The translations under genes were made by a program, and so were the position numbers. From NCBI GenBank assembly GCA_041299015.1, contig JBFYWB010000084.1, positions 17,049-81,048 on the forward strand: a stretch of 64,000 nucleotides of DNA. The letters are read 5' to 3'. This stretch comes from Deltaproteobacteria bacterium (GTDB lineage: Bacteria > Desulfobacterota > Desulfobacteria > Desulfobacterales > SG8-13). The notes under the pieces were generated by a model that saw nothing but the letters and a program-made list of their open reading frames with translations, did no database searches and was not told the DNA's origin. This document shows positions 1 through 64,000 of this stretch, one piece after another (position 1 is the first letter of the stretch; each line of letters starts with the position of its first letter).

Positions 1-1
1 C

Positions 2-1048
2 ATTCTGGATGCGCAAGGCAACCTGGACGAATCACTGGAACCGGATATCCCGGATGACACTCTGTTGCGAATCCATGCAACCATGCTGCTCGGGCGCCGA
101 TTCGACGAGCGGCTGCTCAACCTGCAGCGCCAGGGCCGCATCGGAACGTTCCCGCCGATCACGGGGCAGGAGGCTTCCCAGGTGGGCGCGGTAGCGGTCT
201 TGCGCGAGGCGGACTGGATGGTCCCATCCTTCAGAGAAACCGCCGCCGAGATCTGGCGCGGCCGGACCCTGGAGAGCGTTATCTTTTCCAACAACGGATT
301 CAACGAGGGCGCGCAGATACCGGCGGAGAGCCACACCTTGCCGGTGTCGATACCGGTCGGGACCCAGATGCTGCACGCGGTCGGCATCGGATACGGGATC
401 CGGTACCGCAAAAAAGATAACGTGGTCATGACCTTCTTCGGCGACGGCGCCACATCGGAAGGCGATTTTCACGAAGCCCTCAATTTTGCAGGGGTGTTCG
501 AGGTACCGGTGATTTTTGTCTGTCAGAACAACCAGTGGGCCATCTCCGTGCCGCGCAAGAAACAGACCCGCGCCGAGACGCTGGCCCAGAAAGCGCTGGC
601 CTATGGTCTGCCGGGAATCCAGGTCGACGGCAACGATGTCTTGGCAGTGTATGCCGCCACAACCGAGGCGGTGGAACGCGCCAGAAAGGGTGCGGGGGCG
701 ACCCTCATCGAATGCGTCACCTACCGCATGTCGGTGCACACCACGGCCGACGATCCAAAGCGCTACCGCACCGATGACGAGGTCGAAGAGTGGCGGAAGC
801 GCGACCCGCTGACCCGATTCCAGAAACACCTTACCCGCAAAAACCTCCTCTCCGAAGAAAAGATCGCGGCCGCGGAAACCGATGTTAGAGAAAAAATACA
901 GGCCGCCGTCGACCGGGCCGAGCAGCAAATGAAGGCATTCGGCGCTCCGCTCGATATGTTCGACCACGCCTATGCCGAAATGCCGCCCCACCTGAAAGAG
1001 CAAAAGAAATTCCTGGAGCGCGAACTGGCTGAAAACAGGGAGGAGTAA
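2..1048 (+). CDS. pdhA: Pyruvate/2-oxoacid dehydrogenase E1 alpha subunit (5'-truncated by window edge)
   Basis: TPP-binding motif GDGATSEGDF...NN (QNNQWAIS) and YRMSVHTTADD loop; frame is open from base 2; first gene of an E1a-E1b-E2-E3 run. Confidence 0.93.
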   Translation: MLDAQGNLDESLEPDIPDDTLLRIHATMLLGRRFDERLLNLQRQGRIGTFPPITGQEASQVGAVAVLREADWMVPSFRETAAEIWRGRTLESVIFSNNGFNEGAQIPAESHTLPVSIPVGTQMLHAVGIGYGIRYRKKDNVVMTFFGDGATSEGDFHEALNFAGVFEVPVIFVCQNNQWAISVPRKKQTRAETLAQKALAYGLPGIQVDGNDVLAVYAATTEAVERARKGAGATLIECVTYRMSVHTTADDPKRYRTDDEVEEWRKRDPLTRFQKHLTRKNLLSEEKIAAAETDVREKIQAAVDRAEQQMKAFGAPLDMFDHAYAEMPPHLKEQKKFLERELAENREE

Positions 1049-1052
1049 TCCG

Positions 1053-2039
1053 ATGGCAAAAATGACGATGGTTCAGGCGCTCAATTTGGCGCTCAAACAG
1101 GAGATGGAAAAGGACGACCGGGTGATTGTCCTGGGTGAAGATGTCGGGCGGGACGGCGGCGTCTTTCGCGTGACCGACGGCCTGATCGATCAGTTCGGGG
1201 AACAGCGCGTCCTAGACACTCCTTTGGCGGAAGCCGGTATCGTCGGCATGTCGATCGGGATGGCCGCCTTCGGCCTTCGCCCGGTGTGTGAAATCCAGTT
1301 TTCAGGGTTCAGCTACCAGGCGTTTCATCAAACCGAAAACCACGCCGCGCGCCTGCGCTGGCGCTCGCAGGGCCGTTTCAGCGTTCCGATGGTGCTCCGG
1401 ATGCCTTACAGCGGCGGCGTGCGGGCCCTGGAACACCACTCGGAGAGCCGCGAGGTCTACTACGCGCACACGCCGGGACTCAAAATGGTGATACCGTCCG
1501 GACCGCGCACTGCACGCGCCCTTCTGGTCAGCGCCATACGGGACCCCGATCCGGTCGTTTTCTACGAGTCGAAGGCGCTCTACCGGGCTTTTCGCGAAGA
1601 AGTGCCGGAGGAGGAAGAAACTTTTCCGATCGGAAAATCGCAGATCGTTCGCAAGGGTTCGGACATCACCCTTGTCTCCTACGGGTCGATGATGCGACCG
1701 ACGCTCGCGGCGGGAGAGATCCTCTACGAAAAGGACGGGGTTGACGCCGAGGTCGTCGATCTGCTGACCCTCGCGCCCCTTGACGAGAGCCTGTTCACCG
1801 AATCCGTGCGCAAGACCGGGCGGGCCGTCATCATCCACGAGGCCCCGCTCAGCTATGGCCCGGGGGCTGAAATCGTGGCCAGGCTGGTCGACAAGTCGTT
1901 CTACTACCTCGAGGCGCCGATTGCCCGGGTGGCCGGATTCGATATCGTCATCCCCCTGTTCAGCCGGGAGAACCACTACATTCCCAGTGTGCAGCGAATC
2001 GTGCGCGCCGCCCGGAATGTGCTCGAAACCGCCGCCTGA
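1053..2039 (+). CDS. pdhB: Pyruvate/2-oxoacid dehydrogenase E1 beta subunit
   Basis: GEDVGRDGGVFRVTDGL, DTPLAE, EIQFSGF, GGVRALEHHSE motifs; GGAGG RBS. Confidence 0.94.
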   Translation: MAKMTMVQALNLALKQEMEKDDRVIVLGEDVGRDGGVFRVTDGLIDQFGEQRVLDTPLAEAGIVGMSIGMAAFGLRPVCEIQFSGFSYQAFHQTENHAARLRWRSQGRFSVPMVLRMPYSGGVRALEHHSESREVYYAHTPGLKMVIPSGPRTARALLVSAIRDPDPVVFYESKALYRAFREEVPEEEETFPIGKSQIVRKGSDITLVSYGSMMRPTLAAGEILYEKDGVDAEVVDLLTLAPLDESLFTESVRKTGRAVIIHEAPLSYGPGAEIVARLVDKSFYYLEAPIARVAGFDIVIPLFSRENHYIPSVQRIVRAARNVLETAA

Positions 2040-2144
2040 CGGGTGCCTCCGGCAAGCGCGGCCACTTTGGAAGGGGCGCAGCCGGCCGGCGGCCAACGAG
2101 CGACCGCCCGTTGCGCCCAGACGTTGACACGAGGAGGAGTTATT

Positions 2145-3506
2145 ATGGCCCGTTCTTTCAAGCTGCCCGATCTGGGTGAAGGCATCCACGAGGGTGAAGT
2201 TATCGCCGTCCTTGTCGAAACCGGTGACGACGTGAAGGAAGGCGATCCGATTCTCGAAGTCGAAACCGACAAGGCGTCGGTGGAAATCCCTTCGCCGTTT
2301 ACCGGAACCGTGCAGGCCATCAAGGTCAAAGCTGGCGATGTCGTCAAGGTGGGCGACCTGCTGATGACGTTCAGCGACGCCGAGGTAAACGAAACGGAAG
2401 CTGAAAAATCGCGCCAAGAACCCGACCGGAAAGCCGCCGGAGAAGCCAGGCAAAAAGCAGCGCCCGTGAAAGGCACAAAGGCCGCTGACCCTGCGGGAAA
2501 AGACGACCGGCAGCCGAAGCGCGACCTATCCGCCGGGACGAAGGAGAGCAGTCAGGGTCCGGTGCCGGCCTCACCGGCCACGCGCCGCTTGGCACGCGAG
2601 CTGGGAGTCGATCTCCGACAGGTGACACCGAGCGGTCCAGGAGGATTGGTCACCGCAGAAGACGTACGGGCCTTTGCACAAAACGAAACGCAAGGGGAAA
2701 AGGCGCCGGAACCGCCGCCGGAGGGGATCGAGCCGATCCAGGCCGTCGGCGCCCCGCCTTCCGAATTGCCGGACTTTACGAAATGGGGGACGGTGGAACG
2801 GCTGCCGCTGCGCTCGATCCGCAAGGCAACCGCCCGACAGATGGCCCTGGCCTGGTCCCGGATTCCGCATGTTTCCAGCCAGGACGATATCGACGTTACC
2901 CGGCTGGAAGCCTTGCGTCAGCGCCACAAACAGTCCGTCGAGAAGCAGGGCGGCCGGCTCACCCTGACCGTGTTTGCCGTTAAGGCCACAGCGGCGGCCC
3001 TCAAGCAGTATCCACAGTTCAATGTTTCGTTGGACGTTGAAAAAGGTGACATCATCCGCAAGCGCTATCGCCACGTCGGTGTTGCCACCGACACGGGGGA
3101 AGGGCTCGTCGTGCCTGTCTTGCGCGATGCCGATCGAAAAAGCATCACCGAACTGGCCGTGGAACTCAGGGAACTCGTCGAGAGGACCCGCGCGCGCAAG
3201 GTCGATCTGTCAGAACTGCAAGGCGGCACCTTCACGATCACGAACATCGGGGCGGCCGGCGGACGGGGGCACTTCGCACCGATCATCAACTATCCGGAAG
3301 CGGCCATCCTGGGAATGGGCGCCGCCCGGCTCAAGCCGGTGATCGGGAAAACCGAGACCGGGGCTGCCAATGTCGTGGCGCGCATGATCCTGCCGGTGGT
3401 CCTGGCGATAGACCACCGGGTCCTGGACGGTGTCGACGCCGCCCGTTTCCTTGAATTTTTCCGCTCCGCGCTCGAAAACCCTGAAAAAATGCTGCTGTTG
3501 ATCTGA
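2145..3506 (+). CDS. pdhC: Dihydrolipoamide acyltransferase E2
   Basis: Lipoyl domain ETDKA, E3-binding ASPATRRLARE, catalytic DHRVLDG; start moved to ATG 2145 after the GAGGAGG RBS. Confidence 0.93.
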   Translation: MARSFKLPDLGEGIHEGEVIAVLVETGDDVKEGDPILEVETDKASVEIPSPFTGTVQAIKVKAGDVVKVGDLLMTFSDAEVNETEAEKSRQEPDRKAAGEARQKAAPVKGTKAADPAGKDDRQPKRDLSAGTKESSQGPVPASPATRRLARELGVDLRQVTPSGPGGLVTAEDVRAFAQNETQGEKAPEPPPEGIEPIQAVGAPPSELPDFTKWGTVERLPLRSIRKATARQMALAWSRIPHVSSQDDIDVTRLEALRQRHKQSVEKQGGRLTLTVFAVKATAAALKQYPQFNVSLDVEKGDIIRKRYRHVGVATDTGEGLVVPVLRDADRKSITELAVELRELVERTRARKVDLSELQGGTFTITNIGAAGGRGHFAPIINYPEAAILGMGAARLKPVIGKTETGAANVVARMILPVVLAIDHRVLDGVDAARFLEFFRSALENPEKMLLLI

Positions 3507-3550
3507 CGACGCGGCGTATCCTCACGCCGAAAGAAGAGGAATCTTCCATC

Positions 3551-4981
3551 ATGGTCATGGGCGAATTGTCACAGGAAACCGAATTGTTGGTCATCGGCGG
3601 GGGACCGGGCGGTTATGCGGCCGCTTTTCGGGCCGCCGATCTGGGAATGGACGTTACCTTGGTGGAGATAGCCGAGCGGCCCGGTGGGGTGTGCCTCTTC
3701 AGGGGCTGCATTCCCTCCAAAACCTACCTGCACCTGGCGGAACTGATCCACGATGCCGCCCACGCCGCAACCATGGGCCTGAAGTTCGGATCGCCGGAAA
3801 TCGACCTGGAAAACGTGCGCAACTACAAAAACCGGGTGGTCGACAAACTCGCCGACGGGCTGGTCAGCCTCGGCAAGGCCCGCGGCGTGCAACGGATCCG
3901 CGGCCGCGCCGCCTTCGAAAACCCGAAAACAGTGCGCATCCATGAATCCGATGTCAGCCATATCAAATTTCGCCGGGTGATTCTGGCCACCGGCTCGCAC
4001 CCCATACCGTTTCCCGATGTGCCCTTCAGAAAAGGAGGGCGGATCATGAATTCCACCGGTGCCCTCGATCTGACCGATGTTCCCGAAAGTCTTCTGGTCA
4101 TCGGCGGCGGCTACGTGGGGCTTGAACTGGGGTCGGTCTATGCGGCCCTCGGCAGCCGGGTCAGTGTGGTGGAACTGGGCGATCGTCTTCTGCCGGGTGT
4201 GGATGCCGATCTGGTGGAACCGCTCAAGCGCCGCCTGGAAAAACGCTTTGCGGCGATTATGCTGAAGACAAGGGTCAAGAGGCTCATCGAAGACAAGGAG
4301 CGGGTGAGGGTGTCCTTCGAAGGCGGCGTCGATCCGGCGGAACAAGACTTCGATCGTGTCCTTGTCGCCATCGGCCGCCGGGCCAACACGGCCAACATCG
4401 GGTTGGAAAACACACGGGTGGCGATCGACGACCGCGGCTTCGTAAGGGTGGACGAGCGGCAGCGGACGGACGACGAAAACATATACGCCGTCGGCGATGT
4501 GGTCGGCGGAATGATGCTGGCCCACAAGGCCGGTTACGAGGGCAAAATCGCCGCAGAGGTGATCGCCGGTGAACCTTCGGCCTTCGATGCACGCGCGATA
4601 CCGGCCGTGGTCTACACCGACCCGCAAATTGCCTATTGTGGTCTGACCGAAGAAGAAGCGCACCGGCAGGGACAAAAGATCGCGGTCAACCGCTTTCCCT
4701 GGAAATTTTCGGGCCGCGCCACGACCATGGATGCCGGGGAGGGCCTGACCAAGATGATCGTCGCTCCGGACACCGGCCGGATCCTGGGTGTCGGCATCAC
4801 CGGCAGAGGCGCCGAAAGCCTCATTGCCGAAGGCGTGTTGGCGGTCGAAATGGGCGCCTTGGCCCAGGATGTCGGCCTGACCATCCACCCGCACCCCACG
4901 CTCTCGGAAACCGCGATGGAAGCCGCCGAAATCTTCACCGGTTCGGCGACCCACATCATCGTCAAGAAAAAGAGCCGCTGA
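3551..4981 (+). CDS. lpdA: Dihydrolipoamide dehydrogenase E3
   Basis: GGGPGG FAD motif, redox disulfide CLFRGC, NAD motif GGGYVG, C-terminal HPHPTLSE. Confidence 0.95.
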   Translation: MVMGELSQETELLVIGGGPGGYAAAFRAADLGMDVTLVEIAERPGGVCLFRGCIPSKTYLHLAELIHDAAHAATMGLKFGSPEIDLENVRNYKNRVVDKLADGLVSLGKARGVQRIRGRAAFENPKTVRIHESDVSHIKFRRVILATGSHPIPFPDVPFRKGGRIMNSTGALDLTDVPESLLVIGGGYVGLELGSVYAALGSRVSVVELGDRLLPGVDADLVEPLKRRLEKRFAAIMLKTRVKRLIEDKERVRVSFEGGVDPAEQDFDRVLVAIGRRANTANIGLENTRVAIDDRGFVRVDERQRTDDENIYAVGDVVGGMMLAHKAGYEGKIAAEVIAGEPSAFDARAIPAVVYTDPQIAYCGLTEEEAHRQGQKIAVNRFPWKFSGRATTMDAGEGLTKMIVAPDTGRILGVGITGRGAESLIAEGVLAVEMGALAQDVGLTIHPHPTLSETAMEAAEIFTGSATHIIVKKKSR

Positions 4982-5060
4982 CGGCGGGGACAAATTAACG
5001 CGGCACGTGGGGCATTTACCGAACGGGATGCCGTAACGGGCCGTCAGCTTCAATCCTAAA

Positions 5061-5176
5061 AGGGGTCAAAACTTGAACTGTCAATTCTTCCTGACCGGCT
5101 GACTTTAGCCAGATAAGAATTGGACATGGCGAGGGCATGGCGGATCGAATACGAGGGAGCTAATATCCTCAGTGGT
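5061..5176 (+). pseudogene. Relic of a REP-associated tyrosine transposase (RAYT/Y1) 5' end
   Basis: ATG 5126 reads MARAWRIEYEGA(N)ILSG, matching the RAYT N-terminus MARxxRIEYxGAxYHxxSRG with the YH lost; upstream GGGGTCAAAACTTGAA resembles the GGGGTCA..CTTGA motif I recall beside such genes. Confidence 0.6.
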
Positions 5177-5236
5177 ATCCAGGCTGCCACTGACAACCCG
5201 GCTTTGGGCGTCAGAAAATCTCCCCAAGGAGCGCAC

Positions 5237-5935
5237 TTGAAAACAATCGGTCTTATCGGCGGCATGAGTTGGGAATCAACGGTTACCTACTACCGGCAAA
5301 TCAACGAGTCGGTAAAGGAGCGCCTCGGCGGGCTCCACTCAGCAAAAGTCGTCCTCTACAGCGTCGACTTTCACGAAGTTGAAAAGCTGCAGCATTCAGG
5401 AAACTGGTCCGCTGCGGGTGCATTGCTGGCGGATGCTGCGCGAGCGCTTGAATCCGCCGGCGCGGACTTTTTGGTCCTCTGCACGAATACGATGCACAAG
5501 ATTGCACCCGCAATCGAAGCGGCCGTGCGCATTCCGTTGCTCCACATTGCCGATCCAACCGCCGAGAAGATCAAAGGCGCCGGCCTGTCAACGGTCGGTT
5601 TGCTTGGCACGCGATTCACCATGGAACAGGAGTTCTATAAGGATCGCCTGCGTCAACGTTACGGGCTGCGAGTTCTCATTCCAAGTCGGCAAGACCGAGA
5701 AGTCATTCACCGTGTCATCTACGAAGAGCTGTGCCTCGGACGGGTTATTGACGATTCGCGTATTGAATACCGCAGAATTATGGCTGCTCTCATCAGCCAA
5801 GGCGCGGAAGCGATCATTCTCGGCTGCACGGAGATCTCAATGTTGGTCGAGCAGCGAGATTCATCGGTTCCCTTGTTTGACACCACAAGCATTCACGCCC
5901 GCAGGGCAGCCGAGCTGGCGCTTTCGGCAGCATGA
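5237..5935 (+). CDS. Aspartate/glutamate racemase (YgeA/RacX family)
   Basis: KTIGLIGGMSWEST, LCTNTMH and LGCTEI catalytic Cys motifs; TTG start with AAGGAG RBS. Confidence 0.92.
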   Translation: MKTIGLIGGMSWESTVTYYRQINESVKERLGGLHSAKVVLYSVDFHEVEKLQHSGNWSAAGALLADAARALESAGADFLVLCTNTMHKIAPAIEAAVRIPLLHIADPTAEKIKGAGLSTVGLLGTRFTMEQEFYKDRLRQRYGLRVLIPSRQDREVIHRVIYEELCLGRVIDDSRIEYRRIMAALISQGAEAIILGCTEISMLVEQRDSSVPLFDTTSIHARRAAELALSAA

Positions 5936-6156
5936 TGCCAAACCCCCTGTTCCACTCAAACGTCAGCCGACTCAGCGGCTCACTCCTCCGCCAAGGCCCC
6001 TTTGAATCTGCTCAGAAATGTCCATGGGTTTCACTTGGTCCAAACCATCAGGTGGTCTCCGGTCTTTCTCCGTGGGTTGCCTGCGTTCACTCGGATGCTT
6101 CCCGCGCGCGACCGCTTTTTGCCGGGCCAAGGGCGCCAGGCCGGGATGCCCGCATG

Positions 6157-6342
6157 TCAAATCACATTGCCGATCAGGTAGTTCTCCAGGTTCTCACGGC
6201 TTCGGTTGGGCATCTCTTCCAACTTCTGTTTACAGTTGGCACAGACGCAGAGGTGCTTTTCGTTGAGGTAAACCTGACCGTTGCATGGTTTTTCGCCGCA
6301 CAGATCACAGACGGCCGTCCTGTCGGCGATTTTTTCGTACAT
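6157..6342 (-). CDS. Small CxxC...CxxC putative metal-binding protein (61 aa)
   Basis: GGAGGT RBS just before the ATG; CDLC and CANC pairs; 65 bp downstream of the co-oriented USP gene. Confidence 0.7.
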   Translation of the reverse strand: MYEKIADRTAVCDLCGEKPCNGQVYLNEKHLCVCANCKQKLEEMPNRSRENLENYLIGNVI

Positions 6343-6407
6343 GGCGCCACCTCCGCTCGATTACGGTTCCCCGGTGTTGACGTTGCGGCCGCAATGACGG
6401 CGGTCGG

Positions 6408-7349
6408 TTAACCGCTCACCACCCAGACGGTCTGCTCGTTGATGAGCTGGACCAGTTTCATCGGCACCCTTCCTATGGGGAAGGTCTTCACGTTCGATAC
6501 CCCCCGACGCCCGACGACGATGGTGCCGAAGCCGCCGTGAAGGGCCTGAGCGAAAAGGGTGCCGCCGCGGGTGGCCATGCCGGAGATCACCTTGACCGAT
6601 ATCCTATCGGAAGGAATACCGGCTGCTTCCAGGGAGTCAACGGCCTTTTCAAACACCGGCACCATGGCCTTGCGGGAACGCATCTCCTGGCGGGCGGCGG
6701 CCTCGCCGGCGGATGGATCCGATCCGGGGTCCCAATCGGGTTCCGGGTTGCGAATGGCATGAAACAGCGTGATCTCTGCCGGGCTTCCTGAAAGCATTCG
6801 GCCGACATGGTCGACCACGCGCGCGGCAAAAGGCGAGGCGTCGATGCAAGCGAGCACCCGCCGGCAATCCGGCCGACCGTCCACCAGCCACAGAGTGACC
6901 TCGGAAAGGGCGGGCACCAGCTTGCCGGCCACGCTGCCCATCACCAGCCGTGTAATCGGGTTGCGGCCGGTCTTTCCGAACGCAACGGCCCGGTATCCGC
7001 GGCGGGCTTCCTTAAGGATGTCCCGGGCAATCCCTTCCTGTCGGGGCTGAATGACGGCCCGGACGGCCTCGGCCGGGAACCCGCTGTCAAACAGCAATTG
7101 ACGGGCATCGTCCATGAAGACCTTTATTGCGGCTTGACGGCGGATCAGCCACTCCCGGCCCAATTCGTTGCCCGACGATTCGGTTGTCGCCCTGAGATCC
7201 CAGAAACTCTCCGGGACGGGCGAGAGCACGTGGAAGAGGGTCACATCGGTTGATCTCGGCGCGCATATACCCGCCACATAGCGCACGACCTCCAGCGATT
7301 GTTCGGAGCCGTCGACGGCCGCCAGCAGCTTTTGTTTCACGGATGCCAT
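6408..7349 (-). CDS. Universal stress protein, tandem USP domains
   Basis: LLAAVDGSEQS...G..G motif and a second LACIDASP...IVVGRRG domain; GGAGGAG RBS. Confidence 0.9.
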   Translation of the reverse strand: MASVKQKLLAAVDGSEQSLEVVRYVAGICAPRSTDVTLFHVLSPVPESFWDLRATTESSGNELGREWLIRRQAAIKVFMDDARQLLFDSGFPAEAVRAVIQPRQEGIARDILKEARRGYRAVAFGKTGRNPITRLVMGSVAGKLVPALSEVTLWLVDGRPDCRRVLACIDASPFAARVVDHVGRMLSGSPAEITLFHAIRNPEPDWDPGSDPSAGEAAARQEMRSRKAMVPVFEKAVDSLEAAGIPSDRISVKVISGMATRGGTLFAQALHGGFGTIVVGRRGVSNVKTFPIGRVPMKLVQLINEQTVWVVSG

Positions 7350-7726
7350 GCTTCTCCTCCTGCCCTCCAGGGCCATTCACCCTTCGGGCGCACAGCCGTA
7401 TAAAGGGGTTTAAACGCGGGGGCCCGATTGCCTGCCACAAACTATTCTGCAAAACGGATACCATCGCCTTTCGAAATGGCGGCACGACGCCAACTGCCCG
7501 ATACGTCTTTAATATCCAGATTTTCGGCCGAATCCCGCCGGAGTGGTTACCGGGAGCGGCTGTCGATTTTTTTTACAGATTGGAAATTGCTGACGAAAGA
7601 TCAAGAAGACGGAAGGAGCATTTTTTGTGCGGAAGGGGCCATGCCGCTGAGAACGGCAATGACAATTAAAGCCCGTGCCAAGATCGGAAAGCCATGAGTG
7701 CTCTGTACGAACGTTGTTCTTGGAAA

Positions 7727-7754
7727 GGGCGGGGAATCTCCCCGCCCATTTTTT
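7727..7754. terminator. Intrinsic terminator-like hairpin downstream of sod
   Basis: GGGCGGGGA-ATC-TCCCCGCCC with an adjacent T run on the + strand (A run on the sod strand). Confidence 0.6.
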
Positions 7755-7757
7755 CGT

Positions 7758-8360
7758 TTATCGACTTTTATTGTAATGCGCGTTGATCCGCTCCCAGTCG
7801 ATCACATTGAAGAAGGCCTCGATGTATTCCGGCCGGCGGTTCTGGTATTTGAGGTAGTAGGCATGCTCCCACACATCCAGCCCCAGAACCGGCGTCTGCC
7901 CGCGGCTCAGCGGGCTGTCCTGGTTCGCGGTGGTGACGATCTCCAACCGGCCGTTGCCCACAACCAGCCAAGCCCAGCCGCTGCCGAACAGCAACGCCGC
8001 CGATGTTGAAAATTCTTTCTTGAACGGCTCGAAACCGCCGAACCTCTCCTTGATGGCATCGGCCACCGGTCCGCCGAAGGATGCGTTTTTTTTCAGGGTC
8101 GGCCAGAAAAACGAGTGGTTGGCATGGCCGCCCCCGTGGTTTCTGACGGCGGTTCTGATTTTTTCAGGGATTTTGTCCAGCATCTTGAGCAATTCTTCGA
8201 CGCTGTAATTTTTGAGTTCGGGATCATCGCCGATGGCGGCATTCAGTTTGTCGACGTAGGTCTGATGATGCTTCGTATGATGAATCTCCATGGTTCGCGC
8301 ATCGATGTAAGGTTCCAGCGCGTCGTATGCGTAAGGTAGTTTTGGTAGTGTATGTGACAT
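7758..8360 (-). CDS. sodA: Fe/Mn superoxide dismutase (Mn-type signature)
   Basis: [23 protein letters not shown]; start [10 protein letters not shown] with AGGAG RBS. Confidence 0.93.
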
Positions 8361-8677
8361 CGTTTTTTCTCCTGTATGGTGGCACAGTCCCCGCAGGGAC
8401 CGGTTCGTCGAATATCGAAGAAAGCCACGTTTCGGCCGCCGCAGCCGCAAATCGGGATGCGAGCGCCAAAGCGTTTTCAAATCACGCGGCTATTGGAAAT
8501 ATAACGACGATCGACCGTCTCTCAAGTCGGGAAGGGGCGGAAGATGAGGGATGGCGTTTTGACCTCACGAAAGCCCGGCGGGCATCGCCGTTGCGCGGCA
8601 TACCAGGGGATCTGCTCTTCGTGCCGACAATGAACAGCTGCGCCCGCTGCGGCGACGGGCGCGGGACCGGCTTTGGG

Positions 8678-9442
8678 TTACCGGTGTGTCCATCCGGCCC
8701 GCATCACCAAGTCCGCCTGGCGATAACTGTCCATGTTGCCGATATCGAGCCGCTTGGCATCGATCTTGATTGCCGTCACCGGTTCTTTGCGGCACAGGTA
8801 ATCGATGAAATGGCCCGGTGCGTCGACCGGACCGGCGGCATCCAGAAAATCCGCCAACCTCTCGCGCGCGCTGGGCCGCAGAAAATAAAGCGGTGGGCAG
8901 AACCAGCCGGGCAGCGGGTTGTCCGGTTTTTCGAGCATTCCTAAAACCCGGTCGCTTACACCGAAAACCGGCACTCCAGTTCGTCTGTGCGCCTGCGGAT
9001 CGTGCTCCGCCAGCGCAATGAGGCAGTGAGTGGTGCCGCTCAAAAAATACCGCCACGGCTGGGCAATATGAAAGAGATAAATATTGTCTCCGGCGGAAAC
9101 CAGGTAGGCACCGGACCGGCCGGCCTGGCGCAAGACCAGCCGCAGGTCCGAGCAGGCACCGAGACGACTTTCTGCCCCGGTCGCGCCGTCATTGTGAAGT
9201 TCAAGGGTGATGTTTCGCGCCGACAGACGGGCAAGCCAGCCGCGGCTCCAGTCTTCGAAACGATCGATGTGTTTGGCGTTGGTGACGATATGGACTGCGT
9301 CGATTTCCGTCAGGTCGAGGACCTGTTCCATCAGGTAATCGAGCACGGGCCGGCCGGCGACGGGCAGCAACGGCTTGGGGAAATCACGGGTGAGGGGGTA
9401 CATGCGGGTGGCAAATCCGGCACACAGAAAGACCGCCAACAT
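8678..9442 (-). CDS. Sugar-phosphate nucleotidyltransferase family protein
   Basis: AGFATRMYPLT..PKPLLPV, AGDN and DIG motifs. Confidence 0.85.
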   Translation of the reverse strand: MLAVFLCAGFATRMYPLTRDFPKPLLPVAGRPVLDYLMEQVLDLTEIDAVHIVTNAKHIDRFEDWSRGWLARLSARNITLELHNDGATGAESRLGACSDLRLVLRQAGRSGAYLVSAGDNIYLFHIAQPWRYFLSGTTHCLIALAEHDPQAHRRTGVPVFGVSDRVLGMLEKPDNPLPGWFCPPLYFLRPSARERLADFLDAAGPVDAPGHFIDYLCRKEPVTAIKIDAKRLDIGNMDSYRQADLVMRAGWTHR

Positions 9443-9828
9443 CGGTGAGGTCCTCTCTCATCCTGTTTGACCTTGCCAGCGGTCGACTCTTGGCATTATT
9501 CCACGCAGCAGGATGCCCCGTCGTTTTTTTATAGGGCCTTCGGTCCGAATAAAGTGGAATTCGTTATGTTGGTTGCGATCCCCCGAATTTTCTTATTATG
9601 ATCTATCCCAGATCGCCGTCAGGTTCAAGATCCATTTCGTACTGATAGTGAAACGCTCAAAGCATATAACAATTATGTTTGTAACGCTCTAATTTATTTC
9701 ATTATTGTATATTCATAATTTTATTATTACACTTTTGTATATTCATTCCGCCACGATGTTTTTGGGACCATCAAATTTAAAAGCATTATTTCATAGGGTT
9801 ATTCCGAATACGCCACTGGCGCGCCATG

Positions 9829-9844
9829 TGGCACGGACCCTGCT
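9829..9844 (+). promoter_or_regulatory. Sigma-54 promoter of nifA
   Basis: TGGCACG-GACC-CTGCT, GG-N10-GC spacing, 20 bp before the nifA ATG, preceded by an AT-rich tract. Confidence 0.75.
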
Positions 9845-9864
9845 TGGTTAGTGCGGGATAACCT

Positions 9865-11400
9865 ATGGACCTGCTATTGCGAAAAAACGAAGAACTCTCC
9901 GCCATCTTGGAGGTCAGCTGCGTGCTGACGGCCTCCTTCGACCTGGAGAAAAACCTGGCGGCGGCCATGGAAATCCTCTCCTCGCACTTGGAGATGCAGC
10001 GCGGATGTGTTTTCCTCCTGGACCCGGTTTCCAGGAAACTTCGGATTGTCGCGGCCCACGGACTATCACGCCAGGCCATCCGCCGCGGTAAATACCGCAT
10101 CGGCGAAGGAATCGTGGGCCAGGTGATTGCATCCGGCGAGCCGATGTTTGTCCCCAACATCGGGGATGAACCCAAATTTTTGAACAAGACGGACTCGCGG
10201 CTCCAGAAGAGCGGGGTGTCGTTTCTGTGCATGCCGATCGCCCTGGATGGCGCGATCCTGGGCGTCATCAGCGTCGATCGAATTTACATGGTCGAGCACG
10301 GCAACGTTGACGATGACCTGCGTGTGCTTCGTATCATCGCCTCCCTCATCGCCCAGTTTGTGAAGCTCTGGGAACTTTTCATCAAAGCAGAAAACGAGTG
10401 CGGCGTGTTGCGGTCTCAACTGACGGAAAAATTCAGCCTTCCCAACATCGTGGGAGAGTCACGGCCCCTGCAACAGGTTCTAAAGAGCGTTAAAAAAGTA
10501 GCCGCCACCGACACCACGGTCATTCTACTCGGTGAAAGCGGAACCGGCAAGGAGCTCATCGCCCAAACGCTTCACTATCAGAGTCACCGGGCCAAGGGCC
10601 AGTTCGTTCCCGTCAATCTGGCGGCCCTGCCGGAAAACCTGATCGAAGTCGAGCTGTTTGGTGTCGAAAAGGGAGCTTACACCGGGGCAACCGCTCGGCG
10701 CATCGGCCGTTTCGAACATGCCGACAGGGGCACCCTGTTCTTGGACGAAATTGGCGAACTGCCCCTGGCCCTGCAGGTCAAACTGTTGCGGGTGCTCCAG
10801 GAGAAAACCTTCGAGCGCATCGGCTCCTCTCGCCCGATTCATGTTGACACCCGGGTCGTCGCAGCCACCCACCGCAACCTCATTGACGAAGTCAGGCGAG
10901 GGCATTTCAGGGAAGACCTGTATTGGCGGTTGAACGTCGTTCCGATCGTACTGCCGCCGCTGAGGGAGAGAATCACGGACATACCGCCTCTGCTGAACCA
11001 CTACCTCGAAAAGTTTAACCGTACTCACGACCGCAAGGTTCGTTTCGAAGCGAAAACAATTGACGTTCTTTCGGCCTACCCCTGGCCGGGCAACGTTCGC
11101 GAACTGGCCAACACGGTTGAACGGCTCGTGATCATGACCGAATCCAGCTCGCTCACCCCTTTCGATCTGCCGCTTGCCATTACGAGCGCCGGAACCAACA
11201 TCGCACCCACCGCTTGCGACAGCGAGGCCGACCTGACCGGATTGAACAGCGAGGTCGCAGTGCTCGAACGGCGGCGCATCATTCAGGCCCTGAAAACAAG
11301 TGATCGCATCCAGCAAAGAGCCGCCAGGACGCTTGGGATCAGTCCCCGCCAACTCGGTTACCGCATAAAGAAATACAACATCGACCTGCGAAACTTATAG
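9865..11400 (+). CDS. nifA: Sigma-54 activator NifA (GAF-AAA+-HTH)
   Basis: N-terminal GAF domain, [15 protein letters not shown] (GAFTGA-like), [17 protein letters not shown]-terminal HTH; directly upstream of nifH. Confidence 0.85.
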
Positions 11401-11425
11401 GTCGACATTAATGTAGCGATCTACA
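11381..11425 (+). promoter_or_regulatory. Candidate upstream activator sites for nifH (two inverted repeats)
   Basis: TCGACCT-N11-AGGTCGA spanning the nifA stop and TGTAG-CGAT-CTACA (11412-11425), about 125-170 bp upstream of the -24/-12 element. Confidence 0.45.
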
Positions 11426-11548
11426 AAAGTGTCGCACACATATTGTCGGTCGCCGGTTCGGCAACTTCATTCCGGCGGCGGGGCGACTATTCATTTTTCC
11501 TTATGGTTCCGTTATCTTTCCTGATCCGCCGATCCCATTTCGTATTGA

Positions 11549-12445
<897 letters not shown>

Positions 12446-12481
12446 TCCCTTTCCCAAACCGTCTCTTTTAATGAGGAGAAA

Positions 12482-12844
12482 ATGAAAATGATTATGATCC
12501 GTTCCATCGTCCGTCCCGAAAAGGTTGACAACGTGCTGGCGGCCCTCATGGAGGCCGGATTCCCCGGCGTGACCAAAATGTCCGTGGTGGGACGCGGTAA
12601 GCAGCGCGGCATCAAGATCGGGGAGATCACCTACGACGAGATTCCAAAGGAAATGCTGCTCACCGTGGTCAAAAACAACGACAAGGAGTTCGCCATTCGA
12701 ACCATTATCAAAGCCGCCCGCACCGGGGAAAAGGGTGCCTTCGGTGACGGTAGGATCTTCGTCGTGCCAGTAGAAGAGACTTACACCATCAGCTCCGGCA
12801 TCAAAGAGACCGCCGACGGCAAGACAGAAGAGGTGAAGATATGA
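12482..12844 (+). CDS. nifI1: PII-family nitrogenase regulator NifI1
   Basis: PII fold (IVRPEK, GRGKQRG, GDGRIFV); lies between nifH and nifD. Confidence 0.9.
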   Translation: MKMIMIRSIVRPEKVDNVLAALMEAGFPGVTKMSVVGRGKQRGIKIGEITYDEIPKEMLLTVVKNNDKEFAIRTIIKAARTGEKGAFGDGRIFVVPVEETYTISSGIKETADGKTEEVKI

Positions 12845-13221
12845 AAGAGCTGATGGCCATCGTACGCATGAACATGATGAACAAAACCAAGCGCGCACTG
12901 GCCGATGCCGGACTGGGGTCCGTTACCGCCCGGGATGCACTGGGGCGCGGCAAAGGCATCGTCGACTTGCAGCTGCTAAAGGGTGCCGAACGCGGTTATG
13001 AAGAAGCTATTGCCCAGTTGGGCCAGAGCCAGCGGCTCATCCCCAAGCGCGCCTTGCTGATAGTCGTCAACGACGAACTGGTGGAAAAAGCCGTCAAGAC
13101 AATCATCAGGACCAATCGCACCGGCAAATCGGGTGATGGCATGATTGTCGTGATGCCCTGTCGGGAGGCTGTCCGGGTGCGCACCGGGGAGCGAGGAGAG
13201 GACACGCTGGATGACGGCTGA
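12841..13221 (+). CDS. nifI2: PII-family nitrogenase regulator NifI2
   Basis: MKELMAIVRMNMMNKTK, long T-loop, GKSGDG; ATGA overlap with nifI1. Confidence 0.9.
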   Translation: MKELMAIVRMNMMNKTKRALADAGLGSVTARDALGRGKGIVDLQLLKGAERGYEEAIAQLGQSQRLIPKRALLIVVNDELVEKAVKTIIRTNRTGKSGDGMIVVMPCREAVRVRTGERGEDTLDDG

Positions 13222-13280
13222 TGCCCACCGTTAAAAAAAGCTGAATTCACATCATCCCGATTATAGATAGGAGAACTTCC

Positions 13281-14945
13281 ATGGTCATGCCCGCAGACGA
13301 TAATCCGACAAAAGAGGTCATGCTGGACAATCGCGACCCTGAAAAGGTTAAAGCCCAGTTGCTGGCCAAATACCCGCCCAAAGTGGCCCGAAAACGCACC
13401 AAGCAGATCGTGATCAACACGGTCGATCCTGACGGCAAGGTGCCGGTGATCAGCTCCAATGTCCGCACGGTGCCCGGCCTCATGGGGCAGCGCGGATGCT
13501 GCTATGCCGGCTGTAAAGGCGTTGTCCTGGGCCCCACGCGGGACATCATCAACATCACTCACGGTCCCATTGGCTGCGGCTTTTACAGCTGGCTGACCCG
13601 CCGCAATCAGACCGACCCGGACAGCAGCGCCGACGGTCATAACTTCATGCCCTATTGCTTCTCCACGGACATGCAGGATGAAGAGATTATCTTCGGCGGC
13701 GAGAAGAAGCTCAAGCAGGCCATCCAGGAAGCCTACGACAATTTCAAACCCAAGGCCATCGCCGTATTTTCCACCTGTCCGGTGGGTCTCATCGGTGATG
13801 ACGTCCACGCGGTCTGCCGTGAGATGAAGGCCAAACTGGGCATCAACATTTTCGGTTTCTCCTGCGAAGGGTACAAGGGCGTCAGCCAGAGCGCGGGTCA
13901 CCACATCGCCAATAACGGCATCTTCAAACACGTGGTGGGCCTAGACGACACCATCAAGGAGGGCAAGTACCGCATCAATCTGCTGGGCGAGTACAACATC
14001 GGTGGCGACGCTTTTGAAATAGAGCGGCTGTTCGAGCTTTGCGGCGTCACCCTCGTTGCTTCATACAGCGGTAACTCCAGCATCGATGCCTTCGCCAACT
14101 CCCACACCGCCGACCTGAATCTGATCATGTGCCACCGCTCCATCAACTACGTGGCCGAGATGATGCAGACCAAATTCGGCGTGCCCTGGATAAAGGTCAA
14201 TTTCATCGGTGCGGCGGCCACGGCCAAATCCCTGCGTAAGATTGCCCAATACTTCGACGAGAAAGAGCTTACGGACAGAGTGGAAGCGGTCATCGCCGAA
14301 GAGATGCCGGCCATCGAGGCCTCATGCGCTGCGGTGCGCCCCCGCACCGAAGGCAAGCGCGCCATGCTGTTCGTGGGCGGCTCCCGCGCCCATCACTACC
14401 AGGAGCTGTTTGTCGAATTGGGAATGAAGACGCTTTCCGCCGGCTATGAGTTCGGTCACCGCGACGATTATGAAGGCCGCAAGGTGCTGCAGGACGTCAA
14501 GGTGGATGCGGACAGCCGCAACATCGAAGAACTTGAAATCACTCCGGACCCGGAACGCTTCAATCCTCGGCTGAGCGACGCCAAAAAGAAGTCACTGGAG
14601 GCGAAGGGTCTGCGGTTCGGCGAATACGACGGCATGATGCCCGAAATGTCCGAAGGCTCCATGGTGATCGACGATCTGAGTCAGTATGAAACCGATCAGC
14701 TTATCAAAATATTTAAACCCGACATTTTCTGCGCCGGCATCAAGGAAAAATATACCGTGCAAAAACACGGCATCCCCTTGAAGCAGTTGCACAACTACGA
14801 CTACGGGGGACCCTATGCCGGTTTCAAGGGGGCCATCAATTTTTACAATGAGATTGACCGCATGGTCAGCAGCCGGGTGTGGCGGTACATGCGTGCGCCC
14901 TGGCAGGAGCACCCCGAGCTGTCCGCCACCTATGCCTGGGAGTAG
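13281..14945 (+). CDS. nifD: Nitrogenase MoFe protein alpha chain (group II type with insertion)
   Basis: P-cluster Cys motifs CCYAGC, HGPIGC, STCP; SQSAGHH; FeMoco ligands CHRS and QLH; YEFGH Mo-type motif followed by a ~50 aa insertion. Confidence 0.97.
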   Translation: MVMPADDNPTKEVMLDNRDPEKVKAQLLAKYPPKVARKRTKQIVINTVDPDGKVPVISSNVRTVPGLMGQRGCCYAGCKGVVLGPTRDIINITHGPIGCGFYSWLTRRNQTDPDSSADGHNFMPYCFSTDMQDEEIIFGGEKKLKQAIQEAYDNFKPKAIAVFSTCPVGLIGDDVHAVCREMKAKLGINIFGFSCEGYKGVSQSAGHHIANNGIFKHVVGLDDTIKEGKYRINLLGEYNIGGDAFEIERLFELCGVTLVASYSGNSSIDAFANSHTADLNLIMCHRSINYVAEMMQTKFGVPWIKVNFIGAAATAKSLRKIAQYFDEKELTDRVEAVIAEEMPAIEASCAAVRPRTEGKRAMLFVGGSRAHHYQELFVELGMKTLSAGYEFGHRDDYEGRKVLQDVKVDADSRNIEELEITPDPERFNPRLSDAKKKSLEAKGLRFGEYDGMMPEMSEGSMVIDDLSQYETDQLIKIFKPDIFCAGIKEKYTVQKHGIPLKQLHNYDYGGPYAGFKGAINFYNEIDRMVSSRVWRYMRAPWQEHPELSATYAWE

Positions 14946-15018
14946 TGGATGGAACCATCCAGCGTTGCCCGTCGTCGATAATCTCTACACCGAACGAATG
15001 CAGGAGACAAAAAAACAA

Positions 15019-16398
15019 ATGTTACTAAGACATACCCCCACCGAAATCAAGGAACGCAGCGCCCTGACCGTCAATCCGGCCAAAACCTGCCAGCCCATCG
15101 GGGCCATGTACGCAGCCCTGGGTGTCCACGGTTGCCTGCCCCACAGCCATGGCTCCCAGGGCTGCTACGCCTACCATCGCAGCGCCCTGACCCGCCATTT
15201 CAAGGAGCCGGTGGTAGCTGCCACCAGCGCCTTCACAGAAGGGGCTTCGGTGTTCGGCGGCCAGGCCAACCTGGTGCAAGCGATCGACAACATCTTCGCA
15301 GTGTACAACCCCCAGGTGATTGCCGTGCACACCACTTGCCTGTCGGAAACCATTGGTGACGACGTTCCGCAGATCGTCGCCAAGGCCAAGGCGGACGGCA
15401 AGGTGCCCGAGGGAAAATTCGTCTTTCATGCCAACACGCCCAGCTACGTGGGGTCCCACGTCACCGGGTTCGCCAGCATGACCAAGGCCATGGTGGATTA
15501 CTTTGCCGAATCCAACGGTCACAAAGAAAAAACGATCAACCTGATCCCCGGCTACGTGGAACCGTCGGACATGACTGAAATCAGGCGCATCGCCGACCTC
15601 ATGGGTATTGCGACCATTATGTTCCCGGACACCTCCAGGGTGCTCAACGGACCACTGACCGGCAAATACAAGATGTTTCCCGAGGGCGGTGTCACCATCG
15701 ATGAGCTGAAGAAAAGCGGCAGCAGTGCAGGCACCATCGCTCTCGGCCGGATCGCCTCCATGCCGGCGGCCCGTGCGCTAGACGCCAAGTGCAAGGTGCC
15801 CTGTGAAATCCTGGGCCTGCCGTTGGGGCTGCACGGCACCGACACCTACGTGGACACCCTGCGCCGCATGGCCGGCGTGAGCGTTCCCGATGCGCTGAAC
15901 CTGGAGCGCGGCCAGCTGGTGGACGCGATATCCGACTGGCACCAGTACCTGTACGGCAAGCGTATGGCCATTGTCGGCGACCCGGACCAGGTCCTGGCCC
16001 TGACCCGCTTTCTGGTTTCGCTGGACATGCGGCCGGTGCACATCGTCACCGGCAGCAAGGCCGGCAAGAAGTATGAGAAATCCCTGCGGGAAGCCGTGTC
16101 CGAAATCCCCGAAGCGGTGAATATCAAAGTGCCCGGCGACATGCTGCTCTTCCACCAGTGGGTAAAGAACGACCCGGTGGACCTGATCATCGGCAACACT
16201 TACGCCAAATATATCGCCAAGGATGAAGACCTACCGCTGGTTCGCCACGGTTTTCCCATCTACGACCGCTTGGGTCACAGCTACTTCTCCACCATGGGTT
16301 ACCGCGGCGCACTGCGCCTGCTGGAAAAACTGCTGGATGCCATTTTAGACCGCAAGGACCGCGATGCCGACGATATCACCATGGAACTGGTGATGTAA
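15019..16398 (+). CDS. nifK: Nitrogenase MoFe protein beta chain
   Basis: NPAKTCQPIGA, HGSQGC, TTCLSETIGDD, TPSYVGSH; AGGAG RBS and ATG 15019. Confidence 0.97.
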   Translation: MLLRHTPTEIKERSALTVNPAKTCQPIGAMYAALGVHGCLPHSHGSQGCYAYHRSALTRHFKEPVVAATSAFTEGASVFGGQANLVQAIDNIFAVYNPQVIAVHTTCLSETIGDDVPQIVAKAKADGKVPEGKFVFHANTPSYVGSHVTGFASMTKAMVDYFAESNGHKEKTINLIPGYVEPSDMTEIRRIADLMGIATIMFPDTSRVLNGPLTGKYKMFPEGGVTIDELKKSGSSAGTIALGRIASMPAARALDAKCKVPCEILGLPLGLHGTDTYVDTLRRMAGVSVPDALNLERGQLVDAISDWHQYLYGKRMAIVGDPDQVLALTRFLVSLDMRPVHIVTGSKAGKKYEKSLREAVSEIPEAVNIKVPGDMLLFHQWVKNDPVDLIIGNTYAKYIAKDEDLPLVRHGFPIYDRLGHSYFSTMGYRGALRLLEKLLDAILDRKDRDADDITMELVM

Positions 16399-16412
16399 GC
16401 CTCAGAGCGGAC

Positions 16413-16433
16413 GACAGAGGACAGAAGACAGAT
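16413..16433 (+). repeat. Heptamer tandem repeat (GACAGAn)x3 in the nifK-nifE spacer
   Basis: GACAGAG GACAGAA GACAGAT read directly. Confidence 0.8.
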
Positions 16434-16490
16434 TTCGGACCCCGGACGTTTACACCCTGACCGCAGTAAACGAAACACAGGAGAAAAACC

Positions 16491-17876
16491 ATGCCCTCGA
16501 TCCCCATCCTGAAAGAACGCCGGTCCCAGATCCACCGCAAGGGCAGCGAGCCTTTCGAAATGACCTGCGGCAAGCACAGCCTGGCCGGTTCGGTAAGCCA
16601 GCGGGCCTGCGTGTTCTGCGGTTCACGCGTGGTGCTGTATCCCATCGCCGATGCCCTGCACCTGATCCATGGACCTATCGGCTGCGCGGCATACACCTGG
16701 GATATTCGCGGGGCCCTTTCTTCCGGGCCTGAACTGCACCGGATGAGTTTCTCCACCGACCTGCGTGAAAGGGATGTCATTTTCGGCGGAGAGAAAAAAC
16801 TGGCCGCCGCCTTGGGCGAACTGATTGACACCTACCAGCCCAAGGCCGCCTTCGTTTACTCTACCTGCATCGTCGGCATCATCGGCGACGATGTGGCCGC
16901 CGTCTGCCGGAAAGTGGAAGAAGAGAAGGGAATTCCGGTGCTGCCGGTTCATTCGGAAGGGTTCAAGGGAACCAAGAAAGACGGCTACAAAGCCGCCTGC
17001 GACGCCCTGTTCAAACTGGTGGGCACCGGCAGCACGGCCGATGTCTCACCGATCAGCATCAACATCCTGGGCGAGTTCAACATCGGCGGGGAAGCCTGGT
17101 TGATCAAGAAATACTACGAGCAGATGGGTGTCCGGGTGGTCTCCGTTATGACCGGGGACGGCCGTGTGGACCAGGTGCGCCGCAGCCACGCCGCCGCCCT
17201 CAACGTGGTGCAGTGCTCCGGAGCCCTGACCTATCTGGCCGACATGATGAAGGAGGCCTACGGCATTCCTTACATCCGTGCCTCCTATTTCGGCATCGAC
17301 GACGTGGCCAAGGCATTATACGACGTGGCCGATCATTTCAGCGCCTATCCGGAGATTAAGGACCGCACCCGCGACATCGTTCGCAACGAGGTGGAAGCGA
17401 TCATGCCCGAGCTCAACCTTATCAAGGCCGATCTCTCCGGCAAGCGGGCGGCCATCTATGTGGGCGGGGCCTTCAAGGCGTTCTCCCTGATCAGGGCCCT
17501 GCGCTACCTGGGGATGAAGGTGGTGCTGGTAGGCTCCCAGACCGGCAACCAAGGCGATTATGCCACCTTGCGGGAGATGTGCGATGACGGCACGATCATT
17601 TTAGATGATGCCAACCCACTGGAATTGTCCAAATATATCATCGAAAAGCAGGCCGACCTGTTCATCGGCGGCGTCAAAGAGCGTCCCATCGCCTTCAAAA
17701 TGGGTATCGGCTTTTGTGACCATAACCACGAACGCAAGATACCTCTGGCCGGTTTCGCCGGCATGCTGCAGTTCGCCCGCGAGGTGCACACCTCGGTCAC
17801 CAGTCCGGTGTGGCAGTTTGTGCCTGCCCGCACGGCGGCATGCCATAAGCTGTCTCAAAAAGAGGAGACCCCATGA
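16491..17876 (+). CDS. nifE: FeMo-co scaffold NifE
   Basis: SQRACVFCGSRVVL, HGPIGCAAYTWD, STCIVGIIGDD, VQCS. Confidence 0.96.
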   Translation: MPSIPILKERRSQIHRKGSEPFEMTCGKHSLAGSVSQRACVFCGSRVVLYPIADALHLIHGPIGCAAYTWDIRGALSSGPELHRMSFSTDLRERDVIFGGEKKLAAALGELIDTYQPKAAFVYSTCIVGIIGDDVAAVCRKVEEEKGIPVLPVHSEGFKGTKKDGYKAACDALFKLVGTGSTADVSPISINILGEFNIGGEAWLIKKYYEQMGVRVVSVMTGDGRVDQVRRSHAAALNVVQCSGALTYLADMMKEAYGIPYIRASYFGIDDVAKALYDVADHFSAYPEIKDRTRDIVRNEVEAIMPELNLIKADLSGKRAAIYVGGAFKAFSLIRALRYLGMKVVLVGSQTGNQGDYATLREMCDDGTIILDDANPLELSKYIIEKQADLFIGGVKERPIAFKMGIGFCDHNHERKIPLAGFAGMLQFAREVHTSVTSPVWQFVPARTAACHKLSQKEETP

Positions 17877-19246
17877 AAACCGCCGTTCGAAAAGATAATT
17901 TCAGCGCCACCCAGAATGCCTGCAACCTGTGTGCGCCGCTAGGTGCGGCCCTCGTTTTCAAGGGGATTGCCAGTGCCGTGCCCCTGTTGCATGGTTCCCA
18001 AGGCTGCTCCACCTATATCCGCAGATATATGATCAGCCATTTCAAGGAACCGCTGGACATCGCCTGTTCGAATTTTGCCGAAGATACGGCCATCTTCGGT
18101 GGCGGGGCCAACCTGAAACTGGCCATCGACAACATCCGCCGCCAGTATAGTCCCGATCTGATCGGGGTGGCCACTACCTGCCTGTCGGAAACCATCGGCG
18201 ACGACGTGTCCATGTTCATCAAAGCCTATCAAAATGGCTGCCGGGACGAAGCATTGCCGGCGCTGGTGCACGTCTCAACACCCAGCTACCAGGGGACCCA
18301 CATGCAGGGGTTTCACGGTGCCGTACGCGCTCTGGTTGTCGCCCTGGCTGAATCCATGGCACCCGGCGAACGACCGTCGGTAAACCTGTTCCCCGGCATG
18401 GTGTCGCCGGCGGACCTGCGCCACCTGAAAGCGATCCTGGATGCCTTTCAACTGGACGGCGTCCTGGTGCCCGATTACAGCGATACCCTCAATGGTCCCT
18501 TGTGGACCGAATACCAGAGCATTCCGGAAGGCGGTACCAGCGTGGAGGGGCTGCGCCGCACAGGGGGTGCCGTCGCCAGCATCGAGTGCGGTCTGGTGCT
18601 GGCCGTAGAAAAAGAGACCGCTGGCACCTGGCTGCAGACGCATTTCGGCGTGCCGCTGCATCGCTTGGGTCTTCCCATCGGCATCCGGCAATCCGACCAA
18701 TTCTTCGAATCGCTTTCCGTGATCAGCGGCCGTCAGATTCCGGAAAAATATGCCGCCCAGCGCGGCCGCCTGCTGGATGCCATGGTCGACGGTCACAAAC
18801 ACCTCAACGGGGTGCACGCCGCCCTGTTCGGCGAAGAAGACCTGGTGGCCGGGCTGGCCGCTTTCTGCGGGGAACTGGGCATCATCCCCGTCCTGTGCGC
18901 CACCGGCGGGGGCAACGGGCGCTTTGCGCAAACCGTTCAGCGCGTGGTGCCGGAACGCTACCATTCCCGGATGCAGATCCTGGAAGACGCGGATTTCGTC
19001 ACTATCGAAAAGGCCCTCGAGAATATCGGTGTGGATCTGCTTATCGGTCACAGCAAGGGCTACACCATGTCTCGACGGCTGAAACGGCCCTTGATCCGGG
19101 TAGGGTTCCCCGTGCACGACCGCGTCGATGGCAGCCGTCTGCTGCACCTGGGTTATCGCGGCGCCCAGCAACTGTTCGATAGGATTGCCAACACATTGAT
19201 TGAAGTGAAACAGAATCGGTCCGATGTCGGCTACACTTACATGTAA
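17873..19246 (+). CDS. nifN: FeMo-co scaffold NifN
   Basis: CNLCAPLGA, HGSQGCSTYIRRY, TTCLSETIGDD; ATGA overlap with nifE. Confidence 0.95.
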   Translation: MKTAVRKDNFSATQNACNLCAPLGAALVFKGIASAVPLLHGSQGCSTYIRRYMISHFKEPLDIACSNFAEDTAIFGGGANLKLAIDNIRRQYSPDLIGVATTCLSETIGDDVSMFIKAYQNGCRDEALPALVHVSTPSYQGTHMQGFHGAVRALVVALAESMAPGERPSVNLFPGMVSPADLRHLKAILDAFQLDGVLVPDYSDTLNGPLWTEYQSIPEGGTSVEGLRRTGGAVASIECGLVLAVEKETAGTWLQTHFGVPLHRLGLPIGIRQSDQFFESLSVISGRQIPEKYAAQRGRLLDAMVDGHKHLNGVHAALFGEEDLVAGLAAFCGELGIIPVLCATGGGNGRFAQTVQRVVPERYHSRMQILEDADFVTIEKALENIGVDLLIGHSKGYTMSRRLKRPLIRVGFPVHDRVDGSRLLHLGYRGAQQLFDRIANTLIEVKQNRSDVGYTYM

Positions 19247-19287
19247 TGCCGCTCATGAAGCGATATGCAGAAAACTGAATAGCCACC

Positions 19288-19336
19288 GAGAAACCGGAAG
19301 CCAAGAACCAAGAACGTGAAACGGAAAACCAGGAAC
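19288..19336 (+). repeat. Seven degenerate heptamers (nnRRAAC-like) in the nifN-nifB spacer
   Basis: GAGAAAC CGGAAGC CAAGAAC CAAGAAC GTGAAAC GGAAAAC CAGGAAC. Confidence 0.75.
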
Positions 19337-19341
19337 CAACC

Positions 19342-20616
19342 ATGAATTTAGACAACCATCCCTGCTTCAATCCCAGCGCCTGCACTTCCTTCGGAAGAGT
19401 CCACCTGCCGGTGGCCCCCCGATGCAACATCCAGTGCAAATTCTGCAACCGCAAATTCGACTGCGTCAACGAAACGCGCCCCGGGGTTACCAGCGCCGTG
19501 CTCTCTCCGGGCCAGGCCATGGTCTATTTAGAAGAGGTGTTTGCCCAAAAGGGAAATATCTCCGTGGTGGGCATCGCCGGCCCGGGAGATCCGTTTGCCA
19601 ATCCCGAAGAAACCCTGGAAACCCTTTCCCGCGTGCGATCCCGGTATCCGGAGGTCATGCTGTGCGTGGCCACCAATGGTCTCAACCTGGCCCTCTATCT
19701 CGATCAGCTCGAACGGCTGAAAGTGAGTCATATCACCGTGACGGTCAATGCCATAGATCCGGTCATCGGGGCGCGGATTTACTCCTGGATGCGCGTGGGC
19801 AAACGGGTGGTGCGCGCTGAGGAAGGGGCGGCAGTTCTTTTGGAGCGGCAGTTGGAGGCGATCAAAGGTCTCAAGGAGCGAGGCATCGTGGTCAAGGTCA
19901 ATAGCATCATCCTGCCCGGTATCAATGAGGGCCATATCGAGGCCGTGGCGCGCCGCGTGGCCGACCTGGGAGTGGACCTGTTCAACGCCATGCCCTACTA
20001 CCCAAATTCCGGCTCCGAGTTCGAGCATCTGACCGAACCAAACAAGACGTCCGTCGAAACGATCCGTCAACAAGCGGGCGTGCATGTCAAACAGATGCGT
20101 CATTGCACGCGCTGCCGTGCCGACGCGGTCGGTCTTCTGGGAGAAGCCCCTGATGAGGGGTTGATGAACACTCTCTCCGCCTGCAAGCGGCTGGAAGTGA
20201 ACACACCCCGGCTCGGCCGGGTATCGCCGCGCCCCTGCGTGGCCGTGGCCAGCATGGAAGGGGTGCTGGTCAACCAACATCTGGGAGAAGCCGAAAAGCT
20301 CCTGGTGTATGGTGAGAAGGAAGGTCGGGTCCAACTGCTGGAGGCCCGTGCTATGCCGGCTCAAGGCGGCGGCAGGCAACGCTGGCAGGCGATGGCCAAA
20401 ACGTTGTCGGACTGCAGCACGCTTCTGGTCAGCGGGGTGGGGGCCAACCCGCTGAAGGTGCTTTCGGCGGCCGGTATCGAAGTGTTGGAGATCGAAGGGC
20501 TCATCGAAGAAGCCGTGCGGGCTGTTTTTGCCGGTGAGACGCTGAATCACATGGTCAAACGTACCCTCACGGCCTGCAGGGCGTCGTGCGGGGGCACCGG
20601 CATGGGCTGTGGATAG
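19342..20616 (+). CDS. nifB: Radical SAM FeMo-co biosynthesis protein NifB with C-terminal NifX-like domain
   Basis: HPC, CNIQCKFC, ETRPG, AGPGDP, CTRCRADA; NQHLG NifX-like domain. Confidence 0.97.
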   Translation: MNLDNHPCFNPSACTSFGRVHLPVAPRCNIQCKFCNRKFDCVNETRPGVTSAVLSPGQAMVYLEEVFAQKGNISVVGIAGPGDPFANPEETLETLSRVRSRYPEVMLCVATNGLNLALYLDQLERLKVSHITVTVNAIDPVIGARIYSWMRVGKRVVRAEEGAAVLLERQLEAIKGLKERGIVVKVNSIILPGINEGHIEAVARRVADLGVDLFNAMPYYPNSGSEFEHLTEPNKTSVETIRQQAGVHVKQMRHCTRCRADAVGLLGEAPDEGLMNTLSACKRLEVNTPRLGRVSPRPCVAVASMEGVLVNQHLGEAEKLLVYGEKEGRVQLLEARAMPAQGGGRQRWQAMAKTLSDCSTLLVSGVGANPLKVLSAAGIEVLEIEGLIEEAVRAVFAGETLNHMVKRTLTACRASCGGTGMGCG

Positions 20617-20620
20617 AACG

Positions 20621-20657
20621 GGGAATTAAGGGATTCGGGAATTGAGGGATTGAAATT
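20621..20657 (+). repeat. Octamer-period repeat in the nifB-fdx spacer
   Basis: GGGAATTA AGGGATTC GGGAATTG AGGGATTG AAATT. Confidence 0.75.
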
Positions 20658-20735
20658 ATAAAGAAGAGGTGCGGCAGGGTTTATCCTAATTCTGAATGGC
20701 GGCCTTGACACCAAAATCAAAGAGGAGTGCTACAA

Positions 20736-21041
20736 ATGGAAAAACCGGAACATCATATTTTCGTCTGTGCCAGTTTTCGTGCCGACGGCAACCCCAAGGG
20801 CGTCTGCCGTAAAAAAGGGTCGGTGGCGCTTTTGCCTTACATTGAAAACGAGATTCTCGACCGTGGTCTGAACGCCCAGATCACCAGCACCGGCTGCATG
20901 AAGGCCTGCGACTTCGGCCCCGTGATGGTTATCCAGCCCAAGGGACTCTGGTACGGCAATGTGGATAGCGAAGATGCCGTGAATGCAATCCTGGACGCCC
21001 TGGAGGATGGGGAAGTTATCGAAAATCGCCTGATCACATAG
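20736..21041 (+). CDS. Thioredoxin-like [2Fe-2S] ferredoxin
   Basis: HIFVC...C...GCMKACDFGP four-Cys pattern; GAGGAG RBS; follows nifB. Confidence 0.9.
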   Translation: MEKPEHHIFVCASFRADGNPKGVCRKKGSVALLPYIENEILDRGLNAQITSTGCMKACDFGPVMVIQPKGLWYGNVDSEDAVNAILDALEDGEVIENRLIT

Positions 21042-21094
21042 CGGACGTCTATCCCGCAGGACAGCGGAAAAAGAAAGATATAAGGAAGACCACC

Positions 21095-21257
21095 ATGCAG
21101 ATTCAATTGGTGGCTCTGCTCAAAGAAAAAGGGAATCAGCCTGCCGTCTGCTGAAGCCGTGAAGCTGCGGGCTCGGATTCATGAAGTCGCCCGCCCCAAA
21201 AAAGCCGCCCTCACGAAAGCCGAAGTGCTCGATCTCTACAATCGGAGGGCGAGATAA
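21095..21257 (+). pseudogene. nifV: Probable nifV (homocitrate synthase) relic: short N-terminal stub joined to the C-terminal helix region, with a 1-nt frameshift
   Basis: AAGGAAG RBS, ATG 21095 gives MQIQLVALLKEKG; +1 shift at AAAAAGGG gives ISLPSAEAVKLRARIHEVARPKKAALTKAEVLDLYNRRAR*, resembling NifV C-termini; sits where nifV is expected. Confidence 0.65.
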
Positions 21258-21263
21258 CCGGTC

Positions 21264-21578
21264 TTATTTCTTGACGATCTGCGTTTCGATCTGGTCGGCC
21301 AAATTCAGGGCGGCATTCATGGCGTCGTTGACCTTGAACAGCATCACTTTCAGCGTTTTCAGCGATGCCGGCGTCGCCACGATCTTTTCCTTGCCGGCAA
21401 GCAAACTTTGGAGTCCCGCGGCGCGTTCGGCCAATCCGTTCAGGTTCGAGGCAAAGGCGCCGATTTCCTCAGCCCATTTTTTCCGTTCTTCTTCCGGGAA
21501 AACGACCCGATTGTTCCCCATGCCTTCTTCAAGAATATCGATGCCATAATCCTCTGCGTCTGCAATGATTTCGTACAT
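21264..21578 (-). CDS. Hypothetical helical protein (104 aa)
   Basis: GAGGAAGG RBS upstream, normal codon pattern, no competing gene. Confidence 0.7.
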   Translation of the reverse strand: MYEIIADAEDYGIDILEEGMGNNRVVFPEEERKKWAEEIGAFASNLNGLAERAAGLQSLLAGKEKIVATPASLKTLKVMLFKVNDAMNAALNLADQIETQIVKK

Positions 21579-21925
21579 GGTTAATTGTCCTTCCTCAAAT
21601 TGATCTTTTTCATTTTTATCTGAATTTATCTGGTCCCATCTATCCAGACAAGTGTTTTTTATCCTCAGAGGTCGGTATTATTCGAAATTCCGCATGTCCT
21701 TTCGTATTCAGGATGGGGCCGGTCGGGGTCATTTGACATTTATGGGCAAATGCGGAGCGTTGCTAATTTAAACCTCACAATGGTATAATATTTATTTCGT
21801 TTTAATTGTCGACAATCGGTGGGTTTTTCGCGACCTCAAGCGGCTCAAGAATATCCATATTTTCACCCGGTAGTGATTTTGTTTGTGATAATACCATTGC
21901 ACCTGTGAACACGAGAGGGAAAAAC

Positions 21926-22960
21926 ATGAAGGAGCTTCACTTTACCCCCACCAACGGCCCCGTCGATGACGCCATCGAGCGTCTGATGAATATCGCAGGT
22001 GGGATTCAGCAGCGCGACATTATCCGTGAAATGATCCTGGCGTCGCTCAAAGCCGGCCAGGAAGACGACCGCAAAGCTGATTTGAAATTGATGAACACGT
22101 CCCTTAAAGAGATGCGGTTCACCTCCAAGGTATTCGGACCTTATCGCCATAAAAAGAAGGTGACCGTGTTCGGATCGGCACGGATAAAACCCGAGGAACC
22201 CCTGTATGCGATGGCACGGGAACTAGGCCGCGAACTGGTCGCTGCGAACTACATGGTGATAACAGGCGGCGGCCCCGGGATCATGCAGGCGGTTAACGAA
22301 GGCGCGGGGCCTGAGCATTCATTCGGTGTCAATATTCGCCTGCCTTTCGAACAGAAACCCAATCCGGTCATCGACGGCAACCCCCGCCACATCATGTACA
22401 AATACTTTTTCAACCGCAAGGTGGCCTTCTTGAAGGAGGCCCATGCCGTCACCCTTTTCCCGGGCGGCTTCGGAACCCTGGATGAGGCCATGGAAAGCAT
22501 CACGCTCGTGCAAACCGGCAAACGGTACTCCCTGCCGCTCATCCTTATTGATGAACCGGGCGGAAGATACTGGTCCCAGTGCCTGGAGTTTTTCGAAAGA
22601 GAGTTGCTGAAACGCCACCTCATCAGCGCGTCCGACTTCAATCATATCGAGCGGGTCGATTCGGTCTCAAAAGCCGTCGAGCGGATCAACCATTTCTATC
22701 GCCGATATCACAGCCTGCGGTATGTCAACGGCCGCCTGGTCATTCGCCTGAATTCACCCATCGAACCATGGATTGTCGCAGACTTGATGCATCAATTCGC
22801 CGGTATTTTGCAGCCCGGCGGCAAAATCGTACTCTCGGAAGCCCTGCCCGAGGAGAAAGATGAACCGGATATCGCTCACCTCCAGCGACTGGTGATCGAC
22901 TTCAAGCAGGGTGATTTCGGCAGGTTGAGGAAACTCATCGACAGTCTCAACGATTCTTGA
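21926..22960 (+). CDS. LOG-family (TIGR00730-like) nucleotide phosphoribohydrolase, long form
   Basis: VTVFGSAR, ITGGGPGIM, PGGFGTLDE motifs; GAGGG RBS. Confidence 0.88.
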   Translation: MKELHFTPTNGPVDDAIERLMNIAGGIQQRDIIREMILASLKAGQEDDRKADLKLMNTSLKEMRFTSKVFGPYRHKKKVTVFGSARIKPEEPLYAMARELGRELVAANYMVITGGGPGIMQAVNEGAGPEHSFGVNIRLPFEQKPNPVIDGNPRHIMYKYFFNRKVAFLKEAHAVTLFPGGFGTLDEAMESITLVQTGKRYSLPLILIDEPGGRYWSQCLEFFERELLKRHLISASDFNHIERVDSVSKAVERINHFYRRYHSLRYVNGRLVIRLNSPIEPWIVADLMHQFAGILQPGGKIVLSEALPEEKDEPDIAHLQRLVIDFKQGDFGRLRKLIDSLNDS

Positions 22961-23000
22961 GGCTTTACGAGGGCGAGCTTTCCTGAAGCGGCACCCCTGC

Positions 23001-24170
23001 TCATGGCTCATTTCGCAGCGCTTTGAGGTCGACGAGGACAAACCGCGGACGGTAAACGTCTGCATTTCGATAGGCGGCCTCGGCGTCACGGATGTGATTC
23101 AGGTTGTAGGAGACCAGCAAGCGGCCCTGAGGCGACAGGTGTGGATGCGCCAAAGCATTATAGGCGACGATGTCGCCTTTTGCTTCCGGCGGGCGGTAGA
23201 GGAGTGACTTCAGGGACCAGGGGCCGTTTGGCGAGGGTGAATCGTAGGCGACTATGGCGCTGTCAAAGGGGTTCCGGTTGTCGGAGGTGATCAGCACGTA
23301 GCGATCGCCGGTCTTGATGACGCTGAACTGCTGCGCCGCGCCGGAAAAAAGTCGTTTTGACGCCAGCGGGTCGGCGGTCCATTCTTCTCCATTCCAGTAT
23401 GCCCAGGCATCGTCGAGCCGCCCGGAATCTGTCTTGGCGATGTGGACATGCTTGGCACTCGGCAAATCTTCGACACCGTAGATGTAAGTCAAATCGGCAT
23501 CTTCTAAAAGTGCCGCGCCGTATATCACGCGGTTGGCCGCTACTACAGCCGTGACCCTCTCCAATCTCAACTCCGGCAGTGAAAAAGTTCCAATGTCGGT
23601 TCCACTCCAGCGCCAGTCCCACATGCCCGGTCCGGTGGCGCTGAATCGGGGCAGAAAGACGCGCAGCCGGTTTCCCTCGACCAGGCCGTCCGAGGGCCAG
23701 TACCACGATCCTTTCTCGTGCGGCGTGACAAAGGCGTGGGGAGAAGCCGAGTTGCCGCCGTGCAAGGTCACAAGGGTGGCACCGCTTTGGACCACAAAGG
23801 TGTTACGAACCATCGGGGTCGAGTGGGGACGGCTGCGATCCGGCCCGACTGCCCCAAGAAAGGTATCACCGAACAGCCACAGAATCCGGCCTTCCGGCAG
23901 CGGCACCGACCGGGTGCCGTCGCCGCCGGTCCAACCGCCGTCGCGGCGTGTGAAGAGGTCGTTGTAAAACCGGTCCGGTGCGGCAGGGGGGAAGAGGTCG
24001 CTCGCCTCGTTGCGCCGCCCGGCGTCAACCCGTTCGGCAGGGACGACCGGCCGAGCGCAGCCCGCGACAGTCCAGAGGGTCCATAGGAGAAACGCCAGCA
24101 AAACGGCTGCAACAGCCCGCCGGAATTTGTCCTCATCGGCATACCGGCGCCCAGGGGCGATCGACTGCAT
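23001..24170 (-). CDS. DUF4185/DUF5005-like beta-propeller lipoprotein
   Basis: Hydrophobic leader with VAGC lipobox; GWTGGDG...LWLFGDTF, WYWP, YGAA, YNA..HP motifs. Confidence 0.7.
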   Translation of the reverse strand: MQSIAPGRRYADEDKFRRAVAAVLLAFLLWTLWTVAGCARPVVPAERVDAGRRNEASDLFPPAAPDRFYNDLFTRRDGGWTGGDGTRSVPLPEGRILWLFGDTFLGAVGPDRSRPHSTPMVRNTFVVQSGATLVTLHGGNSASPHAFVTPHEKGSWYWPSDGLVEGNRLRVFLPRFSATGPGMWDWRWSGTDIGTFSLPELRLERVTAVVAANRVIYGAALLEDADLTYIYGVEDLPSAKHVHIAKTDSGRLDDAWAYWNGEEWTADPLASKRLFSGAAQQFSVIKTGDRYVLITSDNRNPFDSAIVAYDSPSPNGPWSLKSLLYRPPEAKGDIVAYNALAHPHLSPQGRLLVSYNLNHIRDAEAAYRNADVYRPRFVLVDLKALRNEP

Positions 24171-24331
24171 CCGCTGCTCCTGATGATGGGATAAACCTCT
24201 GAACCCAAGCGGCCCTCTATCCGCGATCGATCTCCTTGGTTTTGGGGATTGCCAAGGGCTTCGAACTCCAGAGGCATCTCGAGACCGAAATGCTGACGCA
24301 AATTCCGGCCTAGGAACAGGTCGCCGGCTGC

Positions 24332-25333
24332 TTAAAATTTGATACCCACATCGCCGGCAAAGTGACAGGCCGCAAAATGACGGGCGTCGATTTCCCGCAG
24401 AGCCGGCACCTCCCGGCTGCAGAGATCACGGGCATAGATGCAGCGGGTGTGAAACCGACATCCCGAGGGCGGATCGATCGGGCTGGGGACATCACCCTTG
24501 AGGATGATGCGCTGGTGTTTGCGCTTCGGGTCCGGCATCGGGGAGGCCGAGAGCAGGGCCTGTGAGTAGGGGTGCAGCGGCTTTTTGTAAAGTTCCTTGC
24601 TGGGGGCCAACTCGACGATCTTGCCCAGGTACATTACCGCCACACGGTCGCTGACGTATTCGACCACGTGCAGGTCGTGCGAAATAAAAAGGTACGTCAA
24701 ACCGAATTCCTGCTGCAGGTCCTTGAGCAGGTTGAGCACCTGGGCCTGGATCGAGACGTCCAGGGCCGAAACCGCCTCATCACAGACGATCAGTTCGGGA
24801 TTCAGCGCCAAGGCCCTGGCGATACCTATCCGCTGTCGTTGACCGCCCGAGAACATATGCGGATAACGCCGCATCTGCTCCGGCCGCAAGCCGACGACGT
24901 TGAGCAGGTAGAGCACCCGCTCCTCCCTTTGTTTTCTATTTTTAATGCCGTGAACCACCAATGGTTCGCCGATGATCTGGGCGATCGTCTTGCGCGGGTT
25001 CAGGGAGGAAAACGGATCTTGAAAGATGATTTGCATCTGTTTGCGCAGGGCGCGCATTTTTTTCGGATTGCAGGCCAGGATGTTTTGACCCTTGAAGAGC
25101 ACTTCTCCGGCGGTCGGTTCCTCCAGCCGCAGAATGGCGCGGCCGAAAGTCGTTTTGCCGCAGCCGGATTCGCCGACCAGCCCCAAGGTTTCACCGGAGC
25201 GCACCGCCAGGCTCACGCCGTCGAGGGCCCTCACCGCCGCCACCTCTTTCAAGAACACACCTGCACGGATGGGATAGTGTTTTACGAGATGTCTGGCTTC
25301 CACCAGAGGGGGGCTCTGGCTGTTTTCAGGCAT
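24332..25333 (-). CDS. dppF: Dipeptide ABC transporter ATP-binding subunit
   Basis: [26 protein letters not shown]-terminal C-RFHTRC. Confidence 0.9.
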
Positions 25334-26300
25334 ATTTCAAACACCGTGCCGTGTGGTTGTGGCCGACACCGTACATGTCAGGTTCGATACGGCGGCAATC
25401 GTCGAAGACATCCGGACAACGGTCATTGAACAGACAGCCGTCCGGCAGGTCGAACAGCGAGGGGACCACGCCCGTTATGGTGCTCAAACGACCGTCACGG
25501 GTTTTATGGCCGAGGACCGGAATCGAATTCATCAAGCCCACGGTGTAAGGATGTTTGGGATCGGAGAAAAGCGTATCCACATCGGCGTATTCCATCATCT
25601 TGCCGGCGTACATCACCGCCACATGTTGGGCCATTTCGGCAATCACGCCCAAATCGTGGGTGATGAAGAGGATAGCGGCGCCGGTTTCTGCCTTGAGCTT
25701 GTTCATCAGGTCCAGAATCTGGGCTTGGATCGTGACATCGAGCGCCGTGGTCGGTTCGTCGGCAATCATCAGTTGGGGATGGCAGGCCAGGGCCATGGCG
25801 ATCATCACCCGTTGGCGCATGCCACCGCTCATCTGATGGGGGTAGTCTCCCAGCCGCTTCAGCGGTGCCGGGATGCCGACCAATTGGAATATTTCCGCGA
25901 CACGCCGACGCGTATCCTTGCGGGAGAGGCGCTGATGCAGGCGGATGACCTCGCCGACCTGCTCGCCCACCGTGAACACCGGGTTCAGTGAGGTCATCGG
26001 CTCTTGAAAAATCATCGAAATGCGGTTGCCGCGAATGCGACGCATTCGGCTCTCGCTGAGTTTCAGAAGATCGGTACCGTCGAAGAGAACCTTGCCGCCG
26101 ACGACCTTGCCGGGCGGCTCGGGTATGAGCTGGATAATGGAATGGGCGGTAACGCTCTTGCCGCAACCGGACTCGCCCACAAGCCCGAGGGTTTGGCCGG
26201 AACCAACCGTCAAACTGACATCATCGACCGCCTTGGCCACTTGGCCGCGGACGAAGAAATAGGTTTTCAGGTGTTGGATATCTAAAAGCATGTTTGCCAC
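25326..26300 (-). CDS. dppD: Dipeptide ABC transporter ATP-binding subunit
   Basis: [25 protein letters not shown]; start at GTG 26300 or ATG 26291. Confidence 0.9.
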
Positions 26301-26313
26301 ATTGCCATGCTGA

Positions 26314-27210
26314 TCAATCTCTCAATCGCGGGTCGAGTGCGTCCCGGAGACCATCGCCCAGCAGGTTGAAACCGAGAACGGCCAACAGGATGGCGATGCC
26401 GGGAAAGGTCATCACCCAGGGAGCGCGCAGAATCAAGCCCCGGCTCCTGGCGATCATGCCGCCCCACTCGGGGGTCGGCGGCTGCGCGCCCAACCCCAGG
26501 AAACTCAGTGCCGCCGCATCCAGGATGGCCGAGGCCATGCTGAGGGTCGTCTGCACGATCAGAGGTCCCATGCAGTTGGGCAGGATGGCCAGAAAGATGA
26601 TCCGCAGATTGCCGGCGCCGATCGAGCGGGCGGCCATGACGTAGTCTTTTTCACTCTCTTCCAGGACGCTGCCGCGAACGATGCGGGCGAAGCGGGGTAC
26701 ATAGGTGATCCCGATGGCGATCATGGCGTTTTGCAGGCTGGGACCCAGGTAGGCGACCACAACGATGGCCAGAAGCAGATAAGGAAAGGCCAGAATCATA
26801 TCCATGATACGCATGATGATGCTGTCGGTCGCTCCTTTATAATACCCGGAAATGGAACCGAGCAACGTGCCGAACACAAACGCCAGACCGACACTGACGA
26901 TCGCAACGATGAGCGAGACCCGTGCTCCGAAAATAATCCGCGAAAGAGTGTCTCGCCCCAACTCGTCGGTACCCAGAATGTATTTTGACGTTCCCTTTTC
27001 ATGCCACAGGGGCGGCTTGAGTTGATCATACAGCTCCGTCTCCAGCGGATCATGGGGGCTGAGCAAGGGCGCAAAAATCGCGGTGAGAAAGAAAACAATG
27101 ATGATCACCAAACCGGCAACGGCGGTCTTGTTGCGCCACAGCTGGCTCATCTGTTCCACCATCGGGTGGCGGAGATGCGGATCTTTATGGTTGTCGCGCG
27201 CGGTCGCCAT
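26314..27210 (-). CDS. dppC: Dipeptide ABC transporter permease
   Basis: [12 protein letters not shown]-type loop [22 protein letters not shown]; start uncertain (ATG 27210 chosen). Confidence 0.88.
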
Positions 27211-27292
27211 AATCAAGTCGACACGAATCTTTCGGTTGTCCCGCTGCAGCCAGCTTGCACTCAGCGTTTTTAGAGCGGCGCAGCCACGTTTC

Positions 27293-27318
27293 ATAAAATC
27301 GCCCCAAGGCGATTTTAT
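27293..27318. repeat. Perfect palindrome (REP-like) between dppB and dppC
   Basis: ATAAAATCGCC-CCAA-GGCGATTTTAT, 11-bp stem. Confidence 0.7.
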
Positions 27319-28322
27319 CACTGCATACTGATTCTCGGGTTAATGACCGCATACAGAACGTCGACGCACAGGTTAATGAGAACAAAGAGGCCGGCAATAA
27401 AAAGCGTGCCGCCTTGGATCACCATGTAGTCTCTCTGCATGACCGCATCGTACATCCACTTGCCCACACCGGGCCAGGCAAATATGGTCTCGGTCAGAAT
27501 GGCACCGCCCAGCAGAACGCCGAACTGAAGGCCGATGGTGGTGACAACCGGTATCAGAGCATTGCGCAGGGCATGTTTGAAGATGACGCTGAAGTTCGAG
27601 AGGCCCTTGGCTTTAGCCGTCTTGATATAGTCCTGGCGCAGGACGTCCAGCATGGCCGAACGGGTCATCCGCGCCACGATGGCCGTGGGAATGGTGCTCA
27701 GTGTCACCGCCGGCATGATGATGTGCCACACGGCATCCCTCAGGGCCGCCCAGTTGCGGGTCAGAACGGCGTCCAGAATATAAAAATTGGTGACGACCTC
27801 CAGATCGATCCCGATGCTCAAGCGTCCCGAGAGCGGCAACCAGCCGAGATTAAGGGAGAAAATCAGCATGAACACCAGCCCCAGCCAGAAAATCGGCATA
27901 CTGACCCCTGCCAGCGCCCCGAGCATACTGATATAATCAAAAATCGAATATTGCCTGGTGGCCGAAATAATCCCTAAAATGACACCGAAGAAACAGCTGA
28001 TGCACAGCGCCACGACGGACAGCTCAATGGTGGCCGGAAACCGTTGGCGCACCTCGGTCCAGACCTTTTGGCGGGTCCAGATGGTTTCCCCCAAATCGCC
28101 TTTCAGCAACCGCTTGAGAAAGAGGCCGTACTGTACATGAAGTGGTTCATTGAGCCCTAAATGTTCTCTCATCTGCGCCAAAGACTCAACCGTGGAGCGT
28201 TCTCCCAAAAGCAACTCCGCCGGGTCGCCGGGCGTCATATGCAACATGAGAAAGACGATGATGGAAACCCCCAGCAGCGTGGGGATCAGGATCAATAATC
28301 TTCGAATCACGTATGCGAGCAT
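27318..28322 (-). CDS. dppB: Dipeptide ABC transporter permease
   Basis: MLAYVIRRLL, PATIEL, DYIKTAKAKGL, ETIFAWPG. Confidence 0.92.
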   Translation of the reverse strand: MLAYVIRRLLILIPTLLGVSIIVFLMLHMTPGDPAELLLGERSTVESLAQMREHLGLNEPLHVQYGLFLKRLLKGDLGETIWTRQKVWTEVRQRFPATIELSVVALCISCFFGVILGIISATRQYSIFDYISMLGALAGVSMPIFWLGLVFMLIFSLNLGWLPLSGRLSIGIDLEVVTNFYILDAVLTRNWAALRDAVWHIIMPAVTLSTIPTAIVARMTRSAMLDVLRQDYIKTAKAKGLSNFSVIFKHALRNALIPVVTTIGLQFGVLLGGAILTETIFAWPGVGKWMYDAVMQRDYMVIQGGTLFIAGLFVLINLCVDVLYAVINPRISMQ

Positions 28323-28389
28323 GGCCGTCGATTTTATCTTTTAGGCAGTGTCCATTCAGGTTTCGCACACGGCAACCAGAAGAGCAAAG

Positions 28390-28426
28390 CCGGTCAAAGG
28401 GGTGAGACCCCCTTCCCTTTGACCGG
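28390..28426 (-). terminator. Stem-loop after dppA (mRNA stabiliser or partial terminator)
   Basis: CCGGTCAAAGGG-N13-CCCTTTGACCGG, 12-bp stem between the SBP and permease genes. Confidence 0.6.
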
Positions 28427-28486
28427 TGCTTATCTTCGACCTCACTTTTTACCGGTTTTATTCAATTGCTTCGTACAATAGGCCGG

Positions 28487-30091
28487 TTATTCCAACCAGA
28501 CGTTCTTCATTCGCACCGAACTGGTGGGGTGTAATTTGAAATTTTGCACATTTTTGAGCGCCGGCCAGATAACCGTCGAGTGGGCTATTGAGATGACCGG
28601 GGCCTCGTCGTAGATCAACTGCTGGGCCTCTTCATATATTTTAGCCCGTTCGCTCTGATCGATGGTCTGGCGACCCTTGACCATGAGTTGGTGATACTTC
28701 TCATTGTGCCACTGGGTCCGGATGGCCTCGGAAGCCAAGCCGTCGAAGAGGACGGCCAGAAAGTTATCCGGATCGCCGTTGTCGCCGGTCCAACCAAGCT
28801 GGAACAAGTCCATGTCCGCCGGCTGTTCCCGCTGGCGTTTCAGGTAGGTCCCCCACTCGAAGGTGACCACCTTGGCCTTGATCCCAATCTTGGCCAAATC
28901 CGCCGCCATGGCTTCGCCGATCTTCAATCCATCCGGATTGTAAGGCCGGGGAACCGGCATCGACCACAGGGTGATTTCGCCCAGTCCGGTTCCATCGGGA
29001 AAACCGGCCTTTTTCATCAGTTCCTTGGCTTTCTGGGGGTCATACGCAAGGCCCGGAACCTTGTCGTTGTATCCCCACATGGTGGGCGGGATCGGATTCT
29101 TGGCAACCTGCCCCATCCCCTGGTAGATGTTGTCCACTATCGCCTTGTTGTTGATCGCATGGGCAATGGCCTTGCGCATGTCGAGGTTGCTCTTCCAAGG
29201 CTCCTTGGTGTGATTGAATGACAGATAGCCGATGTTCATTCCCGGCTGGGTCGGCAGAATAAGGTTTTTGTCTTTTTCCGCCAAGGCGATATCGGCGGGG
29301 TTGGGGAACTGGCAGATATGAATATTACCGGTTTTGAGTTCCAGAAAACGAACCGAGTTTTCCGGGATTGACCTGAAAATGAGCTGGTCCAGGTAAGGCC
29401 CGCCGGATTTGTCCCAGTAGTCCGTATTTTTCTCCAGAATGATCCGGTCGTCCTTGACCCATTTCACGAATTTAAAAGGGCCGGTGCCCACAGGATTTCG
29501 GATGAACTCTTTGGGGTTTGCCATGAATGCCGTGGGGCTGATGATGTCGGCAAAGTCCATTCCCATGTTGGCCAGAAACGGCGCTTCCACCCGTTTGAGC
29601 TTGAAGACCACGGTGAATTCATCCAGCGCCTCGATGGCGCCGACGGTTTCATCCATTTCCATGGACACCCAATACTCCGGCGGTCTCTCCTGGGCCGGGA
29701 TCTCAAGGGGTTTGCCGAAGAACTTCACATTGCGGTCCTTCATCATGCGAGCGATGGAAAACACGACGGCATCGGCATTAAAGGGCGTTTGGTCGTGGAA
29801 TTTGACACCCTTGCGAAGATGGAAGGTATAGGTCAGTCCGTCCGGTGAAATGTCCCAGGACTCGGCCAGGCCGGGCTCTAAGGCAGTCGACTCATCCTTG
29901 TAAAAAACGAGTGCTTCGTAAACGTTGTCGCAGATCATGAACGAGTTTCCGTCGGTCTCGTAAGCCGGGTCCAAACCGACGCTGTCGCCCCCGCGACCGA
30001 ACACGAGGGTCCCGCCCGGTTTGGGCGCCGCAACGGCAGTGCCTGCCAGAACAAGAACGAGTACGCTCATCAAAACCGCCAATCGTTTCAT
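28487..30091 (-). CDS. dppA: Dipeptide ABC transporter substrate-binding protein
   Basis: Signal peptide; family-5 SBP signature LAESWDISPDGLTYTFHLRKGVKFH; GTGPF; WTGDNGDPDNF. Confidence 0.92.
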   Translation of the reverse strand: MKRLAVLMSVLVLVLAGTAVAAPKPGGTLVFGRGGDSVGLDPAYETDGNSFMICDNVYEALVFYKDESTALEPGLAESWDISPDGLTYTFHLRKGVKFHDQTPFNADAVVFSIARMMKDRNVKFFGKPLEIPAQERPPEYWVSMEMDETVGAIEALDEFTVVFKLKRVEAPFLANMGMDFADIISPTAFMANPKEFIRNPVGTGPFKFVKWVKDDRIILEKNTDYWDKSGGPYLDQLIFRSIPENSVRFLELKTGNIHICQFPNPADIALAEKDKNLILPTQPGMNIGYLSFNHTKEPWKSNLDMRKAIAHAINNKAIVDNIYQGMGQVAKNPIPPTMWGYNDKVPGLAYDPQKAKELMKKAGFPDGTGLGEITLWSMPVPRPYNPDGLKIGEAMAADLAKIGIKAKVVTFEWGTYLKRQREQPADMDLFQLGWTGDNGDPDNFLAVLFDGLASEAIRTQWHNEKYHQLMVKGRQTIDQSERAKIYEEAQQLIYDEAPVISIAHSTVIWPALKNVQNFKLHPTSSVRMKNVWLE

Positions 30092-30233
30092 CGCCTACCT
30101 CCTTTGGGTTGCGTGTTGCGTGCGAACGGGCGCACGCCCCCTCTCATCGGTATTCATTGATATTAAAAGGCCGACGGCCGGAATCGGCGGGAGCTGCTTG
30201 TAATTTGCACGGCGCGAAAGCAGACCGGCAGGA

Positions 30234-31319
30234 TCAATGCTTCGGCGTGGCCGCCAGGTCGTCCAAATATGTGTCGAGCAATTCATAAAGCGTGAAGACA
30301 CTGGCAATGTTGACGTGTTCCTCGGCGGTGTGCTGACTCATATCGCCGTCGGCGCCCCAGACGATCCCCTTGATGCCGTGCTGGCTCAGGTGCCGGGCGT
30401 CACTGGCACCGTGTTCGAATCCGGTCGAGGTTCCCGTCGCAATGGCCAGCAGCCGGTCCAGATAGGGCGATTGCCCGCCCATGAACAGGGGTTCTTTTTC
30501 TTCGATTATCAGACGGCCGCCGATTCTGCCCTGCATGTCCGCAACCAGCGCGTCGACGTCGTCGCTCTCGGTGTAACGGATGTCGAACAGGGCTTCGGCG
30601 CTGTCCGGGACCTGGTTGACCGATTTCCCTGCCGCGATCCGGCCGAAATTGATGGTCCGGTGCCAATGGTCTGGCATTGAATCTTCGAAAAACATACGGA
30701 TAATTCGATAATCGTCGAACAGTTTCTCGATGGCGTTCTCGCCGAGCCAGGGACGGGCGCCGTGTGCGGATTTGCCTTCGGTGATCAGCTTGAGGCGCAG
30801 GATCCCCTTTTCTTTGACAACGATCTTGTCGACACTGCCGCCGTCAAGGGCGATGCAAAAGTCGGCCTTAACGAGGGGAAGCACTTTCCGGGCGCCGTTG
30901 GCCCCGCCGATTTCCTCATCGGTTGTGATCAGAATGCCGAAAGGCAGGTCCTGCTGACCTCCACCGCGGTCGCGGCACCGCTGCAAGTGGTTCTTGAGGA
31001 GCACCAGCGAGAGGGCGGCCGCATACTTGTCGTCGATACTGCCGCGGCCGAAGAGCTTTCCATCCTGCCGCCAAGGTTCGAACAGCCGGTCGGCGCCCTC
31101 CACCACGTCGATGTGGGTCATCAGGAGCATGGCGAATTGCCCGCTTCGCGGCACAGCCAGCAAGGAGGGATAATTCTGAAACTCCAACCGCTGGTAATCG
31201 ATGGCGTTGGCGGTGAAAAAATCTTCGATGAAATCGGCGCAGCGTTGGATTTCAGACGGGCGGCTATGCGTGGATTTGAACCGGATCAGGTCTTCGGTCA
31301 GGCGGATGGATTCTTCCAT
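30234..31319 (-). CDS. M20 metallopeptidase (ArgE/DapE-like)
   Basis: HIDVV, GRGSIDDK, DEEIGG, HTAEEHV Zn ligands. Confidence 0.88.
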   Translation of the reverse strand: MEESIRLTEDLIRFKSTHSRPSEIQRCADFIEDFFTANAIDYQRLEFQNYPSLLAVPRSGQFAMLLMTHIDVVEGADRLFEPWRQDGKLFGRGSIDDKYAAALSLVLLKNHLQRCRDRGGGQQDLPFGILITTDEEIGGANGARKVLPLVKADFCIALDGGSVDKIVVKEKGILRLKLITEGKSAHGARPWLGENAIEKLFDDYRIIRMFFEDSMPDHWHRTINFGRIAAGKSVNQVPDSAEALFDIRYTESDDVDALVADMQGRIGGRLIIEEKEPLFMGGQSPYLDRLLAIATGTSTGFEHGASDARHLSQHGIKGIVWGADGDMSQHTAEEHVNIASVFTLYELLDTYLDDLAATPKH

Positions 31320-31573
31320 TTTGAACGGACTCCAAATCGATAATGTCAGGGGGTACACGTCGATACGCGCCTTATTCACCTACTTAGCAGCAGAATTCGG
31401 GTACGGCAAGAACATTTAGACGCCATACTCGGGCCGGCCCGGCTTTAAGAAAAATTTGTGATTGGCATCTCGACCTGCTATGATAATAGACAATTGAACC
31501 GTCGTCCGGCCATCGATGATATCGATGATCCGCGGCAAGGGACGGACTGTGCAGCGTCTGGGTGGAGAAGAAC

Positions 31574-32347
31574 ATGAGGTCCTTTCACCCCTGGAAGCCT
31601 TTAGTTGTCGCCGTTTTTATCCTGCTCTTAACTGCGCTGACGCCGCTCGACAGCGCAATGGCGGTCGACCCGTCGGAGTCTCTGGTCACTGCCGCCGAAA
31701 TGGGCCTGCAGGATGACGTGCGCCGACTGCTCGACGCGGGTGTCGATCCCGACGGCCGGAACTCATCCGGATGGACGGCCCTGATGCAAGCGTCTATGAA
31801 TGGTCACCCGGAGATCGTGCGGTTGCTGATCGCCCGCGGTGCCGATGCCAACACCAGCGGAAACGCCGGATGGCAGGCATTGATGCTGGCGGCCCAGTTC
31901 GGCCACACGGACATCGTGCGCATTTTACTGCCGCAGAGGGCCGAGGTGAATGCGGCCAGTCGAAACGGTTCCACGGCGTTGATGGTTGCTGCGGGAAATG
32001 GCCATCACGAAATTGTGCAAGATCTCCTGCAAAAAGGGGCCGATGTCTCTCTGACGGACTATATGGGCCGGACCGCGCTCATGTTTGCCGCCACTGACGG
32101 CCATGACCGAATTGTCCGCCAACTGATTAAAAGCCGATCCGATGTCAACCTGATCGACAAGGACGGCAACACAGCTTTGATGCTGGCCGTCAGTGGCGGC
32201 CACGCAGACGTCGTCCGTTCGCTGCTGGTTGCCTGCCCAGACCTCAAACACAATGACGGCAAGGGAAGAACCGCCCTGCAATTGGCCGAGGAGAAACAGG
32301 TTCCGCGCATCATCGAGCTGCTGAAGACGCCGCCGCCATGCAAATAG
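31574..32347 (+). CDS. Secreted ankyrin-repeat protein (~7 repeats)
   Basis: Signal peptide ending SAMA; repeated G.TALM.AA..GH..IV..LL units. Confidence 0.9.
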   Translation: MRSFHPWKPLVVAVFILLLTALTPLDSAMAVDPSESLVTAAEMGLQDDVRRLLDAGVDPDGRNSSGWTALMQASMNGHPEIVRLLIARGADANTSGNAGWQALMLAAQFGHTDIVRILLPQRAEVNAASRNGSTALMVAAGNGHHEIVQDLLQKGADVSLTDYMGRTALMFAATDGHDRIVRQLIKSRSDVNLIDKDGNTALMLAVSGGHADVVRSLLVACPDLKHNDGKGRTALQLAEEKQVPRIIELLKTPPPCK

Positions 32348-32465
32348 CCGCTTGGCCGCAATCTGGCGGTAAATGCCGACCGCGACCGCCGCCTGAGAGC
32401 GAGCTCAAGCATCGAGAGCACTTATTTCGCCTTCGCCACTGCGCGACTGAAAAGACGGTGATCGG

Positions 32466-32855
32466 ATGCCGAACGAAAAGGACCGCATTGTCGACGAAAC
32501 CAGGATTACGGCGCGCCTGATCGATCTGATCTGTGACATGACCATGGCCCAGCAGATCGAGCTGCTGAGCCAGCTGGATCACAAGAAGTACAAGAGCGGT
32601 CGCGCCGATCGGCGGCGTAAACGCAAAATTGCGGTCGATTATGAAGTCAACAATTTCCTGCGCCAGGATGTCATCCGCGACATCAGCAACGTCGGCGTGT
32701 TTATCGAAACCCCCGCCCCCCCGGCTGTCGGCGAAAAAATCCGACTATCTTTCTGCCTGACCGATGATAAAAAACCGATCAGGGTCACCGGTCGGATCGT
32801 GCGGTCCACCGAGAAGGGTTTTGCCGTGGCCTTTCGCCGCAAGGCTCCTAAATAG
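32466..32855 (+). CDS. PilZ-domain protein (c-di-GMP receptor candidate)
   Basis: RADRRRKR (RxxxR) and DISNVG (D/NxSxxG) motifs. Confidence 0.85.
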   Translation: MPNEKDRIVDETRITARLIDLICDMTMAQQIELLSQLDHKKYKSGRADRRRKRKIAVDYEVNNFLRQDVIRDISNVGVFIETPAPPAVGEKIRLSFCLTDDKKPIRVTGRIVRSTEKGFAVAFRRKAPK

Positions 32856-33141
32856 ACTCCACCGGTCGCCGATTCCGGTGAGAGCGCGACCACGGTCGAT
32901 CCAAAACCAGATACTCGCGCCGGTTTGCGGTATTTCACGGGCCGGGCGCAGCGCACGGCCGCGACCCGGATTTTCCGATTCGCAATCGTTGGGATCACCG
33001 GAAGCGAAACCCTAGCGCGGCATCATTTTGACTTTTTTTGAAATGGATATAAAATACACCCTATGGCAGAAACAATCGGCAACGCGCCGCAGCTTCCGTA
33101 ACAATCGAACGCAAGCTACTGCAACAGGTTGATGATACCGA

Positions 33142-34065
33142 GTGACCTTGATTCTCACAACCACCTCGCGCAATACCCGTGTTCAAACCAGCAGGTACCG
33201 ACCGTTGAATTCTGATGTCGCTTTTGACTTTCTCTTCGTAAACGGGGAGCTGCACTCTTCAAGCGGAGTCGCCATCTTCGAGCGGATCGATGGCAAAAGC
33301 GTTTATGAGGTCATCAAACTGATCGATGGCGTGCCCTTGTTTTTTGAAGATCATTTGACCCGCATGCGCAGATCGGCGGCCTTGCTGGGAACCGGCTTCG
33401 AAAAACCATCGGCACAGGTGCGGGCTGAAATCGACGCGCTGGTCGTCAGAAACGGCTGTACCGATATCAACGTAAAACTGGTGTGGTATCCGGAAAAAGA
33501 GGCGTCGGTTTTTCTGACCTATTTCGTTCGGCAGGATTTTCCGGAACAAGAGGCCTATCGGCGCGGTGTCCACACCATTCTCTACGGCGGTGAACGTCGA
33601 AATCCGCAAATAAAAGCCCTCAAGACCTCCTACCGCGAGCGGGTCAGGGCTGTCCGGGAAGCCGCTGGAGCATACGAAGCCTTGCTGGTGGACGACAATG
33701 GATTCATATCCGAGGGCACTCGGTCGAACCTCTTTTTTTTGATAGACGCTCAGCTCTGCACACCGCCTGCAGACACCGTCCTTCTGGGAGTTACCCGCCA
33801 GCATGTCATGGCCCTTTGCCGGACGCTGGGAATCGATGTGCGGGAAACCAGGCTGAACACACAGGATCTGTGCCGAGTTGAAGCCGCGTTTATCACCGGC
33901 ACGACGATCGACATCCTGCCGGTTGGTTCGATCGACCGGCTGCAGCTCGCCTCGGTGGGTCATCCGCTGGTCCAAACCATCAACCGGGCCTTTGCCGATC
34001 GGGTATCCGCCTTCATCGCAGCCGAAAAAAAGGTGTCGTCCGAAGCGGCCGATGGTAAAAATTGA
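33142..34065 (+). CDS. Class IV PLP aminotransferase / ADC-lyase-like
   Basis: HLTRM, PQIK, EGTRSNLF, LLGVTR. Confidence 0.85.
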   Translation: MTLILTTTSRNTRVQTSRYRPLNSDVAFDFLFVNGELHSSSGVAIFERIDGKSVYEVIKLIDGVPLFFEDHLTRMRRSAALLGTGFEKPSAQVRAEIDALVVRNGCTDINVKLVWYPEKEASVFLTYFVRQDFPEQEAYRRGVHTILYGGERRNPQIKALKTSYRERVRAVREAAGAYEALLVDDNGFISEGTRSNLFFLIDAQLCTPPADTVLLGVTRQHVMALCRTLGIDVRETRLNTQDLCRVEAAFITGTTIDILPVGSIDRLQLASVGHPLVQTINRAFADRVSAFIAAEKKVSSEAADGKN

Positions 34066-34110
34066 TCGGAGCCAGGTGGTGGACTCGACCGTCAAGAAAA
34101 GGAGTTTGAC

Positions 34111-36123
34111 ATGAAAAAAGTAGTGAAATGGGCGCTGATTGCCGTGGGCGGGGTGGTGGCCCTGGTCATCCTGATTCTTCTCGTGCTGCCCTTCTTCGTC
34201 GACGCAAATAAGTACAAGACTTTACTTGAAACCAAAGTCACCGAAATGACCGGAAGACCCTTTTCGGTGGGTGGAGACGTCAATCTTTCTTTCTTCCCGT
34301 TTGCCGGCGTCTCTTTCTCCGATCTTCATTTGGGGAATCCGCCGGGTTTCGAGGCAACGGATTTCATATCCATCAAATCCTTCGATGTGCGGGTCAAACT
34401 GATGCCGCTTCTCTCACGCGACGTTCAAATCAAGCGCTTCGTTATGGATGAACCCCAGGTTGTGCTCATTAAGAACAAGCAGGGTCAGGGGAACTGGGAG
34501 TTTCAGACAAAAAAAACCGGCGCTCCGAAAACGGAAACCGCTCAGAAGTCAACGCCGGAAAAACCGGTCGAGGGACTGCCGATCCGCTCTCTGGCGGTCG
34601 GTGATTTTTCCGTCGCCAAGGGATCGATTGTCTGGATCGATAAGGCCTCCGACATGCGCAAGACCATCGATCACCTCGATCTAGTCCTCACGGATCTCTC
34701 CTTTGATAAACCCATCGGGTTGGCGTTGTCCGCGCGCATGGACGACAAACCGGTTGCGTTAAACGGCATTCTTGGTCCGATCGGCCAGGATCCGGGTAAG
34801 GCCACCATTCCGCTGAACCTGAACGTCGAGCTTCTCTCCGAGCTGGCGTTGACACTTAAAGGCAGCATTGCCTCACCGGCCGACAATCCCCGTGCCGACC
34901 TCACCGTCGCCGTCGCCGAGTTTTCCCCCCGTAAACTTCTGGCACGATTGGGTCAGTCCGATGTGATCGCTACCGCCGATTCGGGGGCTTTGAGCAAGCT
35001 GTCGCTGCAGGCCGCCATCGCGGCCGGGGCCGATAAAATTTCGGTCTCAAACGGCCGGCTGGCCCTCGATGACACCAAGATCAGTTTTAACGCCCACATG
35101 GCTGAATTCGCACGCCCCGATATCGCCTTCACGGCCGAGCTGGACCGGATCATCCTCGATCGCTATCTGCCGCCCAAATCCGGAAAAGAATCGCCGCCCC
35201 CCGCGGTAAAACCGCCGGCGAACCAAGCGGCGGGTGGCACAGACGGCGGTAAGAAAACCGATTACGCTGCTTTGCGTCGACTGGTGTTGGACGGCAAGAT
35301 CAAAATCGGCGAAGTGACCGTGGCCAAGGCCAAGCTCAATAACTTCATTCTGCACGTCCGTGGAAAAGACGCCGTCCTGCGTGTAGAACCGCTGCAGACC
35401 GATCTCTACGGAGGCCACCTGAACCTTAACGCCAGCATGAACGTCAGCCAGAACGTTCCGCGAAGCACGGCCAAGTTCCAGCTCAACAATGTTCAGGCCG
35501 GTCCGTTGGTGAAAGACCACCTCGACAAGGATTTTCTGGAAGGCACGGTTGATGCCGCCGTCAATTTGTCCTTCAGCGGGGATGAGGCGTTAACCGTAAA
35601 GAAAACCCTGAACGGGGATGGCGATCTGCGCTTCTCTGACGGGGCCATCAAAGGAATCGATCTGGTTGCCATGATCCAAAATATCCGGGCCGCCTTCGGC
35701 AGTGGACAATTTGCCGCAAGTGGTTCCCAAACGGAATTCACCGAGTTGGCGGTGCCGTTTTCAATCAGAAATGGGATCATCGACACGGTTCAGACCAAAC
35801 TGCAGTCACCCGTCCTGGATGTCGCGGTCGTTGGGCAAGCCGACCTGGTGAGCGAAAAATTGGATTTTCGGGTGGAACCAAAGGTGGTCCGAAGGCCTGG
35901 GAAACAGGTTGAACAGAAGGACTATTCGAAGGTGATGATACCGGTGCTGATCAGCGGGACCTTCTCCGAACCGAAATTTGCACCGGATCTGGAATCGGTA
36001 GCAAAGCAGCAAATTCAGGAAAAACTTCTTGAATCCGACAAAGTTCAAGAATTTATCGATAAGAAAGGACTCAAAAAATACGAGGACCCGGTCAAGGACA
36101 TTTTGAAAAACTTTCGCAAATGA
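34111..36123 (+). CDS. AsmA family protein
   Basis: N-terminal TM anchor, GDVNLSFFP...L.LMPLLS, LYGG, C-terminal PVLISG.FSEP. Confidence 0.88.
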   Translation: MKKVVKWALIAVGGVVALVILILLVLPFFVDANKYKTLLETKVTEMTGRPFSVGGDVNLSFFPFAGVSFSDLHLGNPPGFEATDFISIKSFDVRVKLMPLLSRDVQIKRFVMDEPQVVLIKNKQGQGNWEFQTKKTGAPKTETAQKSTPEKPVEGLPIRSLAVGDFSVAKGSIVWIDKASDMRKTIDHLDLVLTDLSFDKPIGLALSARMDDKPVALNGILGPIGQDPGKATIPLNLNVELLSELALTLKGSIASPADNPRADLTVAVAEFSPRKLLARLGQSDVIATADSGALSKLSLQAAIAAGADKISVSNGRLALDDTKISFNAHMAEFARPDIAFTAELDRIILDRYLPPKSGKESPPPAVKPPANQAAGGTDGGKKTDYAALRRLVLDGKIKIGEVTVAKAKLNNFILHVRGKDAVLRVEPLQTDLYGGHLNLNASMNVSQNVPRSTAKFQLNNVQAGPLVKDHLDKDFLEGTVDAAVNLSFSGDEALTVKKTLNGDGDLRFSDGAIKGIDLVAMIQNIRAAFGSGQFAASGSQTEFTELAVPFSIRNGIIDTVQTKLQSPVLDVAVVGQADLVSEKLDFRVEPKVVRRPGKQVEQKDYSKVMIPVLISGTFSEPKFAPDLESVAKQQIQEKLLESDKVQEFIDKKGLKKYEDPVKDILKNFRK

Positions 36124-36126
36124 AGA

Positions 36127-36152
36127 AAAGCAGGGCCGCAAGGCCCTGCTTT
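36127..36152. terminator. Bidirectional intrinsic terminator
   Basis: AAAGCAGGGCC-GCAA-GGCCCTGCTTT between convergent genes. Confidence 0.85.
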
Positions 36153-36173
36153 CGAAACTGAGAAACACGGTGA

Positions 36174-36560
36174 TCAAACCAGTGCATAGACGCCCCTGTC
36201 GACGTTCTTGATCCTGCCCTGCTTCTTCAATTTGAATATGGCATTGGATACCTGGCGCTGGCCGAGACCGGTCTTCTCGAGAATGGCAGCGTGAGCAATG
36301 CTTCCATCGGCATTTGTGATAACCCCGAGAACAGAATCCACAATCGAGGTTGACTCTTTAGCCGATGGTGAGGTTTTCTCAGGCGCTGGCTTCTTGGGCG
36401 CCTTCGATTTGCCCCCTTTGTTGACAGGCTTGGTTTTTGCGGTGATTTTGGTTTGTACCTTGGTTGTCTTGCCGACCTGTATGGCAATGGCATTGATTTC
36501 TTTGCTAATGGTTTTCAGGTCGTCAGCAATGTTTTTCAACAACTTTACCGTTTCGGCCAT
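36174..36560 (-). CDS. Small basic protein: coiled coil, Lys-rich linker, winged HTH
   Basis: GGAGG RBS; C-terminal ILEKTGLGQRQVSNAIFKLKKQGRIKNVDRGVY wHTH pattern. Confidence 0.78.
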   Translation of the reverse strand: MAETVKLLKNIADDLKTISKEINAIAIQVGKTTKVQTKITAKTKPVNKGGKSKAPKKPAPEKTSPSAKESTSIVDSVLGVITNADGSIAHAAILEKTGLGQRQVSNAIFKLKKQGRIKNVDRGVYALV

Positions 36561-36793
36561 TTTCCCTCCCAATCGACGAGTTTTATTTTTGGCACATCTC
36601 GTGTGCCGTTTGAATCGACTCCATAAGTTCAAACCCACAAATTTGCAACAGTTATTTATAAAAGGATAAACGAATCCTTTTTCTTATGCTCCCCGTTATG
36701 GTTGACTATTGATTTGACGGCCGCAAACAATCGTCGTCCATCGGTCGAAACGTCGGCAGGGGATCCACTAAAAGTCGGAAAACGGCAGCAGAC

Positions 36794-37381
36794 CTACCCG
36801 CTGGTCTCGGCAACCTTCTTCCTGAGTATCGAAAGCATCTCGGCCGGCGTCTGCCGGCTCAGAATATCGTTGAATTGCGTCCGGTAGTTGCTCACCAGAC
36901 TGACGCCTTCAATAACGAGATCGTATACTTTCCAATCGCCATCTCTTCGAATCAGCCGATAGGCGATCGGGATCGTTTTGTCACGCGCGACAACATTGCT
37001 GCTGACTTCGGCTCTGGTCTCCGACAGCATTGTTTGCCTGCGAAACACGACCTTTTCATCGCTGTACTGCAACAACTGGCCCATGTAGTTTTTCTCCAGC
37101 AGCCGGCGGAAGAGTTCGATGAATTCGCTGCGCTGATCGTCGTCGAAATTCAACCAGTTGCGTCCGAGCGTCATTCTCGAAAGATAAACGTAGTCAAAGG
37201 TTTCATCGGCCGCCGTCTCGAGTTTCTTGACCTTGACATCCTCCTTAAGGCTCTTGTCGCCCAGAATCTTGATGATCCGATCGATTCGGGTTTCGATAAC
37301 CTTGAGCGGTTCGTCGGCAAGTGCGGTTGCCGCAACCCAGATGAAAATGCCGACCATAACTGCGGCTGCCCTTTTGATCAT
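36794..37381 (-). CDS. mlaC: MlaC/Ttg2D phospholipid-binding protein
   Basis: Signal peptide; FDYVYLSRMTLGRNW; WKVYDLVIEGVSLVSNYRTQF. Confidence 0.88.
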   Translation of the reverse strand: MIKRAAAVMVGIFIWVAATALADEPLKVIETRIDRIIKILGDKSLKEDVKVKKLETAADETFDYVYLSRMTLGRNWLNFDDDQRSEFIELFRRLLEKNYMGQLLQYSDEKVVFRRQTMLSETRAEVSSNVVARDKTIPIAYRLIRRDGDWKVYDLVIEGVSLVSNYRTQFNDILSRQTPAEMLSILRKKVAETSG

Positions 37382-37531
37382 ACGTCACCTCTTCACATCG
37401 CCGAGCGTGATGGTCATGTAACCGATGCAGAACGGCAGCAGCGAAGCAAATTCAGGTCAACTCTGTGAACCTCAGAGAGACCGAGACGGCCCGATGCTTT
37501 GATCGGCTGAAATTACATCCCCCATCGGCTG

Positions 37532-38614
37532 TTAAAGCACCTCGGCAATGACATCAAGGGCCCGGCGGACCAATGTTTCTTCCGCCTGGGAGCCCATGTG
37601 GCCGAGCCTGAAAATTTTGCCGGCCAGTTGACCGTAGCTGCCGCCCACCACAAGTCCCCGTTTGCGCAATCTGGTGTCAAAGTCGGACCATGGCATCGAG
37701 GCCGGCAGATAAACGGCCGTCACCGTCGGCGACGGAACGGCACCCGGCGCCGGGAAAAGTCTCAGCCCGATATCGTCGAGCCGCCGGCGGCAGTAGTCAG
37801 CCGCCCTGGCATGGCGCTCGAAGACAGCGGGCAGTCCCTCGGCGAGGATCAATTGCGCACCGGCGTGAAGAGCCGCCAGACCGTGCCAGTTCGGGGTATA
37901 GGGGAAGTAGCGCGTCTGTTGAACGGCCCTAAAGGGCTGCAGCGCATCGTATCCGGCGTAGTTCACCTGCTCGACTATCTCCCAGGCATCCGCGCTTACC
38001 GACAGAAAGGCCATGTCCGGGGGCGCGCTCAAACACTTCTGAGCACCGCCCAGGCACAGGTCGATATGCCAATCATCGGTCAATACGGGCGCGCCGCCGA
38101 TGCTGGAGACGGCATCGACATAGAGCAACGGCACCCGGAGCGCTTTCTTCAAGCGGCCGAGATCCGCGATCGGGTTAAGCGTGCCTGAAGGCGTCTCGCA
38201 GTGCACCACCGTTATCATTTTTGGTTTGAAAGCCGCAATCGCCTGTTCGATTTCGCTCAGCGCAGAAATCGTTTGGTCGTCGGGCAGGCTGACCTTGCGC
38301 ACATCGGCCCCGACCGCAGCGGCCATCTCGGCAATGCCGTGGCCGAACACACCGGTGGCGACCGACAGCACTCGGTCGCCGGGTGCCAGGCAACTCTTGA
38401 GAGCACTCCAGAGAACCACCATCCCCTCACCGGACTGGATCACCACCGTGTCGGCGGTGGCCATAATTTGCTGCAGCCCGGCAACCGTGCGATCATAAAG
38501 GTCGAAAAACTCGGCCTCCAGATCGGCTGAGCCGTAATTGTTTGTCAGGGCCTCGATCACGGCCCGGGGCAAACTGACCGGACCGGGAACCATGGCCAGG
38601 GGATAGGCTTTCAT
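37532..38614 (-). CDS. Class V PLP aminotransferase (alanine-glyoxylate/serine-pyruvate type)
   Basis: MVPGPV, HCETPSG, VDAVSS, GAQKCLSAPP, FRLGHMG. Confidence 0.9.
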   Translation of the reverse strand: MKAYPLAMVPGPVSLPRAVIEALTNNYGSADLEAEFFDLYDRTVAGLQQIMATADTVVIQSGEGMVVLWSALKSCLAPGDRVLSVATGVFGHGIAEMAAAVGADVRKVSLPDDQTISALSEIEQAIAAFKPKMITVVHCETPSGTLNPIADLGRLKKALRVPLLYVDAVSSIGGAPVLTDDWHIDLCLGGAQKCLSAPPDMAFLSVSADAWEIVEQVNYAGYDALQPFRAVQQTRYFPYTPNWHGLAALHAGAQLILAEGLPAVFERHARAADYCRRRLDDIGLRLFPAPGAVPSPTVTAVYLPASMPWSDFDTRLRKRGLVVGGSYGQLAGKIFRLGHMGSQAEETLVRRALDVIAEVL

Positions 38615-38693
38615 CGTCTTCACCTCCGGTTGTAATGTCACTCACAAACCTGTATACGTCGTAAAAATAGAGACTGCAATTACGGAAACGAAG

Positions 38694-39293
38694 ATGAGGA
38701 TTCCATCTCGCGAATACTGTTACCGGCTCATGCGCGAGATGCGCATGCTGGACCATATCATACGGCATTCCCTGCAGGTCTGCCGCGTGGCCGAGCTACT
38801 GGCGTACCAGCTCGGCAAAAAAGGGCGCAGGCTCAATCGGGACCTGGTCCAGGCGGCGGCACTGCTGCACGACATCACCAAGACCCGCAGCTTGACAACC
38901 GGGGAGAAACATTCTGAAAGCGGCTGTGACCTGCTTGCCGGCCGCGGTTACGCGGAGGTGGGCGACGTTATCCGGCAGCATGTCGAACTGGACACTTACT
39001 TTGCAAGCGACACGCCTTCGGAGGCCGAAATCGTCAACTACGCGGACAAAAGGGTCCTGCACGACCGTATCGTCGGCTTGGAAGAGAGGATGGCCTATAT
39101 CATGGAGCGATACGGGGCCACACCGGCATATCGCGCCCGCCTCCGCCGGCTGCGGACACTCTCGAATCGGCAGGAGAAAAGGATCTTCGCGGAACTGCCC
39201 TTTTCACCTGCCGGCATGGAAAACCACATCGCAAAAGTCGATCTAACCGTCGAACTTCACAGGGTCCTTGCGCCGCTCGGGCCGCAGGTCTGA
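38694..39293 (+). CDS. HD/HDIG-domain phosphohydrolase
   Basis: HSLQV, LLHDITK, RQH, NYADKR. Confidence 0.85.
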   Translation: MRIPSREYCYRLMREMRMLDHIIRHSLQVCRVAELLAYQLGKKGRRLNRDLVQAAALLHDITKTRSLTTGEKHSESGCDLLAGRGYAEVGDVIRQHVELDTYFASDTPSEAEIVNYADKRVLHDRIVGLEERMAYIMERYGATPAYRARLRRLRTLSNRQEKRIFAELPFSPAGMENHIAKVDLTVELHRVLAPLGPQV

Positions 39294-39370
39294 ATCCTCG
39301 CGCTTACGGCCGGAAACATGAGCAAAATCCCTCCACGGCGAACTCCAGGCAAAAAAGCGTCGGGCCGCTT

Positions 39371-39949
39371 CTAATCCACCCGCTGCACCTTCTCAATCAC
39401 CACCGGTTCGACCGGTACATCCTGGAACATACCCGAACTGCCCGTCTTGACGCCCGAAATTGCATCAACGACCGCCATTCCTTCAGCGATTCGTCCGAAG
39501 ACGGCATAGCCCGCACCCTGGGGTGTTTTTCCCCGGTGATTCAGGAACTCGTTGTCGGCCGTATTGATGAAAAACTGGCTCGTGGCGCTGTGAGGCTCGC
39601 TGGTGCGCGCCATGGCAACGGAGCCGCGCGTGTTTTTCAAGCCGTTGTCGGCTTCGTTGGCCACCGGCTTTTCAGTGGGTTTTTTCTGCATGTCTGCCGT
39701 CAGACCGCCGCCCTGAATCATGAAATTCGGGATCACACGGTGAAAAACGGTGCCGGTGTAGAAGCCGGCATCCACGTAGGCCAGAAAGTTCTGCACGGTA
39801 GCGGGTGCCTTTTGCGGAAAAAGTTCAATCACGATACGGCCTTTTGAGGTTTCCACAACGACCCGCGGATTGACGACGGCTTGATCGGCCGCGGCGGCCG
39901 ACTGTGCGCCGACCAGGATGATCAGGGCCAGGCAAAAAAAGTTTTTCAT
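39371..39949 (-). CDS. ppiA: Periplasmic cyclophilin-type peptidyl-prolyl isomerase
   Basis: Signal peptide; FHRVIPNFMIQGGG, AMART, ATSQFFIN, YAVFG. Confidence 0.92.
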   Translation of the reverse strand: MKNFFCLALIILVGAQSAAAADQAVVNPRVVVETSKGRIVIELFPQKAPATVQNFLAYVDAGFYTGTVFHRVIPNFMIQGGGLTADMQKKPTEKPVANEADNGLKNTRGSVAMARTSEPHSATSQFFINTADNEFLNHRGKTPQGAGYAVFGRIAEGMAVVDAISGVKTGSSGMFQDVPVEPVVIEKVQRVD

Positions 39950-40321
39950 CTCAGTGCCTCCGTTCCTGAAAAGTGGGTGAGACCCTCACGATCCAGGTTT
40001 TTAAAAATTTATGAAAACTTGAATGGTTACCGGCTTGCGCTCCATAAATCGAGGGGTGAACCTTAAATGATAAATCGATGCTCTGTCAACCGGCTTGCCG
40101 GCCACCGGATCGAGATCAGTGTGCTTGACCCCCGGTGGATTGACTGTTATGAATATAGGCGAACGTATCGCCCACGGCGCCCCGGCAGCAGGTATCCCGA
40201 AACCCGTGGGCGATGCCGGTTGTCGGAATTCTCGTTCGACATCGCGCACAACCGGCTGGAGCAGTTGTTCGACCGCCGGATGAACCGGTGCTCGCAGGCG
40301 CTAGAACGCAAAAGTCGGTTC

Positions 40322-42154
40322 ATGGAAGACGATTCAAAAGGGGCCGCCGATCCTCAATCCGGCAACCGCTTTTCCATGTCGGAGGCGACGGCGGCGGGCA
40401 ATGACCTGCAGGCCGGACTGACGCCCCCGGTCGAGCTGCCGCAGCGCTATGTGGTCAAGGATATCGGGGACAAGAAAGTATTGACCTGCCTCGAGGCCCC
40501 CAACCTGACCGTTCTGATCCAGGCCGGCTTTACGGTGTCGGCCGCCACCGCGCGCAAGTCGCCGCCGGGGACCATTTACCTTGACGGCGTTGCCCAGGGC
40601 GAGCCGTTCCTGGATCACGAAAAAAAAATCTACAATCTCGACCATCACGAGGGGTGTGTCCGCGCATTTACCCTCGCAACCTGCGAACAGGCCCTGGTCA
40701 TGATCCTGAAAGGGCTGGATCTGCGCGACCGGGAATGGCAGGTCTACGCCAACGAACCCGACCTGGACACCTTGTTGGCCATATGGCTGATCTTCAATCA
40801 CCAGCGTATCAGTCGCAAGGAGCCGATGCATATGCGATTTCTATATGCATTGGTCCGTCTCGAAGGAGTCATCGACGCCCTAGGTCTGGAGTTGAAGGAA
40901 TTCAGCGCCCTGCCGTCGGAAGACCTCCGCAAAACCCAGCGGGTGATCGATTTCCTGCGTAAAGATGAGATCCAGTTTAAAAAGGAACACCTGTGGGAAG
41001 AAGTCGATTTCCTGGGGTATGCCGCATCAATATTGCACAAGATTGACCGCATCATATATAAATCGAGCGAGTTTACCGACTTCAGGGGTATCAAGGAACT
41101 GGCGCGGGTCGACCTCTCCGACGACCGGATCATGGTGGTGGTCGAATCGGACACCGGTATATATGAACTCGAACCCCACCTCAACAACCTCTACGGCACC
41201 CGGCTTGGACTGGTCGTTCTGCAGAAGAGCCCCGGCATATACACCCTGCGGCGAATGGATTTGTTCATGCCGGGCGACCTCGAACCGGTTTACGAACGGT
41301 TGAATTACGTCGACCCGGCCGTCAAGTGCCGCTCCGAAAACAATCGTTGGGGAGGGTCGGCCGACATCGGCGGTTCGCCGCGGGCAACCGGCACGCGCCT
41401 GGAACCCAAGGAAATCGCCCAAGCCTGCCGCGACGCGCTTCAAAAGCCAAGCATACGGCTGCAGGCCGCCGGTTTGTGGAAGGCCGCCCTATTGGCAGCG
41501 GCCATCCTGGCACCCGCGGAAATCCTGCGTCTTTTCTGGCATCCGGACGTCTGGTTCGCGAAAATCCCGCTCGGTTTGCTGCTCTACCCCGATTTCGGCG
41601 CCGCGCTCCTGGTAATCTTTCTGACCGGCGTGTTCCTGGCGATTCTGTCTTACCAAAAGTCTTGGCAGTACGGGTTGGCCCCGCCTCTGGGCGCATCCTG
41701 GTGGCTGCTGCTCCCCGCCGCGGTTCTTTGCGGTTTTCTGGGCGGTATATGGCAGCCCGACATCTCGAACTGGAAAGGGACTCTCTTCGAGAAAATACTG
41801 TTTATGGTTATCACCCTGCCGCTGGCCGCGGAACTGCTGTTTCGCAGCCTGGTGCATGGACGTTTGGCCCGCTCGACCCGCATCCAGCATTGCAGCAGCC
41901 GTTGGTTTCTTTCATGGGCGACGGTCGGCTCCGCCTTTCTTTATGCCGCTTACATCGGTTACCGGCTGCTGATCTCATCCGGTTCAGTGGCGGAAATGTT
42001 CACTGCCTGGACTACCGCAAATATCTTCAGTGCCTTCGCTTTCGGTATTACAGCCGGTTTGGTCAGGGAACGTTCACAGAGCGTTCTGCCCGCCTTCCTG
42101 TTTCATCTGATTACCGCGGCAGCGGTGGCGGCAGCCAACGGTGTCCTGCGATGA
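40322..42154 (+). CDS. Fusion of a DHH-like soluble domain and a CPBP (Abi/CAAX protease-like) membrane domain
   Basis: YNLDHHEGC and ANEPDLDT motifs at the N-terminus; multi-TM C-terminus with AELLFRS and G...ERSQSVLPAFLFH; start uncertain. Confidence 0.75.
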   Translation: MEDDSKGAADPQSGNRFSMSEATAAGNDLQAGLTPPVELPQRYVVKDIGDKKVLTCLEAPNLTVLIQAGFTVSAATARKSPPGTIYLDGVAQGEPFLDHEKKIYNLDHHEGCVRAFTLATCEQALVMILKGLDLRDREWQVYANEPDLDTLLAIWLIFNHQRISRKEPMHMRFLYALVRLEGVIDALGLELKEFSALPSEDLRKTQRVIDFLRKDEIQFKKEHLWEEVDFLGYAASILHKIDRIIYKSSEFTDFRGIKELARVDLSDDRIMVVVESDTGIYELEPHLNNLYGTRLGLVVLQKSPGIYTLRRMDLFMPGDLEPVYERLNYVDPAVKCRSENNRWGGSADIGGSPRATGTRLEPKEIAQACRDALQKPSIRLQAAGLWKAALLAAAILAPAEILRLFWHPDVWFAKIPLGLLLYPDFGAALLVIFLTGVFLAILSYQKSWQYGLAPPLGASWWLLLPAAVLCGFLGGIWQPDISNWKGTLFEKILFMVITLPLAAELLFRSLVHGRLARSTRIQHCSSRWFLSWATVGSAFLYAAYIGYRLLISSGSVAEMFTAWTTANIFSAFAFGITAGLVRERSQSVLPAFLFHLITAAAVAAANGVLR

Positions 42155-42212
42155 TGTGAAACGGGCTGCTCTATGGTGTGGCAAAACACACTCTGGCGCA
42201 GCCCGTTTCAGA

Positions 42213-43322
42213 TCAGTTGATCCGATGGCGGAACAACCAGGTTGCGACGCTCAGGTTGACAAAGCCGATAATCGCCATAGGCCAGTATTGGTCGATCAGT
42301 AAATGAAACGGGGTGTTTTCCAGAAACACGCCGCGGATCACCGCCATGAAATACCGCAGCGGATTAAGCAGGGTTATGTGTTGCACCACCGTCGGCATGT
42401 TGGCGATCGGAGTGGTGAATCCGGAGAGAATAATGGCCGGCACCATGAACAGAAAGGCACCCATCAGCCCTTGCTGCTGCGTGACCGCCAGGGAGGAAAT
42501 CATCAGGCCGATGCCGATGGCCGAGAGGATGAAGAGAAACAGGCCGGTGTAAAGCGTAATGATGTGACCGCGCAGCGGGACGTCGAACCAGAAAACGGTG
42601 ATCAGGATAATAACGGTCGCCTCGGCGGTCCCAATGATGAACCCCGGCAGGGCTTTGCCGATTAAAATTTCAACCGGCCGCAGCGGGGTCACCAGCAGCT
42701 GGTCGAAGGTGCCCTGTTCCCGCTCCCGGGCCACACTCAGGGCGGTCACCAGAAGGGTAACCACCAACGTCAGCAGACCGATGATACCGGGAACGATAAA
42801 CCAGCGGCTCTCCAGGTTGGCGTTGAACCAGGCTCGGATCTCCAGGTGGGCCGGGGGGGATGGGCCGCCATGCTGGCGGATCCACTCCAGGTTATAGCGG
42901 GTGAGAATGGCCCTTACGTAGTTAAGGGCTATCATGGCGGTGTTCGAGTTGCGGCCGTCGACGATGACCTGCAGCGTGGCGCGTCCGCCGGTCAACAGGT
43001 CACGGCTGAACTGCGGACCGATGTGGACCACCAGAAGGGCGCCCTTGCGGTCGATCAGCGGGGCGATATCGGCATCGCGACCGATCGACCCGACCTCCTG
43101 AAAGTAGGGCGAACCCTTGAAGCGGCCCAGCAGGTCGCGGGCCGCGGCACCCCGGTCCTCGTCATAGACGGCGTAAGGAACGTTGGTCAAATCGTAGGTA
43201 GCCGCATAACCGAACACCAGAAGCTGTACGATCGGCGGGATGACGATGGTGAAGCGGCTCTTTTTATCCTTCATCAGGGCCAGGAATTCTTTGCGCACCA
43301 AGGCAACGATTCGTAGGAACAC
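42213..43322 (-). CDS. ABC-2 exporter permease (YbhR-like)
   Basis: LVRKEF, VAREREQGTFDQLLVTP, ILGKALP-like motif; GTG 43322 with GAGG RBS. Confidence 0.88.
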   Translation of the reverse strand: MFLRIVALVRKEFLALMKDKKSRFTIVIPPIVQLLVFGYAATYDLTNVPYAVYDEDRGAAARDLLGRFKGSPYFQEVGSIGRDADIAPLIDRKGALLVVHIGPQFSRDLLTGGRATLQVIVDGRNSNTAMIALNYVRAILTRYNLEWIRQHGGPSPPAHLEIRAWFNANLESRWFIVPGIIGLLTLVVTLLVTALSVAREREQGTFDQLLVTPLRPVEILIGKALPGFIIGTAEATVIILITVFWFDVPLRGHIITLYTGLFLFILSAIGIGLMISSLAVTQQQGLMGAFLFMVPAIILSGFTTPIANMPTVVQHITLLNPLRYFMAVIRGVFLENTPFHLLIDQYWPMAIIGFVNLSVATWLFRHRIN

Positions 43323-43330
43323 GGCACCTC

Positions 43331-44506
43331 TTAATCGAGTCGCTTGCGCGATTTTTTGCGGCTGAGACCGAGAAAAAGCGCGGCAAATACCATCAAAGCC
43401 AACGCGTTGGGCAGAATCACGGACCAGACATTGCCGGCCAGAAACACGGTCTGCAGGATGGAGACAAAATAGCGGGCGGCGATAAGGTGCGTCACGCCCT
43501 GGACCACCGGCGGCATGCTGGCGATGTCGAAGATGAAACCGGAGAGCAGAAAAGCCGGGAGAAAGGTGACGATGATGGCGGCCTGCCCGGCCACGAACTG
43601 GTTTTTGGCCGCAGTTGAAATGAGCAGTCCCATTCCCAGGGCCACCAGCAGGAACAGGGCCGAAGTTGCCGTCAGGACCCAAAGGGACCCGATCAGCGGG
43701 ACCTCGAAAACCCAGACCGCCATGGCGACCGAAAGACCCATACCCCCCATGCCCATGATGAAGTACGGCACCAACTTGCCCAGTAGAATCTCGTGCACCG
43801 CCACAGGGGTCACCATGAGCGCCTCCATGGTGCCGCGTTCCCACTCGCGAGCCACCACCAGCGCGGTCAGTAGGGCCCCGATGAGAGTCATGATGACGGC
43901 GACCAGGCCGGGGACGAGAAAATTACGGCTGCGTACGGCGCTGTTGAACCATACCCGCTGCTCCACCTGGATCGGCAGGTTCAGCGGGTTTCCAAGACTC
44001 AAGGAGCGCTGCTCCATCCAGTTGAGCCAGGCGCCCTCTACATACCCGGACACCAGCCGGGCGGTGTTGGCATCGACCCCGTTCAAAATGACCTGCACCG
44101 CCGCACCGCCCGGCTGCCGCAAATCCCTTGCAAAATTGGCCCGCAAACAAATGATGCCGTCCACGCGATGATCCATCAGCGCCTCTTCGGCCATCCGCAT
44201 GTCTTGCATGAGCAGCGGGGCAAAATAGGCGTTGTTCCTGAAAACCGCAAGGAAGCCGGCCGTATCGGCATCGGCCTGTTCGACGACCACGGCGATGGGC
44301 ACGTGTTTGGCGTCAAGGGAAACGCCGTAGCCGAAAAGCAGCAGCAGGACCACCGGCATCAGGAAGGCAATTCCGATACTGCTCGGATCGCGCACCACCT
44401 GCAAAAATTCCTTGCGCACCAGACCGCGCAACCGCATCAGTCCGCCACCGCGGGTTTTTTCCGGTGGCGCGGACCTCCCGTGGCCGTCTGCTTCCCCGTC
44501 GCTCAT
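43331..44506 (-). CDS. ABC-2 exporter permease (YbhS-like)
   Basis: LVRKEFLQVVRD, AREWERGTMEALMVTP. Confidence 0.88.
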   Translation of the reverse strand: MSDGEADGHGRSAPPEKTRGGGLMRLRGLVRKEFLQVVRDPSSIGIAFLMPVVLLLLFGYGVSLDAKHVPIAVVVEQADADTAGFLAVFRNNAYFAPLLMQDMRMAEEALMDHRVDGIICLRANFARDLRQPGGAAVQVILNGVDANTARLVSGYVEGAWLNWMEQRSLSLGNPLNLPIQVEQRVWFNSAVRSRNFLVPGLVAVIMTLIGALLTALVVAREWERGTMEALMVTPVAVHEILLGKLVPYFIMGMGGMGLSVAMAVWVFEVPLIGSLWVLTATSALFLLVALGMGLLISTAAKNQFVAGQAAIIVTFLPAFLLSGFIFDIASMPPVVQGVTHLIAARYFVSILQTVFLAGNVWSVILPNALALMVFAALFLGLSRKKSRKRLD

Positions 44507-46317
44507 GTCGGTATTTCCATGTGGTCCTGCCGTTCGATCAGCGCGATAAATGCTTCCTCCATGGTCTGTACCGGTTTCGCGCGATCACCGCCGGCCTTTT
44601 GTTTGATGTCGAGCGGACTGCCGATGGCCAGAATTTCGCCGGCCGCCATGATCGCCAACCGATCGCAGTATTCGGCTTCCTCCATGAAATGCGTGGTCAC
44701 CAGCACGGTGACGCCGGCGGCGGCCAGTGAATTGATGTGACGCCAAAACTCCCGGCGCGCCATCGGATCGACCCCGGAGGTGGGCTCGTCTAGAAACAGG
44801 ATGTCCGGCGCATGCATTAGGGCCGCAGCCAACGCCAACCGTTGTTTGAAGCCGAGCGGCAGCTCCCCGCTGACGGCGTCGGCCAGTTCGGAGAGCTCAA
44901 AACGGTTCAGGACCCAGTCGATCCGGTCGCGACGCCGCCGACCGCGTAACCCGTAGGCGCTGCTGAAAAACTGCAGATTCTGACGTACGCTCAGATTGCC
45001 GTAAAGTGAAAATTTCTGCGACATGTAACCGATGCGAGCCCGGGCCTTGGCGGTCGCCCGCCGCAGATCGCGCCCGGCCACGCTCAGCTGTCCGTCGCTG
45101 ACCGGCAGCAGTCCGCAGAGCATCCGGAAGGTCGTGGTCTTCCCGGCACCGTTGGCGCCCAGCAATCCGAACACCTCGCCCTGAAACACCTCAAAGGAGA
45201 CGTTCTTGACGGCGTAGAAGTCGCCGAACCGGCGCCGGACATGGTCCACCCTGATGACGGCGGCGTCAGCCGCCGGCGACGACACCCCGATATCCATTTC
45301 CGCAGGGGATTTCCGGCCGAGGGCTTCGTCGCTGCGGGCGGCAGTGAGCATGGCGACGTAGCCGTCTTCAAATCGGGGCGCTACGGCTGCAATGTCGACA
45401 TCCGGTACACGGGGCAGCAGGACCGACGGGTCCGGCGCGGTGGTGCCGGCCATCACCATGCGGACCACCTCGCCCTGAATGACGGTGTCCACTACCCCTT
45501 CAGCGTCTGCCAGGCGCTGCTGCAGTTCGCGTTTTTTAAGACCGGCGGCGCTCACGGCGTAGGCCCGCCCCGCCTGCTTCGCTCTGAAAGCACCCGGTGG
45601 TCCCTGGCCGAGAACCCGGCCGTCATGAAGAATTACGACCTCGTCGCAGCGCTCGGCTTCGTCCAGATAAGCGGTGCTTAGGAGCACGCTCATTCCTTCG
45701 GTTGCCACCAGCCGGCCGACGATGGCCCAGAGTTCCCGCCGCGACACCGGATCGACGCCGACCGTGGGTTCGTCCAGCAGCAGCAGGCGCGGCGGTCGCA
45801 CCAGCGAACAGGCCAGGCCGAGCTTCTGCTTCATACCGCCGGAAAGCTGTCCGGCCAAGCGCTTGGTGAACGCACCGAGATTGGTCATCCGGTTAAGTTC
45901 AGCATAGCGCCCAGCCCGGTCGGTCTTGAGCACACCCTGCAAATCCGCGTAAAGATCGAGATTCTCCTGAACACTGAGGTCTTCGTAAAGCCCGAAGCGC
46001 TGCGGCATGTAACCGATGCTGGCCTGTACCGTCAAGGGGTTGGAGACGGCATCGATATCGAGCACGGTGATCGCGCCGGTGGCCGGTTTCAACAAACCGG
46101 CCGACAGGCGCATCAGGGTGGTCTTGCCGGCGCCATCCGGTCCGATTAAGCCGGTGATGCGACCGCGGCCGATGCGCAGGCTGACGGTGTCAAGCGCCGG
46201 GATACGACGCTTGCCCTGGAAGAAAAACTTGGATACCCCTTTGAACTCCAGGGCCGGTCGCTCGCTATCGACGCCTTGGATCGGCGCCCCGGATCCTTGA
46301 TTGACGGCCGCGGGCAT
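44503..46317 (-). CDS. ABC exporter with tandem ATPase domains (YbhF-like)
   Basis: Two Walker A motifs (GPDGAGKTT, GANGAGKTT), LSGGMKQK and LPLGFKQR signatures; TGATG overlap with the upstream gene. Confidence 0.9.
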   Translation of the reverse strand: MPAAVNQGSGAPIQGVDSERPALEFKGVSKFFFQGKRRIPALDTVSLRIGRGRITGLIGPDGAGKTTLMRLSAGLLKPATGAITVLDIDAVSNPLTVQASIGYMPQRFGLYEDLSVQENLDLYADLQGVLKTDRAGRYAELNRMTNLGAFTKRLAGQLSGGMKQKLGLACSLVRPPRLLLLDEPTVGVDPVSRRELWAIVGRLVATEGMSVLLSTAYLDEAERCDEVVILHDGRVLGQGPPGAFRAKQAGRAYAVSAAGLKKRELQQRLADAEGVVDTVIQGEVVRMVMAGTTAPDPSVLLPRVPDVDIAAVAPRFEDGYVAMLTAARSDEALGRKSPAEMDIGVSSPAADAAVIRVDHVRRRFGDFYAVKNVSFEVFQGEVFGLLGANGAGKTTTFRMLCGLLPVSDGQLSVAGRDLRRATAKARARIGYMSQKFSLYGNLSVRQNLQFFSSAYGLRGRRRRDRIDWVLNRFELSELADAVSGELPLGFKQRLALAAALMHAPDILFLDEPTSGVDPMARREFWRHINSLAAAGVTVLVTTHFMEEAEYCDRLAIMAAGEILAIGSPLDIKQKAGGDRAKPVQTMEEAFIALIERQDHMEIPT

Positions 46318-47363
46318 CAGTTCTCCTCGCAGGAGCGAATGCTTTCGGCGCCGGCCGGCCGGCGGGACTGTTTCAAAGGAACGATCACCGTGGCGGGCAT
46401 GCCGAGGCGCAGCTCGTTTTGGGGATTGCACACGTAAACGCGGATCTGATAGACGAGCTGCGTCCTCAACTCCGGTGTTTCCACGGTTTTGGGGGTGAAT
46501 TCGGCCATGGGTGACATATAGCCGATCCATGCCGGATAGGCTTTGTCCGGAAAACTGTCGGTGACCACCCGGGCGGCCATACCCGGAAACAGTTGGCCCA
46601 GATGGGTTCCCGGAACGAAGGCGCGGACCCAGACCGGGTCGACCAGAGCCAAGGTGAAAACGGACTTTTGCGGGGAAGCCATATCGCCGGGTTCCAATAT
46701 GCGGTTCTGGATGATGCCGTCGGACGGCGCGTACAAGGCGGCATCGGCCAGCTTCCGGTCGGCCAGCGCCAGTTCGGCCTCGAGGGCCTTGAGCTTCGAA
46801 CGGGCCGCGGCGATGTCTTCCCTCCGGGGGCCGGCGAGGGCCAGGTTCAACATCTGTACGGCCGCCTTCAGCTGGGCCTGCGCGGTATCGGCCTTGGCCC
46901 TGGCCTGATCGATCTGCTCCGGGGCGATCAGGTTTTTCTCTGCCAGGGGTCGCAGGCGCCGGTAGGTGCGCTCGATATCGTCGGCCTGGGCTCTGGCGGA
47001 CTCGACTTCGGCTTTTGCCCGACCGATTTCCTCGGCTCGGGTCCCGGCCTCCAGCTTGGCCACCTCGTCGCGCTGGGCCGCCACCTGTGACCGGGCCCGC
47101 TCCACATCGTGCTGGAGCCGAACGGTCTCCAAAACGGCCAGCAGCTGACCCTTTTTCACCGCTTCGCCCTCCCTTACCATGATCTCGGCAATGCGGTCGC
47201 TGGCGTTAAAGGCCAGTTCCACCTGGCGGATGTCCACGTTGCCGTAGAGCACCAGTTCGTTTTCGGATTCTATTTGATCTCGTATAAGCGTAACCCATAC
47301 CCCTGCTCCCGCCGCTGCGAGGACCAAGAGAACGATCGCCAGTCGGATTACTTTCTTCTTCAT
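46317..47363 (-). CDS. HlyD-family periplasmic adaptor (YbhG-like)
   Basis: YGNVDIRQV, EGEAVKKGQLL, AEFTPKTVET, LRLGMP. Confidence 0.9.
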   Translation of the reverse strand: MKKKVIRLAIVLLVLAAAGAGVWVTLIRDQIESENELVLYGNVDIRQVELAFNASDRIAEIMVREGEAVKKGQLLAVLETVRLQHDVERARSQVAAQRDEVAKLEAGTRAEEIGRAKAEVESARAQADDIERTYRRLRPLAEKNLIAPEQIDQARAKADTAQAQLKAAVQMLNLALAGPRREDIAAARSKLKALEAELALADRKLADAALYAPSDGIIQNRILEPGDMASPQKSVFTLALVDPVWVRAFVPGTHLGQLFPGMAARVVTDSFPDKAYPAWIGYMSPMAEFTPKTVETPELRTQLVYQIRVYVCNPQNELRLGMPATVIVPLKQSRRPAGAESIRSCEEN

Positions 47364-47777
47364 CGAGACCCCTGTCTGCTTGTGGAAAAAGGATTGCGCC
47401 GTGAAGGCGCCTAAGGTCGGCCCCGGCCGAAGCCCTTCCTGTCACAGCATATAAAATAGGGCACGAATTCGGCCTCGATTTTGACGACGGTTACCATAAA
47501 ACAAATTCTGAGCAGTTGACAAACAAAAAACATCACCAATTTCAATGAGTTTTAGTGGAAATCCGTGCCGTGGCGATCACACCGAATGGGCTCTACGTCC
47601 GAGTGGAAAGGGAATGGAGCGGGCAACTCGCAAAAGAGGGTATGCACGGGGCATGCAGACCTTGGGCGGCGGCCCCTTTTTTACTTGCAGTGATAGCGGC
47701 AACTGATGGCAGCAATGACCTGGATGCTTTCTGAATCAGCGCCTATTCTGGGACCGGACCGCGAGGCAGGGGGCGCC

Positions 47778-48236
47778 TCAGTTTCCGAATTTTCGGCGGA
47801 TGGCCTCTTTTTCAGACGGCGACAGGTTGTTCCAATTGTCCAAGGCGCGTTGGAGCTGTCCACGCTCGTCCGGCGATAGTTGCTGCAACCTGTCGTTGAG
47901 ATGCTGAAGATGGCGGCGATCCTGGGGCGGCATTCGGTTCAACTGGTCCATCCGACGCCGCAGGGTTTCTTTTTCCTGCGGCGTCAATGACTGCCACTCC
48001 CGGTAATTTTTTTGGAACCCGCTGTTTTTATTGCCGACCATCAGATGCGGCAACCGGTCAATTTTTCCGCTCGGCACCTTGGGCCCATGGCTGTGGAGAT
48101 CCACTCCTCGACCCTCTGGTGGCGTGCACCAGGCGACAGAGGCAACTGCGAAAACAAGGCCGGCGATGGCCAAGAGGAGGCCGCCACAGCGGCTGTAGGC
48201 TTTTGCGCGTCTATGCCTTGCGCTCGGTGTGGCCAT
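47778..48236 (-). CDS. DUF3106-like periplasmic helical protein
   Basis: Hydrophobic leader; repeated W..LTPQEK / LSPDER / W..LSPSEK units; downstream of the anti-sigma gene. Confidence 0.75.
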   Translation of the reverse strand: MATPSARHRRAKAYSRCGGLLLAIAGLVFAVASVAWCTPPEGRGVDLHSHGPKVPSGKIDRLPHLMVGNKNSGFQKNYREWQSLTPQEKETLRRRMDQLNRMPPQDRRHLQHLNDRLQQLSPDERGQLQRALDNWNNLSPSEKEAIRRKFGN

Positions 48237-48783
48237 ACCGGATTTCCCCCTGCGTCCCCTGGATATTCGTGTCGGAAGGATTCTGGCCGGCGGCATCGTT
48301 GACCACTTGACCAAGTTTTTCCAGGGTGTTGAAGTTCTTCAGCAGGTCCAGGTTTTTAATGATCTCTTCGTCATCTTCCGGCAATTTCTGCGAAATGTCA
48401 ATTCTCTGGGCCACCGGAGGATCGGTGTTCCCATAGCGCTGGTAACCAACAAAAGTCGCCGCGAGGACAAGGCCGGCGGTCGCAAGCGCCGGAATCCACA
48501 GCGACCGCTTTTCTTTGAAGAACTCCTGCCAGTGCTCCGGAAGGTGAAACGCCGACAGGCGGTTTTGCACCTTGCGGACCGTTGCGGCGGAATCTGGCAC
48601 CGACAGCGGCGCGGTTACCATCGCTGCCCTGACCCGGCCAAGCATGGCCGTCAGCTTTTCCTTTTCCCGACGGCAGGTTGCACAGGTTTTCAGGTGCTCT
48701 TCCCAGGCCGCGCGGGCCCCGGCGTCCAGTTCACCGTAAACGTCAAGCATCAACTGTTCATTTCGATTTGTACAGTCCGACAT
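48211..48783 (-). CDS. Zinc-binding anti-sigma factor (ZAS) with TM helix
   Basis: YGELD...EEHLKTCATC (HxxxCxxC) followed by one TM segment. Confidence 0.85.
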   Translation of the reverse strand: MSDCTNRNEQLMLDVYGELDAGARAAWEEHLKTCATCRREKEKLTAMLGRVRAAMVTAPLSVPDSAATVRKVQNRLSAFHLPEHWQEFFKEKRSLWIPALATAGLVLAATFVGYQRYGNTDPPVAQRIDISQKLPEDDEEIIKNLDLLKNFNTLEKLGQVVNDAAGQNPSDTNIQGTQGEIRYGHTERKA

Positions 48784-48798
48784 GCTGCCCCTCCCCAA

Positions 48799-49479
48799 TC
48801 AACGCCCGGACCAGTCGGCCAGGGCGCCTCTCATAATCCGGGTCGCCCGAAAGAGGTGGCTCTTCACGGTCCCCTCGGCCAGTCCCATCGTTTGGGCAAT
48901 TTCAGAAATCTGCATTTCCTCGAAAACCTTCAGGTTGAAGATCATCCGCTGCCTGTCGGATAGGAGCGCCATGGCACCGCGAACGTCCCGCTGCAACTCA
49001 CGTGCGTCGACGGCTGCGCCCGGGTTGGCGATAGGTTCCGGGCTGGCAATTTTTTCGAGGGTTTCGGACGGTTCGCGGGTGTCATTCGCATTCCGTTGTC
49101 GAAAGAAAAACAATCGCCGCCAGCGCTTGCGGCGTCTGAGGGAATCCAGGCAGGTGTTGATCAGGATCCGATAAAACCATGTGTAGAAGGAGGACCTGCC
49201 TGCAAACTTGTCGATGTTGCGCAAGGCGGCCACAAAAGCTTCCTGGGTAAGGTCCAGGGCTTCTTCGCGATCGCCGGAGAGCATTCGATACGCCACTCCA
49301 AAGGCTCTGTCCTGATAGCGGCGGATCAGCTCTTCGGAAGCCTGCCGATCCCCGTTTTTCAATCGTTCGACCAGCTGTGGGTCGGGCACCGCCGCGGGCT
49401 TCGGCTGGTGTGCTTCCGGTGCGCCTCCTGCCGCCGGCCTGTGTCGGTCAACCGATTCGGCTCCTTTTCTCGATACCAT
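48799..49479 (-). CDS. ECF sigma-70 factor
   Basis: DLTQEAF, FAGRSSFYTWFYRI, GTVKSHLFRA; ATG 49479 with GAGG RBS. Confidence 0.92.
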   Translation of the reverse strand: MVSRKGAESVDRHRPAAGGAPEAHQPKPAAVPDPQLVERLKNGDRQASEELIRRYQDRAFGVAYRMLSGDREEALDLTQEAFVAALRNIDKFAGRSSFYTWFYRILINTCLDSLRRRKRWRRLFFFRQRNANDTREPSETLEKIASPEPIANPGAAVDARELQRDVRGAMALLSDRQRMIFNLKVFEEMQISEIAQTMGLAEGTVKSHLFRATRIMRGALADWSGR

Positions 49480-49575
49480 ACCTTCCTCTGCGCGGCGCCC
49501 CATCCGGTTGCCGGTAACGGGGAGAAAGCCGAACATGCGCGCCTTCTCCCCGTCGCATCGGTGTCACGGGATCAT

Positions 49576-50043
49576 TTAACGCCCATGGGCGGAGAACCCG
49601 AAAGTCCATCCCGGAAAAGCCCACGCGCTGTAGAAAGCGGCGCCGCCATGTGGTCGGTTATACCGGTGCCCATGACCGTGCGCCGGTCCGACGTAACAAG
49701 GGTGGTTGCAAGGATGCGGCCGGCGCTGATTGTAGCCGTTGTGACGGTGACGGTAAATGGACCGGTTAGCCGTGGCCTGCATGTGGTCGATACGACGGCT
49801 CTCGCCGCGGCTGAAATTGCCGTCTCTTAGGGCATGGTTCCTGTATCTTTCGATTTCTCGCTGCCGGCTTGCCAGGTGAACAAGTTCCCGCTTCGTTATA
49901 TCACCCTTGCGGACACCTTGGTGGATTTTCGCCTTCTGATTTTTCTGCCGATGATCAAACCGATCGCCGGCAAGGGACGCACCCGCGAAGAGAAAAACCA
50001 GAGAAATTCCCATGATGGATATTTTAACCGGATGTGATGTCAT
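49576..50043 (-). CDS. Secreted basic, His-rich hypothetical protein (GVRKGDIT.RE-type repeat family)
   Basis: GGAGG RBS; signal peptide ending ASLA; two related R..IHQG/RE...I helical units. Confidence 0.75.
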   Translation of the reverse strand: MTSHPVKISIMGISLVFLFAGASLAGDRFDHRQKNQKAKIHQGVRKGDITKRELVHLASRQREIERYRNHALRDGNFSRGESRRIDHMQATANRSIYRHRHNGYNQRRPHPCNHPCYVGPAHGHGHRYNRPHGGAAFYSAWAFPGWTFGFSAHGR

Positions 50044-50076
50044 GACTTTCCCTCCTTTCCGTCAGGTTTTGTCTCG

Positions 50077-50106
50077 TTAGACGCCACCCGCCCCGGAAAG
50101 GTTTAC
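50077..50106 (-). promoter_or_regulatory. ECF-sigma-type promoter
   Basis: On the minus strand GTAAACC-N16-CGTCTAA, 33 bp upstream of the first gene of the ECF operon. Confidence 0.65.
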
Positions 50107-50168
50107 CCGGCTAGCGCCGGACTCGGGAAAACAATGGGGTCATGCCAGGAATAGTGTTTTACGTGCGG

Positions 50169-51191
50169 TCAACAAAACAGCTTCACATATTCGCCGTAGC
50201 CTTCTTTCTCCAGGTCTTCCTCGGCAATGAACCGCAACGCGGCCGAATTGATACAGTAGCGCCGTCCCCCGGGCGGCGGGCCATCCGGGAAGACGTGCCC
50301 CAGGTGAGAATCGCCGTGTCGGCTGCGAACTTCGGTCCGCACCATGAAAAAGCTTTGGTCCTTTTTTTCGACGACGTGCTCCGGCTCGAGAACCTTGATG
50401 AAGCTTGGCCAACCCGTACCGGAATCGAATTTATCGGTCGAGCTGAACAGCGGCTCACCGGAGACGATGTCTACGTAAATACCCGGCCGATGATTGTCCC
50501 AGAATTCGTTGGTGAAGGCCGGCTCGGTGGCGTTCTCGCGGGTGACCTTGTACTGCAGCGGCGTCAGTTTTTGCTGCAGCGCAGCATCATCGGGCTTGGC
50601 ATACCGTTTAGTCGTGTCCGCTTTTTCGGCGGCTGCCGCGACCTCACCCCAGATTTTTTCGATGAACCGGTCCCGGCCCGAAGCGTGGCGGTAAGCCTCG
50701 TAGCGCAAGGGACTCTTTTTATGATAGCCCTGATGGTACTCCTCGGCCTTATAAAAAGTGGTCAAGGGCAGAATGGGAGTGGCGATAGCCCTGCTGAACC
50801 TCCCTGAACGGGCCAACTCCGCTTTCGATGCCTCCGCCTTCCGCTTCTGTTCCTCATTGTGATAGAAAATGGCCGTCCGGTATTGCGGCCCCCTGTCGAC
50901 GAACTGCCCCCCGCTGTCGGTGGGGTCCACATGCCGCCAGAAAGCGTCCAGCAACTTCCGGTAGGTCACCTTCTGCGGATCGTAAAAGACCTGCACGGCT
51001 TCATAGTGTCCGGTGCTGCCGGAGCATACCTCCTGGTAAGTCGGATTTGGTTTTGAGCCTCCGGTGTACCCGGAAACCACCTCGGCGACGCCCTCGATCT
51101 TTTCAAGGTCCGACTCCGAACACCAGAAGCAACCGCCGGCAAAGGTTGCCGTATCTAAATGTTTGAATGCGGGTTCCATAAATGATCTCAC
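50169..51191 (-). CDS. msrAB: Bifunctional methionine sulfoxide reductase MsrA/MsrB
   Basis: GGCFWC, GHYEAV, AEEYHQ; [24 protein letters not shown]. Confidence 0.95.
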
Positions 51192-51201
51192 TTCTCCTCC
51201 G

Positions 51202-51612
51202 TTAGAGGCTCGCCTTGTCGTAAACGTTGCAGATGCAGCATAAAAATGTGCCCGGTTCGGTAGCGCTGACGTTTTTCATCCCGTGCGGCTCCATGCTGGG
51301 AATATAGATGACGTCGCCGGGCCCGCAGATCACGCTTTTAACCGGCGTGTCGGTTTGAGGATCGTACTGGCAGCATTCGAACCGTCCGCTGAGGATATAC
51401 ATGGTCTGTTGATAGAAGTGGTCGTGAATGGGGATTTCACCGCCGGGCCGGGCCGTGAAGTATCTCAGGCCGTACTCCGGGTAGCCCGTGTCGTCTTCTC
51501 CGGCCTTAGATAGCCAGCGCACGCTGATCCCCTTGACATCATGCTGTTTTCCCCGATAGGGAAATTTTTCTATTCTGACGTCCTCGCGGTCTTTCCAGTT
51601 CAACACGTCCAT
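51202..51612 (-). CDS. Cupin-domain protein
   Basis: [17 protein letters not shown] ... YIPSMEPHG cupin motifs. Confidence 0.8.
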
Positions 51613-51949
51613 GATCTTTGTCCTCTTTCCGGCGGTGCCTTTTGCCCTTAAAGAGCCCCACGCCGGCATTGCTGGTTGGCAGAATCTATCTATGCGAATG
51701 TTGGTAAGATAGTGCAGGCCCATTTTCCGTCAACTTGCGCTCCCCCGGCCTCGTCGGGATGGTGATTAAAAAGGGATGAACTTATCGACGAAGGGGCTAC
51801 GGAAGAGACCGTTTTGCCCCGCTTTGTCATTGAAAGGCGGGTTTCGATTTATCGGCTAGAGCCTCTTGAATTGCGACCCAAACATGGGCGACGAAAATTC
51901 GCTTTACGTTTTTTCCCGACCTGTTAAAATCCGTAAAAGGATTGCAAAG

Positions 51950-52030
51950 ATGAACATCAAACGCGCATAAACGACGGATGAGCTTGAAGAGATCCGCCGC
52001 CTGTTCCGGGAATACGAGGCTTTTCTCGAC
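51950..52030 (+). pseudogene. GNAT acetyltransferase N-terminal relic
   Basis: MNIKRA*TTDELEEIRRLFREYEAFLD, with an in-frame TAA at 51968; similarity then ends. Confidence 0.6.
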
Positions 52031-52113
52031 TTTGGAATTGCCCTTGAGACCAGCGCAAGGCTGACCCGTCTCCAACAGAGATGCGGCGCCGTGCCTTCAC
52101 CACCGGTTTGTCC

Positions 52114-52716
52114 ATGGCTCCACGTGCGCGCATCGAAAAATTGAACTGGAAGCCCGGAAACGTGCTGGCCCCGGTTCCCGCCGTACTCGTGAGCTGCGGC
52201 GGAACCCAGGCCTGCAAACCGAATTTGATCACCATCGCCTGGACCGGGAGCATTTGCAGTCGTCCGCCCATGCTCTCGATTTCGGTGCGTCCCGAACGCT
52301 ATTCCCATGCTATCATTCAGACAACGGGTGAGTTCGTGGTGAACGTGCCCTCCCTCCGGCAGGCAAAGGCGACCGACTGGTGCGGCATGGTTTCCGGCCG
52401 CAGTGTGGATAAATTCAAAAGCACCGGGCTCACCCCGGCGCCGGCCCTGAAAGTGCAGTGCCCGATTGTCCTTGAGTGTCCACTCAACATCGAATGCCGG
52501 GTACAGGAAGAATTGAAACTCGGCTCGCACACCCTGTTCGCGGCGGAAGTGGTGGCGGTTCAGGTGACCTCATCTCTGTTGAACCCGAAAGGACGGCTGT
52601 GTCTGGAAAAGGCCGGTTTGCTGGCCTTTGCGCACGGTCAGTATTTTGCGCTCGGGCGTATCATCGGCCGGTTCGGCTTTTCAGTCACAAAACGCAAACG
52701 TAAAATCCGTCGCTGA
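52114..52716 (+). CDS. Flavin reductase (DIM6/NTAB, flavoredoxin-like) family protein
   Basis: PVPAVLVS, NLITIAW, GEFVVN, ECPLNIEC, LGSHTLF; start uncertain. Confidence 0.87.
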   Translation: MAPRARIEKLNWKPGNVLAPVPAVLVSCGGTQACKPNLITIAWTGSICSRPPMLSISVRPERYSHAIIQTTGEFVVNVPSLRQAKATDWCGMVSGRSVDKFKSTGLTPAPALKVQCPIVLECPLNIECRVQEELKLGSHTLFAAEVVAVQVTSSLLNPKGRLCLEKAGLLAFAHGQYFALGRIIGRFGFSVTKRKRKIRR

Positions 52717-52789
52717 GAGGTGCCATCGCCGTTGCGGGCGACCCACGTGCGGGGGATGCCTGATAATTCCGGCAAAATCCGGTCGCGGG

Positions 52790-54559
52790 TTATTTAATCG
52801 ACAACCCTGGGTCTGTTTCCGGCCGCGGGTCCCCTCCGACACCGCCGGACGGCGCGATGCCGATCGCATTCTTGCCCCTTTTCTTTATCGCAAACATGGC
52901 TTTGTCGGCCAGGGCGAGCAGAGCGGTCCGGTCGGGGGCGTCTTCGGGAAAAGTGGCGACCCCGAAACTGGCGCTGAGCTTCACTTTATACCCCTGGCCG
53001 GTAAGGAAGATTGTTTTGCGCAGGCGGGTCTGAATTTCCTTGGCCTTTAGGGCGGCCTGTTTTTTCGTGAACCCCGGCAGCGCGACGACGAATTCGTCGC
53101 CGCCGTAGGCCACTCCGAAAGCCGGTTCGATTAACGCGCCTTGTATGGTGGCGGCCACTTCCTGAAGTGTCCGGCTGCCGTTGAGATGACCGTAGGTGTC
53201 GACGACGTGCTTAAAATTATCCATGTCCAGGAAAATCAGTGAAAACGGCATACCGGAGGCTTCGCTCTCGGCAATCAGGTCCGCCAGGGCTTTGTACATG
53301 TAGCGGGTGTTGTAGAGCCCGGTCAGGTTGTCGAGGATCGACAGCCGCCGAAATTTTTCCTCGTTCTGGCGCAGTTCTTCTTCAGCGAGTTTCTTGGCCG
53401 TGTTGTCGACGAGGATCCCCTCTATGACAGGCTTCCCGTCATCGTCTGCGGTGAGCCTGACGTTGAACAGAAGCCAAAGCGGCAGCCCGTCTTTGCGTTT
53501 GAATTTAACTTCGTAGTTTGCCAACGTGCCCTCTTTCTGCAATGCGGCCAGCATGTGTTGGCGGTCTTCAGGATGAAAGTAGAGCGCGGATATATCCTGC
53601 TGCGCAGCCAGCAGTTCTTCGAGGGAGTGGTATCCCAGAATGCGGACGCACGCTGGGTTGGCGCGCAGCAGTTCACCGGAAAGCGAGCTCTGAAACATCC
53701 CTTGAACGGCATTTTCATACATGCGCCGGTAGCGTTCCTCGGCAAGACGCAGCCGTTGCTGCACGAGTTTCAATTCCGTTAAGTCCGACAGGAAGGACAC
53801 GTAACCGGTGATCAGCCCCGCTTCACCCCGCAGGGTGCTTCGGTTATAGAGCAGGGCGATTTCTCCGCCGCCTTTTACCGAGAACTGCGCTTCGAAGCTG
53901 ATGTGGTCCTGGCTGGCGAAATAAAACATGACCGTTTTCTTATCGTAAAGCGTATCCGGCGCTTTGCCGATGAGCTCTTCGCGCTCGCAGCCGAGCATCT
54001 GTAAGAGGGACCTGTTCACATCGATGATTGCAAAATGCGGATCCATGAGGATGTAGCCGCCCGAAGTGGTATCGATGACGCGTCGGTACTTCTCCTCGCT
54101 GCGGCGGAGTTCCTGCTCGGTCTTCTTTCTGCGGGTCATATCCGTAAAAAAAAAGAAGACCGACGGATCGGCATCCGTCGAAAACAGCACCACCCTGAGC
54201 CGGGCCCATTTGAGATTGTCCGCTCGGTCGACGATTCTGAACGGCGGCAGCCGGAAGACCGGTGCGCTCCCAAGCGATTTTTCGTATTGGCGCAGCACCG
54301 CTTGTCTGTCTTCCGGATGGATAAAATCAGCCAGCCAGCGTGCCGAAAAGTCCTGCCGGGTCAATCCAAACAGGTCTTCCGCTCTGGGATTGGCAAATAA
54401 AATTTTGTCGCCGCGGGCCACCACTATCGCTTCACCCGAATTCTCGATCAGAGCGCGATACACCGGCAGGGCCTCATTTTCCTTTTGGCAGGCTGCCGCT
54501 TGGGCCTCAAGGGCGCGATAGCTTTCTCCGTGATTTTTATCGTCCGTTTTTCGAGCCAT
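52790..54559 (-). CDS. PAS-PAS-PAS-GGDEF dinucleotide cyclase (Hypr-type Ser)
   Basis: Three PAS domains; DNLTGLYN, DMDNFK..VDTYGHLNGS, YGGDEF, SFGVA. Confidence 0.9.
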   Translation of the reverse strand: MARKTDDKNHGESYRALEAQAAACQKENEALPVYRALIENSGEAIVVARGDKILFANPRAEDLFGLTRQDFSARWLADFIHPEDRQAVLRQYEKSLGSAPVFRLPPFRIVDRADNLKWARLRVVLFSTDADPSVFFFFTDMTRRKKTEQELRRSEEKYRRVIDTTSGGYILMDPHFAIIDVNRSLLQMLGCEREELIGKAPDTLYDKKTVMFYFASQDHISFEAQFSVKGGGEIALLYNRSTLRGEAGLITGYVSFLSDLTELKLVQQRLRLAEERYRRMYENAVQGMFQSSLSGELLRANPACVRILGYHSLEELLAAQQDISALYFHPEDRQHMLAALQKEGTLANYEVKFKRKDGLPLWLLFNVRLTADDDGKPVIEGILVDNTAKKLAEEELRQNEEKFRRLSILDNLTGLYNTRYMYKALADLIAESEASGMPFSLIFLDMDNFKHVVDTYGHLNGSRTLQEVAATIQGALIEPAFGVAYGGDEFVVALPGFTKKQAALKAKEIQTRLRKTIFLTGQGYKVKLSASFGVATFPEDAPDRTALLALADKAMFAIKKRGKNAIGIAPSGGVGGDPRPETDPGLSIK

Positions 54560-54661
54560 CTGCCGCTCGCATGTCAAATTGTTCCGAAGGGGACCCGGGG
54601 CGGCCACCAGGCCCGGTCATGCCCTCGGGGACCTCGGGGCGCTTGGGGCCACGGCCAGCGG

Positions 54662-55861
54662 TCAATCCAGAACCTCCACCGACGGGATGTTGAAAAGCCT
54701 TTTTAAGACTTCATCGAAATAGTCGGGCAGGTATCGGTACCAGAGCTTGATCGGCGTCTGCTCCGATTCCCCCCGTTTCGAGGCCGGCAGCATGAAGAGG
54801 TACCCCATGAGATACTCGATGTTGCGGGCCAATTGGCCGTTGTATTGCTGCTCCAGGCGCTGGCGGATGATCCGGTCTTCGTGCATGCAGCGACCGATCT
54901 CGCTCTCCAGCATCTCCTGGTAGTCGGAGAGAATGACCTCCAGATTGACGCTGTCTTCTCCGGAGAGGATGAACTCCCTGAAAGCGCGGTTGGCGGCAGC
55001 AGGGGCGGCCCCCCGCATCCGCATCACATTGATGAGGCGCTCGCCCAGTGGAATTGAAGCCATTTGTTCCCGGTCTGGCCGCAGGCGCACGATGAGGTTG
55101 ACCGCATTGTATCTGCCCGTGTGCGGCTCGATTTCGATCACCTCGCACCCCCGCATATTGCCGATCAGGTCCATGAACCGACTGCGGTCGGTTTGTTCAA
55201 CGATCGCCTTGAGACCGGCCACGTCCTGGATAACCAGACCGTCGGCATCTCGAATCGGCTGCCCCTGCCTGAGGTCATCCAGCACGCGGCTCTCCGCTTT
55301 GAGAAATTCGGCGGTCATGTCTTCGGGCGGTGTGATCAAATGCTCGCGGGATATCCCTTTGAGCCGCGCACGGTCTTCCGCAAGGTCCTCCGCCCGGCGT
55401 TTTATGGTCGCGTACAGTCTGTCGATGATACGTCGGGCACTTTTTTCGGCCAACCGGCGGACCCGCTTGATGCGGTTGGAGCCGATATAGCAGGATCCGT
55501 CCGGACCGCCGCTGAAAAACAGGGTACCGTGAAAAGGGGTTTCACGGTAATACAGCTCCGGACTGCAGCGGTAAGCGTTCAGGATTTCGTCCACCCGTGC
55601 GTTCCGGTAGGGGACATTGGTCACGATGACGTTTTTAAGATCGCCTTTGAGACAGACCTTGCGAACCTGGAGCGCATGCGGATGAAAGCGCTGGAAGATC
55701 TGCTCCGAGAAGGCGGCCAGATAACGAGACACATAGGCATTGTTGAAGTAGACCAATTGCGCAAGGTCATCCCCGTCCGTGCGTTGGGGGTTGCCGTACA
55801 TCCAGCGCTGGATCAAGTCCCGCAGGGCATCGCGGTGTAGATAGCTGCCGATGGTGATCAT
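54662..55861 (-). CDS. Hypothetical protein with a divergent RelA/SpoT synthetase-like core
   Basis: RIKRVRRLAEK, DVAGLKAI, YNAVNL, LEVIL and SEIGRCMH occur in RSH motif order; ATG 55861 lies 10 bp after the upstream stop. Confidence 0.7.
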   Translation of the reverse strand: MITIGSYLHRDALRDLIQRWMYGNPQRTDGDDLAQLVYFNNAYVSRYLAAFSEQIFQRFHPHALQVRKVCLKGDLKNVIVTNVPYRNARVDEILNAYRCSPELYYRETPFHGTLFFSGGPDGSCYIGSNRIKRVRRLAEKSARRIIDRLYATIKRRAEDLAEDRARLKGISREHLITPPEDMTAEFLKAESRVLDDLRQGQPIRDADGLVIQDVAGLKAIVEQTDRSRFMDLIGNMRGCEVIEIEPHTGRYNAVNLIVRLRPDREQMASIPLGERLINVMRMRGAAPAAANRAFREFILSGEDSVNLEVILSDYQEMLESEIGRCMHEDRIIRQRLEQQYNGQLARNIEYLMGYLFMLPASKRGESEQTPIKLWYRYLPDYFDEVLKRLFNIPSVEVLD

Positions 55862-55871
55862 CTTTTCAGTC

Positions 55872-57380
55872 TCAGGTGGAAAAGGATGGACGTTTCGGTT
55901 GACGTCTCTCACTTGCCTGACGCGACCACTCATAAAGCGCTATGGCTGCGGCCGCGGCGGCATTCAGGGACTCGACCGCCGCACGAATCGGGATGCGCCG
56001 GGCCGTCCGGCGCCAGGCCGCCGGCAGACCGGGCCCCTCGAGACCGATCAGCAGTCCGAAAGACGGAGGAAATACCGTGGCGCGGATGTCGTCACCCTCG
56101 GCCGAGAGCGCTATAATCGGCAGGTCGGCCGGCAATTCTTTCAGGGACGGTCCGTGCACAAGCCGGGTGGACATCACCGTTGCGCCTGATGCCCGGAGTG
56201 ACTTGGGATGAAAAGGGTGGGCGCTTTCGGCCAGCAGGATCACCTGACCGACACCGAAGGCGGCCGCCGAACGGATGACGGCCCCGACGTTTTCAGGGTC
56301 CTGAAAGGGGACCAGCAGATTGCAGCCTTCCGCAAATCCGTCACTCGCCCGCCAGGATGGGAACGGTGGGACCCTAAGAAGAAGCAGGGGGGCGTGTGTG
56401 CCAAAAACATCGAGCATCTCGAACAATCGCGGGGCCAATTGATACCAGGCGAGTCGATCGGGGGCGTCGGCCGGCGGCGGTTGCCGATCATCCGAACTGA
56501 TCCAGGCCTCGCAATGAGCGGGATGATTTTTGAGCGCTTCGGCGATCGGCTTGGATCCGGCAAACAGGGCCCGGCCCCATTTTTTGATCCCGCGACCGCC
56601 GAGCAGTTTTTTCATCTCCTTGAAAATGGTGTTGCTTTCGCTTGCGATCATTTTCACCGGGAAACGCACCCCGGCGTCGGCGTTGGGAATGCTGCGCGGC
56701 TGGTCGATACGCTCCATGACGACGAGGCGGCGCCGATGGCGGGTGTGGGGAATGATGTAAGCGCGATCCTCGACCGGCTTGTAGACCGACAGCCACCGGT
56801 TGCGGACCTCATCCAACTCCGCTTCGCAGTGCGGACCCTTCATGAAGATCACCCTGCCGCCGGGTGCCAGGCACCCGCGGACCCGCTCCAATGTCTTGGC
56901 CATGGTTTCCACGGCCCGGGTGATGACGCCGGCCACCGGTTCCTCAAAACCGGCGCCGATTTTCTTTTCGATAATGCGCACACCCTCCAGTTGCAGCCGA
57001 TCGACGACCGCGGCCAGGAAATCGACCCGCTTGCGGCGGCTTTCGGCCAGAAGGATCTCCAAATGCGGCTGATAGATCTTGAGGGGGATACCGGGCATGC
57101 CGGGACCGGTTCCCAGGTCCAGCAGGGGCGAGGGAAGTTGCATCAGGTCGGCGGGCAGGATCGAATCGACGTACAACTTTATGACCATGTTGTCGAAATT
57201 GTGCACCCGCGTCAGGTTGAGCTCCGGGTTGCTCTGCCGCAACATCCCGTGGTAAGTCCACAACTGTTGGACCTGCAGGGCCGACAAATGAATGCCGCAT
57301 CTGTCGAAGAGGGCCACCATCTTTTCCGGTCCGGGTGAGCCGATGCAGCCGGAAGAACTTTCTTGACTGGTTTGCTTCAT
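55872..57380 (-). CDS. rsmG: 16S rRNA m7G527 methyltransferase RsmG fused to a TrmH/SpoU methyltransferase
   Basis: NLTRV...H/Y.DS, LLDLGTGPGMPGIPL, ITRAV; then QDPENVGAVIRSAAAFG, GLEGPGL, VESLNA. Confidence 0.85.
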   Translation of the reverse strand: MKQTSQESSSGCIGSPGPEKMVALFDRCGIHLSALQVQQLWTYHGMLRQSNPELNLTRVHNFDNMVIKLYVDSILPADLMQLPSPLLDLGTGPGMPGIPLKIYQPHLEILLAESRRKRVDFLAAVVDRLQLEGVRIIEKKIGAGFEEPVAGVITRAVETMAKTLERVRGCLAPGGRVIFMKGPHCEAELDEVRNRWLSVYKPVEDRAYIIPHTRHRRRLVVMERIDQPRSIPNADAGVRFPVKMIASESNTIFKEMKKLLGGRGIKKWGRALFAGSKPIAEALKNHPAHCEAWISSDDRQPPPADAPDRLAWYQLAPRLFEMLDVFGTHAPLLLLRVPPFPSWRASDGFAEGCNLLVPFQDPENVGAVIRSAAAFGVGQVILLAESAHPFHPKSLRASGATVMSTRLVHGPSLKELPADLPIIALSAEGDDIRATVFPPSFGLLIGLEGPGLPAAWRRTARRIPIRAAVESLNAAAAAAIALYEWSRQASERRQPKRPSFST

Positions 57381-57431
57381 GGTATCGTGTGCGGTAGAAC
57401 AGGATTGCTGGTTATCGATTAAGGGATCCCC

Positions 57432-58235
57432 ATGCGCTCCGATAGCTGTCTTTATCATCCCCGCTGGCCGGTTTTCTTCGAGGACAACCACCTGCTCGCG
57501 CTCTTCAAGCCGGCCGGCCTGCTCGCACAGGGAGATCATTCCGGGGCAGCGTGCCTGTTGGATCTGGCCAAGCGCTGGCTGAAAGACCGATATGCCAAAC
57601 CCGGCCGGGTGTTTCTCGGCCTGGTACACCGCCTGGATCGACCGGTGGCGGGCGTGATGCTCTTCGCACGCACCTCCAAAGCCGCCGCGCGCTTGAGCGC
57701 CCAGTTTCGTTCTCAAACGATCCAGAAAACCTATCTGGCGGTCGTCGAAGGCACGCCCCTGAAGCCGAACGGAACCCTTTGCGATCACATCGCACGACAG
57801 GGGCCGGCCGGCCGCATCCTTTCCGAACCCACCGCGCGCAGCCGCGAAGCGCGGCTGCAGTATCGTCTGATCGGCAGCACCGGGGACCGGAGTTTGCTGC
57901 AGGTGGCGCTGCAAACCGGCCGGCGTCATCAGATCCGGCTGCAGCTCTCCCACGCCGGTCATGCGATCATCGGGGATGTGCGCTATGGCGCCGCCGGCCC
58001 CTTGCAGGACCGGCAGATCGCACTGTTGGCCCGGGAGGTCACCGTCATGCACCCCGTCCGCAAAACGCCGCTGCGATTGGTCTGTCCCCTGCCGACCGGG
58101 TGGCCCTGGCCGGCGGCTGCGGAGCAAGGCCCGGCCCCCTACTGGAATTATGCCGATTTTTTCCGCGAAGGTGTCGGTTTTGCTCCGCCGGACGCGGGCC
58201 CCGGGGTTACTCCCGGGTCAACTGTCGGTATTTGA
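57432..58235 (+). CDS. RluA-family pseudouridine synthase
   Basis: KPAGLL, HRLDRPVAG (catalytic Asp), TGRRHQIR, IIGDVRYG. Confidence 0.92.
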   Translation: MRSDSCLYHPRWPVFFEDNHLLALFKPAGLLAQGDHSGAACLLDLAKRWLKDRYAKPGRVFLGLVHRLDRPVAGVMLFARTSKAAARLSAQFRSQTIQKTYLAVVEGTPLKPNGTLCDHIARQGPAGRILSEPTARSREARLQYRLIGSTGDRSLLQVALQTGRRHQIRLQLSHAGHAIIGDVRYGAAGPLQDRQIALLAREVTVMHPVRKTPLRLVCPLPTGWPWPAAAEQGPAPYWNYADFFREGVGFAPPDAGPGVTPGSTVGI

Positions 58236-59892
58236 TCCGGTGGGGCTGGTCCGCGGCCGAACCCAACCGGCTGCGCCGGTCGGCTTCATAGTCCGAGTAG
58301 TTCCCATCGAACCACAGCGCGCGGCTATTGCCTTCAAAGGCCAGGATGTGGGTTGCGATCCGGTCCAGGAACCAGCGATCGTGACTGATGACCACGGCAC
58401 AGCCGGCGAAATTCTCGAGGGCCTCTTCCAACGCCCTCAAGGTGTTGACGTCCAGGTCGTTGGTCGGTTCGTCGAGCAGCAGAACATTGGCGCCCTGTTT
58501 CAGCATCCGGGCCAAATGAACCCGGTTGCGCTCGCCGCCCGAAAGCATACCGATCCGTTTCTGCTGGTCGGCGCCTGAAAAATTAAAGCGTGCCACGTAG
58601 GCGCGCGACTTGACGCTCAGGTCCCCCAGCTCGACCACATCCTCGCCATCGGCGATCGTTTCCCAGACCGTTTTTTGCGGATCGAGCACGTCGCGGCTCT
58701 GGTCGACATAGGCCAGGCGGACCGTGTCGCCCATGCGGATGCTGCCGTTATCCGGCGGTTCCTGTCCGGTGATCATCCGAAACAGCGTGGTCTTGCCGGC
58801 GCCATTGGGGCCGATGACGCCGACGATGGCGCCCGGCGTCAGGGTGAAGCTCAATTCTTCCAACAAGAGCCGCTCGCCGTAAGACTTGGTGAGGTTGAGG
58901 GCCTCCACGACCAGATTACCCAGCCGGGGCCCCGGTGGAATGAAGATTTCCATGTCTTCGACCCGCTTGGCATTTTCCAGCGAGAGCATCTGTTCGTAGG
59001 CCTGGATGCGCGCCTTCGACTTGGTGCGCCGCGCCTTGGGAGACATGCGGATCCATTCCAACTCGCGCTGCAGGGTTCTCTGGCGCTTGCTCTCGCCCTT
59101 TTCCTCATGCTGCAGACGGTTTTGCTTCTGCTCCAGCCACGAACTATAGTTGCCCTTCCAGGGGATTCCCCGCCCGCGGTCCAGTTCCAGAATCCAACCG
59201 GCCACATTGTCCAGAAAATAGCGATCGTGGGTCACGGCAATGACCGTGCCCGCATACTGCTGAAGATGGTGTTCCAGCCAGGCCACGGTTTCGGCGTCGA
59301 GATGGTTGGTGGGTTCATCGAGCAGCAGGATATCCGGTTTCTGCAGCAACAGCCGGCAGAGCGCCACGCGGCGGCGCTCACCGCCCGACAGAATCTTGAC
59401 CGGGGTCTCTCCCGGAGGGCAGCGCAGCGCCTCCATAGCCATCTCGAGCCGCGCGTCGAGGTCCCAGGCATCCCGGGTATCCAGCTGTTCCTGGATTTCT
59501 CCCTGGCGCTCGAGGAGCCGGTTCATATTTTCCTCGGACATCGGCTCGGCCAGTTGCTCGTTGACCTGGTTGTAGGTCTCTATCAGATCAACGGTTTCCT
59601 GAACACCCTGCTGGACGACGTCGCGTACGTTTTTCGCGTCGTCCAACGCCGGTTCCTGTTCGAGGAAACCGATCGTAAAACCGGGCGAGACGATCGTCTG
59701 GCCGACGAAGTCTTTGTCGAGCCCGGCCATGATGCGCAGCAGAGAGCTCTTGCCGGACCCGTTCAGTCCGAGCACCCCGATTTTGGCGCCGTAAAAATAG
59801 GAAAGGGAGATATCCTGCAGCACGGGCCGCTTGTCATGATACTTGGCGACGCCGATCATCGAATAAATTATCTTGTTGGGTTGATCGCTCAT
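58207..59892 (-). CDS. ettA: ABC-F energy-dependent translational throttle protein
   Basis: LSYFYGAKIGVLGLNGSGKS, two ABC domains, ELEWIRMSPKAR, KYRQLTR C-terminus. Confidence 0.96.
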   Translation of the reverse strand: MSDQPNKIIYSMIGVAKYHDKRPVLQDISLSYFYGAKIGVLGLNGSGKSSLLRIMAGLDKDFVGQTIVSPGFTIGFLEQEPALDDAKNVRDVVQQGVQETVDLIETYNQVNEQLAEPMSEENMNRLLERQGEIQEQLDTRDAWDLDARLEMAMEALRCPPGETPVKILSGGERRRVALCRLLLQKPDILLLDEPTNHLDAETVAWLEHHLQQYAGTVIAVTHDRYFLDNVAGWILELDRGRGIPWKGNYSSWLEQKQNRLQHEEKGESKRQRTLQRELEWIRMSPKARRTKSKARIQAYEQMLSLENAKRVEDMEIFIPPGPRLGNLVVEALNLTKSYGERLLLEELSFTLTPGAIVGVIGPNGAGKTTLFRMITGQEPPDNGSIRMGDTVRLAYVDQSRDVLDPQKTVWETIADGEDVVELGDLSVKSRAYVARFNFSGADQQKRIGMLSGGERNRVHLARMLKQGANVLLLDEPTNDLDVNTLRALEEALENFAGCAVVISHDRWFLDRIATHILAFEGNSRALWFDGNYSDYEADRRSRLGSAADQPHRIKYRQLTRE

Positions 59893-60110
59893 GGGTTGTC
59901 TCTTCCTCTTTTTCCTGGCGAACCCCGGCGGGGGGGGTTATGTTTTTCAGTATCGTTTTCGACGAGCGAATCTGCGCACTGTTTCTGTTGTCAAATATGC
60001 TATTTCGGGTATATTTGCAATGGTCGTGAGGAAAAGCGTGTTGACCGGCACACAGGAACCGATCGGAGTCCCGTGCCGAGTTTCTTCGAAACACAGGCAA
60101 AATCGGACAG

Positions 60111-60551
60111 ATGAACATTTTCACTTACGGATCACTCATGTTCGAACGGGTGTGGACGGCTGTGGTAACCAGCAGATACCGCAAGACCACTGCCCGGCTT
60201 TGCGGCTATCAGCGCCGGAAGATCAGGGGGCAAGCCTACCCGGCGCTTATTCCCGGAGCTGCGGCCGATCAGATCGACGGCGTGGTTTATCAAAACGTCG
60301 GGGGGCACGACGTCTTGCGGCTTGACCGTTTTGAAGGCGCCTGCTACATGAAAAAGAAAGAAATCTGCCTTCTTCCGGACGGCGGCCGAATTCCGGCCTG
60401 GGCCTACGTTTTCAGAGAAAAATTTGCCGACCTCGTAGAAGCGCAGGCCTGGGATCCGGTGTGGTTTGAAAATCACGGTATTGATGTTTTCATGCGGGAC
60501 TACCAGGGATATCGCCGGATCGACGCAGCCGCAGACATGCTGGACGCCTGA
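60111..60551 (+). CDS. Gamma-glutamylcyclotransferase (AIG2-like) family protein
   Basis: IFTYGSLM, YPAL, LDRFEG..Y. Confidence 0.87.
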   Translation: MNIFTYGSLMFERVWTAVVTSRYRKTTARLCGYQRRKIRGQAYPALIPGAAADQIDGVVYQNVGGHDVLRLDRFEGACYMKKKEICLLPDGGRIPAWAYVFREKFADLVEAQAWDPVWFENHGIDVFMRDYQGYRRIDAAADMLDA

Positions 60552-60736
60552 ATTCGACCACCGTTTGCTGCCGCACGCAAAACGGCAGCCGGCTCTCACC
60601 GGGAGCTACAGCACGGGGGCCGGCGCTGAAAAAAACGGACGTGCTGACAAATGCCGCTGGTTCGAAAAGGCGCTTTTTGATCGATGATGAACCGGCGATT
60701 TTTTAAGGAAATGCCTGAAGGAGGAGCGCAACACCG

Positions 60737-61303
60737 ATGAAAAAATCCCTGGGTGCCAAAGCACTGGTGTTTCCCACACCGGTATGGATCGTGGGAACCT
60801 ACGACAAAGACGGTCGGCCCAACGGCATGACGGCCGCTTGGGGCGGAATCTGTTGCTCCAAGCCCCCTTGTGTTTACGTGGCGCTCCAGAAGACGCGCTA
60901 CAGCTTCGCCGGAATCGTCGCGCGCCAGGCGTACACATTGAACGTCCCTTCGGAGACACACGCCCGCGAGGCCGATTACTTCGGAATGGTCAGCGGTCGA
61001 ACGACCGACAAATTCGCCGCTACGGGCCTGACCGCCGTCAGGAGCGAGCTGGTGGACGCTCCTTACATCGCCGAATTTCCGCTGGTCCTGGAATGCAAAC
61101 TCATTCAGACCGTGGAAATCGGTCTCCACACCCAATTTATCGGCGAAATCATGGACGTCAAAGCCGAAGATGCGGTTATCGCCGACAACGGCCTGCCGGA
61201 TATCGAAAAAGTGGCGCCGATTATTTTCGGCCCGGAGATCCGCACTTACCACGGCATCGGTCGCTATCTGGGCCGGGCGTTCGAAATCGGTAAAAAAATC
61301 TGA
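60737..61303 (+). CDS. Flavoredoxin / flavin reductase family protein
   Basis: MKKSLGAK..VFPTPVWIVGTYD, NGMTAAWGGICCSKPP, GLHTQFIGEI. Confidence 0.9.
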   Translation: MKKSLGAKALVFPTPVWIVGTYDKDGRPNGMTAAWGGICCSKPPCVYVALQKTRYSFAGIVARQAYTLNVPSETHAREADYFGMVSGRTTDKFAATGLTAVRSELVDAPYIAEFPLVLECKLIQTVEIGLHTQFIGEIMDVKAEDAVIADNGLPDIEKVAPIIFGPEIRTYHGIGRYLGRAFEIGKKI

Positions 61304-61326
61304 CGCGAGGTCCACGGGAGGTTTCT

Positions 61327-62694
61327 TTGGATTTCACCCCGCTCTTTCACCCTAAAACCATCGCCGTCTTCGGCGTGTCGCTGACCAATGACCGCCACCC
61401 GGCCAATGTCATCTACAATAAGATTCATCTGCGCTACCCCGTGAAAGTCTACCCGGTCAATCCCCGCGGCGGGCAACTCCAGAAAGACCGGGTTTACGTC
61501 GACGTCGGCGACATCCCGGCCCGGATCGACCTCGCGGTGGTGGCGGCCCGTGCCGAATTCGTGCCGGACATTATCGATCGTTGCATCGAGAACGGTGTCG
61601 GCGGGGCGGTGATCATTTCGGGCGGATTTGCCGAAAGCGGTCGCGCAGATTTGCAGGAGCGGCTGGTCGCTTCGGCGCGGGCAGCCGACTTTCCCTTCAT
61701 CGGGCCCAACTGCCTGGGGATCTACGCCCCGACCCGCTTCGATACGTTCTTCCTGCCCGGAGAGCGCCTGGTGCGTCCCGAACCCGGATCGGTTGCCATC
61801 GTCAGCCAGAGCGGCGGGGTGCTGGTGGATCAGATGGTTAAGTTCGCCGAGCAGGGAGTGGGTTTGTCTTTGGCGGTGAGCATCGGCAACAAGGCCCTTG
61901 TCCGCGAGTTGGACATGTTGGACTACCTGTCCAAAGATCCCGCGACCCGTGTCATCGCCTTTTATATCGAGGGTTTCGAGAAGAACGAGGGTCGCCGTTT
62001 CGTCCAGGCCGCCACAAGCGTCCCCAAACCGATCATCGTGCTCAAGTCCGGTAAAAGCGCCGCCGGCCAGCGGGCCGCTTCCAGCCACACCGCCGCCCTG
62101 GCCGGCAATCACAAGGTCTTTGCCGCCGTCCTGGCCCAGCACGGGATCGTGGAGGCCGACAATGAGTTCGAGATGGTGTCTTTCTGCGAGGCGCTCAGCT
62201 GTTACAATCGGAAGGTCCAGGGCCGGGTCGGCATCATCACCGTCAGCGGCGGGCACGGTGTCCTGGCCACCGATATCTGCGCCGCCAGGGGCTTGGCGGT
62301 TCCGTCGCTTTCCGAGGCGGTTCGGCAGGAGATAAGGGCAAACCTGTCCGCGAGCGTTCAGGGGATCGCCTCCCTTGAAAACCCCGTCGATTTGACCGGC
62401 AGTGCCCGGGATGACGATTTCGTGGCTGCCGCCAATGGGCTGAACCGGGCGGCGGAGGTCGACTGCGTGATCTTGCTTTTACTGCCGTACTCGCCCGGAA
62501 TCAGCTCCGATCTTGGGGCGCGGCTGAGCTATGCGTTCCGGCGCGAGAACAAACCGCTCGTGGCCTATGTTCCCCACCAGGAGAAATACCGCATGCTGAT
62601 CGAAGGCTTCGAGCTGAACAACGTTCCGGTCTCCTCTTCCATCGATGGGGCGGTGCTGATGGTCGAGGCCCTGCGGAGGTGCCGAACATGCTGA
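61327..62694 (+). CDS. ADP-forming acyl/acetate-CoA ligase alpha subunit (CoA-binding)
   Basis: YPVNP, IGPNCLG, SQSGG, SIGNK, SSHTAALAG (phospho-His), NPVDLTG. Confidence 0.9.
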   Translation: MDFTPLFHPKTIAVFGVSLTNDRHPANVIYNKIHLRYPVKVYPVNPRGGQLQKDRVYVDVGDIPARIDLAVVAARAEFVPDIIDRCIENGVGGAVIISGGFAESGRADLQERLVASARAADFPFIGPNCLGIYAPTRFDTFFLPGERLVRPEPGSVAIVSQSGGVLVDQMVKFAEQGVGLSLAVSIGNKALVRELDMLDYLSKDPATRVIAFYIEGFEKNEGRRFVQAATSVPKPIIVLKSGKSAAGQRAASSHTAALAGNHKVFAAVLAQHGIVEADNEFEMVSFCEALSCYNRKVQGRVGIITVSGGHGVLATDICAARGLAVPSLSEAVRQEIRANLSASVQGIASLENPVDLTGSARDDDFVAAANGLNRAAEVDCVILLLLPYSPGISSDLGARLSYAFRRENKPLVAYVPHQEKYRMLIEGFELNNVPVSSSIDGAVLMVEALRRCRTC

Positions 62695-63374
62695 GTCAAG
62701 ACATGCAGGGGATCATCGGCCGTGCGAAAAAATACGGCTGGGTCTTGGAACCGGAGGCCAAACGGCTTCTGTCGCTGGCCGGTATTGCCGTACCCGATTT
62801 CCGCTGGGTGACCACCCTGCCCGAGGCCCTTGAAGCGGCCGACAGGATCGGCTACCCGGTTGTGGCCAAGGTCGTTTCTCCGGCCATCGTGCACAAATCC
62901 GAGAGCAACGGGGTCGCGGTGGGCATCAAAGATGCGGAGGGATTAACGGATGCGTTTAACAGGTTCAGCCGCTTGAAGGGATTTGCCGGAGTCTTGATCG
63001 AGACCCTGGTACTCGGGTTCGAGCTGATCATCGGCGCCAAAATCGACTATCAGTTCGGTCCGGTCATATTGCTGGGCATCGGCGGCACGGGGGTGGAGAT
63101 CTACCAGGACGTCGTCTTCAGAATGGCGCCGCTCTCGCACGGTGATGTTCCTGCTATGGTGGAAAACCTCACAGGGGCTAAACTTCTCAAGGGGTATCGG
63201 GGTGCGGAACCTGTCGATATGGCGGCCTTGATGCGCCTGATGAACAATTTCTCAGCCCTGGTCATGGACCTTGGCGACGTCATCGATAGCATCGATCTTA
63301 ACCCTGTCAAGTGCACCAGCACGACATGTGCCGTGGCCGACGCCCGCGTCATGCTTGCCCGCGAGGGGGCCTGA
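62688..63374 (+). CDS. ADP-forming acyl/acetate-CoA ligase beta subunit (ATP-grasp)
   Basis: GYPVVAKVVS..IVHKSE..GV, ELIIG, FGPVI.LG.GG, DLNPV. Confidence 0.9.
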   Translation: MLSQDMQGIIGRAKKYGWVLEPEAKRLLSLAGIAVPDFRWVTTLPEALEAADRIGYPVVAKVVSPAIVHKSESNGVAVGIKDAEGLTDAFNRFSRLKGFAGVLIETLVLGFELIIGAKIDYQFGPVILLGIGGTGVEIYQDVVFRMAPLSHGDVPAMVENLTGAKLLKGYRGAEPVDMAALMRLMNNFSALVMDLGDVIDSIDLNPVKCTSTTCAVADARVMLAREGA

Positions 63375-63464
63375 AACCGGGTGCGATAAGGGTTATGGGG
63401 TTTGGCCGGCGCTATCCGCCGATATGGTGAGGCCGATCGGGTCTGCCTCGATTGCGATTGCGCG

Positions 63465-63935
63465 TCACGCGTTTTCGATGGCGCTCAGGTCGGGCGGCAA
63501 CCTAAATCTTGCCGGCCCAGGCAGCCCAAAGGCACAAGCATCCCTGCCGCCTTTTCCTTCGTACTGATGTGAAATGACGGCCAGCATGCTTTCCATTTCG
63601 AGTGAATTTCTGGACAGGCCGCCGACGCCTCTGAGCAACAAGCGCCACTTCACGCCGCTGTCGCGGAGATTTTTCTTCAGGAACTTAATGGCATTCCGAT
63701 TTTGACCCTTTAAATTTTGCATTAATTCCCGCCCATTTGCTTCGTTTAAGTCATAAGCGCTGATGATTATATCGAAATCCATGAGATTAACCAACGCCAA
63801 GGCGTCTTTGACCGAATTCACGGCAAACAGATCGCAATCGGTTTCTGCGATTCGGGAATGAATGTCATCCCAGATGGACTCTTCGGTATGGATTAAAAGA
63901 ATTCGATATCCTTCAAACTTGTAGGCTATGTTCAC
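63465..63935 (-). CDS. Degenerate (pseudo) response-regulator receiver protein
   Basis: RILLI...S..DAL.L....FDIIISAY.L...NG.EL...LK receiver pattern without the acidic residues; GGAG RBS before GTG 63935. Confidence 0.6.
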   Translation of the reverse strand: MNIAYKFEGYRILLIHTEESIWDDIHSRIAETDCDLFAVNSVKDALALVNLMDFDIIISAYDLNEANGRELMQNLKGQNRNAIKFLKKNLRDSGVKWRLLLRGVGGLSRNSLEMESMLAVISHQYEGKGGRDACAFGLPGPARFRLPPDLSAIENA

Positions 63936-63952
63936 ACCCACTCCATTATACA

Positions 63953-63984
63953 TTGTACTATAATTGTATTGTATTTGTATTGTA
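63953..63984. repeat. Five TTGTA pentamers upstream of the pseudo-receiver gene
   Basis: TTGTA at 63953, 63964, 63969, 63975 and 63980, next to a minus-strand TATAAT (63946-63951). Confidence 0.6.
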
Positions 63985-64000
63985 AACGAAATACGACATA

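Follow-up and report, generated by a model that had tools for sequence, protein, structure and literature searches.

Loss of the linked nifV gene from an otherwise intact nif cluster in a deltaproteobacterial genome

Several described systems combine a nitrogenase with an altered or absent nifV gene. In Clostridium pasteurianum, nifV is split, and its two open reading frames, nifV-omega and nifV-alpha, together cover the whole enzyme. In Klebsiella pneumoniae, laboratory mutants of nifV with measured phenotypes carry a citrate-containing cofactor. Nodulating rhizobia without nifV, Mesorhizobium loti and others, obtain homocitrate from the FEN1 synthase of the host (PMC6934396, PMC5428708, PMC8073898). 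In the definition of Dos Santos et al. (2012, PMC3464626), nifHDKENB form the minimal nif set, and further nif genes, among them nifV, are variable across species.

The present locus lies in a window of 64 kb, by which the whole stretch of analyzed DNA is meant. Downstream of the nif genes, positions 21095-21257 contain a stub of about 160-162 bp that is made of the leftovers of three deleted genes: orfA, a GNAT acetyltransferase gene, and nifV. The linked nifV has been lost from an otherwise intact cluster, and the loss is shown for this linked copy. As in C. pasteurianum, the C-terminal part of NifV is found apart from the N-terminal part and beside a C. pasteurianum-like NifD; unlike in that species, the 64 kb contain no ORF for the N-terminal part or the TIM barrel, and the tail is without a start codon. 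The rhizobia share with the window a complete set of nitrogenase and FeMo-co assembly genes and no linked homocitrate synthase. They are, however, symbionts with demonstrated external homocitrate, whereas the window comes from a metagenomic member of Desulfobacterales with no known partner, a recent loss, and a stub still in place. The citrate cofactor of the Klebsiella mutants is the outcome that would be expected here if homocitrate were missing, but the window is known from its sequence alone. Ordinary pseudogene remnants left by deletional bias show the same successive deletions, out-of-frame joints, haplotype variation, and lack of a conserved ORF. The stub belongs to this group and shows no difference of substance from it.

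The nif cluster and its relatives

Ten genes, nifA, nifH, nifI1, nifI2, nifD, nifK, nifE, nifN, nifB, and fdx, are present at full length on the plus strand within 11 kb, and the nif genes align over their full length with the orthologues of L006 (Desulfosarcina alkanivorans PL12) and L008 (a Desulfobacteraceae MAG) at 83-95% protein identity. The cluster opens with a nifA-type sigma-54 activator gene (9865-11400; GAF, AAA+, and HTH_8 domains in Pfam), which matches the L005 orthologue from end to end at 86% identity. It is followed by nifH (11570-12445; Fer4_NifH 1-270 of 271, E 1e-126; 94% to D. alkanivorans), the true start of which may lie about 16 codons further in, and by the PII-type regulator genes nifI1 (12482-12844) and nifI2 (12841-13221), which match the NCBIfam P-II family and are 85-95% identical to their L006 and L008 orthologues. 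The nifD gene (13281-14945) is intact by Pfam, of the long C. pasteurianum-like type, and 90% identical to that of L006 over its full length. The nifK gene is placed at 14998-16398; its ORF is open from 14815, and homology starts near residue 64-69 (Pfam; tblastn residues 64/69-527, 91-92%). Intact nifE (16491-17876) and nifN (17873-19246) have Pfam matches and full-length matches of 83-93%, and intact nifB (19342-20616; radical SAM and NifX-like domains in Pfam) is 86-87% identical to the orthologues of D. alkanivorans and the MAGs; these nearest NifB sequences all belong to Desulfobacterales. The last gene, fdx (20736-21041), encodes a thioredoxin-like 2Fe-2S ferredoxin that is 85-88% identical to its orthologues and matches NCBIfam fdxn_Clost at E 3e-24, though its 85.5 bits fall short of the curated cutoff of 150. 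All six genes of the minimal set nifHDKENB thus have complete Pfam matches and full-length orthologues (tblastn 83-94%), and the earlier sequence-only reading had already taken them to be intact.

The best solved structure for NifD is 4WES chain A, the MoFe alpha chain of C. pasteurianum (E 6e-181, residues 21-544). A. vinelandii-type chains match the same protein over residues 19-398 only. Compared with C. pasteurianum NifD, the motifs CHRSINY, SQSAGHHIAN, GIKEKY, and LHNYDY are kept, which we take to contain the ligands of FeMo-co and the anchor of homocitrate. In A. vinelandii numbering, the ligands and the anchor of NifD comprise Cys275, His442, Gln191, His195, and Lys426 (PMC3464626).

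Downstream of the stub, a convergent gene of 104 aa occupies 21264-21578 on the minus strand. It is 92% identical to the L005 gene that lies 6 nt after the nifV stop, and it follows nifV in the intact relatives. No Pfam or NCBIfam family matched this gene, which is 87-92% conserved at the same position in L005 and L007. The next gene (21806-22960, plus strand) belongs to the LOG/TIGR00730 family by Pfam and NCBIfam, is 93% identical to the L005 gene, and serves as the downstream synteny anchor.

A gene-order table was compiled for more than 80 relatives, and nifV was counted in the 53 whose downstream flank extends for 4 kb or more. In 41 of these, nifB-fdx is followed by an intact nifV, in agreement with the arrangement noted earlier for many anaerobe clusters; the remaining 12, about a quarter, are without an intact linked nifV. 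The GNAT gene is kept in L010, L011, and L014, and nifV is absent within 10 kb. In L055 (3411-4173), nifV lies in four frame-shifted pieces, for which sequencing error is possible, and small scraps of nifV remain in L054 (15845-16614) and L057 (11642-11800).

The intact Desulfobacterales clusters of D. alkanivorans PL12 (NZ_AP021874, L006) and of the MAGs L005, L007, and L089 have the same order and orientation as the window from nifA/nifH to fdx, with 83-95% protein identity. In L005, L007, and L089, both flanks correspond to those of the window, including the downstream 104-aa and LOG-family genes and the 6-nt spacing after the nifV stop. The difference lies between fdx and the convergent gene: the intact clusters carry a full orfA (140-154 aa), GNAT gene (153-167 aa), and nifV (379-395 aa), whereas in the window 162 bp replace about 1.6-2.1 kb.

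Several of these neighboring genes have a wide distribution of their own. In many Desulfobacterales nif clusters, orfA is a conserved gene of 140-154 aa, with no Pfam family, between the nif ferredoxin gene and GNAT/nifV (L006 11846-12310; L007 4867-5313; L090 696-1118; L093 2179-2601). In most Desulfobacterales relatives, the GNAT gene directly precedes nifV, and the two often abut or overlap (L005 11703-12194; L006 12307-12810; the table covers most of L008-L082). GNAT and nifV look like a conserved pair.

Two further loci of the window may be recorded. An ORF of 751 aa on the minus strand (55872-58127) combines GidB (16S rRNA m7G methyltransferase) and SpoU methylase domains and overlaps the ORF 54662-55933; either a gene fusion or an ORF called too long could account for it. 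On the plus strand, 31562-32347 encodes a protein of 261 aa that consists almost entirely of ankyrin repeats and adjoins a peptide ABC transporter operon.

Composition of the stub at 21095-21257

Past the ferredoxin gene, an RBS (AAGGAAG, 21082-21088) precedes an ATG at 21095-21097. The frame of this ATG is an ORF of 19 codons that reads MQIQLVALLKEKGNQPAVC and ends at a TGA stop (21152-21154). In the +1 frame, no stop interrupts 21084-21254 ahead of a TAA (21255-21257), and the last 41 codons of this stretch read GISLPSAEAVKLRARIHEVARPKKAALTKAEVLDLYNRRAR. The only entry of the mechanical ORF list at the stub is a GTG-initiated ORF of 32 aa (21159-21257). The features from which the sequence-only reading set out, namely an RBS and ATG, an extra G, and 41 codons up to the TAA that were missed by the ORF track, are therefore all found in the sequence. 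The stub was then described as a nifV gene that had kept its own start and been deleted internally.

The identification of the 41-codon tail (21130-21257, plus strand, in the +1 frame relative to the ATG at 21095 and without a start codon of its own) as the end of nifV holds in comparisons by BLASTP, HMM, and blastn. In BLASTP, the tail is identical to the intact syntenic NifV of L005, a Desulfobacterales MAG, at 29 of 42 positions (69%; residues 348-389 of 391, E 7e-17). A NifV HMM was built from 37 full-length NifV-type proteins and run with filters off on 1886 six-frame fragments of the window; its single match in the 64 kb is 21084-21254, at profile positions 332-373 of 378 (E 1.4e-5). This E-value is somewhat circular, because the 37 members were picked by likeness to P0002, a fragment on contig L001 that is longer than the tail of the window, but the BLASTP and blastn comparisons do not depend on the profile. 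In blastn, window 21130-22953 is 88% identical to L005 13297-15121, a span that begins at nifV codon 350, crosses the convergent 104-aa gene, and reaches the LOG-family gene. The distance from the nifV stop to the end of the convergent gene is 6 nt in both, and the position of the tail, downstream of nifB-fdx and on the same strand, is the NifV slot of the relatives.

The protein search with the fragment returned two near-identical fragments: P0001, a hypothetical protein of 58 aa, and P0002, of 91 aa, annotated as NifV and carrying Pfam HCS_D2. On L001, where P0002 sits, the identical tail is preceded in frame by LLKDPATHQPFCPEDIGRNRCDFVIGTHSGTAAIRHLLLSQ and is contiguous with 40 more NifV codons (profile positions 292-331), so that the NifV HMM matches L001 at positions 292-373 (E 2e-26). 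In an exhaustive HMMER search, P0002 aligned at positions of about 295-380 of many proteins of about 375-390 aa; the best NCBIfam model was TIGR02660 nifV_homocitr in all 10 of 10 sampled P0002-matching proteins. The best solved structures for P0002 are the homocitrate synthases 6KTQ and 3IVS, at equivalent C-terminal positions. The repaired 53-aa peptide had no direct match in Pfam or NCBIfam, being too short for scans of this kind. Word-indexed searches with the 53-aa and 91-aa fragments returned only the two sister fragments from a lossy index that missed even the L005 NifV, and a metagenome scan with the 91-aa fragment returned only L089, with its intact, L005-like cluster, and did not recover L001-L004 themselves.

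The rest of the enzyme is gone from the window. The C-terminal HCS_D2 region of NifV (PF22617), which the longer L001 copy carries, is represented by the last 41 of about 82 residues. The NifV HMM, with filters off, aligned with no part of the window ahead of profile position 332; the HMGL-like TIM barrel motifs DTTLRDGEQ and HxH..D.G were absent from a six-frame motif scan; and no HMGL-like domain (PF00682) was found on the 39 ORFs scanned, which include every ORF of at least 300 aa. Nor does the tail belong to an uninterrupted reading frame of about 370-395 codons that opens with a start of its own, as in NifV. The loss of the catalytic TIM barrel, which had been proposed earlier, is borne out within the 64 kb.

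The head of the stub is of other origin. The RBS, the ATG, and codons 1-4 (MQIQ), at 21082-21106 on the plus strand, align as DNA, together with the sequence upstream of MQIQ, with the orfA starts of L006 (D. alkanivorans; ATGCAGATTCAACCCATT, MQIQPIPGW) and of L007. The segment 21107-21129 (plus strand) encodes LVALL, followed by an A-rich joint, and corresponds to a scrap of the GNAT N-terminus; its origin can be read from contigs L002-L004 and the GNAT of D. alkanivorans. These three contigs have the same nifN-nifB-fdx context and contain 131 extra bases between window positions 21107 and 21108. The extra bases translate to MQ(F/I)QSILEVGRQVASFAKQHVP... and, in another frame, to MDVTIRNALHADLEPLVALLKKKG. 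The former translation matches the C-terminal end of orfA (L007 5233-5295, 76%; L006 12224-12280); the latter shares 81% identity (E 3e-9) with the GNAT of D. alkanivorans over residues 15-35 of that protein, the gene for which lies between orfA and nifV and carries Pfam Acetyltransf_1. The GNAT fold for acetyl-CoA binding (PF00583) takes about 150 residues, and about 8 codons (LVALL...) are left in the window. The peptide MQFQSILEVGRQVASFAKQHVP of the sister contigs was also considered as an internal piece of NifV and was rejected: the NifV profile does not match it, and the C-terminal end of orfA does.

A history of successive deletions can be proposed from four haplotypes, from which both the order and the number of events are inferred. 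The ancestor would have had the order nifB-fdx-orfA-GNAT-nifV followed by the convergent 104-aa gene, an order still present in D. alkanivorans and many Desulfobacterales MAGs. One deletion, common to the window and L002-L004, would have brought GNAT codon ~24 and nifV codon ~350 together in different frames; 9-10 A-rich nucleotides at this joint can be assigned to neither gene. A second, in-frame deletion seen in L002-L004 would have removed the middle of orfA, and a third, of 131 bp and confined to the lineage of the window, would have joined orfA codon 4 to GNAT codon ~16. Left in place are the orfA RBS, ATG, and 4 codons, some 8 GNAT-derived codons, and the 41 codons at the end of nifV. 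The number of deletions was two at the least and probably three. The missing DNA amounts to 1.6 kb in comparison with L005 and about 2.1 kb in comparison with D. alkanivorans. No meaningful direct or inverted repeats or marks of mobile elements were found around the joint.

Alternatives to a relic of three genes

The description of the stub as an internally deleted nifV was right in that the tail derives from nifV and the barrel is gone, but the start and the RBS come from orfA, and nifV has been truncated from its 5' end along with the two genes upstream. On that view, the RBS, the ATG, and the 13 codons would belong to nifV itself, about 1 kb of its interior would be missing, and a frameshift of 1 nt would have been added. 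The RBS and ATG do occupy the slot after fdx that is taken directly by nifV in L061, L062, and L095, and LVALLKEKG bears a superficial likeness to the L..L...G stretch ahead of GISL in NifV. An intact relative should then have a NifV that begins MQIQLVALLKEKG (MQIQLVALL...), and the MQIQ start occurs in none of the NifV proteins examined. On L001, where true NifV lies upstream of GISL (AAIRHLLLSQ), there is no DNA homology with the window before 21130, and the profile alignment starts no earlier than position 332. The alignment of MQIQ and its upstream DNA with orfA starts, and the sister contigs in which the missing 131 bp are the end of orfA and the start of GNAT, assign the 13 codons to those two genes instead: MQIQ is the orfA start and LVALL the GNAT N-terminus. 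The extra G is part of the out-of-frame GNAT/nifV joint common to L002-L004, and the loss is not of about 1 kb within one gene but of about 1.6-2.1 kb across three. A nifV start of its own at this position is therefore very improbable. An artefact of assembly or sequencing, in which a collapsed or chimeric join would hide an intact nifV, deserves even less credence. The source is apparently a metagenome-derived assembly, and a homopolymer run (AAAGAAAAAGGG) lies at the joint. The junction is, however, exact in L085 (GCA_041298905.1), and its first 200 nt are present in L086 (GCA_041298935.1, at a contig end) and L088 (GCA_041298825.1), all of which encode the exact NifB of the window. Three NCBI MAG assemblies, independent and deposited separately, thus agree on the junction, and mis-assembly, named by the sequence-only reading as a refuting outcome, does not account for it. 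Moreover, the identical GNAT/nifV joint is found in three JGI contigs from other samples (L002-L004) that differ by about 5% in the nif genes, and the tail was found on a full NifV in no protein of a collection of 5.8 billion searched through a lossy index.

A function of the stub as a 19-aa peptide, a stand-alone NifV C-terminal helix comparable to a part of the split C. pasteurianum nifV, a regulatory RNA, or a terminator is likewise scarcely credible. The retention of a good RBS and ATG, the 99% conservation of the tail among haplotypes, and a JGI gene call of 58 aa on a sister allele might speak for it. The conservation of the tail is, however, that of the whole downstream flank; the reading frames differ among haplotypes, with the start of the 58-aa ORF inside the 131 bp that are absent from the window; and there is no gene for an N-terminal NifV partner in the 64 kb. 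No terminator-like site was found at the stub, the folding of its RNA was not unusual (z 0.65), and no Rfam family matched anywhere in the window. At most, the product of the stub would be a junk peptide of 19 aa, since the NifV tail has neither a start codon nor a catalytic domain. The stretch 21095-21257 is, with high confidence, a non-functional relic of successive deletions and not a gene. Its proper annotation is that of a nifV pseudogene remnant joined to fragments of orfA and the GNAT gene, and neither that of a short gene nor that of an "internally deleted nifV".

Homocitrate supply and the fate of the cluster

Variation among the haplotypes bears on the age and the consequences of the loss. 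The stub differs from the L001 copy at 1 of 128 nt, whereas the left flank is 7% different from L001. Between the window and the sister contigs, the nif genes (17424-21107) differ by 3-7% in DNA, and the stub with the downstream 104-aa and LOG genes (21108-22750) by 1-2%. The dS of nifN is 0.15, in comparison with a neutral divergence of about 1% in the stub between deletion-bearing haplotypes. This unequal divergence implies recombination, and the pattern suggests that the right-hand segment may have undergone recent recombination or a sweep. Because recombination mixed the histories of the segments, the timing of selection relative to the deletion is blurred. Between the window and L002, both of which bear the deletion, dN/dS is 0.09 in the tail of nifE, 0.18 in nifN, 0.33 in nifB, and 1.7 in fdx, the last on 7 differences. 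The first two values indicate purifying selection on nifE and nifN, which may predate the loss of nifV.

A further haplotype has gone beyond the loss of nifV. In L001 (JGI Ga0643518_0157467, 1-2150), the NTP-transferase flank (window 9094-9461) is joined directly to nifV codon ~310. The contig matches window 9094-9461 and 21130-22754 and lacks everything from nifA through the greater part of nifV, a stretch that takes up about 11.7 kb in the window; this loss of the whole cluster is seen on a single contig of 2.1 kb. The deletion in L001 is independent, because its end point in nifV differs from that of the window.

Two readings of the physiological outcome must be weighed. The one that we favor, with moderate confidence, is that the loss of the linked nifV was neutral: another homocitrate source, such as a second nifV or a paralogue, exists in the cell, and the nitrogenase is normal. 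The ten other nif genes have stayed intact over 11 kb while a 0.2-kb stub suffered further deletions; the dN/dS values of 0.09-0.18 in nifE and nifN, the retained NifD motifs, with residue roles as given in PMC3464626, the 12 of 53 related clusters without an intact linked nifV, and the position of nifV outside the minimal set (PMC3464626) are all consistent with a supply from elsewhere. Against it, no second NifV- or HMGL-like sequence was found within the 64-kb window by Pfam, motif scan, or NifV HMM, and the selection in the nif genes may be older than the deletion. Four NCBI-sourced candidates among the matches to the L005 NifV (P0224, P0183, P0243, and P0258) sit in the canonical nifB-fdx-...-nifV order and all come from other assemblies. 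The second reading, that nifV was not replaced and the cluster is beginning to decay, with fixation impaired (for example by a citrate cofactor) or homocitrate obtained from other organisms, is possible but can be held only tentatively. The deletion is recent, as the near identity of the stub to its L001 copy indicates; the L001 haplotype, which lost the cluster from nifA to nifV codon ~310, fits an ongoing loss; and the nifB dN/dS of 0.33 and the nifV scraps or frame-shifted nifV of L054, L055, and L057 point in the same direction. Against this reading, no inactivating mutation was found in the other nif genes of two haplotypes about 5% apart, and the deletion allele occurs in several samples and assemblies.

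The loss of the linked nifV is ordinary deletional gene decay, recurring in this order of bacteria; its kind is already known, and the present case is a new instance. The haplotypes form a natural series of nif decay in one population of sulfate reducers, from intact relatives, through the loss of nifV with a relic of 293 bp and a trimmed relic of 162 bp, to the loss of the whole cluster. An unlikely but consequential extension is that a natural Desulfobacterales population keeps a selected Mo-nitrogenase cluster without a homocitrate synthase of its own, relying on cross-fed homocitrate or on a cofactor with another organic acid, and that nifV-less and cluster-less haplotypes coexist in it. 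If the genome proved to have no other homocitrate synthase, this population would be a candidate for testing the acquisition of homocitrate by free-living anaerobes.

Follow-up and report, generated by a model that had tools for sequence, protein, structure and literature searches.

Can a protein that escapes the sequence libraries still belong to the RSH synthetases, the enzymes that make the stress alarmone (p)ppGpp, control the stringent response and, according to more recent work, also produce (pp)pApp or pyrophosphorylate tRNA? The question is raised by a gene of a Deltaproteobacteria bacterium, lying in a 64,000-nucleotide stretch of contig JBFYWB010000084.1 that was analysed as a whole (hereafter the window). 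A sequence-only reading had proposed that this gene encodes a divergent RelA/SpoT-type synthetase. Our comparison of the gene with its relatives suggests that the family is probably a real, very divergent RSH-type synthetase and a predicted active pyrophosphokinase.

Reading frame, motifs and insertions

The listing of open reading frames gave a raw frame of 54662..55933 on the minus strand, with a length of 423 aa. All 34 aligned homologues, which are about 399 aa long, begin at the internal MITI..., and the gene was therefore assigned to the shorter frame of 399 aa, in agreement with the frame chosen in the sequence-only reading (Table 1). The 423-aa alternative was rejected on the same ground and because its extension overlaps the upstream gene. 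Translation of the 399-aa protein recovered the five motifs quoted in that reading in the order given there, namely RIKRVRRLAEK at residues 130-140, DVAGLK(AI) at 213-220, YNAVNL at 251-256, LEVIL at 307-311 and SEIGRCMH at 320-327. The protein is predicted to be cytoplasmic, the median pI of the family is 6.3, and neither a signal peptide nor a membrane segment was predicted in the family. A secreted effector was considered and discarded, there being no signal peptide and no delivery domain.

Table 1. Positions in the window of the gene, its motifs and insertions, and the adjacent genes.
Feature	Positions	Strand	Description
Whole gene	54662..55861	(-)	399 codons + TGA
True start codon, ATG	55859-55861	(-)	MITIGSY...; upstream ATG at 55933 rejected
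N-terminal region, residues 1-117	55511..55861	(-)	mostly helical, with two strands; pLDDT 84-95
Motif 1, RIKRVRRLAEK (R130-x-K132-x3-R136-x3-K140)	55442..55474	(-)	equivalent of RSH RxKxxxSxxxK
Insertion 1, residues 151-205	55247..55411	(-)	helical hairpin prolonging the motif-1 helix; ~57 residues beyond RelQ
Motif 2, DVAGLK	55208..55225	(-)	equivalent of RSH DxxGxR; aligns with DIAGLR
Motif 3, HTGRYNAVNL	55094..55123	(-)	equivalent of RSH GYxSxH; aligns with GYRSYH
Insertion 2, residues 263-302	54956..55075	(-)	three short helices between strands 4 and 5
Motif 4, NLEVILS	54926..54946	(-)	equivalent of RSH vEIQIRt; vEiI aligned with vEiQiR
Motif 5, ESEIGRCMHEDR	54872..54907	(-)	most conserved stretch of the family
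C-terminal tail, residues 346-399	54665..54826	(-)	conserved LPIKLWxRYLPDYFD motif; pLDDT 43-84
Upstream neighbour	55872..57410	(-)	GidB/RsmG and SpoU methyltransferase domains in one ORF
Downstream neighbour	52790..54607	(-)	three PAS domains and a GGDEF diguanylate cyclase domain

Conservation was counted across 44 relatives, with identities down to 22%. The motif residues were invariant or almost so over this whole range, with R130, K132, R136, K140, D213, G216, Y251, E308, E321, G323 and H327 each kept in 41-44 of the 44. Motif 1 (R130 43/44, K132 44/44, R136 44/44, K140 43/44) aligns with RVKPxxSIxEK of RelQ/RelP and carries the residues that the RSH pattern requires, with an invariant Arg (R136) in place of the RSH Ser; it corresponds to the predicted ATP-phosphate-binding junction between strand and helix. 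Additional Arg/Lys residues conserved among these relatives cluster near it (R133, R135, R136, R143 and R144). Motif 2 likewise conforms to the RSH pattern (D213 and G216 in all 44), Lys replacing the canonical Arg (K218, 42/44), and D213 is the predicted Mg2+ ligand.

Changes relative to canonical enzymes are concentrated in motifs 3 and 4. Compared with YxSxH, motif 3 keeps the Tyr (Y251, 41/44), which is predicted to stack on the acceptor, and has Ala for Ser (A253, 32/44) and Asn for His (N255, 32/44), the His being retained in 8/44. Compared with ExQxR, motif 4 keeps the Glu, predicted to be catalytic (E308 in 42/44, Asp in the other 2), with Ile for Gln (I310, 39/44) and Ser or Thr for Arg (position 312, 32/44). 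Mutation of the motif-2 Asp (Mg2+) or the motif-3 Tyr (acceptor stacking) inactivates FaRel2 (Kurata 2021, bioRxiv 10.1101/2021.04.30.441581). The claim that the metal-binding Asp and Glu are preserved thus agrees with the counts for D213 and E308. The companion claim, that base- and acceptor-reading residues are altered, applies to the Ser/His of motif 3 and the Gln/Arg of motif 4, which are systematically replaced, and does not extend to the Tyr. Because that Tyr is kept in 41 of the 44 relatives and the canonical His in 8, the acceptor site, judged from the alignment, is remodelled rather than abolished.

In motif 5, E321 (43/44), G323 (44/44), H327 (43/44) and E328 (44/44) are conserved, and the first three lie at +13, +15 and +19 from E308, which is the EIQIRT-x6-AExGxAAH spacing of long RSHs in an alignment of RelA, SpoT and RelSeq. 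The AF2 model has a pLDDT of 64-68 here, and because of this low confidence the segment is probably mobile.

Spacings were compared with those of B. subtilis RelQ (R46, K56, D72, Y116, E139). Motif 1 is preceded by 129 residues here versus 45 in RelQ (the sequence-only reading had a novel N-terminus of ~125 aa); the N-terminal region has invariant D29, K72 and P109, and no protein outside the family matched it when 1.84 billion representative proteins were searched with a profile. Motifs 1 and 2 are separated by 73 residues versus 16 in RelQ, so that the helical insert reported between them is real but adds ~57 residues, the reported ~70 being the total spacing. Its helices span residues 134-167 and 179-198 in the AF2 model, and E190 is near-invariant (43/44). 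From motif 3 to motif 4 there are 57 residues versus 23 in RelQ and 17 in E. coli RelA; the second insert is therefore present as reported, with ~34-40 extra residues by this measure rather than ~45. It contains helices at 264-269, 274-282 and 287-300 (pLDDT 91-97) and a near-invariant R283-G284. In the C-terminal tail, P370 (42/44), Y377 (43/44), P379 (39/44) and D380 (38/44) are conserved, and the tail is a possible regulatory or docking element. The AF2 model shows a predicted RSH synthetase core at about residues 118-345, broken by the two family-specific helical insertions. The predicted order of its elements (strand 1 and helix, strand 2 and helix, strands 3, 4 and 5, final helix) agrees with the RSH synthetase fold.

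Relationship to known RSH synthetases

The native full-length protein had no match in Pfam, NCBIfam, PADLOC or PDB sequences, and PHROGs returned nothing usable. PF04607 (RelA_SpoT) matched neither the native protein nor the 44 native relatives, even at E<=10 or E<=1. Searches of the PDB with the full-length sequence (phmmer) or profile (hmmsearch) gave noise only (LINE-1 ORF1p, BORC6 and similar, E>0.1), and full-length hhalign against RelQ or an RSH profile was weak (probabilities of 3% and 21%). The profile search of 1.84 billion representative proteins recovered the family alone, in 217 clusters, with no bridge to canonical RSHs. The N-terminal HD or pseudo-HD and C-terminal TGS/ACT domains of a long RSH were likewise absent, no Pfam domain being detected at E<=10 in the 399 aa, as the sequence-only reading had stated for HD, TGS and ACT. 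Its description of the synthetase as hidden in a hypothetical ORF is accurate in that Pfam misses the family, but one IMG record (P0053) already bears the COG-style name 'ppGpp synthetase/RelA/SpoT-type nucleotidyltranferase'.

We then considered the core with both insertions and the two ends removed. The cuts were made once, on secondary-structure grounds; they were guided by the hypothesis and were not tuned. With the insertion-deleted family profile, hmmsearch against 177,635 PDB sequences ranked 2be3 first (E 1.5e-6), followed by RelP 6fgk (1.3e-5) and RelP 6fgj (1.2e-4), so that the top three were all small alarmone synthetases (SAS); CapRel had an E of 0.25. Pfam PF04607 was matched by 23 of the 42 insertion-deleted members (best E 2.2e-4), and any other family by at most one. 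An insertion-deleted hhalign comparison with an RSH synthetase profile, the sequences behind which were verified, gave a probability of 93.4% (E 2.6e-7) over 104 columns covering motifs 1-5. Formal membership in PF04607, defined by a gathering score of 27 bits, was not reached by native sequences, and the matches of the insertion-deleted members are sub-threshold matches of edited sequences.

Structure comparison pointed in the same direction. The AF2 model of the 399-aa protein (pLDDT 84.6, pTM 0.83) was searched with Foldseek against 350,542 PDB chains, and its top three matches were RelQ 5dec_A (probability 0.99), two CapRel chains, 7ztb_B and 9erv_A (0.80 and 0.75). In the BFVD viral library the best match was a phage protein named 'Tas1' (probability 0.90). 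When a homologue with 56% identity was modelled independently, 5dec_A again came first (probability 0.97, E 0.019), the next match having an E of 0.77. These Foldseek matches have E-values of only ~1e-2, TM-scores of 0.19 (query-normalised) and 0.36-0.39 (target) and a large rmsd, and the weaker ones include the generic nucleotidyltransferases JHP933 and MenT1. The Foldseek, PDB profile, PF04607 and hhalign results taken together support remote homology to the RSH synthetase domain, and with it the proposal of a divergent RelA/SpoT-type synthetase.

The RelQ/RelP small alarmone synthetases (PDB 5dec, 2be3, 6fgk, 6fgj) make (p)ppGpp/pGpp from ATP and GTP/GDP/GMP. By sequence profile and by structure alike they match the family best, and, like it, they consist of the synthetase domain without HD, TGS or ACT; motif 1 RxK...K, the Asp and Gly of motif 2, the Tyr of motif 3 and the Glu of motif 4 align residue by residue. 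The family differs from them in length (399 aa versus about 210-230 aa), with its two insertions, 117-aa N-terminal region and conserved C-terminal tail, and in having YNAxN, ExIxS and DxxGxK in place of YRSxH, ExQxR and DxxGxR. In motif 5 it has the ExGxxxH of long RSHs where SAS have WATIEHSLNYKY. A housekeeping SAS is recognised as a single-domain protein of about 200-250 aa detectable by RelA_SpoT, whereas the family has no PF04607 match. With the long RSHs (Rel, RelA, SpoT) it shares the order of the five motifs and the +13, +15 and +19 spacing from the Glu to E-x-G-x3-H; unlike them, it lacks HD hydrolase, TGS and ACT domains and any other domain that senses the ribosome, and it has the two insertions and the changed pocket residues.

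The translation-targeting toxSAS (CapRel, FaRel2, PhRel2) pyrophosphorylate the tRNA 3'-CCA end. CapRel, at 343-373 aa, is also larger and has its synthetase core fused to a regulatory domain, and the Asp and Tyr required for FaRel2 activity are conserved in the family. In contrast to toxSAS, the family has no adjacent antitoxin, PADLOC match, or phage or defence context, and its best relatives in species genomes belong, with few exceptions, to two orders. CapRel carries a C-terminal pseudo-ZFD, whereas in the family the additional parts precede the core or interrupt it. The Tas1/Apk1 (pp)pApp synthetases and the exported alarmone synthetases (EAS; mBio 2025, PMC12691689) show that divergent RSH domains can switch acceptor. 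The Tas1-named phage protein at the top of the viral library links the family model to this group; unlike its members, the family has no secretion or delivery domain, signal peptide or immunity gene.

Distribution and genomic context

At least 146 species genomes, from the Desulfobacterales and Syntrophales, carry the family, and distant members occur in Myxococcota and Acidobacteriota. Of the 80 best relatives from species genomes, at 52-83% identity, almost every one bears a Desulfobacterales or Syntrophales label. A genome usually has a single copy of the gene, which is strongly conserved. Some hosts are in culture, among them Desulfatitalea alkaliphila M08but. For Syntrophus aciditrophicus SB, the published RSH list contains only fpRel, two Rel and Mesh1-L (Atkinson 2011).

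In this genome, the stop codon of the upstream RsmG-SpoU gene lies 10 nt before the ATG of the target gene, and because of this short gap the two are probably co-transcribed. The linkage is confined to 8 closely related loci. A pseudouridine synthase gene and an ABC-F gene are also nearby. On the downstream side the gap to the PAS-GGDEF gene is at least 54 nt (the first start codon of that ORF is a GTG at 54607), and this gene is not conserved beside the family.

No neighbour was common to more than 25 of 81 loci, and 8 further loci differed in context, which is consistent with the earlier remark that no obvious antitoxin is adjacent: no conserved antitoxin-like partner appeared in any of these contexts. 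The neighbours reflect lineage-specific synteny (DD-carboxypeptidase, fumarase subunits, guanylate kinase, the RsmG-SpoU fusion, Ser/Thr kinases) and are unrelated housekeeping or signalling genes. Domain fusions of the family were uninformative. No Rfam riboswitch was detected in the window or at 5 other loci, and no shared element was present in the 45 nt before the start codon at 35 loci. A tblastn search with canonical SYNTH domains found none in the window and 94 loci (1.25 Mb), indicating that no canonical Rel lies near these loci. A toxSAS is marked by an antitoxin that is either encoded in a conserved adjacent gene or, at mobile or defence loci, fused to the toxin as a domain. Neither a conserved adjacent antitoxin nor such a context was found here, although the family may carry a fused autoinhibitory domain. 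A toxin-antitoxin or defence toxin was accordingly rejected as a candidate, with no partner gene, no defence context and no PADLOC match.

Predicted chemistry and its alternatives

With somewhat more confidence than doubt, we interpret the gene product as a member of a previously undescribed, deeply divergent branch of RSH synthetases that moves the pyrophosphate of ATP onto an acceptor. ATP-Mg2+ would be bound through its phosphates by R130, K132, R136, K140 and R143, with D213 and E308 serving in metal binding and catalysis. A ribose-bearing acceptor, most likely a purine nucleotide, would stack on Y251 and receive the beta,gamma-pyrophosphate of ATP on its 3'-OH, by the reaction known from (p)ppGpp and (p)ppApp synthetases. 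The acceptor pocket would be remodelled by the change of Ser/His to Ala/Asn in motif 3 and of Gln/Arg to Ile/Ser in motif 4, and for this reason specificity may differ from GDP/GTP; the N-terminal region and both insertions may supply additional conserved pocket residues. A gene that is usually single-copy, strongly conserved and without a conserved partner, and whose product is predicted to be cytoplasmic, would fit an enzyme that acts on its own in regulation better than it fits a toxin.

Three canonical positions are lost, the Gln and Arg of motif 4 and the Arg of motif 2 (now Lys), and, as read from the alignment, this could mean a different donor, a different chemistry or a loss of activity. 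The corresponding alternative is that the RSH-derived fold no longer transfers pyrophosphate and is either a nucleotide-binding pseudoenzyme regulator or an enzyme of nucleotidyl or phosphoryl transfer to a non-nucleotide substrate. The family-wide replacement of the motif-4 Gln/Arg, motif-3 Ser/His and motif-2 Arg, the presence of JHP933 and MenT1 among the weaker structural matches, and the new invariant residues outside the canonical core (D29, K72, P109, E190, R283/G284) would suit it. We nevertheless consider it unlikely: the key RSH catalytic residues (Asp, Glu, Tyr and the phosphate-binding Arg/Lys ladder) are under strong selection, strand 2 is followed by DxxG and not by the GS...DxD of Pol-beta-type nucleotidyltransferases, and RSH synthetases account for all of the best matches, structural and sequence-based.

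Another alternative retains the fold and the chemistry and places the acceptor at an RNA 3' end (tRNA CCA or rRNA), with the N-terminal region or the C-terminal tail restraining the enzyme like the fused antitoxin domain of CapRel. CapRel is second and third among the PDB structural matches, many extra conserved Arg/Lys lie near motif 1, and the gene here directly follows an rRNA methyltransferase fusion, near a pseudouridine synthase and ABC-F; moreover, no sequence signature separates tRNA-modifying from nucleotide-using SAS (Kurata 2021, bioRxiv 10.1101/2021.04.30.441581). This translation-related neighbourhood occurs, however, only in 8 close relatives, the other contexts being unrelated, and the protein is acidic to neutral overall (median pI 6.3). 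There is also no defence-island context and no PADLOC match, and the near-restriction of the best 80 relatives to two orders looks like a vertically kept housekeeping gene, not a mobile toxin. An RNA end as the acceptor thus seems quite improbable. Finally, chance resemblance or convergence on an unrelated fold, which the absence of library matches for the native sequence and the low structural TM-scores might suggest, is very improbable and is largely refuted by the database-corrected E-values to three SAS structures (1.5e-6 to 1.2e-4), the PF04607 matches of 23/42 edited members against at most one for other families, the 93% hhalign comparison spanning all five motifs, the top rank of RSH proteins in both structure libraries and for both independent models, and the agreement in the order of secondary-structure elements.

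Returning to the interpretation as a pyrophosphate-transferring synthetase, a more far-reaching version may be entertained tentatively, as a proposal we doubt more than we believe. It would give the family a housekeeping role in signalling in anaerobic Desulfobacterota, Myxococcota and Acidobacteriota, as an enzyme that applies RSH chemistry to an acceptor new to the superfamily and thereby produces a new messenger or modification, the insertions and the N-terminal region building the pocket. The acceptor might then be a non-guanine or non-adenine nucleotide or a dinucleotide; a cofactor and the end of a specific RNA would be further candidates.

The RSH catalogues of Atkinson 2011 and Jimmy 2020 were reportedly built with HMMs of the canonical synthetase domain. 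Because the Pfam RelA_SpoT model misses the family, it may be missing from, and thus be a gap in, these catalogues (Atkinson 2011; Jimmy 2020). Should the enzyme make ordinary (p)ppGpp, what remains is a new SAS subfamily of unusual structure. If active, the family would represent an unexplored part of the RSH superfamily, with catalytic residues kept, two insertions and a remodelled acceptor site. In its hosts, sulfate reducers and syntrophs that matter for anaerobic carbon and sulfur cycling, it is a candidate source of new alarmone chemistry or of an additional level of stringent control.

Gene boundaries, relatives and distribution of the family

The sequence-only reading placed a divergent RelA/SpoT homologue (RSH) synthetase at 54662–55861 (−), and both homologue starts and the upstream stop codon bore out these boundaries. 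The ORF listing of the window gave 54662..55933 (−), encoding 423 aa. All 34 of 34 aligned homologues were about 399 aa long and started at the internal MITI..., and the surplus 24 codons ran into the upstream gene at its 3′ end, where a TGA precedes the target ATG by 10 nt. Because the homologues begin at MITI and the extension overlaps the upstream gene, we took the shorter frame as the target.

The native protein had no match at E ≤ 10 in Pfam and NCBIfam, none in PADLOC or PDB sequences, and only noise in PHROGs; a family profile of 35 sequences also found no PDB sequence. The Pfam result agrees with the proposed lack of hydrolase or regulatory RSH domains. Searching 5.8 billion proteins through a word index identified 587 relatives. 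Among the matches listed (120 of 587), lengths were 379–440 aa, identities were 54–99%, and source-supplied names were "hypothetical protein" or "Uncharacterized protein", with the sole exception of P0053, a family protein named "ppGpp synthetase/RelA/SpoT-type nucleotidyltranferase" in its IMG record; the RSH resemblance has thus already been flagged by one automated name. When 1.84 billion representative proteins were searched exhaustively with a profile, 217 clusters were returned, all from the target family or its fragments, and no bridge to canonical RSHs.

Scanning a single genome for each GTDB species revealed relatives in at least 146 species genomes, a lower bound since exact peptide patterns were demanded. 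The best 80 of these 146 were almost all Desulfobacterales or Syntrophales, including cultured Desulfatitalea alkaliphila M08but and Syntrophus aciditrophicus MAGs; farther members were found in Myxococcota and Thermoanaerobaculales MAGs. One member (locus L016, DATMWO010000113.1, 2.4 kb; 55% identity to the window protein) lay on a contig binned as the archaeon Methanoregula sp., most likely a bacterial contig put in the wrong bin. MAG MFD00709.bin.2.122 carried two copies on different contigs (L019 7391–8590 and L021 8001–9200; 90% mutual identity), reflecting either recent duplication or strain mixture. Another protein (P0251, 439 aa), joining an N-terminal enolase-superfamily (MR_MLE) part to a C-terminal family fragment, is probably a chimera from assembly or a frameshift and not a genuine fusion.

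Homology and predicted fold of the synthetase core

The family is remotely but significantly homologous to the RSH synthetase domain. The family alignment was cut once, on secondary-structure grounds, to a core (residues 105–150, 204–262 and 303–350) without the two conserved helical insertions. Against 177,635 distinct PDB sequences, the three best matches of the core profile were small alarmone synthetases (2be3, E 1.5e-6; RelP 6fgk, 1.3e-5; RelP 6fgj, 1.2e-4), and CapRel appeared at E 0.25. Although none of 44 native relatives matched PF04607 (RelA_SpoT), the Pfam family named in the sequence-only reading, 23 of 42 individual cores did so (best E 2.2e-4), and any other Pfam family was matched by at most one of the 42. 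With hhalign, the core profile reached 64% probability against B. subtilis RelQ, and 93.4% (E 2.6e-7, 104 columns, motif 1 to motif 5) against an RSH synthetase profile of seven sequences (RelQ, E. coli RelA and SpoT, RelSeq and three PDB fragments). Four of the RSH reference sequences were confirmed by 123–149 bits to PF04607 and 455 bits to 5ded.

Modelled by AlphaFold2 from the family alignment, the window protein was predicted with confidence (pLDDT 84.6, pTM 0.83). From residue 124 the model comprises a strand, a long helix with motif 1 at the junction, a helical hairpin (insertion 1), a strand (motif 2), a helix, two strands with motif 3 on the second, three short helices (insertion 2), a strand (motif 4) and helices (motif 5); apart from the two insertions, this predicted order is that of the RSH synthetase domain. 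Foldseek against the PDB ranked RelQ 5dec_A first (prob 0.99, E 8.8e-3), followed by CapRel 7ztb_B (prob 0.80) and 9erv_A (prob 0.75) and then generic nucleotidyltransferases; in BFVD a phage "Tas1" came first (prob 0.90). A second model, of a homologue 56% identical to the window protein (P0090, pLDDT 81.4), again retrieved 5dec_A first (prob 0.97, E 0.019; next match E 0.77). TM-scores were low (0.19 to query, 0.36–0.39 to target), and the structural evidence for an RSH fold, although consistent, is not strong taken alone. Residues 319–331 are the most conserved stretch, yet their pLDDT was only 64–68; this stretch may be mobile.

Genomic context

Clustering of neighbouring ORFs revealed no conserved partner gene in more than 25 of 81 loci. 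The largest cluster (25 loci, including one window ORF) lay before or after the family gene and on the same or the opposite strand, and the others reflected lineage-specific synteny (DD-carboxypeptidase, fumarase, guanylate kinase and a Tim44-like gene). Eight additional loci had unrelated contexts, and together these data upheld the earlier observation that no obvious antitoxin adjoins the gene. No informative domain fusions emerged for the family, Rfam had no match in the window or five other loci, and no canonical RSH lay nearby in the window or 94 loci (1.25 Mb) searched with tblastn; the window protein is cytoplasmic and mildly acidic.

The upstream neighbour in the window is a single-ORF RsmG–SpoU fusion, found in this position in only eight closely related loci. 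Together with a pseudouridine synthase and an ABC-F gene, which converge with a 29-nt overlap of their 3′ ends, it forms a small translation-related cluster adjoining the target. The downstream diguanylate cyclase, a second nucleotide-messenger enzyme, is separated from the target by at least 54 nt, and its adjacency to the family is not conserved. A divergently oriented guanylate kinase-family gene upstream of the family member in seven loci (L003/L004 6980–7681, L025 6938–7687 and five others) is suggestive of a link to guanine nucleotide metabolism, although the linkage is lineage-specific. Two of five distant members had a gene for a Ser/Thr protein kinase (Pkinase) within 2–4 kb on the same strand (L086 2455–4107; L091 9272–10957); in one of the two, the array also included DedA/VTT and Amidohydro_2 genes.

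Synthetase motifs of the 399-aa protein (from translation; conservation among 44 relatives, identity down to 22%) and other genes of the window
Feature	Position	String or domains	Kept	Replaced
Motif 1	residues 130–140	RIKRVRRLAEK	R130 43/44, K132 44/44, K140 43/44, R143 41/44	Ser by invariant R136, 44/44
Motif 2	residues 213–218	DVAGLK	D213 44/44, G216 44/44	Arg by K218, 42/44
Motif 3	residues 251–256	YNAVNL	Y251 41/44	Ser by Ala 32/44; His by Asn 32/44 (His still in 8/44)
Motif 4	residues 307–311	LEVIL	E308 42/44, Asp in other 2	Gln by Ile 39/44; Arg by Ser/Thr 32/44
Motif 5	residues 320–327	SEIGRCMH	E321 43/44, G323 44/44, H327 43/44, E328 44/44	
ECF sigma factor gene	48799–49536 (−)			
MsrA–MsrB fusion	50169–51191 (−)	PMSR, SelR		
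Diguanylate cyclase (downstream)	52790–54607 (−)	PAS-PAS-PAS-GGDEF		
RsmG–SpoU fusion (upstream)	55872–57410 (−)	GidB/RsmG 16S rRNA methyltransferase (residues 46–208), SpoU/TrmH methylase (366–493)		
Pseudouridine synthase	57432–58235 (+)	RluA-type		
ABC-F	58207–59892 (−)	two ABC_tran, ABC_tran_Xtn		

Conserved residues and probable function

Translation recovered the five motif strings in the order claimed, and the metal-binding Asp (D213) and Glu (E308, or Asp) were retained as proposed. The spacing of motifs 4 and 5 in RelA, VEIQIRTKQMHEDAELGVAAHW, is identical to that of the family, in which E321, G323 and H327 lie at +13, +15 and +19 from E308. FaRel2 loses its activity when either the Mg2+-coordinating motif-2 Asp or the acceptor-stacking motif-3 Tyr is mutated (Kurata et al. 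2021, bioRxiv 10.1101/2021.04.30.441581). As read from the alignment, donor-binding, metal-binding and acceptor-stacking residues are retained. Outside the canonical core, invariant or near-invariant residues were found in the N-terminal region (D29, K72, P109), insertion 1 (E190), insertion 2 (R283, G284) and the C-terminal tail (Y377, P379, D380).

From these sequence features we infer an active ATP-dependent pyrophosphokinase with a putatively rebuilt acceptor pocket. An RNA 3′ end as the acceptor is a live rival because sequence does not tell nucleotide from tRNA acceptors (Kurata et al. 2021, bioRxiv 10.1101/2021.04.30.441581). With the motif-4 Gln and Arg and the motif-2 Arg lost, the chemistry may also have changed, or the protein may serve in binding alone. 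For the putative pyrophosphokinase, the new substrate or alarmone suggested earlier would be compatible with the data.

We found no description of such a family in the searchable literature. RSH surveys (Atkinson 2011; Jimmy 2020) were built on canonical-domain HMMs, and for S. aciditrophicus SB the Atkinson 2011 table has entries for fpRel, two Rel and Mesh1-L only. We class the family as a new, architecturally unusual RSH subfamily and a candidate pyrophosphokinase family.
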